Shown here in pieces: positions 1 to 64,000 of a stretch of DNA of 64,000 nucleotides (positions are counted from its first letter, which is position 1; each line of letters opens with the position of its first letter). Both the position numbers and the translations under genes were made by a program. Origin of the DNA: Caulobacterales bacterium (GTDB taxonomy: Bacteria; Pseudomonadota; Alphaproteobacteria; Caulobacterales; Caulobacteraceae); NCBI GenBank assembly GCA_038203295.1, contig JBBREC010000001.1, positions 11,699 to 75,698 on the forward strand, read 5' to 3'. The notes below the pieces were generated by a model, which searched no databases, was not told the DNA's origin, and worked only from the letters and a program-made list of their open reading frames with translations.

Positions 1-2787
1 TCGAGCAACTCGGCCCGCGGCGACGTCAACTCGCTCAGCCTGCGGAACATCGGGTCCGGCAACACGCTGGTGCTGCTGAACGGGCGCCGCACCATCGTCC
101 ACCCGACGACCCAGGCCGAGTCGCTGGTGCCGGTGTTCACCTACAACACCAACGCCATTCCTGTGGCGGGCCTGAAGCGGGTGGAAGTGCTGCGCGACGG
201 CGCCGGGGCCATCTACGGCTCCGACGCTGTGGCCGGCGTCATCAACACCGTCCTGCAGGACCACTTCAACGGCGGAATGGTCGACGCACAATACGGCTAC
301 GCCCAGGGAACCAGCCTGCGTGAGGGTTCGCTCAACGGCCTGTTCGGCCGCGACATCCAGGAGGGCCGTGGCAATTTCACGGTGTTCGCCGGAACCACGC
401 GTCGGTCGGCGCTGCTTGCGTCCGATCAGGATCTCACCGCTTCCTCCGACGAGCGCCCGCTGTTTGCGGATACGCCGTTCTCCACAGCCACCAGCCTTGA
501 TTTCCGCAGCACCTCGTCGGCCTGGGGTGTCTTCCAGACGCCGGCCTCGTCGGGCACAATCCGGTCCAACGGCGTGGCGGTCACTGGCTCGACTGGCATT
601 TTCCACGTGGCGCCACAGACCAATCCCACGTGTGGCGTGATCACCGCGCCGGGGCTCTGCGTCGACGCCGGCTCACAGGCCAACACGACGACAGACCGCA
701 ATCTGAGGCTCGACGCCGCGTCGTTCAAGCTATCGGTGATCCCGGAGGTCGTGCGCTACAACCTCTTCAGCACCTTCAACTACGAGATCTCGCCGGACGT
801 CACCTTCTTCTCCGAGGTCGGCTACTACAACGCCAAGACCCACGGCACGGTCGTGCCGCCCGCGGTCGCCAGCTCGGCGGTGATCACCGTGCCGGCCGCG
901 GGCTACTACAACCCCTTCGGCGCAGCCCTGCTGCCGAACGGCCAGCCCAACCCCAACCGCCTGCCGGGCCTCAGCATCGGGCCGAACGGCGTACCGGTGA
1001 CGATCAACACCTACGGTTTTGTTGACGTCGGGGGGGCGCCAGTTGTCGTGACCAACAACCAGTACCGCGTGCTCGGGGGCCTGAAGGGCAAGGCGTTCGG
1101 CTTCAACTGGGAGTCGGCGGCGCTCTACACCTGGGCGACGGTAAGGGACCTGTCCTACGGCGTCAGCGCCCAGAAGGCCCAGCAGCAGGCGTCGCTGACC
1201 ACCCCCGACGCCTACAACCCCTTCAACGGCGGATCGCTGGGCAATCCAAGCCTCGGCGACCTCAAGCCCTCCAGCGCCACGGCGCTGGCGGCGATCACCG
1301 TCCCGATCCTGCGCAAGGACAAGACGACGCTTGCCCTTTGGGACTTCAAGGTGAGCCGCCCCGACCTGCTTCACATCTGGTCTGGCGACGTGGGCGTGGC
1401 TCTCGGCGTCGAGGCGCGCCACGAGACCTATACCGACGACCGTGACGGCCGGGTCGACGGCACGATCACCTATACGGACGCCGTGACGGGGACCAACTTC
1501 CCCACTGACATCGTGGGGACGAGCAACTCGCCGGACGTGCGGGGCAAGCGGACGGTGACTTCGGCTTTCGCCGAACTGCAGGTCCCGCTGATTTCGCCGG
1601 AGATGAACATTCCGCTGGTCCAGCGTGTCGACCTGCAGCTGGCCGGCCGCGCCGAGCACTACAGCGACGTCGGCAGCGTGGCGAAGCCGAAATTGGCCGG
1701 CTCCTGGGACGTCGTCCAGGGTGTCCGCTTCCGCGGCTCCTGGTCCAAGGGTTTCCGCGCCCCGAACCTTGAGCAGCTCAACGTCTCGGTGGTCAGCCGC
1801 AGCAACAACCGCACCGACTACATCTTCTGCGAGGCCGACCTCCGCGCCCGGCGGATCACCAGCTTCAACGCCTGCGCGCGCAGCCAGGCGACCCAGGCCC
1901 GCCGGGCCGGAAACCCGGATCTGGTGCCGGAGACGTCAACCTCGCTGTCCTACGGCGTGGTGCTGGAATCAGACTTCATCCCCGAACAGTTCGGCCGCGC
2001 GACGGTTACGGCCGACGTCTGGAAGATCAAGCAGCAGAACATCATCGGCCTGTTCGGCGAGGGGAACGGCCTGATTCTCGACTATTTTCAGCGACTGCAG
2101 GGCCAGACAAACCCGAACGTGCATCGCGCTGCGCCTACACCCGACCAGATCACAGCCTTCGCCGGCGCCGGCCTGACGCCGGCCGGCACGGTCTTGTTCG
2201 TCGACGACCAGTACGTCAACCAGCTGCCGCAGCAGGCGTCGGGCGTGGACGTGGGCTTCATCTACCGGCTCAACACCGACAACCTTGGCGACTTTGGCCT
2301 GGACATCAATGTCACCCACCAGACCAAGCTGTACCAACGGCCAACCACCGGCATTCAGCAGCTGCTGGCCGCCCGCACGGCCGGCCAGATCAACGCCGGC
2401 ACCATCATCACCGGCGCCGCCAACCTGATCGGCCAGAACGGCGTGCCTGGCTGGCGCGGCTCGGGCTCGCTGACCTGGCGCAAGGGTCCGGTCAGCGCGA
2501 CCTGGTTCACGGTCTACACGGGCAAGTTCTACTCCACGGCGCTGACCAACGCGGACGGCACCTTCTTCAACGTGCCGCACACCGTCACGCACAACCTCTC
2601 GGTGTCGTACGATTTCGATAACAACAACCGCTATCTGAACGGGACGCAGGTCCGGCTGGGCGCGCGCAACCTCTTCGACAAAAGCTCGCCTCTGTATCCG
2701 GGCGGCTTCGGCGGCGGCGCCTACGCGGGGTCGGTCTACAACCCCTACGGCCGCTACCTCTATGTCAACGTGAAGAAGACTTTCTGA
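1..2787 (+). CDS. TonB-dependent receptor (5' end off-window)
   Basis: Frame 1 is open from base 1 (SSNSARGDVNSLSLRNIGSGNTLVLLNGRR, a plug-domain motif), so the true start lies upstream of the window. Long beta-barrel-type sequence ending GRYLYVNVKKTF with a terminal aromatic residue. Confidence 0.9.
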   Translation, partial: SSNSARGDVNSLSLRNIGSGNTLVLLNGRRTIVHPTTQAESLVPVFTYNTNAIPVAGLKRVEVLRDGAGAIYGSDAVAGVINTVLQDHFNGGMVDAQYGYAQGTSLREGSLNGLFGRDIQEGRGNFTVFAGTTRRSALLASDQDLTASSDERPLFADTPFSTATSLDFRSTSSAWGVFQTPASSGTIRSNGVAVTGSTGIFHVAPQTNPTCGVITAPGLCVDAGSQANTTTDRNLRLDAASFKLSVIPEVVRYNLFSTFNYEISPDVTFFSEVGYYNAKTHGTVVPPAVASSAVITVPAAGYYNPFGAALLPNGQPNPNRLPGLSIGPNGVPVTINTYGFVDVGGAPVVVTNNQYRVLGGLKGKAFGFNWESAALYTWATVRDLSYGVSAQKAQQQASLTTPDAYNPFNGGSLGNPSLGDLKPSSATALAAITVPILRKDKTTLALWDFKVSRPDLLHIWSGDVGVALGVEARHETYTDDRDGRVDGTITYTDAVTGTNFPTDIVGTSNSPDVRGKRTVTSAFAELQVPLISPEMNIPLVQRVDLQLAGRAEHYSDVGSVAKPKLAGSWDVVQGVRFRGSWSKGFRAPNLEQLNVSVVSRSNNRTDYIFCEADLRARRITSFNACARSQATQARRAGNPDLVPETSTSLSYGVVLESDFIPEQFGRATVTADVWKIKQQNIIGLFGEGNGLILDYFQRLQGQTNPNVHRAAPTPDQITAFAGAGLTPAGTVLFVDDQYVNQLPQQASGVDVGFIYRLNTDNLGDFGLDINVTHQTKLYQRPTTGIQQLLAARTAGQINAGTIITGAANLIGQNGVPGWRGSGSLTWRKGPVSATWFTVYTGKFYSTALTNADGTFFNVPHTVTHNLSVSYDFDNNNRYLNGTQVRLGARNLFDKSSPLYPGGFGGGAYAGSVYNPYGRYLYVNVKKTF

Positions 2788-2845
2788 CGAAAGACCCGCG
2801 GGCCTTCCGCTTTGGCGGGGGGCTTCTTCCCTTCTGGAGACGACC

Positions 2846-4609
2846 ATGGCCTTGCGTCCCACCGGCTTGAAGCTTGCGCGCGCAGCGCTGGGCGGCGCCC
2901 TGGCATTCACACTGGCCGTCAGCTTGCCGCTCTCCGCCCTGGCGCAGGACGAACCGCCGGCCACCATTGCCAGCGGCGGCGACCTGATCGGTTACAATTC
3001 CATTCACCACCCGACCATCGGTCGCGACGGCATGGTGGTGTCGCAGAACAAGATCGCCGCACGGATCGGCGCCGACATCCTGCGCAAGGGCGGCAACGCC
3101 GTGGATGCCGCGGTGGCGGTGGCCATCGCCGAGACGCTCACCCTGCCGCGCGCCGGCAATATCGGCGGCGGCGGCTACATGCTGATCTACAACGCCGCCG
3201 ACAAGTCGACGACGGCGATCGAGTATTATGGCCAGGCCCCGATGGGCGTGAAGCCGGACCTCCTGCTGGATGCAACCGGCAAGTTCGACCGCAGCAAGAT
3301 GCTGTCGTTCAAGGGCGTCACGGTCCCCGGCACCGTCGCCGGCCTGTACGAGGCCCACAAGCGCTTCGGCAAGCTGGCGTGGGCGCAGCTGATCCAGCCC
3401 ACCATCGACATGGCGACCAAGGGCATCGTCATGAGCGACGACGAAGCCATCGCGCTCGCCGCCCGCAAGGGCCAGATGGCCAAGGATCCGGGCGGCGGGG
3501 CGTCGAGGCTCTATTTCAAGAAGGACGGATCGGCCTACCGGCCCGGCGACATCTTCAGGAACCCCGAACTTGCGGCGACCCTGAAGCAGATCCAGGCGCA
3601 CGGCGCGGACGGCTTCTACAAGGGTCCCGTCGCCCAGAAGATCGTGGCCGCCATGCAGGCCAACGGCGGCGTCCTCACCCTGGAGGACCTGGCGGCTTAC
3701 AGGGCCAACGTTCTGCCGCCCATCTGGTCGAGCTACCGCGGTTACAGGATCGCCTACATGCCGCCGACCTCGGCCGCCTCCAGCGTCGCCGAGGCAATGA
3801 ACATCATCGAGAACTTTCCGATGGAGTCCTATGGCCAGGGCAACGTTGCCTCGATGCACCTGATCGCCGAGGCGCTGAAGATCGTCACGGTCGACCGGCG
3901 CTACTCCGGCGGCACGCCGCAATGGCACACGCCGGCCCAGGGCATGGCGTCCAAGGAGTTTGCGAAGGAACGCGCCAAGCTGATCTCGATGGACCGGTCG
4001 CTGGACGGCAAGACCCTGCCGCCGCTCGATCCCACGCCCTACGAGAGCAAGGACACCACCCACCTGGCCGTCGCCGACAGGTTCGGGAACGTGGTGTCGA
4101 ACACCTACACGCTCTCCGACAGCTTCGGGGCGCACGTGGTCGCGCCGGGCACAGGCTTTCTGCTGAACAATTCGCTCGGCAACTTCGACTGGGGCTCGCG
4201 CTCATCCAGCCTCGGCAACAGGATCGCACCCGGCAAGCGGGCGCAGTCGACGATCTCGCCGGTCATCGTGTTCAAGGACGGCAAGCCCTGGGTCGCCACC
4301 GGTACGCCGGGCGGCGGCACCATCCTGGCCACCATGGTGCAGATGCTGGTCAACATCATCGACTTCAAGCTGAACATCGCCGAGGCAGCCGAGCGGCCGC
4401 GCGTCTATCAAGCCGGCGCCGACGGACCGCTGCAGATTGAAGAGGCGATCCCACAGGACCTGGTCGCCGGCCTCGAGGCCAGGGGCCACAAGGTCGAGCG
4501 CTCGCAGATCATCGGCTCGACCCAGTCGATCATGATCGGCCCCGACGGCGTCTTCTATGGCGCCGCCGACACCCGCCGTCCTGACGCGGAAGCCGCGCCG
4601 GTGCGCTAG
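2846..4609 (+). CDS. ggt: gamma-glutamyltranspeptidase
   Basis: Signal peptide ending LSALAQ, GGGGYMLIY motif, autoprocessing/nucleophile region KDTTHLAVADRFGNVVSNTYTLSDSFG, and GTPGGGTI. Length of 587 aa is typical. Confidence 0.93.
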   Translation: MALRPTGLKLARAALGGALAFTLAVSLPLSALAQDEPPATIASGGDLIGYNSIHHPTIGRDGMVVSQNKIAARIGADILRKGGNAVDAAVAVAIAETLTLPRAGNIGGGGYMLIYNAADKSTTAIEYYGQAPMGVKPDLLLDATGKFDRSKMLSFKGVTVPGTVAGLYEAHKRFGKLAWAQLIQPTIDMATKGIVMSDDEAIALAARKGQMAKDPGGGASRLYFKKDGSAYRPGDIFRNPELAATLKQIQAHGADGFYKGPVAQKIVAAMQANGGVLTLEDLAAYRANVLPPIWSSYRGYRIAYMPPTSAASSVAEAMNIIENFPMESYGQGNVASMHLIAEALKIVTVDRRYSGGTPQWHTPAQGMASKEFAKERAKLISMDRSLDGKTLPPLDPTPYESKDTTHLAVADRFGNVVSNTYTLSDSFGAHVVAPGTGFLLNNSLGNFDWGSRSSSLGNRIAPGKRAQSTISPVIVFKDGKPWVATGTPGGGTILATMVQMLVNIIDFKLNIAEAAERPRVYQAGADGPLQIEEAIPQDLVAGLEARGHKVERSQIIGSTQSIMIGPDGVFYGAADTRRPDAEAAPVR

Positions 4610-4642
4610 GGCCCGGCCAGGATCGCGCCCGAGCGGCTGCGA

Positions 4643-5293
4643 TCAGCGCCCCGGCGGGCGCGGGGCGCCGAGAAAATCCTGCGCGCTGAACTCCTTTGGG
4701 GCCGCGACCTCGACGATCGGCTCCTCGCGGTTGTCGTATTCCATCCGCAGCGCACGGGTGATCACCGCATGCATGGCGTAGAGGGTGGTGATGTAGGTGA
4801 ACTCGAAGATCTGCTCGTCACTCCAGAAGGTCTTGAGCTTGTCGAACACCTCGATCGGCGTGCGCCCGTCGCCGGCGGTCAGGCAGTCGGCGTAGGCCAG
4901 CACCGCGCGCTCCCGGTCGTTGAACAGGTCCGACACCGCCCAGTGTGGAATGGCGGCGATCTTGTCGTCGGAGACGCCAAGCCCGCGCAGGGATTTGCAG
5001 TGCTGGGAGAACACGAACTGGCTCTCCTTCACCCAGCCGGCGCGGGTCTGGCCGAGCTCGCGCAGCACCGGATCGATCTTGGGGTCGGGGTGGCGATAGA
5101 CCGCGAAGCCGTCGACGGCGTGCTTGAAGATGTCCGGGGCGAGCGCGAACACAGTCCACCAGTCACCGGGCGTGCCGGTGGCGGTGCCGGGGCTGGCCAC
5201 TGGATCACGGTCCGGCCCGAACAGGCGGTCGTAATAGGCGGTGATCACCTCGTTGGTGACTTCGGAACGCGGAACCTGGCGAAGAACGGGCAT
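4643..5293 (-). CDS. carboxymuconolactone decarboxylase (AhpD-like) family protein
   Basis: 216 aa with family-level resemblance over the whole length (...ESQFVFSQHCKSLRGLG...DRERAVLAYADCLT...). Function not assignable. Confidence 0.7.
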   Translation of the reverse strand: MPVLRQVPRSEVTNEVITAYYDRLFGPDRDPVASPGTATGTPGDWWTVFALAPDIFKHAVDGFAVYRHPDPKIDPVLRELGQTRAGWVKESQFVFSQHCKSLRGLGVSDDKIAAIPHWAVSDLFNDRERAVLAYADCLTAGDGRTPIEVFDKLKTFWSDEQIFEFTYITTLYAMHAVITRALRMEYDNREEPIVEVAAPKEFSAQDFLGAPRPPGR

Positions 5294-5304
5294 GGTGTTG
5301 GACC

Positions 5305-5400
5305 TCAGGCGAATTTTCGGAATTCAGCGACGCCGGCCGAGTCGAAGTACTCGTCCAGGCGGGTGATCTTGCCGTCCTTTAGCGCGTGGCCGTTGCGGGC
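5305..5400 (-). pseudogene. possible C-terminal remnant of an NTF2/SnoaL-like protein
   Basis: Only the tail GHALKDGKITRLDEYFDSAGVAEFRKFA looks like an NTF2-fold C-terminus. The stop lies 11 nt before the CMD start, an operonic position. No frame upstream (5401-5662) gives a plausible N-terminal part. Confidence 0.3.
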
Positions 5401-5662
5401 GGGGCCCTCGGCGCGAACCCTGCCATGTTTTTGAGCATCTGGGCGCCCAGTACAGCTCTTGGATGGAGGCTTGGGGGGCCCGGCCACAGGGTCCATCGGT
5501 TCAACGGCACAGGCGACACGAGCCTAACTGCATCGCGGACGGCCCGCTCGGCCCCTCAGCCGGGGATGACAGACTTCATTTCACCACACAGGGTTGGGAC
5601 CGTCGGCATAAGGGAGTCGTAGGGTGCAGGAGGCGCGACGCCCGCCGCACACGCCGGCGCCG

Positions 5663-6760
5663 TCAGGTGAGCCAGATCACCCCGGCGAGGACGAGGCCGC
5701 CGATCCAGAGGGTCTCGGCGACCATAACCGCCACCGGCCGCCAGCCCGCGGCGATCAGGGCCTTGAAGGTGGTTTTCATGCCCAGCGCCGCGATGGCCAC
5801 CACCAGGCACCAGCGGGAAAGCTCGTTTGCCGCGGCGACAGCGGGTTTCGGCAGGAAGCCCAGGCTATTTATCGCCACCAGGGCCGCGAACCCCAGCAGG
5901 AACATCGGGATCGGCACTTTGGCGGCGGGCTGGCCGGCCCTGCCGCGCGACATGATGAAGGCGATCGACAGCACCACCGGCAGCAGCATCGCCACCCTGA
6001 GCAGCTTGACGTAGGTGGCCACGTCGCCGGTCTGCGGCGAGATCATATAACCGGCCCCCACCACCTGGGCGACGTCGTGGATCGTGCCGCCGAGGAAGAG
6101 GCCGGCCCGCTGGTGATCGAGGCCGAGCGCCGTCACCAGCATCGGGTAGAGGATCATCGCGATGGTCGAGAGCGTGGTGACCACCACCACGGCCAGGATC
6201 ACGTCGCGCTCGGTGTCCTTCGTCTTCGGCAGCACCGAGGCGATAGCGAGCGCCGCCGAGGCGCCGCAGATGCCGACCGACCCGCCCGACAGCAGGCCGA
6301 ACTCACGGCTCAGGCCCAGCATCCGCGCCAGCAGGTAGCCGACGCTGATCGTTGTGACGATCCCCACCACCACCAGCGCGATCGGCATGACCCCCAGGTC
6401 GGCCATCTGCGCCACGGTGATCCGCGCGCCCAGCAGGGCGACGCCGGTCCGCAGCACCGCCTTGGACGCAAACTCGATGCCGGGGATGCAGCGGCCTTCC
6501 TCGTGCAGGAAGTGGAAGGTCATGCCGAACAAGAGCGCGAACAGCATCACCGGGGCGGCGTAATGCTGCGACAGCCAGGTCGCCGCCAGCGCGATGGTCA
6601 GCGCCGCCAGCACCCCCGGATAGACCCTGAGCGCGAAAGCCTGGGCCGTCAGCCTGGGCCGAACCGAGACGGCCGGAAGCCCTTCCATCCCGTCGAACGA
6701 CTGGAACATCTCATGGGCCGCCGCGGCGTCCGTATCGATATCCCTGATGCCGCTCGTCAC
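5663..6760 (-). CDS. YeiH/UPF0324 family putative sulfate exporter-type membrane protein
   Basis: Polytopic membrane protein with ...LLFGMTFHFL...KAVLRTGVALLGARITVAQM... typical of the YeiH family. Confidence 0.82.
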   Translation of the reverse strand: MTSGIRDIDTDAAAAHEMFQSFDGMEGLPAVSVRPRLTAQAFALRVYPGVLAALTIALAATWLSQHYAAPVMLFALLFGMTFHFLHEEGRCIPGIEFASKAVLRTGVALLGARITVAQMADLGVMPIALVVVGIVTTISVGYLLARMLGLSREFGLLSGGSVGICGASAALAIASVLPKTKDTERDVILAVVVVTTLSTIAMILYPMLVTALGLDHQRAGLFLGGTIHDVAQVVGAGYMISPQTGDVATYVKLLRVAMLLPVVLSIAFIMSRGRAGQPAAKVPIPMFLLGFAALVAINSLGFLPKPAVAAANELSRWCLVVAIAALGMKTTFKALIAAGWRPVAVMVAETLWIGGLVLAGVIWLT

Positions 6761-6840
6761 GATGAGATCATGCCTTGCTGTGGGGTTGATGGGATGTCCC
6801 CGCCGGCCCCAGGCCGACGGGGATCGCCCGTTCCGTTTGT

Positions 6841-9087
6841 CTAGAACTTCAAGTTGCCGGTGATGCCGAAGTAGCGGTCGGCCTCGCGGGGGATCAGGTA
6901 GCGATAGCTGCCGCCGGGTCCGCCGCTGGTGATCGCCGAGGCGAAGCTGTTGTCGAACAGGTTCTTGACCTGGACTGTGACCCGATAGCGGTCGTTCGGA
7001 TCGACGATGCCGGCGGACAGGTCAACCAGGCTGTAGCCGTCGATCTTCGTGTTGATCCGGTTGGCGAGCACGGCGTCCGGCTGGCTGATCTGGCTGGACT
7101 GGAACGAGGCCTGGCCGCCCAGCGACACGTCCACGACCTTGCCGGTGCGGATACGGTAGTCGACGCCCAGCGAGCCTTTCCACTTCGGCGCATAGGCCAA
7201 AGTCGTGCCCGAGGGGATAACGCCGGTGTTGTTGCCGTTGGTGGGGATCTTGAACTTCTCGACCTTGGCGTCGGTATAGGCCAGGCCGCCGGAGATGTTC
7301 ATGTCGGCCATCGGCCGGAAAATCAGGTCGAGTTCGCCGCCGCGAGTGGAGATCGTGCCGGCGTTGGTGAAGCGGGTCACCAGCACCCCGGCCACCGTGT
7401 CGGGGTTGTTGGCCTGGAAGTTATGGTACTTCGCGTAATAGGCCGCGAGGTTGAGGATCAGGCGGTTTTCGAAGAGCGTGTTCTTTAGGCCCACTTCGTA
7501 GCTGTCGGCGGTTTCCGGCTCGATGATATTCGTGCCGGTCGCGGTCAGGTTGAAGAAGACGTTATAGGCCGGGCCTTTGTAGCCGCGCGAGTAGGTCGCG
7601 TAGAGGGTCGACTCCGGGACGATATCGAACTGCGCCCCGGCCTTGCCCGACCAGTTGTCGTTGGAGGTGCTGCTGGCGAACGGCCCGAAGCTCGGCTGGA
7701 TGCCGGGGCCCGCGAGCGTCGTGGTGCGCGAATGGAAGACCGCCAGCTTGTCGGCGGTGTAGCGCAGGCCCGCGATCAGGCGGAACCGCTCGCTGATGTT
7801 GACCGTGCCCTGACCGAAGACCGCGAAGTTCTTGAAGGTCGAGCCAAAGTCGGCCGTGCCGGCGGGCGTTGTGATGACAGCGCCTGCGGCGGTGCAGGGG
7901 GTTAGCACCGTGGGCGCCGGCGACAGGGTGCAGACGATGTCGTTACGAGTGAAGATCCGCTCGGTATGGGCGCGCGAGTAATAGGCGCCGGCGACGTAGG
8001 TGAAGAACTGGTTGGTCGGCGAGGCGACACGTACTTCTTGGGTGAGTGTGTTGCTGGTCTGCGGGCCGCGGTCGTGCAGCTGGTTGAGCCCCACATAGGC
8101 GCGCGGCAGCCAGTCGCCGTCGCGGATCTCGGTGTTGTCGTACTCGCGATAAGAGCCCACGTAGGTGAAGGTGTAGTCCCCTCGCGTCCAGTCGGCCTGC
8201 AGCGAGAGTCCGCCGCTTTTTTCGATGGTCGAGGTGACCAGGTCCTGGTTGACCTCGCGCGTCTTGTCGCCACGCGGCGTCGGCAGGGCGCCGGCGGCGA
8301 GGTTGGTGGGCAGGGTCCCGATCAACTCGGCGCAGCAGTCGTCATCGCTTTTGCGGTAGTCCGCGATGACTGTGAGCTGCAGGTCGGGGGTCGGGTCCGC
8401 CACCAAGATGCCACGCACACCGTAGTGCTCATAGCCGTTGACCCGCTTGCCGTTGGCGAGATTGCGGATGTTGCCGTCGTACCGGCCATAGAAGGCGGTG
8501 ACGCGGCTCTTGACGTTGTCGGCCAGGGGCAGGTCGACAGCGCCGCGCAGGCGGTACTCGTTGCCGTGCGTGTAGAAGCCGCCTTCGAGGAAGCCGCCCA
8601 TCACGTCGCCCGGACGCTTGGTGACGATGTTGATCACGCCGGCCGAGGTGTTCTTGCCGAACAGCGTGCCCTGCGGACCGCGGAGCACTTCCAGCCGGTC
8701 GATGTCGACCAGGTCGCTGAACGCCTCGCCGGCGCGGCTGTAGACGACACCATCCACCACCGTGGAGATCGAAGGCTCGCCGGCGATCGAGAAGGTCGAG
8801 GTGCCCACGCCGCGCAGGAACAGCGACTGGTTGATCGTGGTGCCCGACTTGCGGAAGTTGAGCGAGGGCACGAGGTACTGCGCGCCCTCGAGATTGACCG
8901 CGCCCTTGGCGGCGATCATCTCGCCGGATACCACCGAGACGGCCACCGGCACGTCCTGCAGTTTTTCCGACCGCTTCTGGGCGGTGACGACGATCTCGCT
9001 GAGATCGGCCGTCTCGGCCGCGCGGGCCGCCTGGGTCGACATCATCGCCAGGGCGCTGGCGCCGACGATCAAGAGTTTCCTGCTCAT
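6841..9087 (-). CDS. TonB-dependent receptor
   Basis: Signal peptide (MSTQAARA), TonB-box/plug start LSEIVVTAQKRSEKLQDVPVAVSVVSG, barrel sequence, and C-terminal YFGITGNLKF. Confidence 0.93.
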   Translation of the reverse strand: MSRKLLIVGASALAMMSTQAARAAETADLSEIVVTAQKRSEKLQDVPVAVSVVSGEMIAAKGAVNLEGAQYLVPSLNFRKSGTTINQSLFLRGVGTSTFSIAGEPSISTVVDGVVYSRAGEAFSDLVDIDRLEVLRGPQGTLFGKNTSAGVINIVTKRPGDVMGGFLEGGFYTHGNEYRLRGAVDLPLADNVKSRVTAFYGRYDGNIRNLANGKRVNGYEHYGVRGILVADPTPDLQLTVIADYRKSDDDCCAELIGTLPTNLAAGALPTPRGDKTREVNQDLVTSTIEKSGGLSLQADWTRGDYTFTYVGSYREYDNTEIRDGDWLPRAYVGLNQLHDRGPQTSNTLTQEVRVASPTNQFFTYVAGAYYSRAHTERIFTRNDIVCTLSPAPTVLTPCTAAGAVITTPAGTADFGSTFKNFAVFGQGTVNISERFRLIAGLRYTADKLAVFHSRTTTLAGPGIQPSFGPFASSTSNDNWSGKAGAQFDIVPESTLYATYSRGYKGPAYNVFFNLTATGTNIIEPETADSYEVGLKNTLFENRLILNLAAYYAKYHNFQANNPDTVAGVLVTRFTNAGTISTRGGELDLIFRPMADMNISGGLAYTDAKVEKFKIPTNGNNTGVIPSGTTLAYAPKWKGSLGVDYRIRTGKVVDVSLGGQASFQSSQISQPDAVLANRINTKIDGYSLVDLSAGIVDPNDRYRVTVQVKNLFDNSFASAITSGGPGGSYRYLIPREADRYFGITGNLKF

Positions 9088-9174
9088 ATTTCCCCCTGTT
9101 GATTTCCGGCCTCAGGATTCGGTCCCGGGATAGGGACGCCCAAGCCGACCATTGGTGTACGCAATTGAATTCGC

Positions 9175-10263
9175 TTAGAACCCGAGCTCCTGAAGGGTCA
9201 CCACGCGGCGTTCGCGCGCGCTGATCTCAGCGGCCGTGCCGATGGCCACGGCCATCAGTCCATCGCGGGCGGTCACCTCGACGGCGCCGACGCCCCGGAC
9301 CGCGGCGTTGAACTTCTGGTGCTGGTAGAAGGTTGAGCCGTGGTGGCTGCCGGCGTTCAGCGCCGTGGGATCGACCCCGACCGTGCGCCGCTCGACCTGC
9401 TTTGGATTGCGGAAGCCGACGCGAGGCGAATAGACGATCTCGCCCGAGGGGATCAGCACGTCGAGGCGCGCCGCGTCGCCGACGGCGGTAATCTCTTCCT
9501 GGTTCTCCGCCCCGTCGGCGAACATCGACAGGTCCAGCATGGCCCGCACGCCATTGGCGAAATCGACGGTCGTGTAGCTGTTGTCGATGATGTCAGGCCG
9601 CTGGCCATCGTAGCGCTCGTCGAGGTGGTTCACGTCCATGGCGCCGGAGCAGTAGACCCGCACGGCCTCGGAGCGGGTGATCAGCCGCATAAGGTCGAAG
9701 AAGTGGCAGCACTTTTCGACCATGGTCCCGCCGCTGTTGCGGCTGAACCGGTTCCAGTCGCCGACCTTTTCAAGGAAGGGGAAGCGATGCTCGCGGATCG
9801 ACAGCATGCGCAGCTGGCCCACCCGGCCGCCGTGGACCTCGTCGATGAACTCGGCCGCCGGCGGCATATAGCGGTATTCCATGGCCGTCCAGAACGGCGC
9901 GCCGGACTTCGCGGCGTGATCGACGACCCAGCGGGCGTCGTCAAGCCTGGTGGCCAGCGGCTTTTCGCAGAGGATCGGCAGGCCGGCGTCGAACAGCGGC
10001 TCGAGCACCTTTCGATGCGTGAAGTTCGGGCTGGCCACGATGACCGCGTCGACGAGACCGCTGCGGGCCAGGGCCGCGCCGTCGGCAAACGCCTGGACGC
10101 CTTCGGCCGCCGCGCCCAGGGCCTTGCGGGCCCAGCCCAGCGAGGTCTCCACCGGATCGGCAAGCGCCGTCACCACCGCGCCAGGGGTCACGGCGAGGTT
10201 GTTGATGTGCTCAACCCCCATCATGCCCGTGCCCACCAGGCCGTAGCGCACCGTATCCGACAA
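9175..10263 (-). CDS. Gfo/Idh/MocA family oxidoreductase
   Basis: Rossmann start VRYGLVGTGMMGVEHINN, and EKPLA and GGTMVEKCCHFFDL motifs. The start is probably TTG at 10263 (GGAGGA 5-6 nt upstream) or GTG at 10251. The ORF-track start at 10341 adds a non-homologous extension. Confidence 0.85.
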   Translation of the reverse strand: MSDTVRYGLVGTGMMGVEHINNLAVTPGAVVTALADPVETSLGWARKALGAAAEGVQAFADGAALARSGLVDAVIVASPNFTHRKVLEPLFDAGLPILCEKPLATRLDDARWVVDHAAKSGAPFWTAMEYRYMPPAAEFIDEVHGGRVGQLRMLSIREHRFPFLEKVGDWNRFSRNSGGTMVEKCCHFFDLMRLITRSEAVRVYCSGAMDVNHLDERYDGQRPDIIDNSYTTVDFANGVRAMLDLSMFADGAENQEEITAVGDAARLDVLIPSGEIVYSPRVGFRNPKQVERRTVGVDPTALNAGSHHGSTFYQHQKFNAAVRGVGAVEVTARDGLMAVAIGTAAEISARERRVVTLQELGF

Positions 10264-10284
10264 ATTTTCCTCCGCGAGCGTCTT

Positions 10285-10300
10285 ATGACAGCGCTGACTT
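10285..10300. promoter_or_regulatory. LacI/GalR-type operator candidate (ATGACAGCGCTGACTT)
   Basis: Imperfect 16-bp palindrome with a central AGCGCT, located in the divergent Gfo-oxidoreductase/MFS intergenic region. 17 of 22 positions match the second site at 14030-14045 when flanks are included. Confidence 0.45.
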
Positions 10301-10589
10301 ATCCGAGCTTTCCCCCGAAGGCCGGCGGCGGGCAAGTCCAAAGTCGGTGCGGAGACTGTTTGAAAGCCTCACTGTGGCTTCGCGGCAATTGGCACGTTCC
10401 GATCAAGCCTCCGTTTTCATATGGAGAATCGTTTTTCCCGGCTCCGGCGCGGCGCATAGAGCGCGTCCGGCCCTGATGTCCCATCCGCGGTCCGCGGGAT
10501 TTGCTTTGCCACGCCGACTCTGACGTCGTTATGTCTCATTGGGCGGGGCTGGACAGCCGTCGTGAACCGGAGGGAGGCGCAACTTCCCC

Positions 10590-11891
10590 TTGAGTTCGAC
10601 GCCCGGCAGGGGAGGCAAGGGCTTGTCACAGAGCGAAACGCACGGTCCGGGGTTCAACCGATGGCTTTTGTTCGCGCTGCTCACGATCGCCGGTATCCTG
10701 GCGCTGGTCGATCGCCAGATCATTTCTGTCCTTAAGCCGACAATCGCCGGCGAACTGGGCTGGTCCGATAACGACTACGGCACGCTCGGCGCGTCCTTCC
10801 AGGGCGCGACGGCCATCGCGCTTCTGTTCACGGGCCCGCTGGCGGACCGGCTTGGGGTGAAGTGGGCCAATGCCTTCGGCGTTTTCACCTGGAGCGTGGC
10901 GGCGCTGTTCCACGGCTGGGCGAGGTCGCTCGTCGAGTTCACAATGTGCCGCGTGGCCCTGGGCGCCACTGAGGCCCTGGCCGCGCCCACCAACATCAAG
11001 ACCATCGCGGTGATCTTCCCGCCCAACATGCGATCGATGGGCTTTGGACTTTCGAATGCCGTGGCCAGCCTTGGGGCAATCTGCGCGCCGATCTTCATTC
11101 CGGTGATCGCGCTGGCGATCGGCTGGCGCGGCGCCTTCGTGGCGGCCGGCGCGGCCGGCATCGTCTGGGCGGCGGTCTGGGTGCTGGTCACCCGCAAGAT
11201 CCGTTTCAACGACTCGGTGGCGGCTGTCGCGCCAGGCGCCGCGGGCGCGGGCCCCTCGATCTTCCGCGACCGGGCGACCTGGGCCGTGGCCGGCGCCAAA
11301 ACGCTGAGCGACTCGACCTGGTGGCTGATGCTGTTCTGGATGCCCGACTTCATGCACCGCCAGTTCGGCCTGTCCGGTGTCGCCATCGGTCCGCCGCTGG
11401 CCCTGGCCTACACGGGCGCGGCCATCGGCGCGCTGCTGAGCGGCGGTCTGGCCAGCCGGTTCCTGATCCGGGGCCATCCGGTCAACCGGGTGCGCAAGAT
11501 CGCCATGCTGGTGAGTGGCCTGCTGGTGCTGCCCCTGCCGCTTGCCCTTTACGCACCGACGGCCTGGGTCGCTGCGGGCGTGCTGGCGCTGGTGCTGTTC
11601 GCCCACCAGGGGTTCTCGACCAACCTCTTCGCCCTGATCACCGACACCACCGACCGGCGAAAGATCGGCCGGGTGACCAGCTTCGCCACCTTCTGCGGCA
11701 ACATCGGCGGCATGGGCATCGTCAAGGCGGCGGGCATGTTCCTGGTGGCCGGCCTCGGCTACATGCCGCTCTTCCTGTTCGCCGCGGTGTCCTATCTGCT
11801 GGCCCTGGGATGGATCCAGCTGTGGCTGCCCCGTATCGAGCGGATCGCGGGTTCAGACGAAGAGCCCGTGGTGGCCGTCGCCGCCCACTAG
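10590..11891 (+). CDS. MFS transporter, anion:cation symporter (hexuronate/galactonate ExuT-like) family
   Basis: N-terminus RWLLFALLTIAGILALVDRQIISVLKPTIAGELGWSDNDYG is typical of ACS-family sugar-acid transporters, with 12 TM-like segments. The start may be TTG at 10623 (GGGGAGG upstream) rather than 10590. Confidence 0.85.
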   Translation: MSSTPGRGGKGLSQSETHGPGFNRWLLFALLTIAGILALVDRQIISVLKPTIAGELGWSDNDYGTLGASFQGATAIALLFTGPLADRLGVKWANAFGVFTWSVAALFHGWARSLVEFTMCRVALGATEALAAPTNIKTIAVIFPPNMRSMGFGLSNAVASLGAICAPIFIPVIALAIGWRGAFVAAGAAGIVWAAVWVLVTRKIRFNDSVAAVAPGAAGAGPSIFRDRATWAVAGAKTLSDSTWWLMLFWMPDFMHRQFGLSGVAIGPPLALAYTGAAIGALLSGGLASRFLIRGHPVNRVRKIAMLVSGLLVLPLPLALYAPTAWVAAGVLALVLFAHQGFSTNLFALITDTTDRRKIGRVTSFATFCGNIGGMGIVKAAGMFLVAGLGYMPLFLFAAVSYLLALGWIQLWLPRIERIAGSDEEPVVAVAAH

Positions 11892-12956
11892 CTAGACCAG
11901 CGGGCCGTGCTCGATGTTCGGCAGGACGTGGCGGGCGAACAGGTCGGCCTCGGCGGCATGCGGGTAGCCGGACAGGATGAAGGCCTCGATGCCCATGTCG
12001 CGGTAGTCATTAAGCTTCGCCAGCACCTGATCCGGATCGCCGACGATGGCGGCGCCGCAGCCTGAGCGGGCGCGACCGACGCCGGTCCAGAGGTTGGCTT
12101 CCGCATAGCCATCATCCGACGCGCTCTCGCGCAGCGCCACCTGGGCCTGCACGCCGGCCGAAGTGGAATCGAGGGACTTGGCCTTGATCGCTGCGCCGGT
12201 GGCGTCATCCAGCTTGGAGAGCAGCCGGTCCGCGGCGGCGCGGGCCTCGGCCTCGGTGTCGCGCACGATCATGTGGGCGCGATAGCCGTAGCGCAGGGTG
12301 CGACCATGCCGGGCGGCGCGGGCGGTCATGTCGGCGATGATGTCGGCCACCACCTCCTTCTTGTCCGGCCACATGAGGAAGACGTCGCAGCCCTTGGCGG
12401 CGGCCTCGCGGGCGTCTTCGGACAGGCCGCCAAAGTAGAGCAGGGGGGCCTTTCCCGAGACGGTCTTCACCCGCGGCGGGTCGATCTTCAGCTGCCAGGC
12501 GTCGCCCTGGTGGTCGAGGCTCTCGCCGTTGAGCATGGCCTTCAGGATCAGCATGGCCTCGAGCGTGCGGCCGTAGCGCGGCGCGGACGCCAGCTTCTGG
12601 CCGGGCATGTCGGAGGAGATGATGTTGATGGTCAGCCTGCCGCCCAGCATCTGGTCGATGGTGGCGATCTGGCGGGCCAGCTGCGGCGGCCACATTTCGC
12701 CGATGCGGATGGCCATCAGCAGGCGCATGCGCTTCAGCATCGGGGCGATGCCGGCGGCGAAGGCGGTGGTGTCGATGCCGAGCTCATAGCCCGAAGGAAG
12801 CAGGATGTTGTCGAACCCGCCGGCCTCGGCCTGCAGGACGATATCGCGGCAATGCTCCCAGCTTGAGCGCAGCATCGGGTCCGGCACGCCCAGGAACTCG
12901 TAGTCGTCGTCGCAGAGCGCGGAGAACCAGCTGATCTCGCAGGGCGGCCGGGTCAT
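11892..12956 (-). CDS. LLM-class FMNH2-dependent monooxygenase, SsuD (alkanesulfonate monooxygenase)-like
   Basis: Collinear with SsuD as I recall it: ISWFSAL..DDYEFLG, PLLYFGG, RYGYRAHMIVRDTEAEA, NLWTGVGRARSGCGAAIVGD, ILSGYPH. The start ATG at 12956 overlaps the upstream AKR stop (ATGA). Confidence 0.85.
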   Translation of the reverse strand: MTRPPCEISWFSALCDDDYEFLGVPDPMLRSSWEHCRDIVLQAEAGGFDNILLPSGYELGIDTTAFAAGIAPMLKRMRLLMAIRIGEMWPPQLARQIATIDQMLGGRLTINIISSDMPGQKLASAPRYGRTLEAMLILKAMLNGESLDHQGDAWQLKIDPPRVKTVSGKAPLLYFGGLSEDAREAAAKGCDVFLMWPDKKEVVADIIADMTARAARHGRTLRYGYRAHMIVRDTEAEARAAADRLLSKLDDATGAAIKAKSLDSTSAGVQAQVALRESASDDGYAEANLWTGVGRARSGCGAAIVGDPDQVLAKLNDYRDMGIEAFILSGYPHAAEADLFARHVLPNIEHGPLV

Positions 12957-13870
12957 GGCAGGGGCTCTCCCATCGATGCGGTCAGGACCGCGTACCACTC
13001 GGGTCGGGTCCATACGGGTTTGAAGGCGTCCGGAATCTCGGCGATGCGGGCCAGCGTCTGGGTGCCCACGATCGGGATCGGCCGCGCTGGGTGGGCCATG
13101 ATCCAGCTGTAGGCCGCCGCCGCGCGGGAAACGCCGCAGGCCTCGGCCTTGACGTCCAGGGTCTGGGCCACGGCGCGGGAGCGGTCGTCCTTCGGATCGC
13201 CGAGCCGCCCGCCGCCAAGCGGCGACCAGGCGAGCACGGCCATGCCGCGGGCCAGCGCCTGGTCGAGCACGCCGTTTGTAAGCGGCGCGATGGCCAGGGG
13301 CGAGAACTCCGGCTGGCAGCTGACGATCGGCAGCGGCAGGTGGGCGGCCAGGGCCTCAACCTGCTGCGGGGTAAAGTTGGACACGCCCACCGCGCCGATC
13401 TTACCGGCTCTGTGCGCCGCGACGAGCGCCTCCGCCGTGTCGGCCGGATGGGCGAACATGTCGGGCCGGTGGATCTGCCACAGCGCCACATGGTCGAGGC
13501 CCAGACGCGTCAGCGAGGCGTCGATGGCGCTGGCGATGTAGCCCGGACTGGAATCATAGGGCGTGCCGATGACGATGCCGCCCTTGGTGGCGAGCACCAT
13601 GCGGGCGGCCAGGCCGGGGGCCTGGGCCAACACCCGGCCCAGCAGCGCCTCGGCGGCGCCGAAGGCCTCGCCATTATCGGGGCCGTAGATGTCGGCGGTG
13701 TCGAACAGGGTGACGCCGGCGTCGAGCGCGGCCTCCACCCGGGCCTGGGCAGCGGCGACGTCGTCGCCGGCGAAGCGCCACATCCCCCAGGCGATCGAGG
13801 AAACCATGGGACCGCCGGCATAGAGCGGGCGGTTGCGAGGCGTTTGCTGAGGAGATGTCATCGCTGTCAT
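12953..13870 (-). CDS. aldo/keto reductase
   Basis: FDTADIYG, LATKGG, LDHVALWQIHRPD, GAVGVSNF and LAWSPLGGG motifs. Start is ATG at 13870 or 13861; the ORF-track start at 13927 is an extension. Confidence 0.87.
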   Translation of the reverse strand: MTAMTSPQQTPRNRPLYAGGPMVSSIAWGMWRFAGDDVAAAQARVEAALDAGVTLFDTADIYGPDNGEAFGAAEALLGRVLAQAPGLAARMVLATKGGIVIGTPYDSSPGYIASAIDASLTRLGLDHVALWQIHRPDMFAHPADTAEALVAAHRAGKIGAVGVSNFTPQQVEALAAHLPLPIVSCQPEFSPLAIAPLTNGVLDQALARGMAVLAWSPLGGGRLGDPKDDRSRAVAQTLDVKAEACGVSRAAAAYSWIMAHPARPIPIVGTQTLARIAEIPDAFKPVWTRPEWYAVLTASMGEPLP

Positions 13871-14029
13871 GCTAGCCACTGGCCAGCGCCATGGCAACGT
13901 CCACCCGGCCCAGACCGGTTTCGTCACCGCAATCGGTGTTTCGGTAATGAATTCATATAGCCTGCGGCCTGTCGACGCCGCGCGGGTCGGGCGCGGCGGA
14001 GCGATCCCCGGCCTTTCCGGCGGCAGTAC

Positions 14030-14045
14030 ATGATAGCGCTGTCAT
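14030..14045. promoter_or_regulatory. LacI/GalR-type operator candidate (ATGATAGCGCTGTCAT)
   Basis: Half-sites match at 7 of 8 positions around the AGCGCT centre. Lies about 160 nt upstream of the AKR-monooxygenase operon and just downstream of the lacI-family gene. Confidence 0.5.
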
Positions 14046-14068
14046 ATCCTATGGCAGGCGCGTGGGGC

Positions 14069-15073
14069 TTAGTCCGCCCGCGGGGCCGCCGTAGAGGCGC
14101 GCAGTACGAGCTCATGTGGCAGCCGGCGGTGAACCGCCTCCTGGTCGCCGTCGAACAGCAGGCTGGCGGCGGCGTAGGCCAGCTCGCGGGTCGGCTGGCG
14201 TACGGTAGTGAGCGGGGGCCAGAGCTGGCTGGCCAGCGGCGTGTCGTCGAAGCCGGCGACCGAGAGGTCCCGGGGAAGGGTCATGCCGCGCCGGTGGGCA
14301 ACGGTGAGCACCCCGGCCGCCATGTCGTCATTGCTGGCGAAGATCGCCGTCGGAGGCTGGGGCAGGTCCAGCAGCACGTCCGCCGCCGCTTCGCCCGAGG
14401 TGAAATCGAATTCGCCCGGCCGCACGTACTTCGGTTCGAATGGCAGGCCGGCCCGGTCAAGGGCTCGGCGGTAGCCGAACAGCCGCTGGTCGCTGGCGGT
14501 GTGGTTGCTGTGGCCGATGATAAAGCCAATCCGTTTGTGTCCAAGCGAGATCAGGTGGCTGGTCATGTCGTCGGCGGCCTGAACGTCGTCCATGGCCACG
14601 GAAGAGCTGCGCCCGTGCTCCGTGCCGGGCGAGATCCGCACATAGGGAATCTGCCGCCGCTCGAGTTCGTCCAGCGCGGCGACCGCATCAGTTACGGGTG
14701 ACGACAGAATCACGCCGTCGACCTGGGTCTGGTCGATCAGCCCCCCGACTTCCTGGGCCAGACGCATCGAGGCCGCGTCGGTGGGCTGGGCCAGCAGCCG
14801 GACGCCTTCTTCCACGCAGCGGGCCCAGACGCCGGTCTGGATCTGGTGGATGTAATGCGGGCTGTGATTGTCGTAGATCAGGGCGATCTGGAAGCTGCGC
14901 TTGCCGGCCAGGGTGCGGGCGGCGGCGCTGGGTTGGAAATTCAGCTGCGCGACGGCGCGCTCGACGCGCTGGCGGGTCTCGGCGGAGACATAGCGCTCCT
15001 TGTTCAGGACCCGCGAGACGGTCTTGGTCGAAACGCGCGCGATCTCCGACACGTCCTTGATCGTCGCCCGCAT
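14069..15073 (-). CDS. LacI family transcriptional regulator
   Basis: HTH start MRATIKDVSEIARVSTKTVSRVLNKERYVSAETRQRV, followed by a periplasmic-binding-protein-like sugar-binding fold. Confidence 0.92.
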   Translation of the reverse strand: MRATIKDVSEIARVSTKTVSRVLNKERYVSAETRQRVERAVAQLNFQPSAAARTLAGKRSFQIALIYDNHSPHYIHQIQTGVWARCVEEGVRLLAQPTDAASMRLAQEVGGLIDQTQVDGVILSSPVTDAVAALDELERRQIPYVRISPGTEHGRSSSVAMDDVQAADDMTSHLISLGHKRIGFIIGHSNHTASDQRLFGYRRALDRAGLPFEPKYVRPGEFDFTSGEAAADVLLDLPQPPTAIFASNDDMAAGVLTVAHRRGMTLPRDLSVAGFDDTPLASQLWPPLTTVRQPTRELAYAAASLLFDGDQEAVHRRLPHELVLRASTAAPRAD

Positions 15074-15149
15074 TCCGCCCTACCCGCCCTCCGTATGGTC
15101 CGCCACGATTTTAGGTTCATAACACGCTGCGGCGCACCAAAATTGATGT

Positions 15150-15340
15150 GGAGGGTACTGACCGCCCATTCAGATCGATCCTGTTGTCGGTGATGCGCAG
15201 CGCCCGGACCTGCATCTCGGTCAGGTCGGCCAGCTCGACGATCGGAACTCCAGCGGGCCGGCATCGTAGAGTCTTCGCATATCCGGGCTGGAGCCTTTGG
15301 CGGTCTGCGCGGGCTGCGATCAGGCGCGGCTCGGCTTGCC
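15150..15340 (-). pseudogene. relic of a ParB-like nuclease domain (as found N-terminal in phage/GTA-type DNA methyltransferases)
   Basis: Minus-strand translation RPAGVPIVELADLTEMQVRALRITDNRIDLNG fits the ParB-domain pattern VP.V.L..LTE.Q.RA..I.DN....N.GW. No methyltransferase or other continuation follows, and stops and frame changes flank it. Confidence 0.35.
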
Positions 15341-15487
15341 TCCACCGCCCAAGCGCCAGTGCCCGGCGGCTAAAGCTCTCGGTGGTAGCCATTAGATCCG
15401 GCCACCTCTTCCCCGAAGCTCGGCGCCTGGTTGGAGGGGGCCGGTCATTCCCCCGGTTGTTGCGCCTGCACGTCATGATCGGCCAAC

Positions 15488-15501
15488 CTGATCTGGCTCA
15501 A
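15488..15501. promoter_or_regulatory. FNR/FixK-like box candidate (CTGATCTGGCTCAA)
   Basis: Matches TTGA-N6-TCAA at 7 of 8 specified positions, 51 nt upstream of the USP start codon. Confidence 0.3.
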
Positions 15502-15551
15502 TGAGGCTGGTGCAGACGCAGTATCATGGTCTCTCACACCCGGAGCCCCTC

Positions 15552-16400
15552 ATGACCTATGTCGACGCCTTGCTGCATATCGACAGCTACCCGACCCCGA
15601 CAACCGCAGACGCCATCGACGAGGCCATCGCCCTGGCGGCGAGCCTTGGCAGTCGGCTGACCGCCCTGGCGATCGAGGTCGATATTCCCGTTCGCAGCAA
15701 TCGCCTGGCCGACTACCTCATTGGCCTCGGCGCGATGGCCGATGAGGAAGAAGCCAAGAGCCGGGCGGCCTGTCGCGACGGCCTGGCGGCATTTGCGCGA
15801 GGCGCCGACGCGGCTGGGATTGAGCACGCGTCGGTCCTCACACGAGTCAACCACTATGGAGTGGGCGATCAGGTCGCCCGGGTGGCGCGGACCTATGATC
15901 TTTGCCTCCTACCGCTGATGGGCGAGTTCGACAGTCAGGTCGAGGTGGCGCAGGCCGTTGTCTTCAGTTCTGGTCGGCCAGTCCTGATTTTCCGCAAAGG
16001 AGAGACCTTGGGTCTCGCGAACGGTCCCGATCTGGTGGTGATCGCCTGGGATGGCGGCGGCAATGCCGCCCGCGCAATGGCGGACGCCATGCCGATCCTG
16101 ACCCGCGCCAGGCGGGTGCGTCTGCTGACCATCCTGAATGACAAGCCGGCCGCCACGGCGGCCCTTGGCCTCGACGCCCAGCGGCATCTCCGCGCTCATG
16201 GCATCGAAGCTGAACTGGCGAGCGTGGATCGCGACGGGCCCGAGATCGGCAAGACCCTGGACCGATACATCGCGCGGCACGCGCCCGATCTGCTGGTCAT
16301 GGGCGCCTATGGTCACTCCCGGGCCCGCGAATTCCTGCTGGGCGGGGCCACCGAGCACACGCTCAATAATTCTTGCTGCCCGGTGCTCCTCTCGCATTGA
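15552..16400 (+). CDS. universal stress protein (tandem USP domains)
   Basis: About 280 aa with two USP-like halves, the second ending DLLVMGAYGHSRAREFLLGGATEHTLNNSCCPVLLSH. The start is taken at MTYVDALLHID. Confidence 0.85.
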   Translation: MTYVDALLHIDSYPTPTTADAIDEAIALAASLGSRLTALAIEVDIPVRSNRLADYLIGLGAMADEEEAKSRAACRDGLAAFARGADAAGIEHASVLTRVNHYGVGDQVARVARTYDLCLLPLMGEFDSQVEVAQAVVFSSGRPVLIFRKGETLGLANGPDLVVIAWDGGGNAARAMADAMPILTRARRVRLLTILNDKPAATAALGLDAQRHLRAHGIEAELASVDRDGPEIGKTLDRYIARHAPDLLVMGAYGHSRAREFLLGGATEHTLNNSCCPVLLSH

Positions 16401-16446
16401 CCGGTTCGGATCGTACGCATCGCCGTAACCGTATTGGATCTGGCCC

Positions 16447-18999
16447 ATGGAAACCCTAGCTCGAAACGGACTTAGCCAAGCTGAAGCCGACCGGCGCCTG
16501 GCGACCGTCGGGCCCAATGAGCTGCCCGCATCGACGGATCGCGGCATATTTCGCATCGCCTTCGAGACCATGCGCGAGCCGATGTTCCTACTGCTCATCG
16601 GCGCGGCGGCGCTCTACCTCGTTCTGGGCGATCTCGGCGAAGGCCTGTTCCTGATGGGCGGCGCGCTGGCCACGATCGGCCTTGTCGTGCTGCAGGAGGC
16701 GCGCAGTGAGAAGGCGCTGGCCGCCCTGCGGGACCTGTCGCAGCCTCATGCACGGGTGATCCGCGACGGGGCCGAGCGCTCAGTCGCGGCCCGCGAGCTT
16801 GTGCCTGGCGATATTGTCCTGGTCGGGGAAGGGGAGCGACTTCCGGCCGACGGCGTGCTGACCGCCGGCGACGTTCTCAGCGTCGATGAATCCGCCCTGA
16901 CGGGCGAGTCGGCGCCGGTCTCCAAGCGGCCGGTATTGCCCGACGAGACGCCGGATCCCGACGCGCCGCCGGGCGCCGACTCTGGACCGCACCTGTTCTC
17001 CGGCACACTGATCGTGCGCGGCCAGGCCGTCGCCCAGGTCAACCGGACCGGACCGCGCACCGCGCTCGGCAAGATCGGAGTCTCCCTGGCGGCGATCACC
17101 CAGGAACCGACGCCGCTTCAAAAGACGGCCGGCCGGCTCGTTACTTGGCTGGGCGCGTTTGCGCTGATGTTCTGCGCCCTTGTCGCCGTCGCCTACGGCC
17201 TGCTGCGCGGCGATTGGGTGAACGGCGCCCTGGCCGGAATCACTGTCGCCATCGCTCTGATCCCGGAAGAGTTCCCGATGGTGCTGGCAGTGTTCCTGGC
17301 GCTCGGCGCCTGGCGGCTGGCCACGCATCAGGTTCTGGTCCGGCGCAGCGCGGTGATCGAGGCGTTGGGCGGCGCGACGGTGCTGTGCGTCGACAAGACC
17401 GGGACCCTGACCGAGAACCAGATGCAGGTCGCCCGGCTGTGGACCGACGGCGCAGATGTCGCCGTGACGGCCGACGAGGCGCTGGCGCCGCCTGCCCGCG
17501 CCCTCCTCGTCACCGCGGGGCTCGCATCGGCCGTGCGTCCGGTCGACCCGATGGACAAGGCCGTGCGCGGTCTGCTGGAGACCGGAAGCCCCGGCGAGAC
17601 GCCAACCCTCGAGGAGCCGGAACGGGCTTGGCCGTTGCGCCCCGACCTGATGGCGGTCATCCAGGTCTGGCCGCAGACCGAGGGCGCCCGGCTGGCGGGC
17701 GCCAAGGGCGCGCCGGAAGCCATCTTCCGGCTCTGCAAGCTGCCCGCAGCCGACATTGAACGGCTGACCGCTGTGGTCGGCGCCTACGCCGAGCGGGGAC
17801 TTCGGGTGCTGGGCGTGGCGTCGAGCCGGGTTCCCGGCCCGTTTCCGGAAGATCCTGAAACCGCGCCCTTTGTGTTCACGGGTTTTGTAGGATTTCTCGA
17901 CCCCGTACGTAAGGATGTACCCGCTGCTCTGAAGGAGGCCCAGGCCGCGGGGATCTCCGTGGTCATGATCACCGGCGACCATCCTGCCACCGCCCTGGCG
18001 ATCGCCAGAACGGCCGGGATCGACACGTCGGGCGGGGTGTTGCTGGGGTCCGAACTGGCCGCTTTGTCGCCGCAGGATCTCGCGGCCCGGCTACAGGGCG
18101 TGCGGGTGTTCGCCAGGATCATCCCCGAGCAGAAACTGCTGATTGTCCAGGGGCTCAAGGCGGCCGGCGAAGTGGTCGCCATGACCGGCGACGGAGTCAA
18201 CGACGCGCCCGCCCTTGAAACGGCCCACATCGGCATCGCCATGGGCAGGAAGGGCACCGACGTCGCGCGTGAGGCCGCGGACCTCGTGCTCATGGACGAC
18301 AGCTTCGCCTCCATCGTCGGCGGCGTACGTCTGGGTCGGCGCATCTTCGTCAATCTGCGCAAGGCTCTGATCTACGTCACTGCGATCCACGTACCGATCG
18401 CCGGGCTGGCGCTGATCCCCATCGTGCTTGGCCTGCCGCAGCTGCTCTTCCCGATGCATGTGGTCTTCCTGGAGCTGGTCATCGATCCGGTGTGCGCGAT
18501 GGTCTTCGAGGCTGAGCCCGGCGGCGCGAGCGCCATGCAACGACCGCCACGACGGCGCGACGAGGCGCTGTTCGGACCGGCCCAACTGGGGTTGGCGCTC
18601 CTGCAGGGGACCGGTGTGCTGGTCGGGGTTTTCTTCATCTATGTCTGGTCGCTGAGCCACTACCCGGAGGGAGAAGCGCGAGGCGCGGCGTTCCTGGCCC
18701 TGGTCGTCGGGAACCTGGTCTTGGCGCTGGCCGATGCATCTTCCACGGGTGGACGGCTGTTCGCGCCCCACCGCAAAATCTACTGGATCATCTCCGCGGC
18801 CGCAGGCGGAATCCTCACGCTGGTGCTGACGGTTCCGCTGTTTTCCAGCCTCTTCAAGGTGATCCCGCCAGACCTTCCGCTGCTGAGTCTTGCGCTTGGC
18901 GTGGCCGGTGTGAGCGGAGGCTGGTTTGGCGTCGTAAGGAGCCTCCGGGGCCTGCTGCAGCGCAGCCAGACGAACGCCGCCCGCCTCAAGCCGTCATGA
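16447..18999 (+). CDS. cation-translocating P-type ATPase
   Basis: DKTGTLT phosphorylation site, TGES, MITGDHP and GDGVNDAPAL motifs, and N-terminus GLSQAEADRRLATVGPNELP. The TM4 motif is PEEFPMV rather than PEGLP. Confidence 0.93.
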   Translation: METLARNGLSQAEADRRLATVGPNELPASTDRGIFRIAFETMREPMFLLLIGAAALYLVLGDLGEGLFLMGGALATIGLVVLQEARSEKALAALRDLSQPHARVIRDGAERSVAARELVPGDIVLVGEGERLPADGVLTAGDVLSVDESALTGESAPVSKRPVLPDETPDPDAPPGADSGPHLFSGTLIVRGQAVAQVNRTGPRTALGKIGVSLAAITQEPTPLQKTAGRLVTWLGAFALMFCALVAVAYGLLRGDWVNGALAGITVAIALIPEEFPMVLAVFLALGAWRLATHQVLVRRSAVIEALGGATVLCVDKTGTLTENQMQVARLWTDGADVAVTADEALAPPARALLVTAGLASAVRPVDPMDKAVRGLLETGSPGETPTLEEPERAWPLRPDLMAVIQVWPQTEGARLAGAKGAPEAIFRLCKLPAADIERLTAVVGAYAERGLRVLGVASSRVPGPFPEDPETAPFVFTGFVGFLDPVRKDVPAALKEAQAAGISVVMITGDHPATALAIARTAGIDTSGGVLLGSELAALSPQDLAARLQGVRVFARIIPEQKLLIVQGLKAAGEVVAMTGDGVNDAPALETAHIGIAMGRKGTDVAREAADLVLMDDSFASIVGGVRLGRRIFVNLRKALIYVTAIHVPIAGLALIPIVLGLPQLLFPMHVVFLELVIDPVCAMVFEAEPGGASAMQRPPRRRDEALFGPAQLGLALLQGTGVLVGVFFIYVWSLSHYPEGEARGAAFLALVVGNLVLALADASSTGGRLFAPHRKIYWIISAAAGGILTLVLTVPLFSSLFKVIPPDLPLLSLALGVAGVSGGWFGVVRSLRGLLQRSQTNAARLKPS

Positions 19000-19009
19000 C
19001 CTCAATCAA
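18996..19009. promoter_or_regulatory. FNR/FixK-like box candidate (ATGACCTCAATCAA)
   Basis: Matches TTGA-N6-TCAA at 7 of 8 positions. Overlaps the ATPase stop codon and lies about 110 nt upstream of the cupin gene. Confidence 0.3.
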
Positions 19010-19117
19010 GGACAAGCCTGAGAAACAAGCCGTTCATCAACCGAGCAGGCGCGGGCCGGCGCACTCAATCTCGTCAGGCCGCCGCACCGGTGAACGTCGC
19101 CAACTGAGGAGAATTCC

Positions 19118-19570
19118 ATGAAGGGTTTTGTCGAGGATATCGAGGATCTCACCTTGGAGAACGCTGCGTTCCGGCGCGTGCTCTACACCGGCAAGCATCT
19201 GCAGCTGGTGCTGATGGCGCTGAAGCCGGATGAAGAGATCGGCGCCGAGACCCATGTCGGCCACGATCAGTTCTTCCGGGTTGAAAAGGGCAAGGGCGAG
19301 GTCTGGATCGACGGTGAGCGCACCAAGATCAAGCGCGACGACGCGATCATCGTGCCGGCCGGGGCCAGCCACAACATCGTCAATACGGGCGCCAAGTCGC
19401 TCAAGCTCTACACGCTGTATGCGCCGCCGCAGCATCACGACGGCGTCGTGCGGGCGACCAAGGCAGACGCAGCCGCCACCGAAGAGCACTTCGATGGCAA
19501 GACGACGGAATCGGCCACGCCGGCCAAATCAGCGAGCCCGCGTGGCGCCCATGCGAAGCCCGGCGCCTGA
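19118..19570 (+). CDS. cupin domain protein
   Basis: GAETHVGHDQFFRVEKGKGEVWIDGE...IIVPAGASHNIVNTG is the classic two-motif cupin core. GAGGAG RBS upstream. Confidence 0.8.
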   Translation: MKGFVEDIEDLTLENAAFRRVLYTGKHLQLVLMALKPDEEIGAETHVGHDQFFRVEKGKGEVWIDGERTKIKRDDAIIVPAGASHNIVNTGAKSLKLYTLYAPPQHHDGVVRATKADAAATEEHFDGKTTESATPAKSASPRGAHAKPGA

Positions 19571-19698
19571 GGCTGAGCGCGTCCGACTTCGGCGCGCCCA
19601 TTCCGTTGGCGCAGCAAGGCTGATCCGGCGTGACTTACCGGGCTGGAAGCCCGACCGTGCCGGTACGTCGCACTCGGGAAGGGTCACGCCCGCATCGC

Positions 19699-20982
19699 AT
19701 GCCGTCCGCTGACACTGCGTCCTTCCTGAGCCGGCCGGAATGGCCGCTGCTCGTTGCGCTGGCGATCGGCTTGCTGATCGGTCTCGAGCGCGAGCGCCGC
19801 AAAGGGGAGGGGCCATCGCGCTCTCCTGCCGGCCTTCGCACCTTTGCACTCGTCAGCCTGCTCGGCGGCATCACAGCTCTGATTGGCAATACGGCCCTGG
19901 TCGCGATGGCCGGCGCCTTTGTCGCGCTGGGCGCGCTGACGGCCTATGTCATCGGCGACCGCAAGGATCCCGGATTGACGGGGGAGGTCGCGCTCGTGGC
20001 CACCTTTGCCCTGGGCGTTCTAGCTCAGACCCGACCGGCCCTGGCCTTCGAGAGCGCCGTCGTGATCGCCGCTCTGCTGGCCTTTCGGGTGCAGTTACAT
20101 GCCTTCGTCCGCAAACGGATCACGGACCAGGAACTGCTCGACGCGCTCACCTTCGCGATCGCGGCGGTTGTCATTCTACCACTTCTGCCCAACCGCGCCG
20201 TCGATCCCTTCGGGCTGCTGAACCCATTCACACTCTGGCGCCTGGCGGTCGTGGCGATGGCGCTCAGCTTCATGGGCTATGTCGCCCAGCGACTGCTCGG
20301 CGGACGCAACGGATTGCTGGTGGCCGGGCTGGCTGCGGGGCTGGTCTCGAGCACGGCGGCCGTCGCGGCCATGGGCGCGCGATCCAAAGCCCATCCGGAG
20401 CTGGCCGCGGCGAGCGCATCCGGCGCGGTCGCCTCGATGATCGGAAGCCTGGGCTACCTCGCGGCCATCATCGGCGCGGTCAGTCCGAAACTCGTCTGGA
20501 CCCTGGCGATCCCCCTAACGTCCGCGGCCGTCCTGATGCTTGCCTATGCCGTCTGGTTGGTGCGCCGCACACCCAGGGCCACAGCAAAATCGGAAACCAT
20601 CGGCAGGGCCTTCAACCCCGTGGCCGTGCTGACCTTCGTCGGCCTCGTTGGCAGCTTCAGCATTGCGTCCGAACTGCTGATCCGGTGGCTTGGCTCTACG
20701 GGCGCGATGGCTGGCGCCGCCGTAATGGGCCTTGCCGACGCGCACGCCGCCTCGGTGTCGATGGCGACCCTCACAGAAGGCGGCAGACTGGCCGTGCAGG
20801 CCGCCGCTATCGGCGTTATCCTGACCCTGAGCACCAACATGGCGGTGAAGATTCCGACGGCGTTTGCGACTGGGAGCAGGGCCTACGCGCGCCTGGTCTC
20901 TTTCGGGGTCGCCATCCTCCTCATTGGGCTCTGGCTTGGGGCCTGGGCCGTCGTCTACGCAAACCCGGGGATGTTCCCATGA
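19699..20982 (+). CDS. MgtC/SapB family membrane protein with DUF4010-like extension
   Basis: LLVALAIGLLIGLERERRKGEG....AGLRTFALVSLLGG is the MgtC signature, followed by a long polytopic C-terminal part. The start is taken at ATG 19699. Confidence 0.8.
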   Translation: MPSADTASFLSRPEWPLLVALAIGLLIGLERERRKGEGPSRSPAGLRTFALVSLLGGITALIGNTALVAMAGAFVALGALTAYVIGDRKDPGLTGEVALVATFALGVLAQTRPALAFESAVVIAALLAFRVQLHAFVRKRITDQELLDALTFAIAAVVILPLLPNRAVDPFGLLNPFTLWRLAVVAMALSFMGYVAQRLLGGRNGLLVAGLAAGLVSSTAAVAAMGARSKAHPELAAASASGAVASMIGSLGYLAAIIGAVSPKLVWTLAIPLTSAAVLMLAYAVWLVRRTPRATAKSETIGRAFNPVAVLTFVGLVGSFSIASELLIRWLGSTGAMAGAAVMGLADAHAASVSMATLTEGGRLAVQAAAIGVILTLSTNMAVKIPTAFATGSRAYARLVSFGVAILLIGLWLGAWAVVYANPGMFP

Positions 20983-22139
20983 CGCCTGCACCGGGCAGAC
21001 CTGTCCGGCCAAAGCGCGTAGGGCCGGCGCACGCTGAGCGCACGGCCGATGCGACGCCCAGGTCCGCCCCGCACCCCTATGTTCAGGCCGCCCTCCTGAT
21101 CATGGCCGCGCTGCTGGTCTGGAAACTCGCCGGTGTTTTGCTTCTGCTCTTCTCGGCGATCCTGCTGGCAGCCGCTCTTTCGGCGATCGCCGATGGACTT
21201 CGCAAGCTGGGACCCGTTCCCACCCAGGTCGCGGTGTTGCTCGCCGCGCTGCTGATGTTCGGCGTTCTCGCGAGCGTCATCACGCTCTTCGGCTGGCGGA
21301 TCGTCGCGCAATTCGAGGAGATCATGGGCAAGGCTCGCGAAAGCCTGCAGGCGCTGATGACCTATACCCGCGCGCAACCCTGGGGCGACGCCCTGCTGAA
21401 GCAGGCCAACGGCGCGCGTATCACGGATGCGACCGATACGCTGGCGCCGATCCTCGGAAGTGTCGTTGGTGGCGCAGCGCGCTACCTGACCTATGGCGCT
21501 ATCGTTCTGGTCTGCGGGATATTCCTGGCGCTGAATCCCACGCGATATCGTGATGGCGCCTTGATACTGGTTCCGGAATCCCACCGCGGCGAAGTCTCGG
21601 CGTTCCTCACGCAAAGCACCGACATCCTGAAGCGGTGGCTGGTCAGCCGGCTGATCGTGATGGTGGCGCTGGGCGTCCTGGTCAGCATCGGTCTCACCAT
21701 TCTGCGGATATCAGGGGCGGTGACCCTGGGCCTCACCGGCGGGCTGCTGACGTTCATTCCATTTCTGGGCGCCTTGATGGCGGCCGTGCCCGCGGTGCTG
21801 GTCGCTTTCACCATCAGCCCGTTGAAGGCCGTGCTGACCGGCCTGATGTTCTGGGGCGCGCATTTCATCGAGGGGACGTTCATCACCCCGCTCGTCCAGG
21901 ACGAGAGCGTAGACCTTCCACCTGTCCTGACGATTTTTTCGACCCTGGCCTTTACGGTCATCTTCGGCCCGTCGGGCGTCCTGCTGGCGAGCCCCCTTGT
22001 CCTGGTCATCATCACAGCGATCCGGGTCTTCTACCTGGAAGGCCATCTCGGACGTCCGCGCATCGCGGACGGACCAAATCGGCAACCTTGGCGTTGGCCA
22101 TGGGCCGGCCGGGGGAGGCCGCCCGCGAAGGAGGGCTAG
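20979..22139 (+). CDS. AI-2E family transporter (PerM-like)
   Basis: Only the distal part of the 799-aa ORF is a coherent membrane protein (..GLLTFIPFLGALMAAVPAVLVAF..FIEGTFITPLVQ..). The ATG at 20979 overlaps the MgtC stop (ATGA). Confidence 0.85.
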   Translation: MTPAPGRPVRPKRVGPAHAERTADATPRSAPHPYVQAALLIMAALLVWKLAGVLLLLFSAILLAAALSAIADGLRKLGPVPTQVAVLLAALLMFGVLASVITLFGWRIVAQFEEIMGKARESLQALMTYTRAQPWGDALLKQANGARITDATDTLAPILGSVVGGAARYLTYGAIVLVCGIFLALNPTRYRDGALILVPESHRGEVSAFLTQSTDILKRWLVSRLIVMVALGVLVSIGLTILRISGAVTLGLTGGLLTFIPFLGALMAAVPAVLVAFTISPLKAVLTGLMFWGAHFIEGTFITPLVQDESVDLPPVLTIFSTLAFTVIFGPSGVLLASPLVLVIITAIRVFYLEGHLGRPRIADGPNRQPWRWPWAGRGRPPAKEG

Positions 22140-22229
22140 GATGGAGCGCTCTGGAGCCGCGGGCCTGGCGCCCTGGCCGATATCTTGGGCAGTGACCTGC
22201 GCGATCTCTTCTGCACCGGCCGCGCCTGG

Positions 22230-23453
22230 CTAGCGATCCGCGTCGTGCGTTTCGCGCCCTGTTGAGATAATCTTCGGCAATGGGCGGCTCATTAATCCGG
22301 CTGTCCCCTCGGCGATCACCATCTGCTCGTCCGTTGGGATCACGAGCACCCTCACGGAGCTGTCGGCGTTGCTGATCTGCAGGTCGGCGGCAAGGTTTGC
22401 CACCGGATCCAACCGCACCCCCAGCCAGTCGCACAGACCGACGATGCGATGGCGTATGGACGCAGAATTTTCGCCGACGCCGGCCGTAAACACCAACGTG
22501 TCCAACCCGCCCAGCGCCGCCGTGAGCGAGCCAATTTCACGGGCGATCCGATAGACATAGACCTCAAGCGCCTGCGTCGCCCCAGGCTCGGCGCTGGCGA
22601 GCAACGTGACCATGTCGCCGCTCAGGCCGGACAACCCAAGCAGACCGGAATGATTGTAGAGCAGGTCGCTGACCTCGCCGACGGACATGCCCCGGTCCTG
22701 GATCAGATGAAGCACGACGCCAGGATCCAGCGAACCAGAGCGCGTGCTCATCGGCGGACCTTCCAAGGCGGAAAATCCCATGGTGGTGGCGATGCTGCGG
22801 CCCTGATCCAGGGCGCAAAGCGAGACACCGCTTCCCAGGTGCAGGACGATGCAGCGCCCGCCAGCCTTTGGCCCTTCCCGGGCGCGAAGTACGCCCGAGA
22901 TGTAGTCATACGACAGGCCGTGGAAGCCATAGGCGATGACGCCCTGCTCTATCAGGTCCCGGGGTAGGGCGTAGAGCCGCGCGATCTCGGGCTGCTGAGC
23001 ATGGAACGCGGTGTCGAACACGCCGACCTGCAGCGCGTCAGGCAGGCGCTGCGCGGCGATCTCGACCCCCCGCAAATTGAACGGCTGGTGTAATGGCGCC
23101 AGCGAACCGAGGTCGGCCAGACGCGCCATGACCGCTGGGGTCAGCCGCGTCGGTTCCCGGAAATCCCGACCGCCATGCACGATGCGATGCCCGACGGCGA
23201 CGACGCCGTCCGTCCAGCCGTGTTCTGCAAGCCAGGTGAAGACCCGCGGCAGGGCGGCCTCCAGTCCGGCGGTTTCGGGCCAGGCTTCGTCGACCGGGGT
23301 CTGCCCGTTCGCGATGGCGCGGATCCGCGCCGGACCGCCAATCCCAGAGACCTGTCCCGAGAGGAGCAGGGCAAGATCCTTTGTGAACTCATAGACGCCA
23401 AACTTCAGACTGGAAGAGCCGGCGTTGAGCGTCAGCAGGCGCAGCGGGCTCAT
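22230..23453 (-). CDS. ackA: acetate kinase
   Basis: LLTLNAGSSSLKFGVYEF N-terminus, HRIVHGG, and the VFTAGVGENS region. Length 407 aa. Confidence 0.93.
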   Translation of the reverse strand: MSPLRLLTLNAGSSSLKFGVYEFTKDLALLLSGQVSGIGGPARIRAIANGQTPVDEAWPETAGLEAALPRVFTWLAEHGWTDGVVAVGHRIVHGGRDFREPTRLTPAVMARLADLGSLAPLHQPFNLRGVEIAAQRLPDALQVGVFDTAFHAQQPEIARLYALPRDLIEQGVIAYGFHGLSYDYISGVLRAREGPKAGGRCIVLHLGSGVSLCALDQGRSIATTMGFSALEGPPMSTRSGSLDPGVVLHLIQDRGMSVGEVSDLLYNHSGLLGLSGLSGDMVTLLASAEPGATQALEVYVYRIAREIGSLTAALGGLDTLVFTAGVGENSASIRHRIVGLCDWLGVRLDPVANLAADLQISNADSSVRVLVIPTDEQMVIAEGTAGLMSRPLPKIISTGRETHDADR

Positions 23454-24418
23454 CGCACGTATTTGCTCGGCGCATGCTGTCGCACAAGGATCGCAAGGGC
23501 ACAGGAGGCCAGGCGGGACGCCTCCGGGTCAGAGCGGCTCGTAAGAATAATGGGAACCCTGGCGCCCATCACGATCCCCGCGGACTGGGCGTGCGACATG
23601 TAGAAGAGCTGTTTGGCGAGTATGTTGCCCGACTCGATGTCCGGGACGATGAGGATGTCGGCCCGCCCAGCCACCTCCGAGACAATGCCTTTGGCGGTCG
23701 CGGATTCCGCGGAGATGGCGTTGTCGAACGCCAACGGACCGTCCAGAAGGCCACCGACAATCTGGCCCCGCTCGGCCATCTTGCATAGCGCAGCAGCGTC
23801 GATCGTCGAGACCATGTTTGGATTGACGGTCTCGATCGCGGACAGGATCGCGACCTTCGGCTCAGCGATGTCCATCGCCAGGGCGCAGTCGATGGCATTT
23901 TGGACGATGTCGCGCTTGGTGGTCAAGTCCGGCGCGATGTTCAGCGCTGCGTCACTGACCAATAGCGGCCTGGGATGGCCCGGCACGTCGAGGACGAAGA
24001 CATGGCTCATGCGTCGTTCTGTCCGCAATCCGGAGCCTTCGGCCACCACGGCCTCCAGGAGCTCGTCGCTATGCAGCGCGCCCTTCATGATCGCCTGCGC
24101 CTCGCCGCGCGCCGCCAGCTCGCAGGCCTTCGCGGCCGCTTCGTGACTGTGCGCCACATCGATCAGTCGGTAGGGCGTGATGTCCAGTCCGGCGGCCAGG
24201 GCCGCCGCTTCGACACGCGCTTTCGGACCGATCAGGATGGGCAGAATGAGCCGCTGCAACGCCGCAGCGACGGCCCCGGACAATGACAGGGCGTCGACCG
24301 GATGAACGACCGCCGTCTTCAGGGGCTGCGGCGACTCAGCCATCCGCATCAGCCGCAGGAGTTGAGAACCCATTGGCGATGTCGGCGACGCGGCGCTCTC
24401 GGACGGAAACGTTGCCAT
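23450..24418 (-). CDS. pta: phosphate acetyl/butyryl transferase (PTA_PTB family)
   Basis: 322-aa single-domain PTA_PTB protein (..AIMKGALHSDELL.., ..ILIVPDIESGNILAKQL..). The stop overlaps the ackA start, and GGAG lies 8 nt upstream of the ATG. Confidence 0.85.
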   Translation of the reverse strand: MATFPSESAASPTSPMGSQLLRLMRMAESPQPLKTAVVHPVDALSLSGAVAAALQRLILPILIGPKARVEAAALAAGLDITPYRLIDVAHSHEAAAKACELAARGEAQAIMKGALHSDELLEAVVAEGSGLRTERRMSHVFVLDVPGHPRPLLVSDAALNIAPDLTTKRDIVQNAIDCALAMDIAEPKVAILSAIETVNPNMVSTIDAAALCKMAERGQIVGGLLDGPLAFDNAISAESATAKGIVSEVAGRADILIVPDIESGNILAKQLFYMSHAQSAGIVMGARVPIILTSRSDPEASRLASCALAILVRQHAPSKYVR

Positions 24419-24438
24419 TGGACTCCTTCGGCCCGGCT

Positions 24439-24575
24439 TTACGGCGTGATGGCGACCTTCAGGACCCGGTCCGGCTGGTGGGCAAACAGATCGTAGGCTT
24501 CCTCGATATCATCGAGATTGAACGGGTGTGTGAACATTGCTTCGAGATCGACGCGGCCCGGCTCAACGAACGTGC
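24439..24575 (-). pseudogene. C-terminal relic (about 45 codons) of a zinc-type alcohol dehydrogenase
   Basis: Minus-strand translation VEPGRVDLEAMFTHPFNLDDIEEAYDLFAHQPDRVLKVAITP* matches the conserved MDR/Zn-ADH C-terminus. It runs upstream, out of frame, into the acyl-CoA dehydrogenase stop codon at 24581. Confidence 0.55.
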
Positions 24576-24580
24576 AGCCC

Positions 24581-25759
24581 TCAGGTCTTCAAGACGTGCT
24601 TGGCAATGATGTTGCGCTGAATCTCGTCGGAACCACCCGCGATGCTGGCGGCCCGGCCTTCGAAATAACGGGCGACTTCAGGGCGCGCCCAGGACGGCCC
24701 GATGTCCGGCGCATTGGAACCGGCGATCTCGGGGAACCAGGGCGCGGCGTAGGGTCCTGCGCATTCAACGAAGAACTCGGTCATGCGCTGGACGATGTCC
24801 GTACCCTTGAGTTTCAGCATCGAGGACTGGTCGCCCGGCGCGCCGCCTGCGGCCACTTCGGACAGGGTCCGAAGCTCCGTCATCGCCAGTGCCTGGAGTT
24901 CGATGTCCGCCAACGCCAGCCGGCTGGCGAAGCCCGGGTCTTCCAGAAGCGTGCCGCCTCTTGATCCCGGCAGGGTCGCCGCCGCCTCGCGAATACGGCG
25001 CAGGAGGTCGGTGGACAACGAAACGAAAGCCTGGCCGGTCCGCTCGTGCGTGAGCAGCCCCTTGGCGACTGTCCAACCCTCGCCTTCGCGGCCCACACGG
25101 TGCTCGACGGGGACGCGCACGCCGTCAAACGTCACGCCGTTGAACATGTGACGACCGTCGATCGAGATGATCGGCCGCACAGTCACGCCTGGCGCGTGCA
25201 TGTCCAGCAGCAGGAAGGTGATCCCGGCCTGGCGCTTGGGCTCGTCCGACGTGCGGGTCAGGCAGAACATCCAGTCGGCCCGGTGGGCGCCGCTCGTCCA
25301 CACTTTTTCGCCGTCGACGACGTAGTCGCCGCCGTCCAGCACCGCGCGGGTGCGCAGGGAGGCGAGGTCCGAGCCTGCGCCCGGCTCGGAGTAGCCCTGA
25401 CACCAACGCACGCGGTCGTGGAGGATGTCGGGCAGGAAGCGGGCCTGCTGCTCCGGAGAGCCGTAGGCGAACAGGATCGGGGCGAGCATACCAATGCCCA
25501 TGCCGCCCACCAGGGGCGGCAGACCGGCCGCGGTGACCTCGCGTTCCCAGATGAAATTTTGCGTGGGGGTCCAGCCCGGACCGCCGAATGCGACGGGCCA
25601 CTTGTTGACCGCCCACCCTTTTCCGATGAGCGCCTTGTGCCAGCGGCGTTCGTGCTCCGGTCCGCCGTCGTATTGCAGCGGTGGGGGAAAGGACGCGGCG
25701 ATCAGGTCGCGGACCTCATTTCGAAACAGGATCTCGGAATCTGAGAGGCTGAGGTCCAT
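24581..25759 (-). CDS. acyl-CoA dehydrogenase
   Basis: 392 aa from MDLSLSDSEILFRNEVRD, with WCQGYSEPGAGSD, the GEKVWTSGA region and a C-terminal IAGGSDEIQRNIIAKHVL. The upstream extension to 26200 is non-homologous. Confidence 0.92.
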   Translation of the reverse strand: MDLSLSDSEILFRNEVRDLIAASFPPPLQYDGGPEHERRWHKALIGKGWAVNKWPVAFGGPGWTPTQNFIWEREVTAAGLPPLVGGMGIGMLAPILFAYGSPEQQARFLPDILHDRVRWCQGYSEPGAGSDLASLRTRAVLDGGDYVVDGEKVWTSGAHRADWMFCLTRTSDEPKRQAGITFLLLDMHAPGVTVRPIISIDGRHMFNGVTFDGVRVPVEHRVGREGEGWTVAKGLLTHERTGQAFVSLSTDLLRRIREAAATLPGSRGGTLLEDPGFASRLALADIELQALAMTELRTLSEVAAGGAPGDQSSMLKLKGTDIVQRMTEFFVECAGPYAAPWFPEIAGSNAPDIGPSWARPEVARYFEGRAASIAGGSDEIQRNIIAKHVLKT

Positions 25760-25777
25760 GGACAGGCGACCGCGTTG

Positions 25778-25798
25778 TATTATACGTTTCGTCAATAA
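25778..25798 (-). promoter_or_regulatory. AT-rich promoter/operator motif, copy C (TTATTGACG-aaacg-TATAATA)
   Basis: Read on the minus strand, with the -10-like TATAAT 19 nt upstream of the acyl-CoA dehydrogenase ATG. Same architecture as copies at 35707-35729 and 37354-37376. Confidence 0.4.
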
Positions 25799-25832
25799 GA
25801 ACGTCCGAGCGCATCGGTCAAGGGAGGATGAG

Positions 25833-26714
25833 TTGGCGACAGTCGCTTTTACCGCCGTCGAACAGGACGGCGTGCTCGCGGGTCCCGTCCGCCATCCTGT
25901 CAACTTCTCGCGTGACGCGGTGGGCTCGATCCACGACGACAAGACTGCCCAGACCCTCGGCTTTCGGGGCGGGACGGTGGCCGGAAACATCCACTTTGAG
26001 CAGTTCCCGCCGCTGATGCTCGCGCGGTTCGGCCAGGGCTGGCGGAAGCGGGGCGGCCTGTCGTTGTATTTCATCAACGCGACCACGGACGGAGAGCCCG
26101 TGCAGGCTTTCGTCGGGCCTGCCGAAGAGGTGGCCCCGGGCGTGCGCCGCGCGGCGGCCTGGATGGAAACACCGGAGGGCCTGCGCGTCAGCGAAGGCAC
26201 GGCCTGGGCCGGCGGCGAAGATCCCGGATCGGCCCTGCGGCTTCGCGTGGCTCAGCAGCGTCCGGCGACGGACCTGCGCATCCTGACGGCCTCAAAGACT
26301 GGCGACGCCGTGACGGACGTTCCGAGCCGCCTGGACGGCCCGACAGCGCTCCGCCGCCTCGAGGGCGTCACGGAACCGCTACCCGAGTATCTCGATGCCG
26401 CCCTGTTCGGCGGACAGGTCGCCGCGCCGGCAATCGCGATCGACGCCCTGCGCGCGGTGGAGGAGCCGCTGTTCCGGGCGGGCAAGGACTTCGTCGGGAT
26501 GTTCGGCGCCATAGAGCTGGAGTTCCTGGACGGTCCCGTCTTCGTGGATCGCGACTACTTGGCCGACGGCCGTATCCTTGCCCTCGGCGAGTCCCCAAAG
26601 ACCGAGGTGGCCTGGTACGAGAGCACGCTGCGCGAGGCGAAGGACGGCCGTCCCGTGGCGCGGCTTGTGATGATGACTCGTCTGCTGAAGGCGTCCTCTG
26701 CCCTGTGGGCCTAG
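25833..26714 (+). CDS. hypothetical protein, possibly double hotdog (MaoC-like) fold
   Basis: Start proposed at TTG 25833 (GGGAGGA 5 nt upstream). Weak hotdog-like features (IHDDKTAQTLGFRGGTVAGNIH; GAIELEFLDGPVFVDRDY). Divergent from the acyl-CoA dehydrogenase. Confidence 0.45.
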   Translation: MATVAFTAVEQDGVLAGPVRHPVNFSRDAVGSIHDDKTAQTLGFRGGTVAGNIHFEQFPPLMLARFGQGWRKRGGLSLYFINATTDGEPVQAFVGPAEEVAPGVRRAAAWMETPEGLRVSEGTAWAGGEDPGSALRLRVAQQRPATDLRILTASKTGDAVTDVPSRLDGPTALRRLEGVTEPLPEYLDAALFGGQVAAPAIAIDALRAVEEPLFRAGKDFVGMFGAIELEFLDGPVFVDRDYLADGRILALGESPKTEVAWYESTLREAKDGRPVARLVMMTRLLKASSALWA

Positions 26715-26774
26715 GCGCGTTGGCGGACAGAGCCGGGCGCCCCTAGACTGGCGAAAACGGGGCGAGGGCGGGCG

Positions 26775-28229
26775 ATGACATCCAACACCGTGCAGTGGGG
26801 CGTCTTCGCAGGACTCACCCTGCTGATGGGACTGGCCACCTGGTGGCAGGTGCGGCGGATGGGCGGCCGCTCAACCGACAGCAACAGCGAGTACTTCCTG
26901 GCCGGACGGAACCTGTCCTGGCCGTTCGTGGCCGGCTCCATCACCCTGACCAACCTGTCCACCGACCAGCTCGTCGGCATGAACGGCAACCAGATGCTGC
27001 TGCTCGCGTGGTGGGAACTGGCGGCGATCGCGGGCCTGGTGATGCTCGCCCTGGTCTTCCTCCCGATCTACTACCGCAATAACTGCACGACCACGACCGA
27101 GCTGCTGGAGCGAAAGTACGGTTCCAAGGGCCTGCGGGCGACAGTGTCGATCCTGTTCCTGCTGGGCAATGTGTTCATCTACCTGCCAATCATGGCCTAC
27201 ACGGGGGCCCTGTTCCTGAAGACCATGTTCGAGACCGGTCCGCCGCTGATCGTCATGGCGGGCGGCATCGCCGCTGTGGGTGCGGCCTACACCATCCTTG
27301 GCGGTCTCCGGGCCGTGGCGGTCTATGACACCCTGTCGGGCGTCGGCGTGCTGGGCATGGCGGCGGCGGTGACCATTCTGGCGATGGCGGCCATCGGCTT
27401 CGACTTCTCCGGCATTCCTGCGGAGCGGCTGAGCATGGTGGGCGGTCCCGACAGCCCGATCCCGTGGCCGACCCTGCTGACAGGGATGATCTTCATCCAG
27501 ATGTTCTACTGGTCGACCAACCAGACGATAACCCAGCGCGCCATGGCCTCGCCCAGCCTCGAGGAAGGCCAGAAGGGGGTGTTCGCCGCGGTGGCGATCC
27601 GCATCCTGTTCGTGCCGGCCATTGTCGTGATCCCGGGCGTCTGTGCCTACAAGCTGTTCGGCGACCTCGGCGACGCGACGTATGGCCGGGTAGTTGCCGC
27701 GGTGATGCCCGCCTGGCTGTCGGGCGCCTTCGCCGCCTTCATGGCGGCGGCCGTCCTGACCAGCTACACCTCGGTGCTGAACTCCTCGGTGACGCTCTAT
27801 GTGTGCGACCTGCACGAGCCCTACATCGCGCCGAAGCCCAATGTGAAGCGGCTGAACACCATCATCTCGCTGGCGTTCATGGCGCTGTCGATCGCCCTGG
27901 TCCCGGTCTATTCGGGCGCCGCCTCGATCATCAATCTTGTCCAACAGCTCAACGGCCTGCTCTCCATGCCGATCCTGTCGGCCTTCATCCTGGGGCTGGC
28001 CTTCCGCAATGTCGACGCGCGGGCGGCGATGACGGCGGTGGTGTTCGGGGTGGCTCTCTATGCCGTCTTCACATTCGTCTGGACCCCGATCCACTACATC
28101 CACCTGATGCTGGTCACGCTGATCATGTGCCTGGGCGTGGGGCTGGCCGTGAACCGCTGGGTGTTCGGCCGCAGGGCGTCGCTGGGGCTGGCGTTCGGCG
28201 GTCCGCGCACCGGGACGGTGATTCCCTAG
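26775..28229 (+). CDS. solute:sodium symporter (SSS/SGLT-type) family transporter
   Basis: EYFLAGRNLSWPFVAGSITLTNLSTDQLVG N-terminal signature and 13-14 TM-like segments. Confidence 0.9.
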   Translation: MTSNTVQWGVFAGLTLLMGLATWWQVRRMGGRSTDSNSEYFLAGRNLSWPFVAGSITLTNLSTDQLVGMNGNQMLLLAWWELAAIAGLVMLALVFLPIYYRNNCTTTTELLERKYGSKGLRATVSILFLLGNVFIYLPIMAYTGALFLKTMFETGPPLIVMAGGIAAVGAAYTILGGLRAVAVYDTLSGVGVLGMAAAVTILAMAAIGFDFSGIPAERLSMVGGPDSPIPWPTLLTGMIFIQMFYWSTNQTITQRAMASPSLEEGQKGVFAAVAIRILFVPAIVVIPGVCAYKLFGDLGDATYGRVVAAVMPAWLSGAFAAFMAAAVLTSYTSVLNSSVTLYVCDLHEPYIAPKPNVKRLNTIISLAFMALSIALVPVYSGAASIINLVQQLNGLLSMPILSAFILGLAFRNVDARAAMTAVVFGVALYAVFTFVWTPIHYIHLMLVTLIMCLGVGLAVNRWVFGRRASLGLAFGGPRTGTVIP

Positions 28230-30335
28230 ATGTCAGCTCACGAGAGGCTGGATGGGGGCGGCGACACCCTGCTGATCGGGATCCGCGACGGCCGTCCGCA
28301 CCTGGATTACTGGGGTCCGGCGCCGGGGACGCCCGACCCGCGCCTGCTGGAGCGCGCCGGGCCTCACGGCATGCTCGACGCGGGCGAGGCCTTCGACCTG
28401 TTTCCGGAAGCGGGCGTGGGGTTCACGGCGACACCGGCTCTGCAGGTCAGCCGTCCGTCCGGCGGCTTCATCACTCAGCTTGCGCACCGGCAGACCCTGA
28501 CGAGGGACGGCGGTGTTGACCTCGTGCTCGCGGACGACATGGCCGGCGTGGAAGCCGTGCTGGCGGTGGACCTCGACCCGGCCACCGGGGTCACTTCGTT
28601 CCGGACACGGATCTGCAACCTAGGCGGTGAGCCACTGCGCCTCGATTGGGTAAGCCCGGCCGCCCTGGAGCTGCCCGACGGCGAGATCCTGGCCTTCGGC
28701 GGGCGCTGGGCGCGGGAGTTCGACGCCCACCGGTTCCGCCCGGAGGCGGGCGTTTGGGCTTCAGAGGCGCGGACCGGGCGGACGTCGCACCATGCGCCGC
28801 CCTTCCTCGTGGCTGGCGAGGCCGGCTTCAGCGAGCGCCATGGGCGGGTCCTGGGCCTCCACCTTGCCTGGAGCGGCGATCATCGCCTGCTGGTCGAGCG
28901 CCTGCGGGACGGCCGGCTGCAGGCGCAGGCGGGCGAACTGTTCTGGCCTGGCGAGGTCGTGCTTGCGCCCGGCGAAACCTATGACACGCCGGCGCTTTAC
29001 GCGGCGCGTTCGGACGCCGGCCTGAACGGCCTGAGCGACCGCCTGCATCCTTTCGTCCGCGACCGGATCCTGGAGGGAAGGCTGCGCGACAGGCCGCGGC
29101 CCGTCCACTTCAACACCTGGGAGGCCGTGTACTTCCGCCACGACCTCGCAGAGTTGACGGCCCTGGCCGACAGCGCCGCCGCGGTCGGGGCGGAGCGGTT
29201 TGTGCTCGACGACGGCTGGTTCCGCGGCCGTAACGACGACACCGCCGCCCTTGGCGATTGGACGCCGGACCCGATCAAGTATCCCGCGGGGCTGGGCCCG
29301 CTGGTCGACCACGTGCGCGGCCTGGGTCTTGAGTTCGGACTTTGGGTCGAGCCGGAGATGGCCAACGCCGACTCCGATCTCCTGCGCGCCCACCCTGACT
29401 GGATCCTCGGGGAGCCGGGCCGCGTCCAGCCGCTGGGCCGCGGACAGTATGTGCTCGACCTGACGCGCGCGGAGGTCTCCGAGGCGATCTTCGGGCAGAT
29501 CGACGTCCTGCTGGCAGGCCAGCCCATCAGCTACCTGAAGTGGGATATGAACCGCGACCTGACGCATCCCGCCAGCCGGGGGAGGCCCGCTAGCCACGCA
29601 CAGACCCAGGCGGTCTACGCCCTGATCGACCGGCTGCGGGCGGCGCATCCCGGCGTGGAGATCGAGTCCTGCGCCTCGGGCGGGGGGCGGGCGGACTATG
29701 AGATCCTGCGCCGGACCGACCGCATATGGACATCGGACTGCAACGATCCGATCGAGCGTCAGTCGATCCAGCAGAGGTTCTCGATCTTCTTCCCGCCGGA
29801 GGTCATGGGCGCCCACGTTGGTCCGGCCGCCAGCCACACGACCGCGCGGACCAGCAGCCTCGACCTCCGGGCCATGACAGCCCTGTTCGGGCACATGGGC
29901 GTCGAGGCCGACATCCGAGCCTTCGCCCCCAGCGAACTGGAGGCGCTCAAGGCCGCTGTCGCTTTGCACAAGGCGTTGCGGCCGCTGCTTCACGGGGGCC
30001 GCCTGGTCCGCCAGACGCCGCCCGATCCTGGGGCGATCGCCTTCGCGGTGGTCGGCGAGGCGGGCGCCGTGGCCAGCCTGGCCCAGATCGACACCCCGCG
30101 CACGGCCGGGGCCGCACCGTTCCGGCTGGCCGGCCTGGACGCCGACACGCTCTACGATGTCCGACTGATCAATCCCCCACGGCGGGCGCGGGCGGCGATG
30201 AAGCGGGTTCCAGCCCTGGTCCGGGGCGAGACGGTCCGGGCCACCGGCCAGTGGATCGCGCATGCGGGGCTGCCGACCCCGATCCTCCGCGCCGGCGAGA
30301 TCGCGGTCTATCATCTGGCCCGGAGCGCGGCATGA
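28230..30335 (+). CDS. alpha-galactosidase, GH36
   Basis: FVLDDGWFRGRNDDTAALGDW, KWDMNRD and CASGGGRADYE catalytic-region motifs. The ATG directly follows the symporter TAG. Confidence 0.93.
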   Translation: MSAHERLDGGGDTLLIGIRDGRPHLDYWGPAPGTPDPRLLERAGPHGMLDAGEAFDLFPEAGVGFTATPALQVSRPSGGFITQLAHRQTLTRDGGVDLVLADDMAGVEAVLAVDLDPATGVTSFRTRICNLGGEPLRLDWVSPAALELPDGEILAFGGRWAREFDAHRFRPEAGVWASEARTGRTSHHAPPFLVAGEAGFSERHGRVLGLHLAWSGDHRLLVERLRDGRLQAQAGELFWPGEVVLAPGETYDTPALYAARSDAGLNGLSDRLHPFVRDRILEGRLRDRPRPVHFNTWEAVYFRHDLAELTALADSAAAVGAERFVLDDGWFRGRNDDTAALGDWTPDPIKYPAGLGPLVDHVRGLGLEFGLWVEPEMANADSDLLRAHPDWILGEPGRVQPLGRGQYVLDLTRAEVSEAIFGQIDVLLAGQPISYLKWDMNRDLTHPASRGRPASHAQTQAVYALIDRLRAAHPGVEIESCASGGGRADYEILRRTDRIWTSDCNDPIERQSIQQRFSIFFPPEVMGAHVGPAASHTTARTSSLDLRAMTALFGHMGVEADIRAFAPSELEALKAAVALHKALRPLLHGGRLVRQTPPDPGAIAFAVVGEAGAVASLAQIDTPRTAGAAPFRLAGLDADTLYDVRLINPPRRARAAMKRVPALVRGETVRATGQWIAHAGLPTPILRAGEIAVYHLARSAA

Positions 30336-32281
30336 AACTGGGCGTCTGCTACTATCCGGAACACTGGTCGGAAGACCTTTGGGCGGACGACGCCCGGCGC
30401 ATCGCAGAGCTCGGCATCGCCTGGGTCCGGATCGGCGAATTCGCCTGGAGCCGCATCGAGCCGGAACCCGGCCAATTCGACTGGGCCTGGCTGGACCGGG
30501 CGGTGGAAACACTCGCCGCGGCGGGCCTCAAGATCGTCATGTGCACGCCCACCGCCACGCCGCCCAAGTGGCTTGTGGATGCCGATCCCGACATGCTTGC
30601 TGTGGACGCGGACGGCCGGCCAAGGGGCTTCGGCTCACGCCGCCACTATTGCTTTTCCAGCGAGGCTTATCGCGTTGAATGCGCGCGGATTATCGAGGCG
30701 GTCGCCGGCCGCTATGGACGCCACCCCGCGGTCGGCGCCTGGCAGACCGACAACGAATTCGGCTGTCACGACACCACGATCAGCTATTCGGCCAATGCAG
30801 CGCGGGCGTTCCGGATCTGGCTGGCGCAGCGCTACCAGTCCGTACAGGCGCTGAACCGCGCCTGGGGCGCGGTCTTCTGGTCGCAGGAATACCGCGACTT
30901 CGACGACGTCGAGCCGCCGAACCTGACCGTCACCGAGGCCAATCCCAGTCACCGGCTAGACTACAACCGCTTCGCCTCGGGCGAAGTGGCGAGCTTCAAT
31001 CGCCTGCAGGTGGAGATCCTACGCAGGCTGTCGCCTGAGCGTGACATCACCCACAACTTCATGGGTTTCTACACGGAATTCGATCACTTCGCCGTCGGCC
31101 GTGACCTGGACCTGGCGAGCTGGGATTCCTATCCCCTTGGGTTCCTGGAGCAGTTCTGGTTCCCCGAGGACGAGAAGCTGCGCTACCTCCGCCAGGGTCA
31201 CCCGGACATCTCCGCCTTCCATCACGACCTCTATCGCGGGGTGGGTCGCGGCCGATGGTGGGTGATGGAACAGCAGCCAGGACCAGTGAACTGGGCCCGC
31301 TACAATCCGGCGCCGCTGCCCGGCATGGTGCGCTCCTGGACGTGGGAAGCCTTCGCTCACGGGGCGGAGGTGGTCTCCTATTTCCGTTGGCGCCAGGCGC
31401 CCTTCGCTCAGGAGCAGATGCACGCCGGTCTGAACCGTCCGGACAATGTGCTGGACCGTGGTGGTGAGGAGGCCGGGGAGGTCGCCGCCGAACTGGCCGG
31501 ACTTGGAGCGCTGGAGCCCTGCCGCCGCGCGCCGATGGCCCTGGTGTTCAGCTATGAGGCGGACTGGCAGTTTGGCATCCAGCCGCACGCCAAGGGCTTC
31601 CGCTGGCTGCAACTGGCGTTCGAGATGTATTCGGCCGTGCGCCGCCTGGGCCTGGACATCGACATCGTGCCGCCAGATGCGGATTTCACCGGCTACGCAT
31701 TGGTCGTGGCGCCGTCGCTGCCGATCCTGGACGAGGCGACGCTGGGCGCGCTGGCGGCGTCCGACGCCGTGGTCCTGTTCGGGCCGAGGACCGGCTCGCG
31801 CACCCGCGAAGGCCACATCCCCGCAAACCTGCCGCCTGGAACGCTGCAAGGCCGGCTGCCACTGCGGGTGACCCGGGTGGAAAGCCTCAGGCCGGGCGCA
31901 GGACCGATAGTGGAACATTCGGGGCAAACTTTCGTTGGGCGGCTATGGCGGGAGGTCGTCGAAACCGACCTTCCGCCGCTGGCCGCGTTCGCGGATGGCG
32001 GCGTGGCATGGGCGGCCCGCGAGTCGTGGCACTATCTGGCGACCTGGCCGGAGACTGCCTTGCTCGACCTCGTCATCGCCCGCGTCGCTCTGGAGGCGAA
32101 CCTGCCTGTCAGAACGCTCGACGAGGGCGTCCGGCTGCGGGACCGCGGGGATGTGCGGTTCGCCTTCAATTTCGCGCCCCAAGCGCGCCGGACCCCGGCG
32201 CCGACTGGCGCGCATTACCTGCTGGGCGGGCCCGACCTGCCGCCGGCGGGGGTGGCGGCCTGGCGGATCGAGACGGCATGA
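30332..32281 (+). CDS. beta-galactosidase, GH42
   Basis: MKLGVCYYPEHW....IGEFAWSRIEP..G.FDW, TDNEFGCHD, and the MEQQPGPVNW nucleophile region. ATGA overlap with the GH36 stop. Confidence 0.93.
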   Translation: MKLGVCYYPEHWSEDLWADDARRIAELGIAWVRIGEFAWSRIEPEPGQFDWAWLDRAVETLAAAGLKIVMCTPTATPPKWLVDADPDMLAVDADGRPRGFGSRRHYCFSSEAYRVECARIIEAVAGRYGRHPAVGAWQTDNEFGCHDTTISYSANAARAFRIWLAQRYQSVQALNRAWGAVFWSQEYRDFDDVEPPNLTVTEANPSHRLDYNRFASGEVASFNRLQVEILRRLSPERDITHNFMGFYTEFDHFAVGRDLDLASWDSYPLGFLEQFWFPEDEKLRYLRQGHPDISAFHHDLYRGVGRGRWWVMEQQPGPVNWARYNPAPLPGMVRSWTWEAFAHGAEVVSYFRWRQAPFAQEQMHAGLNRPDNVLDRGGEEAGEVAAELAGLGALEPCRRAPMALVFSYEADWQFGIQPHAKGFRWLQLAFEMYSAVRRLGLDIDIVPPDADFTGYALVVAPSLPILDEATLGALAASDAVVLFGPRTGSRTREGHIPANLPPGTLQGRLPLRVTRVESLRPGAGPIVEHSGQTFVGRLWREVVETDLPPLAAFADGGVAWAARESWHYLATWPETALLDLVIARVALEANLPVRTLDEGVRLRDRGDVRFAFNFAPQARRTPAPTGAHYLLGGPDLPPAGVAAWRIETA

Positions 32282-32895
32282 CCTTGGCCGAGCCCCGCAA
32301 ACGCACGCGCCTCGCGCCCGAGGCCCGCCGCGACCAGATCCTGGACGTGGCCGCGCGGCTGATCCTGGATGAGGGCCTCTACGCCGTCAGCATGGAGCGG
32401 CTGGCGCGCGACGTCGGGATCAGCAAGGGCCTAGTCTACAACTACTTTGCGACCCGGGACGCGCTTCTGACGGCGCTGCTCTCGCGTGAACAGGCTGAAC
32501 TTCGCGACCGGGGGATGGCCAGTGCGCTCCAGGCCCAGACCTACGTCGACCTGATCCGACAGACGACCCGGCTCTATCTGGAGCAGACCCGCGACCGGGG
32601 CGGCCTGGTCGCCGCCCTGCTTTCGGATCCGTCGGTGGCCAAGCTGATGCAGGAAGAGGGCCGCGCTGAGCGGGACAGAACCATACGGTATTTCGTCCGA
32701 GCGACCCGACGGGCCTATGACCTGCCGCTTCCTCTGGCGATCGCCGCTGTCGAGCTGCTTTCGGCCGTGACGGATCGCGCCGGCAAGCTGGTCGCGGATG
32801 GTCTGATGGACGTCGATTCGGCGACCGAACTCTGCGTCGAGCTGATCACCGGGGGCCTGGCCGGCGTCAACCGCGACCGACCCCTGAAGAGGTAA
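32278..32895 (+). CDS. TetR family transcriptional regulator
   Basis: RRDQILDVAARLILDEGLYAVSMERLARDVGISKGLVYNYFATRDALL HTH region. ATGA overlap with the GH42 stop. Confidence 0.9.
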   Translation: MTLAEPRKRTRLAPEARRDQILDVAARLILDEGLYAVSMERLARDVGISKGLVYNYFATRDALLTALLSREQAELRDRGMASALQAQTYVDLIRQTTRLYLEQTRDRGGLVAALLSDPSVAKLMQEEGRAERDRTIRYFVRATRRAYDLPLPLAIAAVELLSAVTDRAGKLVADGLMDVDSATELCVELITGGLAGVNRDRPLKR

Positions 32896-32904
32896 AGAGC
32901 GCCG

Positions 32905-33699
32905 CTACTGCGCGTGCAGGAACGCTCGCACGGCCGACAGATAGTCGGGGAAATTCTCCCGGCGGACATTGTGACCGGCATCGCCGATCCGGACGGTCTG
33001 GACGTTGGCGTTCAGGGACATGGCCTCCGCCGCGATGGCCGGGGTGACCAGGCCCCCACGCTCCGCGTCGCCATGGATCAGTAGTGTGGGGGCGTCGATG
33101 CGGTCGATCTGCGCTTGCCAGGGTGTGGCGTAGGCGGGGAAGGCTTCGGGGTCGACCTGTCGCTTGGCGGCCGTCCAGGCGGGGAAATCGTCCCCATGCC
33201 AGTTGGGCGAGGTCGTCCGTCCCATGGTGGTGATCTCAGCCTCGGTCATGGACCGGAACCGTTCCACCTGTTCACGGAACTTCCGGCGGCGGAGCTCGGT
33301 CGCCGAGGCGTCAGCCAGGGGGAGGAAGGGCGGATCTTCCAGAACGACCTTCGAGATCCCCCCGGGATGAGCGTTGGCATAAGCCGCGGTCGCCCGGGCG
33401 CCGACCGAATGCCCCATGACGATGGGCATTTCCAGGCCCAGCCCCTCAATCGCCTGGCCGATGTCGCGGGCCGGATCGTGAGGCTCCGCGACGGGCAGCC
33501 TGGAGCTGTCGCCATGGCCGCGCCCATCCAGCATGATGATGTCGAACTCGGCCTCCAGCGCCGAAGTCAGGCGGCTCCAGCACAGGCCGTTGTCCGTAAG
33601 GCCGTGCGACAGCACCAGCGGTGGGCCATCGCCGCCGGTGCGGTTATAGGCGAGGAAACCGCCGGAGACGGCGACAGTCCCGGTCCGCCAGGCGGTCAT
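32905..33699 (-). CDS. alpha/beta hydrolase
   Basis: HGLTDNG oxyanion region, nucleophile elbow GHSVGA, and a C-terminal GHNVRREN histidine region. Confidence 0.85.
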   Translation of the reverse strand: MTAWRTGTVAVSGGFLAYNRTGGDGPPLVLSHGLTDNGLCWSRLTSALEAEFDIIMLDGRGHGDSSRLPVAEPHDPARDIGQAIEGLGLEMPIVMGHSVGARATAAYANAHPGGISKVVLEDPPFLPLADASATELRRRKFREQVERFRSMTEAEITTMGRTTSPNWHGDDFPAWTAAKRQVDPEAFPAYATPWQAQIDRIDAPTLLIHGDAERGGLVTPAIAAEAMSLNANVQTVRIGDAGHNVRRENFPDYLSAVRAFLHAQ

Positions 33700-33724
33700 G
33701 ATCCGCGTTTCGGTGGCGCCGCGC

Positions 33725-34690
33725 CTACCAAGCGTAGGCCTCCGGCGCCGGACCGAACCCTGGGAAAATGCCCTCGATCCGCGTCAAGGTCTCGTCGTCC
33801 AGCCGGATGTCAGGGACGTGCAGCACGGAAGTCAGCTGGTCGCGGCTTCGGGGACCGATGATCGTCGCCGTGATCCCCGGCTGCCCCAGCAGCCAGGCCA
33901 GGGCCACCGCGCTTGGGGAGTGGCCCAGGCCATCGCAGAGCGAGCCGAAGCGGGTGAGCTGCCCTTCGCGGGCGGCGGCGGCCTTGACCGCGTCCTCCGA
34001 TCCGCGCCGCCCGCCGGGATCACCGCCGCCGCCAGCAAGCAGTCCGCCCGCCAGGGGACTCCAGGTGATGACACCGACGCCGTACGCGCGGCAGGCCGGA
34101 ACCACCTCAAGCTCGGCGCGGCGTTCGATGAGGTTGTAGAGGCTCTGCTCCGAGATGAGCCCCAGACGCTGCCCGGCGATGGCCTTCTCGTTGGCTCGGG
34201 CGATCGCCCATCCCGGGAAGTTGCTGGAGCCCACGTAGGTAATCTTGCCCTGGGCGATCAGCCGGTCCACTGCCTGCCAGATCTCTTCGATCGGCGCGGT
34301 CCGGTCGATATGATGCATCTGGTAGAGGTCGATGTGATCAACGCCGAGGCGCCGGAGGCTGGCGTCGCAGGCCATCTGGATATGCCGCGCCGACAGGCCG
34401 CGGTCGTTGATGTCGTCCGACATCGGCTCGTGGACCTTGGTAGCGAGCACGATCCGGTCCCGCCGGCTGCGATCCTCCGCGAGCCAGCGGCCGAGCAAGG
34501 TCTCGGTGGTTCCGACCCCCAGATGGCCGCCGTACTGGTCGGCGGTATCGATGAAGTTGATCCCGGCCTCGACCGCAGCGTTCAGGATCGCGAAGCTGTC
34601 CGGCTCGGAGGTGCGGGGACCGAAGTTCATAGTGCCGAGACAGAGCTCGCTCACCTTCAGCGCGGAACGGCCAAGCTGGCGGTATTTCAT
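33725..34690 (-). CDS. aldo/keto reductase
   Basis: Begins MKYRQLGRSALKVSELCLGTMNFG, with FIDTADQYG, LATKV, VDHIDLYQMHH, YVGSSNF and ITWSPLAGG. The ORF-track start at 34918 is an extension. Confidence 0.9.
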   Translation of the reverse strand: MKYRQLGRSALKVSELCLGTMNFGPRTSEPDSFAILNAAVEAGINFIDTADQYGGHLGVGTTETLLGRWLAEDRSRRDRIVLATKVHEPMSDDINDRGLSARHIQMACDASLRRLGVDHIDLYQMHHIDRTAPIEEIWQAVDRLIAQGKITYVGSSNFPGWAIARANEKAIAGQRLGLISEQSLYNLIERRAELEVVPACRAYGVGVITWSPLAGGLLAGGGGDPGGRRGSEDAVKAAAAREGQLTRFGSLCDGLGHSPSAVALAWLLGQPGITATIIGPRSRDQLTSVLHVPDIRLDDETLTRIEGIFPGFGPAPEAYAW

Positions 34691-34712
34691 GTCGCGCTCC
34701 CCGGCGGCGGGT

Positions 34713-35675
34713 TCATGGCGCCCGCAGAGTGGGACCGGTGACCAGCGCCTCGCTGGAATCGGCGACACAGTGCCGGACGATGCGCTGGGCCTGTTCGGAC
34801 AGCTTTCTGTAGTCGTCGTAGGTAATGCCTGGAACGATCGGCTCCCGGAACCAGGGCGCGTAAAATTCCAGATTGGGGATCGATCGGATCGCGTGAGAGA
34901 CGTTCGGCGTTCCGCCATGCCAGGCGCGGACGTCGCGGATCATGATGGCGCCGGCGGGCGCGGGGCAGACGGTGCTAAGACGCATCCATTCGGGCTCCTC
35001 GGCCAGGGTCGGGATCGGTGTCCGGGAATGCTGGGTTCCGGGGATCTGTCTCGTGGGACCGTTCTGGCGTGTCACGTCCTGGGGCAGGAAATTTACGCAC
35101 AGGTAGGGGCAGGGCAGGTCGCGGATGGTCAGTTGGCCGCGGGGATCATGGAAGGCGCTGAACGGCGTGGCTGCGTTGCTGTTCCAGTCGCGGACGTCGG
35201 AATGCAGAGGCTGGTATTCCACCGCCCCGGGCAGGCAGAAGTCGCCGCTGGCGGCCCGCAGCACGTAGTCCGGCGACCCGAAGATGGCGGTGACCAGCTC
35301 CGTGACGATCGGGATATCTAGCAGCATCTGCCATTCGGGCCGGTGGAGCTGGCTGCGGGTGAGGCTCGAGCCGCCGAACGAGTAGCGGTGCGAGCCGCGG
35401 TTGCCCTTTCGCCCGTCGTCAAGCGCAAGGATCTCGCCCGCCACATCAGCACAGCCGTTCGCGAGAATATCGACCTTTGCGCTGTCCAGTACGTCGGCGA
35501 TGACAACGAAGCCGTCGCGGCGGAAGAGTTCGACGGCGTGGCGCGCGTCGGCCGGCTCGAGAATTTCCAGCCCCCGGATACCTGTGTTGGCCTCCAGGTA
35601 GGCCCGCAGCGCGAGGACGTCAGGATCCTGCAGCCAGGCGTCGCCGGCTGGGGTCAGTTGCCTTGCATTCTCCAT
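34713..35675 (-). CDS. phytanoyl-CoA dioxygenase (PhyH) family Fe(II)/2-oxoglutarate oxygenase
   Basis: FRRDGFVVIADVL N-terminal region, the iron-ligand-type segment YQPLHSDVRDW, and late RAWHGGTPN. GGGAG RBS 7 nt upstream. Confidence 0.78.
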   Translation of the reverse strand: MENARQLTPAGDAWLQDPDVLALRAYLEANTGIRGLEILEPADARHAVELFRRDGFVVIADVLDSAKVDILANGCADVAGEILALDDGRKGNRGSHRYSFGGSSLTRSQLHRPEWQMLLDIPIVTELVTAIFGSPDYVLRAASGDFCLPGAVEYQPLHSDVRDWNSNAATPFSAFHDPRGQLTIRDLPCPYLCVNFLPQDVTRQNGPTRQIPGTQHSRTPIPTLAEEPEWMRLSTVCPAPAGAIMIRDVRAWHGGTPNVSHAIRSIPNLEFYAPWFREPIVPGITYDDYRKLSEQAQRIVRHCVADSSEALVTGPTLRAP

Positions 35676-35706
35676 ATTCGAGCTCCCGATGCGATGCCCT
35701 CAGACC

Positions 35707-35736
35707 TATTATAATAACCGTCAATAACTAACTCAA
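35707..35736 (-). promoter_or_regulatory. sigma70-like promoter (TTGAGT-N17-TATAAT) containing motif copy A (AGTTATTGACG-gttat-TATAATA)
   Basis: Sharp AT-rich island in a GC-rich background. The -10 lies at 35708-35713 and the -35 at 35731-35736, 32 nt upstream of the PhyH ATG. Confidence 0.45.
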
Positions 35737-35777
35737 GGCCCCGGCACAAGCTTTCCGCGCTCGGATGGCGCCACGCA

Positions 35778-37289
35778 TCACAAGAACGGCGCGGCGGCCG
35801 GGTCGCCCGCCTGCGAGCGGCGCTTCCGCCGGAGCGCGGTGGCGATGTCGGCGTGTCGCGCGCGGGTGATGCTGTACGACGCGAAGATTAGCATCGAGAT
35901 TACCGCGACGACGGCCGGAAGGGGACCCCAGACCAGCACAAGCCGGACCTTCACGTCATGCGGCAGCACGGCGCCGACCCTTTGGCCGATGTCGCTGGGG
36001 AACCGGATGAGGTCGAGCGCGGTCCCGGCCAGGAGGACGCCAATGCCGACGGCAGCCTTGTTGGCGAAGCCGAGGCCGGCAAAATAGAGCCCCTCCCGGC
36101 GGCGGCCGAAGAGGTGTTCGTGTTCGTCCGCGGCGTCGGCCATCATCGAGGGATAGGCGACGCTGACGAAACCGATCCCGATTCCAGCGACGAAGGAGTT
36201 GAGCTGCATCGGGGCCAGGGCTGCATCGCCGATCGGGCTGTAAACGCCGAGCAGCCATGAGCCCTGCATCACCAGCCAGTTGGCGATCAGCAGCGAAAGC
36301 CCGAGCAGGACCACCTGCTTCTTCTCGAGGCGCAACTGGATCCTCGGCGCGGCGCCCACGCCCAGCAGCAGCCCGGCCATGAAGGCGTAGCTGATGAACT
36401 GGATATTCTCGCTCTTTAACCGCCAGACGAACACGAAGGCGTGGCTGTTCAGCGTCGCGTTCAGACCCTGGGCCAAGTAGGTGATCACGGCGGAGACGAA
36501 GAGCAGGCGAAACGAACGGTTGGCGAAGATTTCCTTCACCTCCACGGGAAGCCGGCGCCACATCGGCTGGGCGATCTGCTCGGGCTGCGGGAGCGACCCG
36601 GCGTAGCGGCTCACACCGAGGCAGCAGGCGGTCATACAGGCGCACAGGATCGCGGCCGCGGACCAGCCGAATCCGGGATAGCCGGCCGCGCGCTGCAGTC
36701 CCCCGTTGGCGAAGAACACCGAGAACCCGAGGGCGGTAATAGCAAGGCCAGAGAGGATCCCGGCGGCGGACCTATAGACCACGACGCTGGTGCGCTCGGC
36801 ATAGTCGGTGGTCAGTTCCGCGCCCAGGGCGACGTAGGGCACGTGGAACAGGGAGATCGCGCTGCGTCCGGCGACCGACAGGACCGCGAGCCAGGCGAAC
36901 AGGAGCGGCTGGCTAAGGCCCGCCGGAGGCGAGAACAGCAGGCCAAGCGACAGGGTGGTCAGGGGAATCGCTGCGATCATCAGCGGCAATCGACGCCCAA
37001 GACGCGACCTGATGTTGTCCGACCAGGATCCGATCATGGGATCCACAAACGCGTCGAAGGCCAGGCCCACCGCCAGCGCCACACCGACCAGCGCGCCCGA
37101 CAGGCCCAGCACGACCGAGTAGTAGAAAAACACAAACCCCACCGCGGTATCGAAACCGCCCGACTGAGCCGCCTGTCCCAGGCTGTAGAAGATCTTCTGA
37201 GCCATGGTCGGGCGGATGGGAGCGTCCTCCGCGACCCGCGCGACCGTCGCTGCGCCGGCTGCGCTGATCTCCCCACCAGACCGTTCCAT
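35778..37289 (-). CDS. MFS transporter, glycoside-pentoside-hexuronide (GPH, MelB/YihO-like) family
   Basis: KIFYSLGQAAQSGGFDTAVGFVFFYYSVVLGLS....DAFVDPMIGSWSDNIRSRLGRRLP is the GPH N-terminal signature. The start may be ATG at 37205 instead of 37289. Confidence 0.85.
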   Translation of the reverse strand: MERSGGEISAAGAATVARVAEDAPIRPTMAQKIFYSLGQAAQSGGFDTAVGFVFFYYSVVLGLSGALVGVALAVGLAFDAFVDPMIGSWSDNIRSRLGRRLPLMIAAIPLTTLSLGLLFSPPAGLSQPLLFAWLAVLSVAGRSAISLFHVPYVALGAELTTDYAERTSVVVYRSAAGILSGLAITALGFSVFFANGGLQRAAGYPGFGWSAAAILCACMTACCLGVSRYAGSLPQPEQIAQPMWRRLPVEVKEIFANRSFRLLFVSAVITYLAQGLNATLNSHAFVFVWRLKSENIQFISYAFMAGLLLGVGAAPRIQLRLEKKQVVLLGLSLLIANWLVMQGSWLLGVYSPIGDAALAPMQLNSFVAGIGIGFVSVAYPSMMADAADEHEHLFGRRREGLYFAGLGFANKAAVGIGVLLAGTALDLIRFPSDIGQRVGAVLPHDVKVRLVLVWGPLPAVVAVISMLIFASYSITRARHADIATALRRKRRSQAGDPAAAPFL

Positions 37290-37353
37290 GACGCGCGCCC
37301 TCCCTACTGACGGTGATTGTAATTGGACTTGACGCCCTCGCCAGTCCCGCCCA

Positions 37354-37376
37354 AGTTATTGACGATAGTTACAATA
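37354..37376 (+). promoter_or_regulatory. AT-rich promoter/operator motif, copy B (AGTTATTGACG-atagt-TACAATA)
   Basis: Also forms TTATTG-N10-CAATAA. The -10-like TACAAT lies 51 nt upstream of the truncated TonB-receptor ATG, in the divergent region shared with the GPH transporter. Confidence 0.4.
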
Positions 37377-37426
37377 AAAACACTGGCGAACAAGGGGGAT
37401 GCCCCGCCGCCAGAGGGGAGAGCGAA

Positions 37427-38069
37427 ATGAGAATGTGCCGTTTCGCCGCGATGGCCGCGGTGTCCACGATCGCCCTGACGATGGCGGCGCCGGTCGCAGC
37501 GCAGAGCGTAAACGAACTTGAGCAACTGGTCGTCACCGCCCAGAAGCGGGAGCAGAATCTCCAGGAGGTGCCGGTCGCGGTCAGCGCCTTCTCCGAGGCT
37601 GCGCTGGACCGGGTACAGATCGAGGACGCTACCGACATCCAGTTCTCGATCCCCAACGCTGTCCTGACGGGCAACGATCGGTTCACCCTGCGCGGGGTCG
37701 GCAACAATGCTCTTGCCGCGGTCGACCTGGGCGTACCCGCGTTCGTCAATGGCGCGGCCCTCGGCTACCGGTCCGTTCCACGGCGACTGGACGGCGACAT
37801 ACCGGGTCGACGCCACATGGCAGGATTCTTACTTCGCCCGCGAGTACGACACACCCACCGACCGCATCGACTCCTGGGGCGTGATCGATCTGCAGCTGCG
37901 CCTGGACAATGATCCGGCCGGTCTGGGCGTGCGCTTCTTCGTCAAGAACCTGACCGACGGCGACAACCTCACCAACATCATCATCGAGGACGCCCTGATC
38001 GGCCGCTATCGCAACGCCCGCCTGCTGGAGCCCCGGACCTATGGCCTCATCTTGCAGAAGCGGTTCTAA
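37427..38069 (+). pseudogene. TonB-dependent receptor inactivated by a large internal deletion plus frameshift
   Basis: The first frame gives a signal peptide and plug start (MRMCRFAAMAAVSTIALTMAAPVAAQ...LVVTAQKREQNLQEVPVAVSAF...TLRGVGNN...AFVNGAALG). From about 37763 a +1 frame gives only the last 100 or so barrel residues (..WTATYRVDATWQDSYF...VRFFVKNLTDGDN...LEPRTYGLILQKRF). The whole remnant is about 640 nt versus more than 2.2 kb for the intact paralogs in this window. Confidence 0.8.
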
Positions 38070-38215
38070 TCCCGCGCCGGGTGGTGTTGGGTCTCGCGCG
38101 GGGGTGGACGGTTCTCCGTTGACGCCGGCGTGGCAGCACCGGCTCTTTGCGCCCAGCGTCGCCGGACTGCGGCCGCCGCTGTATGAGGGGACAGTCCCCG
38201 CCCCGGAGTCTCCCC

Positions 38216-39940
38216 ATGGCCGACAAGCCGATGCGCAGTCAGAAAAACTTCGGCAAGCTGGACCGGGACGGGTTCATCCACCGCAGCTGGATCAAGGGCA
38301 CAGGCCTGCCGGAGCACGTCTTCGACGGCCGTCCGGTGATCGGCATCTGCAACACCTGGTCGGAGCTGGTCACCTGTCAGTTCCACCTGCGTGACCTTGC
38401 CGAGTATGTGAAGCGCGGCGTCTGGGAGGCGGGCGGCGTGCCCATCGAGTTCCCCGCCATGTCGCTGCCCGAGACGCAGATGCGGCCGACGGCGATGCTG
38501 TTCCGTAATCTGCTGGCCATGGAGGTCGAGGAGAGCCTTCGGGCCAATCCGATCGACGGCGTAGTCCTGCTGGGCGGCTGCGACAAGACCACGCCGGGCC
38601 AGCTGATGGGCGCGGCCAGCGTCGATCTGCCCACCATGGTGGTCTCGTCAGGACCGATGCTGAACGGCAAGTTCCAGGGCCGCGATATCGGGTCGGGCAC
38701 CGATGTGTGGCGGTTCTCGGAGGCGGTCCGCGCCGGCGAGATGACCCTCGCCGACTTCATGGGCGCCGAGGCGGGCATGAGCCGCAGCCACGGCACCTGC
38801 AACACCATGGGCACAGCGTCCACCATGGCCAGCCTGATCGAAGCGCTGGGCGTTAGCCTGCCAAACAACGCCGCGTTGCCGGGCGTGGACGCCCGCCGCA
38901 AGACCCTGGCGCACCTGACCGGCAACCGCATAGTCGAGCTGGTGAAGCAGGATGTGCGGCTCTCGCAGATCCTGACCCGAGAGGCGTTCGAGAACGCCAT
39001 CCTGATGCACGCGGCGATCGGCGGTTCGACCAATGCGGTGGTGCATCTCCTGGCCCTGGCCGGCCGGGTCGGCGTGCCTCTTTCACTTGACGACTTTGAC
39101 CTGATCGGGCGCGAGGTCCCGCTGCTGGTCGACCTGATGCCCTCGGGCCGCTTCCTGATGGAGGACTTCTGCTACGCCGGGGGCTGCCCGGCGGTGATGA
39201 AGGAGCTTGGCCCGGTGTTCCGGCGCGACGCGGTCACGGTGTCGGGCTTTGCCCAGGGCGCCATCGCCGACGCCGCTGAGGTCTGGAACCGCGAGGTGAT
39301 CGGCACGCGTGAGGCGCCGATAGGGCCATCGTCCGGGGTCTGGGTTCTGCGGGGCAACCTGTGCCCGGATGGCGCGATTCTAAAGCCCAGCGCCGCTACG
39401 CCGGAACTCCTGACCCACCGCGGCCGCGCGGTGGTGTTCGAGACCATCGAGGACTACCACGCCCGCATCGACGACCCGGACCTGCAGGTCGATGCCACGT
39501 CGGTCCTGGTGCTCAAGGGGTGCGGGCCGAAGGGCTATCCGGGCATGCCCGAGGTGGGCAACATGGCCCTGCCGGCCAAGCTACTGCGGCAGGGGGTGCG
39601 CGACATGGTCCGCATCTCCGATGCCCGGATGAGCGGCACGGCCTATGGAACGGTGATCCTGCATGTGGCGCCGGAGGCCGAGGCCGGCGGCCCGCTGGCG
39701 CTGGTGCGCGACGGTGACGAGATCGCCTTCGACGGGCCGAACCGGAGCCTCGAGCTGGTCGTGGACGCCACCGAACTGGCGCGTCGGCGCCAGGAATGGG
39801 AGGCCGTCCGCCAGCCGCCCGCCTTTACCCGCGGGTGGGCCAAGCTGTACGTCGACACGGTGCTGCAGGCCGACCGGGGCGTGGACCTGGACTTCCTGGT
39901 GGGCAAGTCGAGCGCCGATGTCACGCGCGAGTCCCACTGA
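38216..39940 (+). CDS. IlvD/Edd family sugar-acid dehydratase (arabinonate/xylonate/galactonate dehydratase-like)
   Basis: PVIGICNTWSELVTCQFHL, LLGGCDKTTPG and MSRSHGTCNTMGTAST (Fe-S ligand cysteines). 574 aa from ATG 38216 (GGAG upstream). Confidence 0.9.
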   Translation: MADKPMRSQKNFGKLDRDGFIHRSWIKGTGLPEHVFDGRPVIGICNTWSELVTCQFHLRDLAEYVKRGVWEAGGVPIEFPAMSLPETQMRPTAMLFRNLLAMEVEESLRANPIDGVVLLGGCDKTTPGQLMGAASVDLPTMVVSSGPMLNGKFQGRDIGSGTDVWRFSEAVRAGEMTLADFMGAEAGMSRSHGTCNTMGTASTMASLIEALGVSLPNNAALPGVDARRKTLAHLTGNRIVELVKQDVRLSQILTREAFENAILMHAAIGGSTNAVVHLLALAGRVGVPLSLDDFDLIGREVPLLVDLMPSGRFLMEDFCYAGGCPAVMKELGPVFRRDAVTVSGFAQGAIADAAEVWNREVIGTREAPIGPSSGVWVLRGNLCPDGAILKPSAATPELLTHRGRAVVFETIEDYHARIDDPDLQVDATSVLVLKGCGPKGYPGMPEVGNMALPAKLLRQGVRDMVRISDARMSGTAYGTVILHVAPEAEAGGPLALVRDGDEIAFDGPNRSLELVVDATELARRRQEWEAVRQPPAFTRGWAKLYVDTVLQADRGVDLDFLVGKSSADVTRESH

Positions 39941-40689
39941 TGGTCTTCGCCCGGTATCCGAGCCTGGAAAGCCGCGTCGTGTTCGTGACCGGCGGCGCGA
40001 GCGGCATCGGCGCCAGCCTCGTGGAACAGTTCCACGACCAGGGCGCGAAGGTCGCCTTCGTGGACCGTCAGGCCGACGCCGGCCGGGCGCTGGCGGACCG
40101 GCTGCCAGGCGTGTGGTTCCGGGCGCTGGACGTCACCGCCGCGGCGGCCCTCACGGACGCCATCGCCGCGGCGGCCGAGTCCCTGGGGCCGGTCGCGGTG
40201 CTGGTCAACAACGTGGCCGACGACACCCGCCACGTGGCGGCCGAGACGTCGCCCGAGGCCTGGCGCGCCGGTCTGGCGGTCAATCTGGACCCCGTCTTCA
40301 TCGCCGCCACCGCGGTCTATCCGATGATGCGCGGGGCCGGCGGTGGGGCGATCGTCAATATCGGCTCGATCAACGCCCTCTGGGGCCCGGCCGGCATGGC
40401 CGCCTACGTCGCCGCCAAGGGGGCCATAAACAGCCTGACAAAGGGGCTAGCGCGGGAGTGGGGCGTCGACGGGATCCGGGTTAACGCCCTGTCACCGGGG
40501 TGGGTGGTCACCGACCGGCAGCTCGAGTCGTGGCTGACGCCAGAGGCGGAGGCGGAATGGGCGCGCCACGTGGCCCTGCCCGGACGGATCGCGCCCGACG
40601 ACATCGCGCGGGCGGCCCTGTTCCTGGCGTCCGATGACAGCCGGATGATGACCGGCCAGAACATGGTCGTGGACGCGGGCCGCACCTGA
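39940..40689 (+). CDS. SDR family oxidoreductase (candidate aldose 1-dehydrogenase)
   Basis: VVFVTGGASGIGAS cofactor motif, NNVA, and the YVAAK catalytic motif. The ATG overlaps the dehydratase TGA (TGATG). Confidence 0.88.
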   Translation: MVFARYPSLESRVVFVTGGASGIGASLVEQFHDQGAKVAFVDRQADAGRALADRLPGVWFRALDVTAAAALTDAIAAAAESLGPVAVLVNNVADDTRHVAAETSPEAWRAGLAVNLDPVFIAATAVYPMMRGAGGGAIVNIGSINALWGPAGMAAYVAAKGAINSLTKGLAREWGVDGIRVNALSPGWVVTDRQLESWLTPEAEAEWARHVALPGRIAPDDIARAALFLASDDSRMMTGQNMVVDAGRT

Positions 40690-41597
40690 TGACAACCGCG
40701 ACCCTGCTGGCCTGCGACTGGGGCACGACGAACCTGCGGGCCTGGACTCTCGCCGACGACGGGGCGGTGGTTAACGCCCGGGATTTCCCCTTCGGTGTCG
40801 CACGACTGCGCGCGGGCGAAGCGCCGGCGCGGTTCGCGCAGGTGCGCGAGACCCTTGGGGCCGAGGGCCTTCCCGCGATGCTCTGCGGCATGGTGGGGTC
40901 AAACCTGGGCTGGACCCTGGCGCCCTACGTCGACTGCCCCGCGGGGTTCCAGGAGATCGCCGCGGGCGTGGTGGTTGTCGGTGAGGCCGGCGGGCCGGTG
41001 CGCATCGCCCCCGGTTTGCGGGCGGCGGGCTTCAACGGCCAGGGCGATGTGATGCGCGGCGAGGAGACCCAGGTCCTCGGCTGGCTTGCCGCCGACCCGG
41101 CCCGTGCGGAGGGTCGCCGCCTGATTTGCCATCCCGGAACCCACGCGAAGTGGATGTCGCTCGAGGCGGGCCGGCTCACCGCCTTCGTCACCGCCATGAC
41201 GGGCGAACTTTATGGCCTTCTGAGGGACCACGGCGTCCTCAAGACCGATGCGGCCGCCGACGACATGGCGGCCTTCGACGAGGGCGTGGCCGCTGCCGGC
41301 GAGGGCGACGCGCTGGCGGCGCGCATGTTCACGGCGCGGGCTCGCGTTGTGGGTCGGGGGAAGCCGGCGGACAGCACGGCCAGCTACCTTTCGGGTCTGC
41401 TGATCGGGGCCGAAGTGGCGGCGACGCCGCGGCTGCTCGGCGCTGGCGGCTCGGGCGCCGTGACCCTGCTGGGCGATTCCGACCTTTGCGGCCTCTACGC
41501 GCGGGCCCTGGCGGCGCGGGGCGCGCCCAGCGAGATCTACGACGGCGAGGCGGCGGTGCGCGCGGGCCTGCAGGCGCTATGGGGGGCGACAGGATGA
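40689..41597 (+). CDS. dgoK: 2-dehydro-3-deoxygalactonokinase
   Basis: N-terminus LLACDWGTTNLRAW, GEETQVLG and HPGTHAKW motifs typical of DgoK. TGATG overlap with the SDR gene. Confidence 0.85.
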   Translation: MTTATLLACDWGTTNLRAWTLADDGAVVNARDFPFGVARLRAGEAPARFAQVRETLGAEGLPAMLCGMVGSNLGWTLAPYVDCPAGFQEIAAGVVVVGEAGGPVRIAPGLRAAGFNGQGDVMRGEETQVLGWLAADPARAEGRRLICHPGTHAKWMSLEAGRLTAFVTAMTGELYGLLRDHGVLKTDAAADDMAAFDEGVAAAGEGDALAARMFTARARVVGRGKPADSTASYLSGLLIGAEVAATPRLLGAGGSGAVTLLGDSDLCGLYARALAARGAPSEIYDGEAAVRAGLQALWGATG

Positions 41598-42229
41598 TGA
41601 AGCTTGAGGCCGCACTCGGCGCGTGCCCAATCGTGGCGATCCTGCGCGGCGTCCAGGCGCACGAGGCCGTGGCGCAAGCGGCCGCCCTGTTCGACGCGGG
41701 CGTCCGGGCGCTGGAGGTGCCCTTGAACTCGCCGCGTCCGCTGGACAGTATCGCCGTGATCGTCGCCGCTTACGGCGGGCGCATGGCGATCGGCGCGGGC
41801 ACGGTCCTCACAGCCGAACAGGTCGAGGCCGTGGCGGGCGCCGGCGGCGGGTTCGTTGTGTCGCCGAACACCGAACCCGCGGTGATCCGCGCGGCCCTTG
41901 CGCTGGGCCTGGAGCCGGTTCCGGGGTTTGCAACGGCGACCGAGGCCTTCTCGGCCTACGCCGCCGGCGCGCGGCGCCTGAAGCTGTTCCCGGCGGCGAC
42001 CTATGGCGTGGGCCATCTGCGTCAGCTCAAGGCGGTGCTTCCCTCCGATGCGGAGGTCTGGGCCGTGGGCGGGGTCGGGCCGGACACTATCATGGATTGG
42101 GCGGAGGCAGGTGCAGGCGCCTTCGGCCTGGGCGGCGAACTCTATCGCGCCGGGCAGGACCCGGCGCGGACCGGGACGGCGGCCGCGCGCGCGCTTTCCG
42201 TGCTTCCCCAGCGAAGACACGCGATGTGA
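41594..42229 (+). CDS. dgoA: 2-dehydro-3-deoxy-6-phosphogalactonate (KDPGal) aldolase
   Basis: PIVAILRGV....LEVPLNSP....GAGTVL....VSPN....KLFPA is the pattern of class I KDPG/KDPGal aldolases. ATGA overlap with dgoK. Confidence 0.85.
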   Translation: MMKLEAALGACPIVAILRGVQAHEAVAQAAALFDAGVRALEVPLNSPRPLDSIAVIVAAYGGRMAIGAGTVLTAEQVEAVAGAGGGFVVSPNTEPAVIRAALALGLEPVPGFATATEAFSAYAAGARRLKLFPAATYGVGHLRQLKAVLPSDAEVWAVGGVGPDTIMDWAEAGAGAFGLGGELYRAGQDPARTGTAAARALSVLPQRRHAM

Positions 42230-42361
42230 TCGATCCGTCGCGCGGGCGAGACTGGTCCCGGAAACTGGGCCGCGGGTGACGGATTGAGGCGTCAATTGCT
42301 GGGCGAATTCAAACAACAGGGAACGCGAGCGGCCAAAGGAGACCACTGGCCCAGACTGCGA

Positions 42362-42438
42362 TGGCGGCCCGGGAGGGACTCGAACCCCCGACCTTAGCTT
42401 TAGGAAAGCTCTGCTCTATCCGGCTGAGCTACCGGGCC
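42362..42438 (-). tRNA. tRNA-Arg (anticodon CCT)
   Basis: The reverse complement folds as a 77-nt cloverleaf: acceptor GGCCCGG/CCGGGCC, D-arm TAGCTCAGCCGGATAGAGCA, anticodon loop TTCCTAA, T-arm GGGGGTTCGAGTCCCTC, and an encoded CCA. Confidence 0.9.
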
Positions 42439-42769
42439 GTGCTAAGGAAATCAGTAACTAGGCGTGAGGCGAATTCCTCGTGCCGTCTAGGTCACAGATA
42501 GGTCGCAAAATGGCGACCCGACACGGCTTCTAGCGAGGATCGGCGCTTGTGTCAGCCCGCCCGACCCTGTGGTCTCGGCGAGACGTTCATAGGGACCCGA
42601 TAGAAGGCGGCGACGCGGGCTGGATTTCGTGTGAGGCCACAATGCGCGGATCTTGCCGGTCGATTTCTCTCGTCAGGTGAATCGATTCGCCTATCCAATT
42701 TGGCTGGATGAATGTTTTTATGGATCGCGTTCCACGAACGCGGATTTGCTACTCAGTGGGGCGAAGCTG

Positions 42770-43795
42770 ATGAATCTGCGCATGAAAATCGGTGTTTCGG
42801 CAATCGCGGTCGTCGCCGCTCTTGGAGCCTACGGCTCCGCATCCGCCGCCGTTTTTGCCACCGGCGATATCTTCGCCGCGGTGAACGCGGGGAATGTCAA
42901 TCACTACAACAGCGCCGGAGTGTTCATTGAGACGTTGAACACCGGACAAGGCGGCTACACGACCGGCATGGCCTTTGACGGAGGTGGCAACCTTCTGGTG
43001 ACGAACTTCTCCGCCGGCAACATCACCAAGTTCAACAATACCGGCGCGATCGTTCCACCGAACCCGTTTACGTCTCCGGGGGCAGCCCCGGAATCGATCT
43101 CGTTCGATGCCAGCGGCAATTTCTACGTTGGCCGGGCGCAGGGAACCCCACAAAAATATGATGCGAACGGAACGCTGCTCCAGACGTTCAGCACCCCGGT
43201 CAATTCGGACTGGCTGGATCTGGCCGCCGATCAGACAACGCTTTTCTACAATGACGAAGGCGGCGTCATTCGGCGGTGGAATACCGCGACCAATACCGCG
43301 CTGGCCAACTTCGCGAACAATGGACTTAACGGCGGGACGAGTTCTTTTGCCCTTCGAATTCTTGGGAATGGCGACGTCCTGACCGCAGCAGGAACCAAGG
43401 TGCTTCAGTACAATTCAGCCGGAACCTTTCTTGGCGGCTACGATATTACAGGCGTCGACGGCTTCTTTGCCCTCAACCTGGACCCCAATGGCACGTCGTT
43501 CTGGAGCGGAAGCTACGACAACTCCACGCTCTACAAATTTAATATCGGAACATTTGGCCTCAATACGTCAATACAGAATATCTATACTGGAGTGGGGCAG
43601 TACAATCTGTATGGCGTCGCCATAGCCGGCGAAATTACCGCCGGTGGGCCACCTCCGACCCCCGGGATTCCCGAACCGTCCACCTGGGCGATGATGCTGC
43701 TCGGCTTCGGCGGCCTCGGGGCGATGCTTCGCCGGCGAAGGGCTCAGTTCCGGCCCGTGGCCGGCTGGCGTCTGACAGAGATGTCACGGCTCTAG
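42770..43795 (+). CDS. secreted beta-propeller (NHL-like repeat) protein with PEP-CTERM sorting signal
   Basis: Signal peptide MNLRMKIGVSAIAVVAALGAYGSASA. Repeated ..G.F....NTG.....G.AFD..GN..V.. units. C-terminal GIPEPSTWAMMLLGFGGLGAMLRRRR, followed by 17 extra residues. Visibly lower G+C than the flanks. Confidence 0.8.
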   Translation: MNLRMKIGVSAIAVVAALGAYGSASAAVFATGDIFAAVNAGNVNHYNSAGVFIETLNTGQGGYTTGMAFDGGGNLLVTNFSAGNITKFNNTGAIVPPNPFTSPGAAPESISFDASGNFYVGRAQGTPQKYDANGTLLQTFSTPVNSDWLDLAADQTTLFYNDEGGVIRRWNTATNTALANFANNGLNGGTSSFALRILGNGDVLTAAGTKVLQYNSAGTFLGGYDITGVDGFFALNLDPNGTSFWSGSYDNSTLYKFNIGTFGLNTSIQNIYTGVGQYNLYGVAIAGEITAGGPPPTPGIPEPSTWAMMLLGFGGLGAMLRRRRAQFRPVAGWRLTEMSRL

Positions 43796-43906
43796 GCGTT
43801 TGCAATCAGCCGGCGCGCAAGCGCCGTGCTTGATGCTGCGCCTCCGCTTGCTGCGTCTCGCGCCGCCGGGAAAGCGTGACTGATCAGCCATTTTTCCGGG
43901 GTACTC

Positions 43907-43948
43907 GCTTGAGGAAGGCTCTGCTCTATCCCGGTGAATTACCGGGTT
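43907..43948 (-). pseudogene. decayed copy of the 5' half (positions about 1-42) of tRNA-Arg(CCT)
   Basis: AACCCGGTAATTCACCGGGATAGAGCAGAGCCTTCCTCAAGC versus the tRNA's GGCCCGGTAGCTCAGCCGGATAGAGCAGAGCTTTCCTAAAGC, about 34 of 42 identical and in the same orientation. No T-arm or 3' end. Confidence 0.6.
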
Positions 43949-44096
43949 ACGCGGCGCGCGCGGCGCCGCGCAACTAGGCGGGCGCCAAGTGTCGATCCCT
44001 GAATGTCTTTGAGGGCGCGATTGCGCCGCAGGCCGCTTCGGTCATAGCTTCGCCCCGGGCGCGCCGCCGTCGGGCGGCGCTTTGGGGAAGCGGTTC

Positions 44097-45401
44097 ATGG
44101 GATTCCTGCGGCATTTCCGTGTGCTCTACGTTCAGGTCCTGATCGGGGTCGCGCTGGGCGTGCTGGTCGGCGCGCTGTGGCCGACCTTCGGGGCGGACCT
44201 GAAACCGCTGGGCGACGCCTTCATCAAGCTGATCAAGATGGCCATCGCGCCGGTGATCTTCTGCACCGTGGCCGGCGGCATCGCGCGGATGAGCGACATG
44301 AAGGCCTTCGGCCGGTTGGGCGCGCGGACGCTGATCTATTTCGAGGTGGTCTCGACGCTGGCGCTGGCCATCGGCCTGATCGTGGGCAAGGTCGTCCAGC
44401 CCGGCGCCGGCTTCAATGTCGACCCGGCGACGCTGGACCCCAAGATCGGCGCTGAATATCTGGCCAAGGCGGAGCACAGCGACACGGTCGTCGCCTACCT
44501 TCTGCACCTGATCCCCGACACCTTCGTGGGCGCCTTCGCCGAGGGTCAGCTGCTGCAGGTCCTGGTGATCGCGATCCTGACGGGCTTCGCCTGCACGCGG
44601 CTGGGCGACTTCGGTGAGAAGGTCGCCGGCGTCCTGGACGACGCGGGCAAGCTCTTCTTCGGAATCATCGGGGTGATCGTGCGGCTCGCGCCCATCGGCG
44701 CCTTTGGAGCGATGGCCTTCACCATCGGCAAGTATGGCGTGGGCGCCCTGGTCAAGCTGGGCGCGCTGATCGGCACCTTCTACCTGACAAGCGCGCTCTT
44801 CGTGCTGATCGTGCTGGGGGCCATCGCCTGGCTCTCGGGCTTCTCGATCCTGAAGTTCATCGCCTACATCCGCGAGGAACTGCTGATCGTGCTCGGCACC
44901 TCGTCGTCGGAATCGGTGCTGCCGCAGATGATGGCCAAGCTGCAGCGCCTGGGCGCCGGCAAGGGCACGGTCGGGCTGGTGATTCCCACCGGCTACAGCT
45001 TCAACCTCGACGGCACCAACATCTACATGACGCTGGCGACGCTGTTCCTGGCCCAGGCCACCAACACGCCGCTGAGCCTTGGGCAGGAGCTCACCATCCT
45101 GGGCGTCGCCATGCTGACCTCGAAGGGGGCGAGCGGAGTGACCGGTGCGGGGTTCATCACGCTCGCGGCCACCCTGGCGGTGATCCCCGACCTGCCGATC
45201 GCGGCGCTGGCGCTGCTGGTGGGCATCGACCGGTTCATGAGCGAGTGCCGGGCGCTGACCAATCTGGTCGGCAACGGCGTGGCGACCCTGGTCATGGCCC
45301 GATGGGAAGGCGACCTCGACCGCGAGACGCTGCAGCGCGAGCTGGACCGCGGTCCAATGGCCGCGGCCGATCCGCTGCTGGCCAACGCCGAGGCGGATTA
45401 G
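44097..45401 (+). CDS. dctA: C4-dicarboxylate transporter DctA (DAACS family)
   Basis: [41 protein letters not shown] and [10 protein letters not shown] motifs. ATG at 44097 preferred over TTG at 44082. Confidence 0.92.
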
Positions 45402-46663
45402 GCGACGATCCGCACCGGCAGGGCTTCGTAGCCCTTGACGAAGTTGGACTGCAGGCGGCGGGGCTCGCCCACGACCTCGATGCGCTTGAAACGCTTGAGG
45501 ATCTCCTCCCAGACCACCCGCAGCTGCATCTCGGCCAGACGGTTGCCGACGCAGCGGTGGATGCCGAAGCCGAAGGCCACGTGCTGGCGCGGCCGCTCGC
45601 GATCGATGATGAACCTGTCGGCGTCGTGGATCACATCCTCGTCGCGGTTCCCCGAGACGTACCACATGATCACCTTGTCGCCTTTGCGGATGGTCTTGCC
45701 GCAGAGCTCGTAGTCCTGCATCGCCGTGCGGCGCATGTGGGCGACGGGGCTCTGCCAGCGGGCGATCTCCGGGACCGCGGAGTCCAGCAGGGCAGGATTG
45801 GCCCTCAGCCGCTCATATGCGTCGGGATAGTCCTGGAAGGCCATCAGGGCGCCGGTGATCGAGTGGCGGGTGGTGTCGCTGCCTGCCACGGTCAGCAGGA
45901 TGATGTTGCCGAGATAGCGTTCGGGGTTGTCGTCCTTGCGGGTCGCCGGGTCGTGCGACAGCAGCGAAATCAGGTCTCCGGCGGCCGGGTTTGTGTCCTT
46001 GCGCTCGTTCCACAGGCCGATGAACGGCATGATCAGCGGCATGAACGCCGTCTGCAGCGCCTCCGGCGAGGGAACATTCTCGCCGGTTCTTGGCCGCGTG
46101 AGGATCATGTCCGACATTTGAGGCAGGTTGCGCCGTTGCTCGAACGGATAGTCGAACAGGGTGGCGAGCATCTGGCTGGTGAGCTCGATGGAGACTCTGT
46201 CGACGAAATCGAAGGTCTCGCCCACCGGCAGTTCGTCGAGGATTGCGGCGGCGCGTTCGCGGATCAGCGGTTCCAGCGCCGCCATGCCGGCGGTGGAAAA
46301 GATCGGCGTGACCACCCGGCGCTGGGCGTCATGCTCCGGCGGATCGAGCGCGATGAAGCTGGAGCCCTCGCTTCCCTCGGGGGCGTCGGCGATCATGATG
46401 CCGCCCCGCTCTGACGACGAGGAGAACACCTCGTGGTTGGAATCGACGGTGACGATGTCGTTGAACCGGGTCACCGACCAGTAGGGACCGTATTCGCTGT
46501 CCGCGCAGTAGTGGACGGGATCCTCGCGCCGCAGCCGTTCAAACCATGGCCAGTGGGTGTCGCTGGTGAAGAGGTTCACATCGGCGACCTGGAAGTCCTT
46601 GAGCGGCGTCGAATAGGCCTGCTCCCGGGCGTTCCTGGCGATGGCGCTGGCGTCGTCGGCCAT
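45398..46663 (-). CDS. cytochrome P450 (CYP153-like)
   Basis: Heme loop [24 protein letters not shown]-helix and EIARW (ExxR). The N-terminal region [45 protein letters not shown] resembles CYP153 enzymes. Confidence 0.9.
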
Positions 46664-46718
46664 GGTTTCTGCTCCCGCGGGTGTGCGCCGAAGCTTGCGC
46701 GGGGACGGGCCGGGCCAC

Positions 46719-46750
46719 AAACGAAAACGCCCGGCGGTGAGGCCGGGCGT
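46719..46750 (-). terminator. rho-independent terminator downstream of cdnL
   Basis: On the minus strand, ACGCCCGGC-ctcacc-GCCGGGCGT (9-bp GC stem) followed by TTTTCGTTT. Confidence 0.6.
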
Positions 46751-46781
46751 CTCGAATTCCTGGACGGTTCGTTCGGTCCGC

Positions 46782-47291
46782 CTACGCGGCCACGGCCTTG
46801 ATCAGCGACTTGTTGAGGATGCCGATCGCGGCGTCGCGGTCGATGCGCTCGATCGCGGCGACTTCGCGGGCCATGCGGTCCAGCGCCGACTCATAGAGCT
46901 GGCGTTCGGAATAGGACTGTTCCGGCTGGTTTTCGGCGCGGTGCAGGTCGCGGACCACCTCGGCGATGGAGATCAGGTCGCCGGAGTTGATCTTGGCTTC
47001 GTATTCCTGGGCGCGACGGCTCCACATGGTGCGCTTCACCCGGGCGCGGCCCTTGAGGGTGGTCAGGGCCTGGGTCACGACATTGGTCTCGGCGAGCGCG
47101 CGGAGGCCGGCGGTGCGCGCTTTTGCGGTTGGAACCCGCAGGGTCATTTTCTCGTGGTCGAAGGTGATGATGTAGACTTCGAGCTTCATGCCGGCCACTT
47201 CCTGGGTCTCGACGCCCTGAACCTGTCCCACTCCGTGGGCGGGATAGACGACGTGATCGCCAACCGAGAAATCGTGACCGCTCTTGCTCAT
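46782..47291 (-). CDS. cdnL: CarD/CdnL family RNA-polymerase-binding transcription factor
   Basis: FSVGDHVVYPAHGVGQVQGVETQEVAGMKLEVYIITF and RAQEYEAKINSGDL. 169 aa from ATG 47291. Confidence 0.92.
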   Translation of the reverse strand: MSKSGHDFSVGDHVVYPAHGVGQVQGVETQEVAGMKLEVYIITFDHEKMTLRVPTAKARTAGLRALAETNVVTQALTTLKGRARVKRTMWSRRAQEYEAKINSGDLISIAEVVRDLHRAENQPEQSYSERQLYESALDRMAREVAAIERIDRDAAIGILNKSLIKAVAA

Positions 47292-47615
47292 GGAGAAACC
47301 CTTCTCAAATCCTGGTCCGCGCATTCGTCGGACCGCTGACTCATGCAGCCGCCAAACGACAAGCCCACCCACTCCGCGAAAGGATCGCGGCGGGATCGTC
47401 GTTTGAAGCGGAAGTAAACCTCTTAAGACACCCTTCGCCCTATTCCTGACCTGGCCCTTTGGCGGTCCCGGCCGGAACGGCATTTCTTCTCGGAAGACGG
47501 GCAAGGCGAAGAGCCTGATCGCCACGTCACAAGCTGACCATAGCACAAAATTAAGCCAGATGAAAGGCTTGCCCCGGCGGACCCGCTGCCGAGCTGTTAC
47601 AGTGTAGCGTCGACT

Positions 47616-47957
47616 TTAGGAGCCGCTGCCGGGCTTCTCGGAGAAATATTTCTCTAGTTTGCCGGTTTCGCGCTCGAACGCTTCGGCATCGGCGGGCGGC
47701 TGGCCCTTTACCGTAATATTCGGCCACACCCGCGAATATTCCGAGTTGATCCGCAGCCATTTGCCGTCGGCGTCGTCCTCGGTGTCGGGCTTGATGGCGT
47801 CGACCGGGCACTCGGGTTCGCAGACGCCGCAGTCGATGCATTCGTCCGGATTGATCGCCAGGAAGTTCTCGCCTTCGTAGAAGCAGTCCACCGGGCACAC
47901 TTCCACGCAGTCCATGAACTTACATTTGATGCAGGCGTCCATCACGATGTAGGTCAT
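47616..47957 (-). CDS. fdxA: 7Fe ferredoxin (3Fe-4S + 4Fe-4S)
   Basis: [29 protein letters not shown]....[12 protein letters not shown] cysteine pattern. Confidence 0.93.
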
Positions 47958-48051
47958 GGCGGGGGCGGAACTCCGGTGGAATGCCCGGGACTACGGGCGG
48001 CGGTTTTTCACGGTGCGGCCCGGCATTGTCAATGCCGCCGCCCATTCGCAG

Positions 48052-48336
48052 CTACGAAGAAATCTCTAAAGGTGAATAGAGGGCGAGGGCTTCGGCCGGT
48101 GGGCCACGGCGTTCACCGATAGCCTCGACACGGACGGCGGTAAGCCGGCCGCCAAGCGCGAAGACGAGTGTATCGCCGATCTTGACCGGTCTGGCGGGCT
48201 TGTCGAGGCGGGTTTCCTGGCCGGCCCGGGTGAGGCGCACGCGGCCCTCTTCACAGACCTTTGCGGCCAGCGAGCGGGTCTTAAAGAAGCGCGCGCGCCA
48301 GAGCCAGACGTCCGCGCGGGCGGCGTCGTCGCTCAC
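48052..48336 (-). CDS. RNA-binding S4 domain protein (Hsp15-like)
   Basis: VWLWRARFFKTRSLAAKVCEEGRVRL is an S4 motif. The GTG start overlaps the helicase stop (GTGA). Confidence 0.85.
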   Translation of the reverse strand: MSDDAARADVWLWRARFFKTRSLAAKVCEEGRVRLTRAGQETRLDKPARPVKIGDTLVFALGGRLTAVRVEAIGERRGPPAEALALYSPLEISS

Positions 48337-50861
48337 GCGCGGCGCTTGCGACGTTTGCGCCGGAGGGGCGCGGGCTCGCCCTGCAGCGCGGCCAGGGCGG
48401 CGAACGGCGAGTGGGGGACGATCGGGCGGTGTTCGACGGCGAACTCGCGTTCGAAACGACGCCGCCAGGCGGTGGCCTCGCCGGGACGCCGAATGGCTGC
48501 GAAGCCAAGACCGCGCAGGACCGCCTGGGCCTCAGCGTCGGTCCAGCCCAGCGTTTCGCGGGCGGCCTCGGAGAGGATCACTCCGCCGCCGTGCTTCACG
48601 CCTGCCCGCAACAGGTCGTCGAGGCGCTCGAGCTGTTCCACCGGCGCGGCCAGACCGCCGACCGCGCGTACGCCAAAGGCGGCGAGTGCGCGGGGGGCGG
48701 GCGCCGGTTCCGGCAATCGGCTGAGCTGGCCGGGGGTTGGCCGCCAGCCGCCCGCCTCCCGCGACGCCAACGCCTGGGTGAGCGCTCGGGCGTCGGGCTG
48801 CAGCAGGCCCGGCATGTAGATCGAAAAAGCGCCGATGCGCACGCCGAGGCCGCGCAGGGTGCGGCGCTCCACCTGGCTCAGCGCCCGGACCTCGGCCCGC
48901 ACCTGATTGCGGTCCAGCACCCCGCCGGCTTCGATCAGGCGGAAGGCGAGGCCGCGGGCCAGGCCCTTGATCAGGCCGTCGGCGACCGCGCTTTCCAGGC
49001 GGCGGAGCGCCGCGAGCCTGCGCGTCGCCTCGCTGGCGACAAAGGCTTCCAGACGCTGGGCGGCGCGCTGGCGGGCGGCGTCGTGGCCGAGGTCGCCCAG
49101 CAGGCGCACGCGCGGGCTGAAAGGCTGGCCGCCAGCCAGCACACCCGCCGTCTCGCCGCGCCAGAGGACCGCGCCGTCCGGGGTCAGGGCAAAGGCCTCG
49201 TCGGGTTCGGCGGCAAGCGCGCCGAGCCGCCGCGCGATCTCCGGCGACACGGCATGGGTGGCGGCGGCTCGCAGCGCCTTTTCCTCCAGCACGGATGAAC
49301 CCTGTGCGGGCTCGAACTGAACGCCGGTCAGCTTGCCGACGTAGTGGCCCTCGACGGTTACCGCGCCATCCGCGCCGACGCCCGCCAGCATGTCCTCGCG
49401 AACCCGCAGGCCGCGCATCAGGGCGCTGGTCCGCCGGTCGACGAAGCGAGCCATGAGCTTTTCGTGCAGGGTGTCGGAGAGTCTGTCTTCAAGGCCTCTC
49501 GTCTTAGCTTGCCATCCAGTCGGGTCGGCCAGCCAGTCGGGGCGGTTGGCGACATAGGCGAGCGTGCGGACGTTGGCGAGGCGGGCGGCCAGGGTGTCGA
49601 TCTCGCCGTCGGTGCGGTCGAGACCCTTGTACTGGTGGGCGATCCAGTCTTCCGGAATGCGGTGGCGGCCAGTCGTCAGGTGCAGGAAGAATTCCCGGCT
49701 AAGCCGAAGGTGCTCTTCCATCCCCGTCTTGCGGAAGTCGGGCGTCTGGCAGACGTCCCACAGCCGCTCGATAGCCGCGCGGCCCCTGGCGCGGTCTGCG
49801 ACATTGGGGTCGCCAACGAGCTGGCGCAGCGTAATCTCGTCCAGCGCCTCGGCGGAGAGCTTCAGGCCTTCGCGATCGGGCAGCTGGTCGAGGGACTTCA
49901 GCAGGCTGGGCAGGCTGGCGAAGTCGAGCTTCGACGATCGCCACTCTGCCCCCGCCACCGCCTCGAAGCGGTGCTCCTCGACGGCCTGGACGAGATCCTC
50001 GTCCATCTCCTCGGCCTCGCCAGTGACGCCGAAGGTGCCGTCGCGCTGGTAGCGGCCGGCGCGACCGGCGATCTGGCCGACCTCCTGCGGATAGAGCCAA
50101 CGGGTGTGCTTGCCGTCGAACTTGCGCAGCCCCGCGAAGGCGACGTGGTCGACGTCCATGTTCAGGCCCATGCCGATGGCGTCGGTGGCTACCAGGAAGT
50201 CGACTTCGCCGGATTGGTAGAGTGCAACCTGGGCGTTGCGGGTGCGGGGCGAGAGACTGCCCATCACCACGGCGGCCCCGCCACGCTGGCGGCGGATCAG
50301 CTCGGCGATGGCGTAGACCTGGTCCGCGCTGAAGGCGACGACGGCCGAGCGGCGGGGCAGGCGGGTGAGCTTTTTCGGCCCGGCGTAGGTTAGGTTCGAA
50401 AACCGCTCCCGCGTCACGATCTCTGCGTGCGGCAACAGGCGGCGGACCAGTGGCGCCATGGTCCCGGCGCCCAGCAGCATGGTCTCGGCCGTGCCGCGCG
50501 CATGCAGCAGCCGATGCGTGAAGACGTGGCCGCGCTCGGGGTCGGCGCAGAGCTGGATCTCGTCGACCGCGAGGAACTCGACCTCGCGCGACAGGGGCAT
50601 GGCCTCGACGGTGCAGACGAAATAATGCGCCCGGGGCGGGACAATCTTTTCCTCGCCGGTGATCAGCGCCACCGAGCGGACGCCACGCAGCTTGGCGATT
50701 CGATCGTAGATCTCGCGGGCCAACAGGCGCAGCGGCAGGCCGATCATGCCGGACGCGTGGCCGAGCATCCGTTCAACCGCCAGATGGGTCTTACCCGTGT
50801 TGGTGGGGCCCAGCACCGCCACAAGTCTTGGCGGGGCCGCGCCCGCGGGGCGGTGGCTCAT
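48333..50861 (-). CDS. helicase-related protein (Suv3-like ATP-dependent RNA helicase)
   Basis: Walker A GPTNTGKTH, DEIQ box, helicase C region (...ATDAIGMGLN...GRAGR), and a long C-terminal extension. Confidence 0.85.
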   Translation of the reverse strand: MSHRPAGAAPPRLVAVLGPTNTGKTHLAVERMLGHASGMIGLPLRLLAREIYDRIAKLRGVRSVALITGEEKIVPPRAHYFVCTVEAMPLSREVEFLAVDEIQLCADPERGHVFTHRLLHARGTAETMLLGAGTMAPLVRRLLPHAEIVTRERFSNLTYAGPKKLTRLPRRSAVVAFSADQVYAIAELIRRQRGGAAVVMGSLSPRTRNAQVALYQSGEVDFLVATDAIGMGLNMDVDHVAFAGLRKFDGKHTRWLYPQEVGQIAGRAGRYQRDGTFGVTGEAEEMDEDLVQAVEEHRFEAVAGAEWRSSKLDFASLPSLLKSLDQLPDREGLKLSAEALDEITLRQLVGDPNVADRARGRAAIERLWDVCQTPDFRKTGMEEHLRLSREFFLHLTTGRHRIPEDWIAHQYKGLDRTDGEIDTLAARLANVRTLAYVANRPDWLADPTGWQAKTRGLEDRLSDTLHEKLMARFVDRRTSALMRGLRVREDMLAGVGADGAVTVEGHYVGKLTGVQFEPAQGSSVLEEKALRAAATHAVSPEIARRLGALAAEPDEAFALTPDGAVLWRGETAGVLAGGQPFSPRVRLLGDLGHDAARQRAAQRLEAFVASEATRRLAALRRLESAVADGLIKGLARGLAFRLIEAGGVLDRNQVRAEVRALSQVERRTLRGLGVRIGAFSIYMPGLLQPDARALTQALASREAGGWRPTPGQLSRLPEPAPAPRALAAFGVRAVGGLAAPVEQLERLDDLLRAGVKHGGGVILSEAARETLGWTDAEAQAVLRGLGFAAIRRPGEATAWRRRFEREFAVEHRPIVPHSPFAALAALQGEPAPLRRKRRKRRA

Positions 50862-50902
50862 GGGTCTAAGTTGGGGACGAAGTCAGAGTCGGGCAAGCGC
50901 CG

Positions 50903-51340
50903 CTATTCCGGATGGACCTGCGTCGTGTTGAGGCGGAAGCCCAGAGGCAGCAGCTGCTCGATCGTGTGGCGCCCAACCTCGCCGTCGGACCCCAGGCTGA
51001 CGACCTCGCAGCCGTTGGCGGCGAATTCGAAGATTTTCTGGCGGCAGCCGCCGCAGGGCCAGACCAAGCCCGGCAGGGACGAGGCCACATAGACCCGCAC
51101 GAAGGTCCTGCGCCCGTCGGTGACCGCGCCGGAGATTGCGCTCGCCTCGGCGCAGACGCCTTGCGGATAGGCGGCGTTCTCGACGTTGACGCCATAGTTC
51201 AGGACGCCGTCCGGGCTCTCGACGGCGGCGGCCACATGCACGCCGGAATAGGGTGCATGCGCATTCGCCAGCAGGCGGCGAAGCTCCTGGACGATCGCAG
51301 TCTCGTCGGTCATCGGAGGATTTGTCCCGGGCGCGCTCAA
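50903..51340 (-). CDS. cdd: cytidine deaminase
   Basis: APYSGVHVAAAV, CAEASAI and PCGGCRQ zinc-ligand motifs. Confidence 0.9.
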   Translation of the reverse strand: MSAPGTNPPMTDETAIVQELRRLLANAHAPYSGVHVAAAVESPDGVLNYGVNVENAAYPQGVCAEASAISGAVTDGRRTFVRVYVASSLPGLVWPCGGCRQKIFEFAANGCEVVSLGSDGEVGRHTIEQLLPLGFRLNTTQVHPE

Positions 51341-51465
51341 GGGACGGCGGAGTCTAGGGCCGCAGAGCGGTGGCGTCCACCTTACCGGAATGTAATCCGA
51401 CGCCGATTGCCCCCGCCGCGCGAGCCGCTAGGGTCCCGCCACAACCTCTCAGGGAAGCCCCACAC

Positions 51466-53292
51466 ATGACCGCCAATCGCCGCCAGATGTTGCTGAGCGC
51501 AGCCGCCGCGGGCCTGGCCGCCAGCGCGCCGTCGCTGGCCCTCGCTGCCGCCGGGCCCGTCGCCAATCCCGGGCTCTCCGCCCTGCTTGACGCCTTTGTA
51601 GATGAGGCTCTGCGCGACTCGCCGGAGACCGCCACCGGTCTGGGCCTCGACACCGGCAATTACGCAGCCGCCCGCAGCCGGCTGGACGATCGCACGGCCG
51701 CAGCGCGGCGAAAGGCCACCCGGGACTACGCCGAACGCGCGCGGCGCCTGGCGGCGATCCCGCGCGCTGGGCTCTCGAGCCATGACCTGACAATCTACGA
51801 TACGGTGCTCTACGCTATGCAGGCGGGCGCCGAGGGCGGCAAGTTCTCCTACGGCGGCGACTACGCCACGCCCTATGTGGTCAGCCAGCAGAACGGCGTG
51901 GTCGGCAACCTGCCGGAATTCCTCAACGCCCAGCATCAGATCAAGGACAAGGCCGACGCCGAAACCTACCTCGTGCGCCTCGGCCTTATGGCAGGCGCGC
52001 TGGACGAGGAGACGGCGCGGATCCGGGCCGATGCGGCGGCCGGCGTCATCCTGCCGAACTTCATCATGGCCAAGGCGCTGGCCCAGTTCGGAGACCTGCG
52101 AAAGACGCCCGCGTCGCAGACCGGCATGGTACGGTCGGTGTCGGATCGCGCTAAGGCCAAGGGCGTCGCTGGCGACTATGCCGGCCAGGCGACCTCGATC
52201 GTCGAGCAGAAGGTGTTCCCAGCCCTCGACCGCCAGATCGCCGCGCTTACGGCCCTGCAGCCCAAGGCCAGGCACGAGGCGGGCGCCTGGACCCTGCCGG
52301 ACGGTGCCGCCTACTACGCCTGGGGCCTGAAGCTGGGCACCACCACGACGATGACCCCTTCAGAAATCCACCAGATGGGCCTGGACCAGGGCGCGGCGAT
52401 CGATGCGGAAATGGATAAGGTCCTGAAGGCGCAGGGCTTCACACAAGGCACAGTCGGCGAGCGGATGAGCGCGCTCACCAGGGACCCGCGCTTCCTCTAT
52501 CCGAACACCGACGCCGGCCGGGCCGAACTGATCGCCTACCTGGAAGGCGCGATCGCCGGTATCCGGCCGCACATGAGCCAGCTCTCCAAGCTCGGCCTCA
52601 AGGCGCCGGTGCAAGTGAAGCGCGTTCCGCCTGACATCGAGGCGGGCGCGGGCCTCGGCTACATGAATTTCGCCTCGCTCGATGGGACACGGCCGGCGAT
52701 CTACTACGTAAACCTGGCCGATACCGGGAACTGGCCGCGCTACACGCTCAGCAGCCTGACGATGCACGAGGCGATCCCCGGCCATGCCTGGCAGGGCGCC
52801 TATCTGTCCGAGCGGCAGAACGAGGTCCACCGGATCAGTTCGCTGATCGGATTCAACGCCTTTGTGGAGGGTTGGGCACTCTATGCAGAGCAGCTGGCCA
52901 ACGAAGTCGGCATGTACAAGGACGATCCCCTGGGCCAGCTCGGCTATTTCCAGGCCCAGCGGTTCCGCGCCGCGCGCCTGGTGGTGGACTCCGGTCTGCA
53001 CGACAAGCGCTGGAGCCGCGAGAAGGCCATCGCCTGGATGGTCGCAGCCACCGGCCGTTCCACCGGCGCCGTCACCAGCGAGGTCGACCGCTATTGCGTC
53101 ACCCCGGGCCAGGCCTGCGGCTACAAGATCGGCCACACCGAGATCGTCCGCCTGCGCGAGAAGGCCAAGGCTGCGCTTGGGCCGAGGTTCGACATCCGCG
53201 ATTACAACGACGCGGTTGTCTCAACCGGCGGCACGCCGCTGACGGTGCTGGAGTCGGTGATCGACCGGTATGTCGCGGGGGCGAAAACCTAG
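51466..53292 (+). CDS. DUF885 family protein (Tat-signal, HExxGH metallopeptidase-like)
   Basis: MTANRRQMLLSAAAAGLAASAPSLALA twin-arginine leader. TMHEAIPGHAWQG motif typical of DUF885. Confidence 0.85.
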   Translation: MTANRRQMLLSAAAAGLAASAPSLALAAAGPVANPGLSALLDAFVDEALRDSPETATGLGLDTGNYAAARSRLDDRTAAARRKATRDYAERARRLAAIPRAGLSSHDLTIYDTVLYAMQAGAEGGKFSYGGDYATPYVVSQQNGVVGNLPEFLNAQHQIKDKADAETYLVRLGLMAGALDEETARIRADAAAGVILPNFIMAKALAQFGDLRKTPASQTGMVRSVSDRAKAKGVAGDYAGQATSIVEQKVFPALDRQIAALTALQPKARHEAGAWTLPDGAAYYAWGLKLGTTTTMTPSEIHQMGLDQGAAIDAEMDKVLKAQGFTQGTVGERMSALTRDPRFLYPNTDAGRAELIAYLEGAIAGIRPHMSQLSKLGLKAPVQVKRVPPDIEAGAGLGYMNFASLDGTRPAIYYVNLADTGNWPRYTLSSLTMHEAIPGHAWQGAYLSERQNEVHRISSLIGFNAFVEGWALYAEQLANEVGMYKDDPLGQLGYFQAQRFRAARLVVDSGLHDKRWSREKAIAWMVAATGRSTGAVTSEVDRYCVTPGQACGYKIGHTEIVRLREKAKAALGPRFDIRDYNDAVVSTGGTPLTVLESVIDRYVAGAKT

Positions 53293-54422
53293 TCCAGCGT
53301 CCGTCGGTAGCGCGCCATCGCCAGCGCCGTCACTACGCAGACGAAGGCCATCAAGGCCAGGAGCTCGCGCCATATGTCGCCGAGATCCTGGCCTTTGAGC
53401 AGGGCGCCCCTGACGACCCGCAGGAAGTGGGTGACGGGGATGACCTCGCCGATCCACTGGGCCCAGACCGGCATGCCGCGGAACGGGAACATGAAGCCCG
53501 ACAGCAGGATCGACGGCAGGATGTAGAACACGCTCATCTGCATGGCCTGCAGCTGCGAGCGCGCCGCCGTCGAGATCAGGAAGCCTAGCGCCAGCGAGCC
53601 CACAATGAACAGGCTTACGCCCATCGAAAGGCCCAGCCACCCGCCCCGCATCGGCACGTCGAACAGAAAGCGGGCCAGCGTCAGAATGATAACCGTCTGG
53701 ACGAGTCCGATGATGACGTAGGGCGCGAGCTTGCCGGCCATCACCTCCAACGGCTCGACCGGGGTGGCCAGCAGCGACTCCATGGTCCCGCGCTCGGTCT
53801 CGCGGGTGACACTGAGCGATGTCATCATCACCAGGGTCATGGAGAGGATCACGCCCAGCAGGCCGGGCACGATGTTGTAGGCGGTGATGGCCTCGGGATT
53901 GTAGCGGCGGTGGACGACCACCTCGAACGGGACGACGACCTGACCGCGCGACGCGAGTGCGCCTTTCAGGTCATGTTCGAGCGCGTGGGCGGGCAGGGCG
54001 GCCAGCGCGGCGATGGCCCCGCCGGTGGCCGACGGGTCCGTGGCGTCGGCCTCCATCAGGATCTGGGCGTGGTCGCCACGCGCCACGCGGCGGGTGAAGT
54101 CGCCGGGGATGGTGACCGCGAACTGCACGCGGCCGTCGCGGATCATTTCGTCGAGTTCGGCCGGCGAACGGGCCTGGGCGACCAGTTTGAAGAAGGCCGA
54201 ACGGTGCAGGGCGCCGACGATGGAGCGCGCGAAGACGCTGTCCTCCTGCACCAGCACGGCGGTCGGCAGGTGGCGCGGCTCGGAGTTGATGGCGTAGCCG
54301 AACAGCAGGAGCTGGATCACCGGCAGCCCCAGCATCATGGCGTAGGTCAGCCGGTCGCGGGTGAGCTGCTTGATCTCCTTGATCATCACCGCGAGCACCC
54401 TGATGCCGGAGACGCCCCTCAT
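53289..54422 (-). CDS. ABC-2 type transporter permease
   Basis: MIKEIKQLTRDRLTYAMMLGLPVIQLLLFGYAIN N-terminus, a large periplasmic loop, then 5 TM segments. ATGA overlap with the ATPase gene. Confidence 0.85.
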   Translation of the reverse strand: MRGVSGIRVLAVMIKEIKQLTRDRLTYAMMLGLPVIQLLLFGYAINSEPRHLPTAVLVQEDSVFARSIVGALHRSAFFKLVAQARSPAELDEMIRDGRVQFAVTIPGDFTRRVARGDHAQILMEADATDPSATGGAIAALAALPAHALEHDLKGALASRGQVVVPFEVVVHRRYNPEAITAYNIVPGLLGVILSMTLVMMTSLSVTRETERGTMESLLATPVEPLEVMAGKLAPYVIIGLVQTVIILTLARFLFDVPMRGGWLGLSMGVSLFIVGSLALGFLISTAARSQLQAMQMSVFYILPSILLSGFMFPFRGMPVWAQWIGEVIPVTHFLRVVRGALLKGQDLGDIWRELLALMAFVCVVTALAMARYRRTLD

Positions 54423-55336
54423 GCGAAATTGTCCTCGGCCTTGCCCATCAGCTGGATGAAGACGTCCTCCAGGGTCGGCGGGACCTCGGTCCAGCGGTAG
54501 GGCGCCTTTCGCCACGGCGCGATGGCCGCCTCCAGCGCCGCGCGATCCGCACTGCTGACGTGCAGGGCTGCGCCAAACGGGGCGACGGTCTCGACCCCCG
54601 GTCTGGCGGCGATCTCATGGCTGAGTTTGCCGACCTCTGGGCCTTCGCCGTGGAAGGTGATCAGGTGCGAGGCCTCCACCACCTCATCCACCGTGCCGCG
54701 GGCCATCAGCCGACCGTAGGCGATGTACGCGATCTCGTGGCAGCGCTCGGCCTCGTCCATGTAGTGGGTGGAGACCAGCACGGTCAGCCCATGGGCGGCG
54801 AGCGAATGGATCTCGTCCCAGAACTCGCGCCGCGCCTTGGGATCGACGCCGGCGGTGGGCTCGTCGAGCAACAGCAGCCTGGGCTCGTGCAGTGTGGCCG
54901 ACGCCAGCGCCAGGCGCTGCTTCCAGCCGCCGGACAGCGAGCCCGCGAGCTGATCCTTGCGCCCAGTCAGGCCGAGGCGTTCCAGCGCCGCAGCCACCCG
55001 CTCGAGCCGGCGATCGAGGCCGTAGATGCGGGCGGTGAACTGAAGATTCTCGGCGATGGTCAGGTCCTCGTAGAGCGAGAACTTCTGGGTCATGTAGCCG
55101 GTCTCGCGTTTGATCCGGTCGGCCTGGGCAATGATGTCGAAGCCGAGGCAGGTCCCGGTCCCCGAGTCGGGCGTCAGCAGGCCGCAAAGCATCCGCAGCG
55201 TCGTGGTCTTGCCTGAGCCATTTGGACCCAGGAACCCGCAGATGCGGCCCGGCTCGACCTGGATCGAGAAGTCCTGGACGACGTGCTTGTCGCCGAAGCT
55301 CTTGTTGAGCCCCGCCACGTCGATGGCCAGCGTCAC
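54419..55336 (-). CDS. ABC transporter ATP-binding protein
   Basis: Walker A GPNGSGKTT, signature LSGGWKQRL and Walker B LLLLDEP. GTG start at 55336 overlaps the HlyD stop (GTGA). Confidence 0.9.
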   Translation of the reverse strand: MTLAIDVAGLNKSFGDKHVVQDFSIQVEPGRICGFLGPNGSGKTTTLRMLCGLLTPDSGTGTCLGFDIIAQADRIKRETGYMTQKFSLYEDLTIAENLQFTARIYGLDRRLERVAAALERLGLTGRKDQLAGSLSGGWKQRLALASATLHEPRLLLLDEPTAGVDPKARREFWDEIHSLAAHGLTVLVSTHYMDEAERCHEIAYIAYGRLMARGTVDEVVEASHLITFHGEGPEVGKLSHEIAARPGVETVAPFGAALHVSSADRAALEAAIAPWRKAPYRWTEVPPTLEDVFIQLMGKAEDNFA

Positions 55337-56298
55337 TTCAGCGGCTCGACATCGACGGGTTGGCCCGGGTTCAGGCGCTGCGACGGGCGGGCTTCGACAA
55401 GGTAGACCAGCCGGTCTCGGGCCTCGCGGCTGTAGATTACTGGCGGGGTGAACTCGGGGCGCGGGGCGACATAGGCGATGCGGGCGGTCAGGCCAGTCGC
55501 GCAGCCGTCGCAGGTGAATTTGATCATTCGGCCGATGCGATAGGCGGCCAGCGCCCTCTCTGGCACGAAGAACCGCACCTTTATCCGGTCGTCCGGCAGC
55601 AGCGACAGGATCGGGTGGTTGGCCGGCGCCCACTCGCCTTGCTGGAAGAAAACATCCTCCACACGGGCGGATGCGGGGGCGGTGGGGGCGACATCGTTCA
55701 GGCGTGCGTTGGCGCCGGTGAGGCCTGCCGTGGCCTGGCTGACGCGGGCGTCGGCGGCGCGGACTTGGTCCTCGCGCGCGCCAAGGGTGGCGGCTTCGCG
55801 CTGCTTCCGGGTGGCCTTTGCGGCAGCCTGGGCGGCTTGCGCATCGGCCCGGGCGTTGTCGAGGGCGGCCCGGGACTCAAAGCCCTTGGCGGCCAGTGCC
55901 GAAACGCGGCGGAGCCGGGCGTCGGCGTCGCGGGCGCGCGCGGCGGCGACGGCGGTATTGGCGTCGAGGACGGCCAGTTCGATGGGCCGCTGGCCCTTGC
56001 GCGCGTCCTGCGCCTGCGCCTGGGCGGCGGCGAGTTCGGCGGCGGCCTGGTCGCGGGTCGAGGTCACCTGCTGGGTATCCACGACGAAGAGGCGCGCGCC
56101 GGCCTTCACGGTATCGCCACGGGTCACGTACATGGCGGTCACCGTTCCGCCGACCGGGGCGGCAAGGTAGAGCGGTTCGCCCTCGATGTAGCCGGTCAGG
56201 GTCTCGGTGCGGCCGAGGCGCGGAACCAGCACCACCAGCGCGACGATGATCAGGCCGGTGAGCAGCAGGCCCGCGACCAGAAGCCGTTGCCGGTTCAT
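55333..56298 (-). CDS. HlyD family secretion protein (membrane fusion protein)
   Basis: N-terminal TM segment, lipoyl-like GTVTAMYVTRGDTVKAG, an Ala/Gln-rich coiled coil, and a beta-barrel C-terminus. Confidence 0.88.
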   Translation of the reverse strand: MNRQRLLVAGLLLTGLIIVALVVLVPRLGRTETLTGYIEGEPLYLAAPVGGTVTAMYVTRGDTVKAGARLFVVDTQQVTSTRDQAAAELAAAQAQAQDARKGQRPIELAVLDANTAVAAARARDADARLRRVSALAAKGFESRAALDNARADAQAAQAAAKATRKQREAATLGAREDQVRAADARVSQATAGLTGANARLNDVAPTAPASARVEDVFFQQGEWAPANHPILSLLPDDRIKVRFFVPERALAAYRIGRMIKFTCDGCATGLTARIAYVAPRPEFTPPVIYSREARDRLVYLVEARPSQRLNPGQPVDVEPLK

Positions 56299-56936
56299 GC
56301 TACAGCCTCCTCGATCATCAGCCCGCCGAGCAGGGTCTCGACGTGCTGGCGGATCAGAGCCGGCAGATCGAAGGGCTGGGCGCCCACGGGTACGAAGGTC
56401 TCTCGCCAGATGACCCCGGTCAGGATCGGGGCGACGATCTGCAAGGCGTAGGTGCGAGGGTCGCCGGCCCTCACCTCGCCGCGGGCCTGTGCGGCGGTGA
56501 CCGCGTCGGTCAGCGCACCCAGCGCCTGGGAGATGAGGGCGTCGTGATAGACCCGCGCGATCTCCGGAAAATTGCGCGCCTCTCCGATCACCATCTTCAC
56601 GACGCCGCCGATCGGCAGAGTCTCGGCGAGCCCGTTCATCCGCGCGGCGAAGAGGCGCAGGAGATCGGGGAAGGGTCCCGGGTGGGCGGCGATCATCGCG
56701 CGGATGACCAGGATGTTCGGCGCGATAGCCTGTTCGACGACGGCGCGGAAGAGCTCCTCCTTGGTCTCGAAGTAGAGATAGAGCGCGCCCTTGGAGACGC
56801 CGGCCCGCGCGGCGATCTCGTCCAGGCGCGCCGCAGCGAATCCCCGCTCGGCGAAGACGGCCATGGCGGCGTCCAGAATCTCGGCGGGCCGGTCGGCCTT
56901 GCGGCGCCGGAACTTGGGTTCGCCGGGGGCGAGCAT
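56295..56936 (-). CDS. TetR family transcriptional regulator
   Basis: EILDAAMAVFAERGFAAARLDEIAARAGVSKGALYLYFETKEELF HTH region. First gene of the exporter operon, with an ATGA overlap with hlyD. Confidence 0.9.
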   Translation of the reverse strand: MLAPGEPKFRRRKADRPAEILDAAMAVFAERGFAAARLDEIAARAGVSKGALYLYFETKEELFRAVVEQAIAPNILVIRAMIAAHPGPFPDLLRLFAARMNGLAETLPIGGVVKMVIGEARNFPEIARVYHDALISQALGALTDAVTAAQARGEVRAGDPRTYALQIVAPILTGVIWRETFVPVGAQPFDLPALIRQHVETLLGGLMIEEAVA

Positions 56937-56945
56937 GCGGACATC

Positions 56946-56971
56946 CTAATAACTGACTGGTCAGTTATTAG
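56946..56971. promoter_or_regulatory. perfect 12+12 bp inverted repeat, probable TetR operator
   Basis: CTAATAACTGAC-tg-GTCAGTTATTAG lies 10 nt upstream of the tetR ATG. Confidence 0.6.
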
Positions 56972-57013
56972 TCGAAAGATCGGCGTTCCGCAAGCGTCGC
57001 GCCTGCAGCGGAG

Positions 57014-58051
57014 TCAGCCGCGCAGGGTTTCGGCGAGGACCCGGTACTGGGCGGCGAGGTCCGTCAGGCGCAACCCGGCGTAGATGACCGCAAGATTGTG
57101 GGCCGCCATATGGCCGCCGCGGCCGGCGACGGCGCCGTCGAGGTCCGGCCGCTCACCGATCTCGAGGCACCGCTTCCAGGCCTGTTCGGCGATGGGGAGG
57201 AAGTCGTTGGCGCGTCCGGGATCCTGCGCGGCGGCTTCAAGGTAGAGGTCGCCGACCGTGAAATAGAAGTCGGGAGAGTCCGGCCAGTTGGTGACTTCGC
57301 CGTCGGCCAGGACCAGCGCCTCGTGCAGGTCGCCCGCCGCTTTCAGGGCGATCATCGCGCGGACCACCAGGGCGTGGCGGTAGCCGGCGTTGGCGGGCGC
57401 CAGGCGCAAGGCCTCGCGGAAGCAGAGCGCCGCCTGCGGGGCGCGGCCGCGCGCTTGGTGCTCCTTGGCCAGCTGGAACCAGAGGTAGGCGTCCTGCGGC
57501 GCGTCCTCGAGTTCGCGCATGAGCAGCGTCTCGTTCCGCGCGCCCTTTCGCGCCAGGTTCTCGGCGGTGTAGCCGTCGTGGCCGAGGGTGAGGGGGATGC
57601 GCACGCGCGGAAGGTCGCTCACCGGCTGTTCGTGGATGCGGCCGGCGTAGCCCACCCCGCGCGGCAGAAGGCGCGGCAACCAGGCCTGGCCGGTCCCGGC
57701 GACGCCGTCCTGGTCCATACGGCTAGCGACCCGCACCTCGCCCAGCGCGACATGGGTGGGCAGCGCGGCAAGCGCCCCGGCCCCGGCCTCGATCCATTCG
57801 TCGGCGTCGAGGACCAGGTTCCATTCGGCGTCGGAGCAGGCCAGCGCGGCGTTGCGGGCGGCGGCGAAGTTGTCGCACCAGGCGAAGTCGCGCACCTCGG
57901 CGCCGGCGGCCTGAGCGATCTCGCGGGTGGCGTCAGAGGAGCCGGTGTCCAGCACGATCATCCGATCGACGTGCGGCCGCGCGCTTGCCAGGGCGCGGGC
58001 GATCGCGCCCGCCTCGTCCCGGGCGATCATCACCATGGCCAGGCGAGTCAC
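57014..58051 (-). CDS. family 2 glycosyltransferase with C-terminal TPR-like repeats
   Basis: MVMIARDEAGAIARAL....MIVLDTGSSDATREIA....NFAAARNAAL....LVLDADE are GT2 motifs (DxD). The Ala/Leu-rich repeat C-terminus is TPR-like. Confidence 0.8.
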   Translation of the reverse strand: MTRLAMVMIARDEAGAIARALASARPHVDRMIVLDTGSSDATREIAQAAGAEVRDFAWCDNFAAARNAALACSDAEWNLVLDADEWIEAGAGALAALPTHVALGEVRVASRMDQDGVAGTGQAWLPRLLPRGVGYAGRIHEQPVSDLPRVRIPLTLGHDGYTAENLARKGARNETLLMRELEDAPQDAYLWFQLAKEHQARGRAPQAALCFREALRLAPANAGYRHALVVRAMIALKAAGDLHEALVLADGEVTNWPDSPDFYFTVGDLYLEAAAQDPGRANDFLPIAEQAWKRCLEIGERPDLDGAVAGRGGHMAAHNLAVIYAGLRLTDLAAQYRVLAETLRG

Positions 58052-58093
58052 GCGGGGCGCTCCAATGCGGGGATTAAGAGCCGGCAGAACAGG

Positions 58094-58142
58094 GGCGAAA
58101 CGAATCGGGACCGAATCAGCGATTTCGCCCGATTCGGTTTTT
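58094..58142 (+). terminator. orphan hairpin + T5 run (terminator-like) in the GT2/rpmB divergent region
   Basis: CGAATCGGG (58101-58109) pairs with CCCGATTCG (58128-58136) and is followed by gTTTTTg. An alternative GGCGAAA/TTTCGCC pairing is possible. There is no plus-strand gene upstream for it to terminate. Confidence 0.3.
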
Positions 58143-58246
58143 GTTCACCGCAACATGTTGTATATCAACAGCCTTCGGGCACAAGTCCGACCGATGGAGT
58201 CCGCGGGGAAATCGTCATTGAATCGCCGCGGAAGGCCCGCCTCGCC

Positions 58247-58276
58247 TTGACATTGGCGCCGGCCTTCCTCTATATC
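58247..58276 (+). promoter_or_regulatory. sigma70-type promoter of rpmB (TTGACA-N18-TATATC)
   Basis: Consensus -35 and an AT-rich -10 (cTATATC also fits the Caulobacter-type GCTANAWC tail), 60 nt upstream of the rpmB ATG. Confidence 0.5.
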
Positions 58277-58335
58277 GCCGGCTCTCGCGCGGACGCCCGT
58301 CCGCTGCGTCCATTTTCCTTGCGAAGGTTTTCGCT

Positions 58336-58635
58336 ATGTCGCGTCGCTGCGAACTCACCGGGATCGGCCCGATGGTCGGCCACAATGTGAGCCATTCCAA
58401 TATCAAGACGAAGCGCCGGTTCCTGCCTGCGTTGTCGCCGGCCACGCTTCAGTCCGACGCGCTGGGCCAGTCGTTCCGTCTGCGCATCACCAACGCGGCG
58501 CTGCGCACGCTGGACTTCCGGGGCGGCCTCGACCCGTTCCTGCTGAAGGCAAGCGACGAGGACCTGTCGCCGCGCGCCCAGAAGATCAAGCGCCAGCTGA
58601 AGGCGAAGCTCGCCGAGCAGCCCGCCGCCGTGTGA
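58336..58635 (+). CDS. rpmB: 50S ribosomal protein L28
   Basis: [33 protein letters not shown] is the canonical L28 N-terminus. Confidence 0.95.
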
Positions 58636-58657
58636 GCGTCGCCAGATTGTCGTGCTG

Positions 58658-58687
58658 AAGAGGCCGCCTGAAAGGGCGGCCTTTTTC
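58658..58687 (+). terminator. rho-independent terminator of rpmB
   Basis: AGGCCGCC-tgaaag-GGCGGCCT followed by TTTTT, 23 nt after the stop codon. Confidence 0.75.
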
Positions 58688-58718
58688 ATGCCTCCCATGC
58701 AAAACAGGGGTGACAAGA

Positions 58719-59465
58719 TTACTTCAGCGCCTCGTTGAACAGCGCCACCAGTTCCTTCCAGTGCCGCTCGGCGGCGTCCTCGTTGTAGACCGGCATGTCC
58801 TTCGGCACCCAGCCGTGCCTGGCGCCCTTCCAGATCGAGACCGCCGCCTCGACCCGCGCGTCCTTGAGGGCGGCCTTCAGGCGGGTGTTCTGTTCCTCGG
58901 GATAGCTGCGGTCCTCGTCGGCGCCGGCCACCAGGATCCTAGCGGTGATCTTTGGCGCCAGCAGGTGCGGGCTATTGGGCTCATCGGTGGCGAGATTTCC
59001 GCCATGGAAGGACGCCGCCGCGGCGATTCGGCCCGGGAAGGTCCCGGCGGCGCGGATGGCGATACCGCCGCCCATGCAGTAGCCGGTGACGCCCACCTTT
59101 CCAGCCCTGGCCTTGGGCTGGCGCAGCAGCCAGTCGAGGAAGGCCTTGGTGTCGCGCATGGCGCGTTCGTTGTCCGTGGAGGCGCGCAGCTTGCCGAATA
59201 GCGCCTGCATCTCCGGATCGCCGGCCCGCGCCCTGGCGATGTCCAGCGGCGGATAGGGTCCTGCGCGCCAGAACATGTCGGGAAGCAGCACATAGTAGCC
59301 GGCCTGGGCCAGCCGCTCGCCCATGTCGAACATCGCCGGGCGGATGGCGGGCGCGTCCATGTAGAGGATGGCGGCGGGCCAGGGCCCCTGGCCCTCGTCG
59401 GGGGTGAACACAAAGGCCCTCGCATCCCCATCCGGCGTGGGAATGCTGACTTCCTGCTGGCTCAT
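58719..59465 (-). CDS. dienelactone hydrolase family protein
   Basis: VGVTGYCMGG nucleophile-cysteine motif, with GARHGW near the C-terminus. 248 aa. Confidence 0.88.
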   Translation of the reverse strand: MSQQEVSIPTPDGDARAFVFTPDEGQGPWPAAILYMDAPAIRPAMFDMGERLAQAGYYVLLPDMFWRAGPYPPLDIARARAGDPEMQALFGKLRASTDNERAMRDTKAFLDWLLRQPKARAGKVGVTGYCMGGGIAIRAAGTFPGRIAAAASFHGGNLATDEPNSPHLLAPKITARILVAGADEDRSYPEEQNTRLKAALKDARVEAAVSIWKGARHGWVPKDMPVYNEDAAERHWKELVALFNEALK

Positions 59466-59469
59466 GAAA

Positions 59470-60450
59470 CTATCTCCCGCCTCCCGGCCGCCAATCGAAC
59501 GCCACGAGCAGGGTCCGCTGGGACTTTGAAAAATTGTCGTCTGAAATGAGATAGAAGCGCAGGCCGCCGCTGGGACTGGGTGCGGTGGCGAGACCTTCGA
59601 AATTGTCGACGGTGAGCGGTCTGGCGAGTTCGAGCTGGTCTTCGGTCGTTCCGTCGGCCCCGACGATACGCAGGATCACGCGGACGCCGCGCACGGGGTC
59701 GTAGGCGCGCAGCAGATAGGCCATTCGCCCACCCGACAGCACTTTCAGGGCGGAGAGTTCGTAGCCGTCCTTCAGTTCAACAGTCCGGTCCCTGATGCAG
59801 GTCGTCGAGAGCCGGCAGATGTAGGTCTCGCCGCTGGCCTCTATCCCCACGACATAGGCGTCGGGGCCGGCCTGGGGATAGACGTCGAGGCCCTCCATGC
59901 CCTTGTTGCTGACCCACTTCACGTCCGGGATCGGGGCGAAGGTCGGTGGGCCACCGCCGTGCCTGTAGAAGAGCATGCGGTCGTGCTGCTCCAGGCTGAT
60001 CAGCCGGTCGCCGTTGGGGAACTCTGCGATCCCCTCGCTGTCGTACTCGTGGTCGCCATGGCGGGTGATCGGCTGGCCGTCGTCGCCGATGATGGAGGTC
60101 AGTTTCGCGTCCTTCAGGCCGGTCGGGCGCCCGGCGTAGTCGAGGATGAGATGGGCCTCGAGAAGGTCGCCCTGGTCGCCGACGGCCAGGATGCGCCCGT
60201 CCGGCCAGACCTTGAGGTCCGACAGGCCATGAAGGCGCGAGGTTTGGTCGGAGGTGAGCGCGACGCCGCCGGCCCAGGTAAAGTCGCCGATCTGTTTCTT
60301 CGCCGGTTCCTGGGCGTCGAGCACCAGGGGTTCGGCCTGGATCGCGATGACCGGCCCATAGGCGATCGGCGCGGAGGGCAGCTGCGGCGGAGGGGTCTGC
60401 GTGCAGGCGGTAAGCAGGAGCGCAATCGCGAAACCTGCCAGACGCCTCAA
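59470..60450 (-). CDS. lipoprotein, esterase-like activity of phytase family (beta-propeller)
   Basis: Lipobox [21 protein letters not shown] and DNFEGLA...[10 protein letters not shown] motifs typical of the family. The TTG start overlaps the cobT-like stop (TTGA). Confidence 0.72.
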
Positions 60451-62396
60451 GCCACCGCCCTCCGAACTTCCTTGAAGGTCGAGCGGCGAACCGGGCCCGA
60501 GGGCCCCTGCGTATTGGGCGGCGGCGCCAGAAGGCCGGCATTCTTGCGGGTCATCTTGCGGATCTCCTCATCGAAGAGTTCGGCAAGCTGGTCGACGATT
60601 GCGCCGGCAAGCTGTTCGACGTCCACGATGGTCACGGCGCGACGATAGTAGCGGGTGACGTCGTGGCCGATCCCGATGGCGATCAGCTGGACCGGGCTCT
60701 TGGCCTCGATCTCGCCGATCACCTCGCGCAGATGGCGCTCGAGGTAGTGGCCTGAGTTGACGCTAAGGGTGGAGTCGTCCACTGGCGCACCGTCGGAGAT
60801 CACCATCAGGATGCGGCGAGCCTCGGAGCGGCCCAGCAGGCGCTGGTGGGCCCACATCAGGGCTTCGCCGTCGATGTTCTCCTTGAGCAGCCCCTCGCGC
60901 ATCATCAGGCCGAGGTTGCGCCGGGCGCGCCGCCAGGGCGCGTCGGCGGACTTGTAGATGATGTGCCGCAGGTCGTTCAGCCGGCCGGGCTGCGGCGGCT
61001 TGCCGGCCTTCAGCCAGTCCTCGCGGGCGGAGCCGCCCTTCCACGCGCGGGTGGTAAACCCGAGAATCTCCGTCTTGACCCCGCAGCGCTCCAGCGTGCG
61101 CGCCAGGATGTCGGCGCAGACGGCGGCCACCATGATCGGGCGTCCGCGCATCGAACCGGAATTGTCGATCAGGATCGAGACCACGGTGTCGCGGAACTCG
61201 GTGTCCTTCTCTTCCTTGAACGAGAGCGGGGCGGTGGGGTCGACGATGACCCGGGTGAGGCGCGCGACGTCGAGGATGCCTTCCTCAAGGTCGAAGCTCC
61301 ACGAACGATTTTGTTGCGCCAGCAGCTTGCGCTGCAGCTTGTTGGCGAGCCGGCTGACCACGTTCGACAGGCTGGCGAGCTGCTGGTCAAGATAGGCGCG
61401 CAGCCGCGTCAGCTCCTCGGCGTCGCACAGCTCTTCGGCCGCCACGATCTCGTCATGGGCGGTGGTGAAGACCCGGTAGGTCACGACCTTGCCTTCGCCC
61501 TTAAGGTCGGGACGGGCGGGCTGCTCGCCTTCGCCCATGTCAGGCGGCTCGTCGGTCTCCTCGGCGTTGGGATCGTCCTCCGCCTGCATCATCTGGCTGT
61601 CGGCGTCCTCGCTCTCGCGATGGGTCGCCTCGTTCTCGTCCATCGCCGACTGCTGGGGCGACTGGCCCTCGCCATCGCCCTCTTCGTTGTCGTCGCTGGC
61701 CTCGGGCTCGCCGTCTTCGCCGCTGTCCTCGTCCTGGTCGGCCTGATCGGAGGCATCCGACATGTCATCGCCCATCTTCAGGTCGCGGATGATCGCGCGG
61801 GCAATACGCGCAAAAGCCTTCTGGTCCTGGACGGCCTCGGTCAGCCTGTCGAGGTCGGGGCCGGCCTTGGCCTCGATTTCCCCGCGGAACAGGTTGACCA
61901 GCGGCTGGGCCATGGCCGGCGGCTCGTCGCCAGTCAGGCGCTCGCGGACCAACAGCGCCACAACGTCTGCCAGGGGCGGGTTGGCCAGGGCCTCGACCTG
62001 GTTGAAGGATCGTTTGGCCCAGGCCTGCTCCATGACGGCCTTCAGGTTCTCTCGGACACCGCTCAGGGCGTTCGCGCCGATAGCCTCAAGGCGGGCCTGC
62101 TCGATGCCGTCGTAGATCGGCTGGCCCAGCACCGAGGCCGGTCGGGCCTTGGCGTGGGCGGCGGCGTCGTGGTGGGCGATGCGCAGCGCCATCTGGTCGG
62201 CGAAGCCGCGGATGCGCGCGGCGTCGATCGCGGTCAAGTCGCGGGGCGGGTGGGGAAGTACGGCGCGGTTGCCGGAGAGCTGCGGACCCTCGCCGGAGTA
62301 GACGATTTCGAGATCCGGCGACTCAGCCAGCGAGCGCGTCGCGTTGATCAGCGCGCGCTTGAAGGGCTCCAGGGGGCTTTCCGGATTCTTGGCCAT
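60447..62396 (-). CDS. cobT: CobT-like protein (cobaltochelatase CobT family: N-terminal domain, acidic linker, vWA domain)
   Basis: [16 protein letters not shown].., a long D/E-rich linker ([29 protein letters not shown]), and a C-terminal vWA domain ([13 protein letters not shown]...[13 protein letters not shown]). ATG at 62396, with an in-frame TTG at 62399. Confidence 0.85.
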
Positions 62397-62430
62397 CAAG
62401 GTGGTCTTAGATCAGGCGCGGCAGCGGACG

Positions 62431-62465
62431 AAACAGAAAAGGCCCGCGGATTGCTCCGCGGGCCC
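62431..62465 (-). terminator. rho-independent terminator after the DUF4167 gene
   Basis: On the minus strand, GGCCCGCGGA-gcaa-TCCGCGGGCC (10-bp stem, GNRA loop) followed by TTTTCTGTTT. Confidence 0.72.
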
Positions 62466-62489
62466 GTTCAGATCGATATCGAAAGCGTC

Positions 62490-63563
62490 TCAGGCGTCTT
62501 CGGACTCGCTGGCCGGCTTGGCGACGCGCTTGCGGCGCGGCTTGGGGGCCGCCTCGTCGCCATCGGCGGTCGGCGTGGCGCGTGGCGCCGGCGCCTGCAG
62601 GAAGGCCGGCGCGTGGCTCTCGCCGCCGTCCGAGTCACGCAGCACGCGGGCCGGCCGCTCGGCGCGGGACGGGCGGTCTTCGCGAGCGGGACGGTCTTCA
62701 CGAGACGAGGGGGCTTCACGGGGGGCGCGGTCCTCGCTCACCAGCGGGGCGGAAGCCTGGGGTTCGACCACGGCCAGGGGATCGCGGGCCGGGCGGTCGT
62801 CGCGGTTGCGGTCGAAGCGCGGACGGTCATCGCGAGGACGATCGTTCCGGGGACGATCGTCGCGGGGACGGTCATCGCGCTGGCGATCGTCACGCGGGCG
62901 ATCGGCCTGCTGCGGCGGGCTCTCGTCCCGGGGCCGATCGTCGCGCCAGCGGTCGCGGCGGCCCGGGCCGTCACGGTTCTGGTCGCGATTCTGGCCGTCG
63001 TTGCGGTCGCGATTCTCGTAGCGGGGCCGGTCGTCCCGGTTCTGGTCGTTCCTGGGGCGGTCGTCGCGTGGTCGATCGTCGCGCTGCTGGCCGTTCTGCT
63101 GCGGCTGCTGCTGGCTGCCCTGCGGCGGCTGGCCGTCGCGGGCCTGCCAAGTCTCAGGGGTCTCGCCGGCTTCGGCGGAGGCCAGATCGGCGGCCTCGGA
63201 CTGCGCCTGGGCGCCTTCGTCCTCGAAATCGATGTCGAAGCCGGAGGAGAAATGGTCGCGGCCGAGGATTTCACTGGCCGGACGGGTCGGCTGCATGGCG
63301 CGCAGCAGGCGGAAATAGTGTTCGGCGTGCTGGAGATAGTTCTCGCCGAGGACGCGGTCGCCCGCCGCCGAGGCGTCGCGGGCGAGCTGCTGGTATTTCT
63401 CGAAGACGTGCTGGGCGTTGCCCCGCACTTTCGACCCTTCGGGGCCGTTGGAGTCGAACGCCCGGTTGGCGTTCTGGGCCTGCGGCTTGCCGCCGCCCCC
63501 GCCACCGCCGCCACCGCCGCGGTTGCGGCCGCGCTGACGCTTCATACCTTTGAAATCTCTCAT
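62490..63563 (-). CDS. DUF4167 domain protein with long Arg/Asp/Pro-rich repeat tail
   Basis: The N-terminal block RAFDSNGPEGSKVRGNAQHVFEKYQQLARDASAAGDRVLGENYLQHAEHYFRL matches the alphaproteobacterial DUF4167 pattern, preceded by a Gly run. The rest is low-complexity (DDRPR)n-like sequence. Confidence 0.8.
   Translation of the reverse strand: MRDFKGMKRQRGRNRGGGGGGGGGGKPQAQNANRAFDSNGPEGSKVRGNAQHVFEKYQQLARDASAAGDRVLGENYLQHAEHYFRLLRAMQPTRPASEILGRDHFSSGFDIDFEDEGAQAQSEAADLASAEAGETPETWQARDGQPPQGSQQQPQQNGQQRDDRPRDDRPRNDQNRDDRPRYENRDRNDGQNRDQNRDGPGRRDRWRDDRPRDESPPQQADRPRDDRQRDDRPRDDRPRNDRPRDDRPRFDRNRDDRPARDPLAVVEPQASAPLVSEDRAPREAPSSREDRPAREDRPSRAERPARVLRDSDGGESHAPAFLQAPAPRATPTADGDEAAPKPRRKRVAKPASESEDA
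62791..62910 (-). repeat. eight tandem 15-nt units (coding, in frame) inside the DUF4167 gene
   Basis: Plus-strand units GGACGATCGTCGCGG, GGACGGTCATCGCGA and similar encode ..RDDRQRDDRPRDDRPRNDRPRDDRPRFDRNRDDRP.. A looser second block lies at about 62990-63080. Confidence 0.8.
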
Positions 63564-63823
63564 TATTCGATAACCGTTTGGTTCTTCCTGGGGGCGGACC
63601 CGCCTTGAGAGGCGGTCGGCCTGTGCGCTAGCCTTCGGCGGGATCGGGCGGCCGCGGCCCGGTTGGATTGTTGAAGACGCTAAGTGTTCCCCGTCTTCCG
63701 CCCGGAAGCTTCAGCGTGGGCCCTTTTGGGAGGCTCTCGCCTGTCGGGCCTGGCGGCGTCCTTATGGGGGACACATCTACCTGAAGCCGACGAATTGGGT
63801 GGAGACACGATCTAAGTAGCGAT

Positions 63824-64000
63824 TCAGGCGGGGGTTTCCAAGGGATTTTTCACGCCTGCGACAACCCTGTCCCGGTCGCACAGATCGCGGATGGTCACCA
63901 CGCTCGCCGCGCCGGCGTCACGGAACAGCGCCTCGACGGCGTCCTTCTGGTCATAACCGATCTCGACAGCGAACCGACCGCCCGGTTTCAGCACCCGCAG
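63824..64000 (-). CDS. prmC: release-factor glutamine N5-methyltransferase PrmC/HemK (C-terminal 58 codons; 5' end off-window)
   Basis: Minus-strand translation LRVLKPGGRFAVEIGYDQKDAVEALFRDAGAASVVTIRDLCDRDRVVAGVK..* matches the PrmC C-terminus (L.PGG....EIG..Q...V......G......DL.G.DRVV). Confidence 0.8.
   Translation of the reverse strand: MRVLKPGGRFAVEIGYDQKDAVEALFRDAGAASVVTIRDLCDRDRVVAGVKNPLETPA

Follow-up and report, generated by a model that had tools for sequence, protein, structure and literature searches.

Genes at the locus

We analyzed a window of 64,000 nucleotides (64 kb) from a Caulobacteraceae (Phenylobacterium-like) genome, in which a locus of seven genes occupies positions 5663-15073. 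Three of the genes lie together on the minus strand. They encode a membrane protein of the YeiH/PF03601 (UPF0324) family, which is a putative sulfite/sulfate exporter (5663..6760), a TonB-dependent outer-membrane receptor with Plug and beta-barrel domains (6841..9087), and a protein of the Gfo/Idh/MocA family with similarity to solved structures of SqgA, the GH188 NAD+-dependent sulfoquinovosidase (9175..10263). The yeiH gene would be the last gene of a sqgA-TBDR-yeiH unit. The plus strand carries a gene for an MFS protein of the anion:cation-symporter type (10590..11891, start codon uncertain), which is a putative inner-membrane importer of sulfoquinovose (SQ) or sulfoquinovosyl glycerol (SQGro). 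Its stop codon abuts that of a minus-strand gene (11891/11892) for an LLM-class monooxygenase, a predicted SmoC/SquD-type FMNH2-dependent SQ monooxygenase (11892..12956). A SmoB/SquF-like aldo/keto reductase (AKR; 12953..13861) and a LacI-family protein with a helix-turn-helix and a periplasmic-binding-protein-like domain, the putative SQ- or SQGro-responsive repressor (14069..15073), complete the locus, both on the minus strand. The ATGA overlap of stop and start between the AKR and monooxygenase genes, which had been pointed out in an earlier note on this DNA, is seen in the sequence at 12953-12956.

Searches with Pfam and NCBIfam models recovered every gene named in the earlier note in the family given there (TonB receptor, Gfo/Idh/MocA, MFS, LLM, AKR and LacI). 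The seventh gene, that of the YeiH/PF03601 protein at 5663-6760, had been overlooked.

Monooxygenase and aldo/keto reductase

The SQ monooxygenase pathway, called sulfo-SMO or sulfo-ASMO, is encoded by smoA-I in A. tumefaciens C58 (Sharma et al. 2022, PMC8795539). The LLM/AKR pair of the window had been compared to the catalytic core of this pathway, and the best solved relatives of the two proteins, SmoC and SmoB, bear out the comparison. The monooxygenase scored 399 bits to AtSmoC (7OLF) and 390 bits to RoSmoC (7OH2), both of which are characterized SQ monooxygenases, and 221 bits to MsuD, 195 bits to SsuD and 86 bits to SfnG. That is, in the placement against SsuD, SmoC and MsuD that had been proposed as a check, it groups with SmoC (399 and 390 bits versus 195-221 bits), so that the locus has what is looked for in a sulfo-SMO cluster, an SQ monooxygenase nearer to SmoC than to SsuD or MsuD. 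Its identity to the assayed Agrobacterium/Rhizobium enzymes is 56%, which falls short of the 60% that one marine survey required relative to the Roseobacter enzyme. A long branch sets the clade of the window SmoC apart from the assayed AtSmoC.

The window residues W196, R226, H228, Y331 and H333 correspond to the W206/R236/H238/Y341/H343 constellation of SmoC. This constellation may be a poor discriminator between SmoC and SsuD, because the ILSGYPH motif presumably occurs in E. coli SsuD as well. The motifs quoted from the monooxygenase before, namely ISWFSAL, LYFGG, RYGYRAHMIVRDTEAEA, NLWTGVG and ILSGYPH, were all present in its translation.

We considered whether the enzyme could be a general SsuD/MsuD-type alkanesulfonate monooxygenase for sulfur scavenging that lies in a sugar locus by chance. 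It matches Pfam Bac_luciferase, its best NCBIfam models are SsuD families, and its homologues are labelled 'alkanesulfonate monooxygenase' by JGI; E. coli SsuD/SsuE and Pseudomonas MsuD also share with it the LLM TIM-barrel fold and the FMNH2/O2 chemistry of C-S cleavage. However, it reached only 243.6 bits with the SsuD equivalog model TIGR03565, of which the cutoff is 518.2 bits, and its context is a carbon-catabolic one with a LacI regulator. Pfam and tblastn detected neither ssuE nor ssuABC in the window, as the earlier note had also seen. Moreover, the AKR gene adjoins smoC in 75 of 80 related loci, and a sulfoquinovosidase family is linked to smoC in most of the loci surveyed below. We therefore regard this explanation as very improbable. 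The homology supports the assignment of the LLM/AKR pair as a predicted core of an SQ pathway, not as an SsuD sulfur-scavenging system.

The best solved relative of the AKR was SmoB (7BBY/7BBZ, 164 bits, 38% identity), closely followed by AKRs of the YdhF type (138-142 bits). The AKR keeps D54, Y59, K93, H131 and R132, and among these Y59, H131 and R132 are the equivalents of Tyr76, His151 and Arg152, which contact glucose in SmoB together with Lys120. The 9-residue loop with Lys120 is deleted throughout the Caulobacterales/Sphingomonadales lineage of the AKR, including the window. Its gene had been given as 12953-13870, and we think that ATG 13861 (302 aa) is the more likely start, since a conserved -10 hexamer contains ATG 13870. 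A predicted 6-oxo-glucose reductase (SmoB/SquF, AKR PF00248) thus stands beside SmoC, as is expected of a sulfo-SMO cluster, and in one 2026 survey the presence of SmoB and SmoC was the criterion for a sulfo-SMO-positive genome.

A predicted sulfoquinovosidase of family GH188

The earlier note had listed a GH31 sulfoquinovosidase, a flavin reductase and an ABC importer as missing from the window. This was correct for these genes: tblastn gave no match to GH31 or FMN reductase in the 64 kb, and none of about 55 ORFs of the window scanned with Pfam was FMN_red (PF03358), Flavin_Reduct (PF01613) or a sulfonate-ABC gene. It is not supported for sulfoquinovosidase as such, since the Gfo/Idh/MocA protein is a homologue of SqgA. 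The best solved relatives of this protein were FlSqgA (8QC2/8QC8, 375 bits, E 3e-111, 49% identity), ArSqgA (8QC3/5/6, 365 bits) and RdSqgA (8ZN9, 341 bits), all of which are sulfoquinovosidases characterized by experiment with solved structures, and the next best match scored 74 bits. The identity of 49% falls below the thresholds of about 53-54% used in SqgA sequence networks and surveys, which are operational, were set with other references and do not define the family.

All nine catalytic and sulfonate-binding residues are kept in the window SqgA (K101, Y130, E158, R160, L164, K166, E183, H187 and H307). The catalytic Lys107, Tyr136, His193 and His321 of ArSqgA correspond to K101, Y130, H187 and H307, its Glu189 to E183, and its sulfonate triad Arg166, Leu170 and Lys172 to R160, L164 and K166; the kept SQ contacts include residues that bind the C4-OH as well as the sulfonate. 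The protein also has the domain architecture PF01408 (Rossmann NAD-binding) plus PF02894 (Gfo/Idh/MocA C-terminal). Domain architecture, strong similarity and key residues are the grounds on which a protein is assigned to GH188, and all of them were found here. The "Gfo oxidoreductase" is thus the supposedly missing sulfoquinovosidase by prediction, and it would provide the in-cluster sulfoquinovosidase that is expected according to Sharma et al. 2022. The most likely start of sqgA is TTG 10263 (362 aa), before which a conserved GGAGGA stands, and we have revised the coordinates 9175-10341 to this position.

If the locus served ordinary catabolism of sugar acids or inositol, the Gfo protein would be a dehydrogenase, the AKR would reduce a sugar and the LLM protein would be a non-sulfonate oxidoreductase, for example of the F420 type. 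The best NCBIfam model of the Gfo protein is indeed inositol 2-dehydrogenase (114 bits), and the MFS protein is similar to the galactonate transporter. However, the inositol dehydrogenase score is far under the cutoff of 355, dehydrogenases reached at most 74 bits against the 341-375 bits of the SqgA enzymes, and the F420 LLM models of NCBIfam gave the monooxygenase at most 43 bits. In addition, each of 43 related loci has either the Gfo protein or GH31 sulfoquinovosidase, never both. We give this explanation hardly any weight.

Transport and export

The best matches of the MFS protein, which contains MFS_1, are the D-galactonate transporter subfamily (TIGR00893, 135 bits) and DgoT (6E9N, 100 bits), and on this ground it seems to be like an anion:cation symporter. 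It is 69% identical to the MFS protein of a related Phenylobacterium locus (L002). The TonB receptor has a signal peptide followed by SEIVVTA, and its identity is 76% to the receptor of L002 and 41% to that of a Caulobacter cluster of the GH31 type. We regard it as a putative importer of SQGro or SQ; a TonB receptor of A. macleodii was up 107-fold on SQ. The statement that uptake is wired unlike that of Agrobacterium, with a TonB receptor and an MFS protein in place of an ABC importer, agrees with our results. The YeiH-type protein scored 241 bits with Pfam PF03601 and 157 bits with NCBIfam TIGR00698 ('YeiH family putative sulfate export transporter'), the latter below the cutoff of 232.6, and yeiH is found in L002 at the same position with 75% identity.

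LacI regulator and operators

The LacI-family regulator is 81-86% identical to the regulators of L002 and of another related locus, L001. Two near-identical LacI-type operators had been described at the locus. These are real and not random, since operator-like palindromes gave six strand-matches versus 0.24 expected, but the sites are three in number (14030-14045, 13855-13870 and 10285-10300). A weight matrix built from other genomes only placed exactly these three sites on top in the 64 kb window.

The site at 10285..10300 (AAGTCAGCGCTGTCAT), in the divergent region between sqgA and the MFS gene, was the top match of the window (score 27.6); sqgA starts 21 nt downstream of this site, which is kept in L002. 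The same matrix detected no operator directly ahead of the MFS gene. The site at 13855-13870 (ATGACAGCGATGACAT) overlaps a minus-strand promoter-like element of smoBC (TTGCCA-17-TAGCAT; the two together at 13855..13897), which is one of just two such matches in 9.9 kb. The window shares this block of promoter and operator with Phenylobacterium and C. henricii, and 29 related loci have the same palindrome where smoB starts or a little upstream, with one and the same offset, -14, in 24 of them. The third site is a near-perfect palindrome (ATGACAGCGCTATCAT, 14030-14045, score 27.3) that contains the -10 hexamer of a second minus-strand promoter-like element (CTGCCA-16-TATCAT, 14030..14057), and a search of L001 and L002 did not find this second element. 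In the papers searched for it (those other than Kaur et al. 2023), we met no description of this conserved LacI operator (TGACAGCGaTGTCA) with its sites at the smoBC promoter and ahead of sqgA.

Related loci

We surveyed the 80 closest relatives of the window SmoC, mostly from Caulobacteraceae and Sphingomonadales, and 46 of the loci had full flanks. SqgA was present in 30 of the 46, GH31 in 13, both in none and neither in three; that is, one or the other family is linked to smoC in 43 loci. SmoB was found in 45, the MFS protein in 39, the TonB receptor in 38, LacI in 34 and YeiH in 28, and FMN reductase in just 15. The architecture of the window is the majority form among these loci, and L002 has the same seven genes in identical order.

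In the C. henricii cluster, of which SmoC and the AKR are 89% and 78% identical to those of the window, the two genes adjoin FMN reductase, a TonB receptor, an MFS gene and a GH31 gene, and this GH31 protein scores 1020 bits to SmoI, the sulfoquinovosidase of A. tumefaciens. In N. pentaromativorans, glycerol kinase and glycerol-3-phosphate dehydrogenase genes lie downstream of smoC, which fits a glycerol glycoside as substrate. An N. aromaticivorans cluster with SquD, SquF and YihQ, of which the enzymes were assayed with SQ (Liu et al. 2021), is summarized in PMC9594981. Since homologues on Novosphingobium plasmids share 68-70% identity with the window SmoC, this cluster is probably a member of the SmoC/AKR lineage to which the window belongs. 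According to the same source, this Sphingomonadales cluster, like that of the window, is without an SsuE-type flavin reductase, and such clusters are presumed to draw on other cellular flavin reductases; it differs from the window in that it has the GH31 enzyme YihQ where the window has SqgA.

The same machinery might act on a sulfonated sugar or glycoside other than SQ, such as sulfofucose, a beta-linked SQ glycan or lyso-sulfolipid, if specificity has shifted in the Caulobacterales/Sphingomonadales lineage of SmoC and the AKR. The long branch between the window clade and AtSmoC and the loss of the loop with the glucose-contacting Lys120 are in line with such a shift. Moreover, TonB receptors usually import substrates bigger than a monosaccharide, and GH188 enzymes cleave alpha and beta glycosides alike. 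In contrast, the GH31 proteins of the sister clusters closely resemble the SQ-specific SmoI, all SQ contacts of SqgA are kept, and the Sphingomonadales pathway of N. aromaticivorans was characterized biochemically with SQ (according to PMC9594981). We thus think that a substrate other than SQ is unlikely.

Comparison with known pathways

The locus resembles the smo cluster of A. tumefaciens C58 in that a SmoC with the signature residues lies beside an AKR nearest to SmoB among solved structures, and in the apparent logic of glycoside import, hydrolysis, desulfonation, reduction to glucose and sulfite export. In contrast to that cluster, the window has a TonB receptor and an MFS protein instead of the ABC importer with its SmoF binding protein, the GH188 SqgA instead of the GH31 SmoI, an AKR of a divergent lineage, and a YeiH-type exporter and a LacI regulator with defined operators, and it is without the SmoA flavin reductase.

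The components of a sulfo-SMO cluster are taken to include an NAD(P)H:flavin reductase of its own (SmoA/SsuE). None was found in the 64 kb window, and in this respect the pathway as seen is incomplete. An in-cluster flavin reductase is not obligatory for sulfo-SMO, as N. aromaticivorans and 31 of the 46 related loci are without one.

Clusters of the sulfo-SMO type in which GH188 SqgA replaces GH31 beside SmoC and SmoB, with catalytic and sulfonate-binding residues kept as in the window, are given in Kaur et al. 2023 (PMC10755693) for Sphingomonas sp. Leaf17, Dinoroseobacter shibae and Mesorhizobium sp.; Phenylobacterium and many Sphingomonas members stand in its GH188 family list. The window SqgA is about 49% identical to the solved SqgA structures. 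RdSqgA of Roseobacter denitrificans is also known (PMC12780224). TonB-receptor (PF00593), MFS (PF07690) and PF03601 families are not listed in the accessible text and supplements of Kaur et al. 2023.

Proposed pathway

We think it highly probable, from sequence comparison, that the locus is a seven-gene cluster for sulfolytic SQ utilization of the sulfo-SMO/sulfo-ASMO type. What we observed is homology and the conservation of residues, of gene neighbourhood and of operator sites, and from this we infer the enzyme activities, the substrates of transport and export, the inducer and the operon structure as follows. SQGro or SQ from plant or algal sulfolipid would enter through the TonB-dependent receptor in the outer membrane, and the anion-type MFS protein would carry it over the inner membrane. 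SqgA would strip the aglycone with NAD+ via transient oxidation at C3. SmoC would then use FMNH2 and O2 to cut the C-S bond, with 6-oxo-glucose and sulfite as products, and the translationally coupled AKR would reduce 6-oxo-glucose to glucose. The FMNH2 may be supplied by a flavin reductase whose gene lies in another part of the genome, and the YeiH-type protein may export sulfite or sulfate. The LacI-family repressor would bind a 16-bp palindrome (consensus aTGACAGCGaTGTCA), one copy of which overlaps the smoBC promoter at -10/+1 while another stands just upstream of sqgA, and SQ or an SQ glycoside would release the repressor.

The earlier note had proposed a candidate new desulfonation route. 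This proposal is not supported: SqgA-bearing clusters without GH31, including one of Sphingomonas, were published in 2023 (PMC10755693), clusters without flavin reductase and with non-ABC transporters have already been noted, and the architecture is that of most related loci. The locus is most probably a variant of the pathway described in 2021-2023, of a kind that soil and freshwater bacteria commonly have.

Catalytic enzymes of the locus

The monooxygenase encoded at 11892-12956 (minus strand) was compared with all solved structures, and the best match was 7OLF, the sulfoquinovose (SQ) monooxygenase SmoC of Agrobacterium tumefaciens (399 bits). The value for 7OH2, SmoC of Rhizobium oryzae, was 390 bits, and those for MsuD, SsuD and SfnG were 221, 195 and 86 bits, respectively, while nitrilotriacetate-type enzymes scored about 30 bits. 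With the curated SsuD equivalog model, the monooxygenase reached 244 bits against a cutoff of 518. It is 56% identical to A. tumefaciens SmoC across 346 residues. The two structure codes were assigned by Sharma et al. (PMC8795539), who showed that SmoC is specific to SQ and proposed that Trp206, Arg236, His238, Tyr341 and His343 recognize SQ. All five residues are kept in the window protein, as W196, R226, H228, Y331 and H333. The YPH motif is also present in SsuD, so that these residues may not distinguish SmoC from SsuD.

The Gfo/Idh/MocA protein encoded at 9175-10263 (minus strand) was closest to the structures 8QC2/8QC8 (375 bits), 8QC3/5/6 (365 bits) and 8ZN9 (341 bits), and the next match among solved structures had just 74 bits. 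According to Kaur et al. (2023; PMC10755693), 8QC2/8QC8 are FlSqgA and 8QC3/5/6 are ArSqgA, the founders of family GH188, which are NAD+-dependent sulfoquinovosidases acting via transient C3 oxidation. The entry 8ZN9 is SqgA of Roseobacter denitrificans (PMC12780224). The window protein, 49% identical to FlSqgA, possesses counterparts of SqgA Lys107, Tyr136, His193, His321 and Glu189, and all of the sulfonate triad (Arg166, Leu170 and Lys172) is matched. The locus, in which the earlier note saw no GH31 sulfoquinovosidase, thus does encode a sulfoquinovosidase, and it is this SqgA homologue. Searches by tblastn and Pfam found neither a GH31 enzyme nor a flavin reductase in the window. FMNH2 would therefore have to be supplied by a reductase outside the window, and the review literature assumes the same source for N. 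aromaticivorans (PMC9594981).

The best solved relatives of the aldo/keto reductase (AKR) were the entries 7BBY/7BBZ of SmoB, the 6-oxo-glucose reductase, with 38% identity and 164 bits, a score not far above that of YdhF-type AKRs (138-142 bits). The protein retains the catalytic Asp, Tyr, Lys and His as well as the Arg beside the His. The nine-residue loop carrying the glucose-contacting Lys120 of SmoB is absent. Because the cluster AKRs of Caulobacter, Sphingomonas and Novosphingobium have the same deletion, we regard it as a trait of the lineage and not as decay.

These results bear out the SmoC/SmoB-type SQ pathway that the earlier note recognized from the raw sequence. Its further proposal of a new desulfonation route does not hold: the locus is a member of the published SqgA-type clusters of the sulfo-SMO (sulfo-ASMO) pathway. 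Kaur et al. (2023; PMC10755693) described that sulfo-SMO clusters lacking GH31 can hold SqgA genes, with an example from Sphingomonas, and that the GH31 and SqgA families have complementary distributions; Phenylobacterium and many Sphingomonas proteins are already in their list of the GH188 family. The assayed enzymes of N. aromaticivorans probably fall in the same SmoC/AKR lineage as those of the window, as far as their placement can be inferred.

Gene order and borders

The GC content of the window is high (about 67%), and we determined the gene order by GC3-guided selection of open reading frames together with Pfam and NCBIfam scans. On the minus strand lie a YeiH (PF03601) putative sulfate exporter (5663-6760), a TonB-dependent receptor (6841-9087), sqgA, smoC, the AKR gene (12953-13861) and a LacI-family regulator (14069-15073). 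An MFS transporter of the D-galactonate/anion type is encoded on the plus strand (10590-11891). The stop codon of the AKR gene and the start codon of smoC share an ATGA overlap, and the peptide motifs quoted in the earlier note were found in the monooxygenase translation. The observation made in that note is thus confirmed; two start codons, the operator count and the borders of the locus needed minor correction.

An open reading frame at 5624-6844 (plus strand) had no family matches; on the basis of GC3 and Pfam, we annotated yeiH on the opposite strand in its place. For the AKR, the ATG at 13870 given previously lies inside a conserved -10 hexamer, TAGCAT, and the ATG at 13807 is not kept in relatives. 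We prefer the ATG at 13861, which is conserved in them. The start of sqgA is a conserved GGAGGA-N6-TTG, with the TTG at 10263. The MFS gene and smoC converge and have their last bases side by side (11891 and 11892). As neither an intergenic gap nor a terminator-like structure separates them, the 3' ends of their transcripts should overlap.

Next to lacI is a tandem-Usp-like gene (15501-16400), followed by genes for a P-type cation ATPase, a cupin protein and an MgtC/DUF4010 membrane protein (16447-20982). Since the genes at 15501-20982 are not conserved beside the cluster in relatives, the edge of the locus is placed there. Farther on, an acetate kinase gene adjoins a PTA_PTB-family phosphotransacetylase-like gene on the minus strand (22230-24418), and a long acyl-CoA dehydrogenase gene comes next (24581-26200). 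A second carbohydrate locus (26775-42229) encodes an SSF symporter, a GH36 alpha-galactosidase, a GH42 beta-galactosidase, a TetR regulator, an alpha/beta hydrolase, an AKR, a PhyH dioxygenase, a GPH-type MFS transporter, an IlvD/Edd dehydratase, an SDR, a 2-keto-3-deoxy-galactonokinase and a KDPG-type aldolase. It looks like a galactoside and De Ley-Doudoroff galactose pathway. We speculate that the digalactosyl-glycerol headgroup of the other thylakoid lipids would be a fitting target for alpha- and beta-galactosidases encoded near an SQ cluster.

A conserved LacI-type operator

The locus contains three 16-bp palindromes akin to ATGACAGCGCTGTCAT, and none was found elsewhere in the window at that stringency. 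The palindrome at 13855-13870 overlaps a promoter-like element, TTGCCA-17-TAGCAT, in a block that is kept in Phenylobacterium and Caulobacter henricii, and the palindrome at 14030-14045 overlaps a second such element; these two were the only promoter-like matches in 9.9 kb. The third, at 10285-10300, reads AAGTCAGCGCTGTCAT in the orientation of sqgA, lies 21 nt upstream of the conserved Shine-Dalgarno sequence and TTG start of that gene, and is kept in Phenylobacterium.

When a weight matrix was built from sites of foreign genomes, the three palindromes ranked first in the window. In related loci, 48 of 61 motif matches adjoined gene starts, namely those of smoB (29), sqgA (7), the TonB receptor (7) and the MFS transporter (5). 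In the window, the matrix scan gave no separate operator above background ahead of the MFS gene. Apart from the three palindromes, only one site of the window had a moderate score (43770-43789, GTCTGACAGAGATGTCACGG, score 19.3), and it precedes a sodium:dicarboxylate symporter gene (44082-45401) by about 300 bp. This site lies in the stretch at 42001-44000, which has the lowest GC of the window (0.61) and few convincing open reading frames.

We infer from these data that smoBC and sqgA-TBDR-yeiH (TBDR, the TonB-dependent receptor gene) are under repression by the LacI protein, with SQ or an SQ glycoside as the inducer. A text search of an SQ review gave no occurrence of LacI, and a description of this regulator and its operator motif was not found in the SQ literature examined.

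Related loci and apparent exchange of the sulfoquinovosidase

The monooxygenase has thousands of close homologues, and the named ones at 88-90% identity belong to Caulobacter and Phenylobacterium. Taking one genome per species, we found a SmoC relative in at least 596 genomes and kept the 80 closest loci (L004-L083), which are mostly from Caulobacteraceae and Sphingomonadales, groups of freshwater, soil and plants. A Phenylobacterium genome holds the same seven genes in identical order, with proteins 69%-89% identical to those of the window. In C. henricii, SmoC and the AKR are 89% and 78% identical, and their genes are accompanied by those for LacI, YeiH, a PF03358 FMN reductase, a TonB receptor, an MFS transporter and a GH31 enzyme. 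The last scored 1020 bits against the A. tumefaciens sulfoquinovosidase (5OHY/7OFX), which is independent evidence linking the window's SmoC/AKR lineage to SQ.

Forty-six of the 80 loci had at least 8 kb of flank on each side. SqgA was present in 30 of these and GH31 in 13; none had both and three had neither. The AKR occurred in 45, the MFS transporter in 39, the TonB receptor in 38, LacI in 34, YeiH in 28 and the FMN reductase in 15. These counts show that the architecture of the window, including the absence of a flavin reductase, is the commonest form. On a SmoC tree of the 80 loci, a rough neighbour-joining tree built without bootstrap, the mutually exclusive GH31 and GH188 types (43 loci) are interleaved, and at least six switches are needed. 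This suggests repeated non-orthologous replacement of the sulfoquinovosidase module in an otherwise stable cluster.

In Novosphingobium pentaromativorans, smoC is followed by genes for glycerol kinase and glycerol-3-phosphate dehydrogenase, which fits sulfoquinovosyl glycerol (SQGro) as the imported substrate. On its plasmid pLA3 (L084), the region just upstream of the cluster encodes a sulfotransferase and another TonB receptor. Sulfo-SMO clusters on megaplasmids or chromids were seen in several Novosphingobium, Sphingomonas, Sphingobium, Rhizobium and Roseobacter-group strains. Three loci (L059, L061 and L062) encode SmoC of about 80% identity, each with adjoining AKR, GH31 and MFS genes, in assemblies labelled Granulicella, Acidobacteriaceae and Bryocella, one of them a 4.8 Mb chromosome-level assembly. 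Reviews limit the sulfo-SMO pathway to Alpha- and Betaproteobacteria. Unless the assemblies are mislabelled, these loci may reflect horizontal transfer into Acidobacteriota.

Proposed function and significance

Judging from their conserved linkage, the TonB receptor and the MFS transporter would take up the substrate; one precedent for uptake by such a receptor is Alteromonas macleodii, in which proteomics showed a TonB receptor increased 107-fold on SQ. By homology to assayed enzymes, SqgA would then hydrolyze the glycoside, SmoC would cleave the C-S bond and the AKR would reduce the product. YeiH may export sulfite or sulfate, as its family name and its linkage suggest; the family includes the putative sulfate exporters TauZ and SuyZ.

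Taken together, we give about an even chance to the reading that a self-contained locus for the use of sulfoquinovosides (TonB receptor, MFS transporter, sulfoquinovosidase, SmoBC, YeiH exporter and LacI repressor) is conserved in both Caulobacterales and Sphingomonadales. Under this reading, LacI senses SQ or SQGro and represses a sulfolytic SQ pathway through a 16-bp operator conserved across two orders, the TonB receptor is a dedicated outer-membrane importer of a sulfonated glycoside possibly larger than SQGro, and GH31 and GH188 genes have replaced each other as the sulfoquinovosidase at least about six times round an otherwise stable core. These roles of LacI and the receptor, and the swapping, are not described in the SQ literature examined. 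The additions to that literature are incremental: a LacI operator that is conserved, a TonB receptor and a YeiH exporter as regular members of the cluster, and repeated exchange of the sulfoquinovosidase module.

The locus reveals no new chemistry, and what is gained is modest: the annotation of the locus is corrected, the regulator and its operator motif could serve to find the regulon, and a candidate outer-membrane sulfoquinovoside receptor is named. RefSeq names for the cluster genes are generic ("LLM class flavin-dependent oxidoreductase", "Gfo/Idh/MocA family oxidoreductase", "aldo/keto reductase"), so the pathway is easily missed in genome and metagenome surveys. About ten billion tonnes of SQ are produced a year (PMC10755693), and its breakdown gives sulfur and carbon back to the biosphere. 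The number of species-level genomes with a SmoC relative shows that the sulfite-releasing monooxygenase route is widespread.
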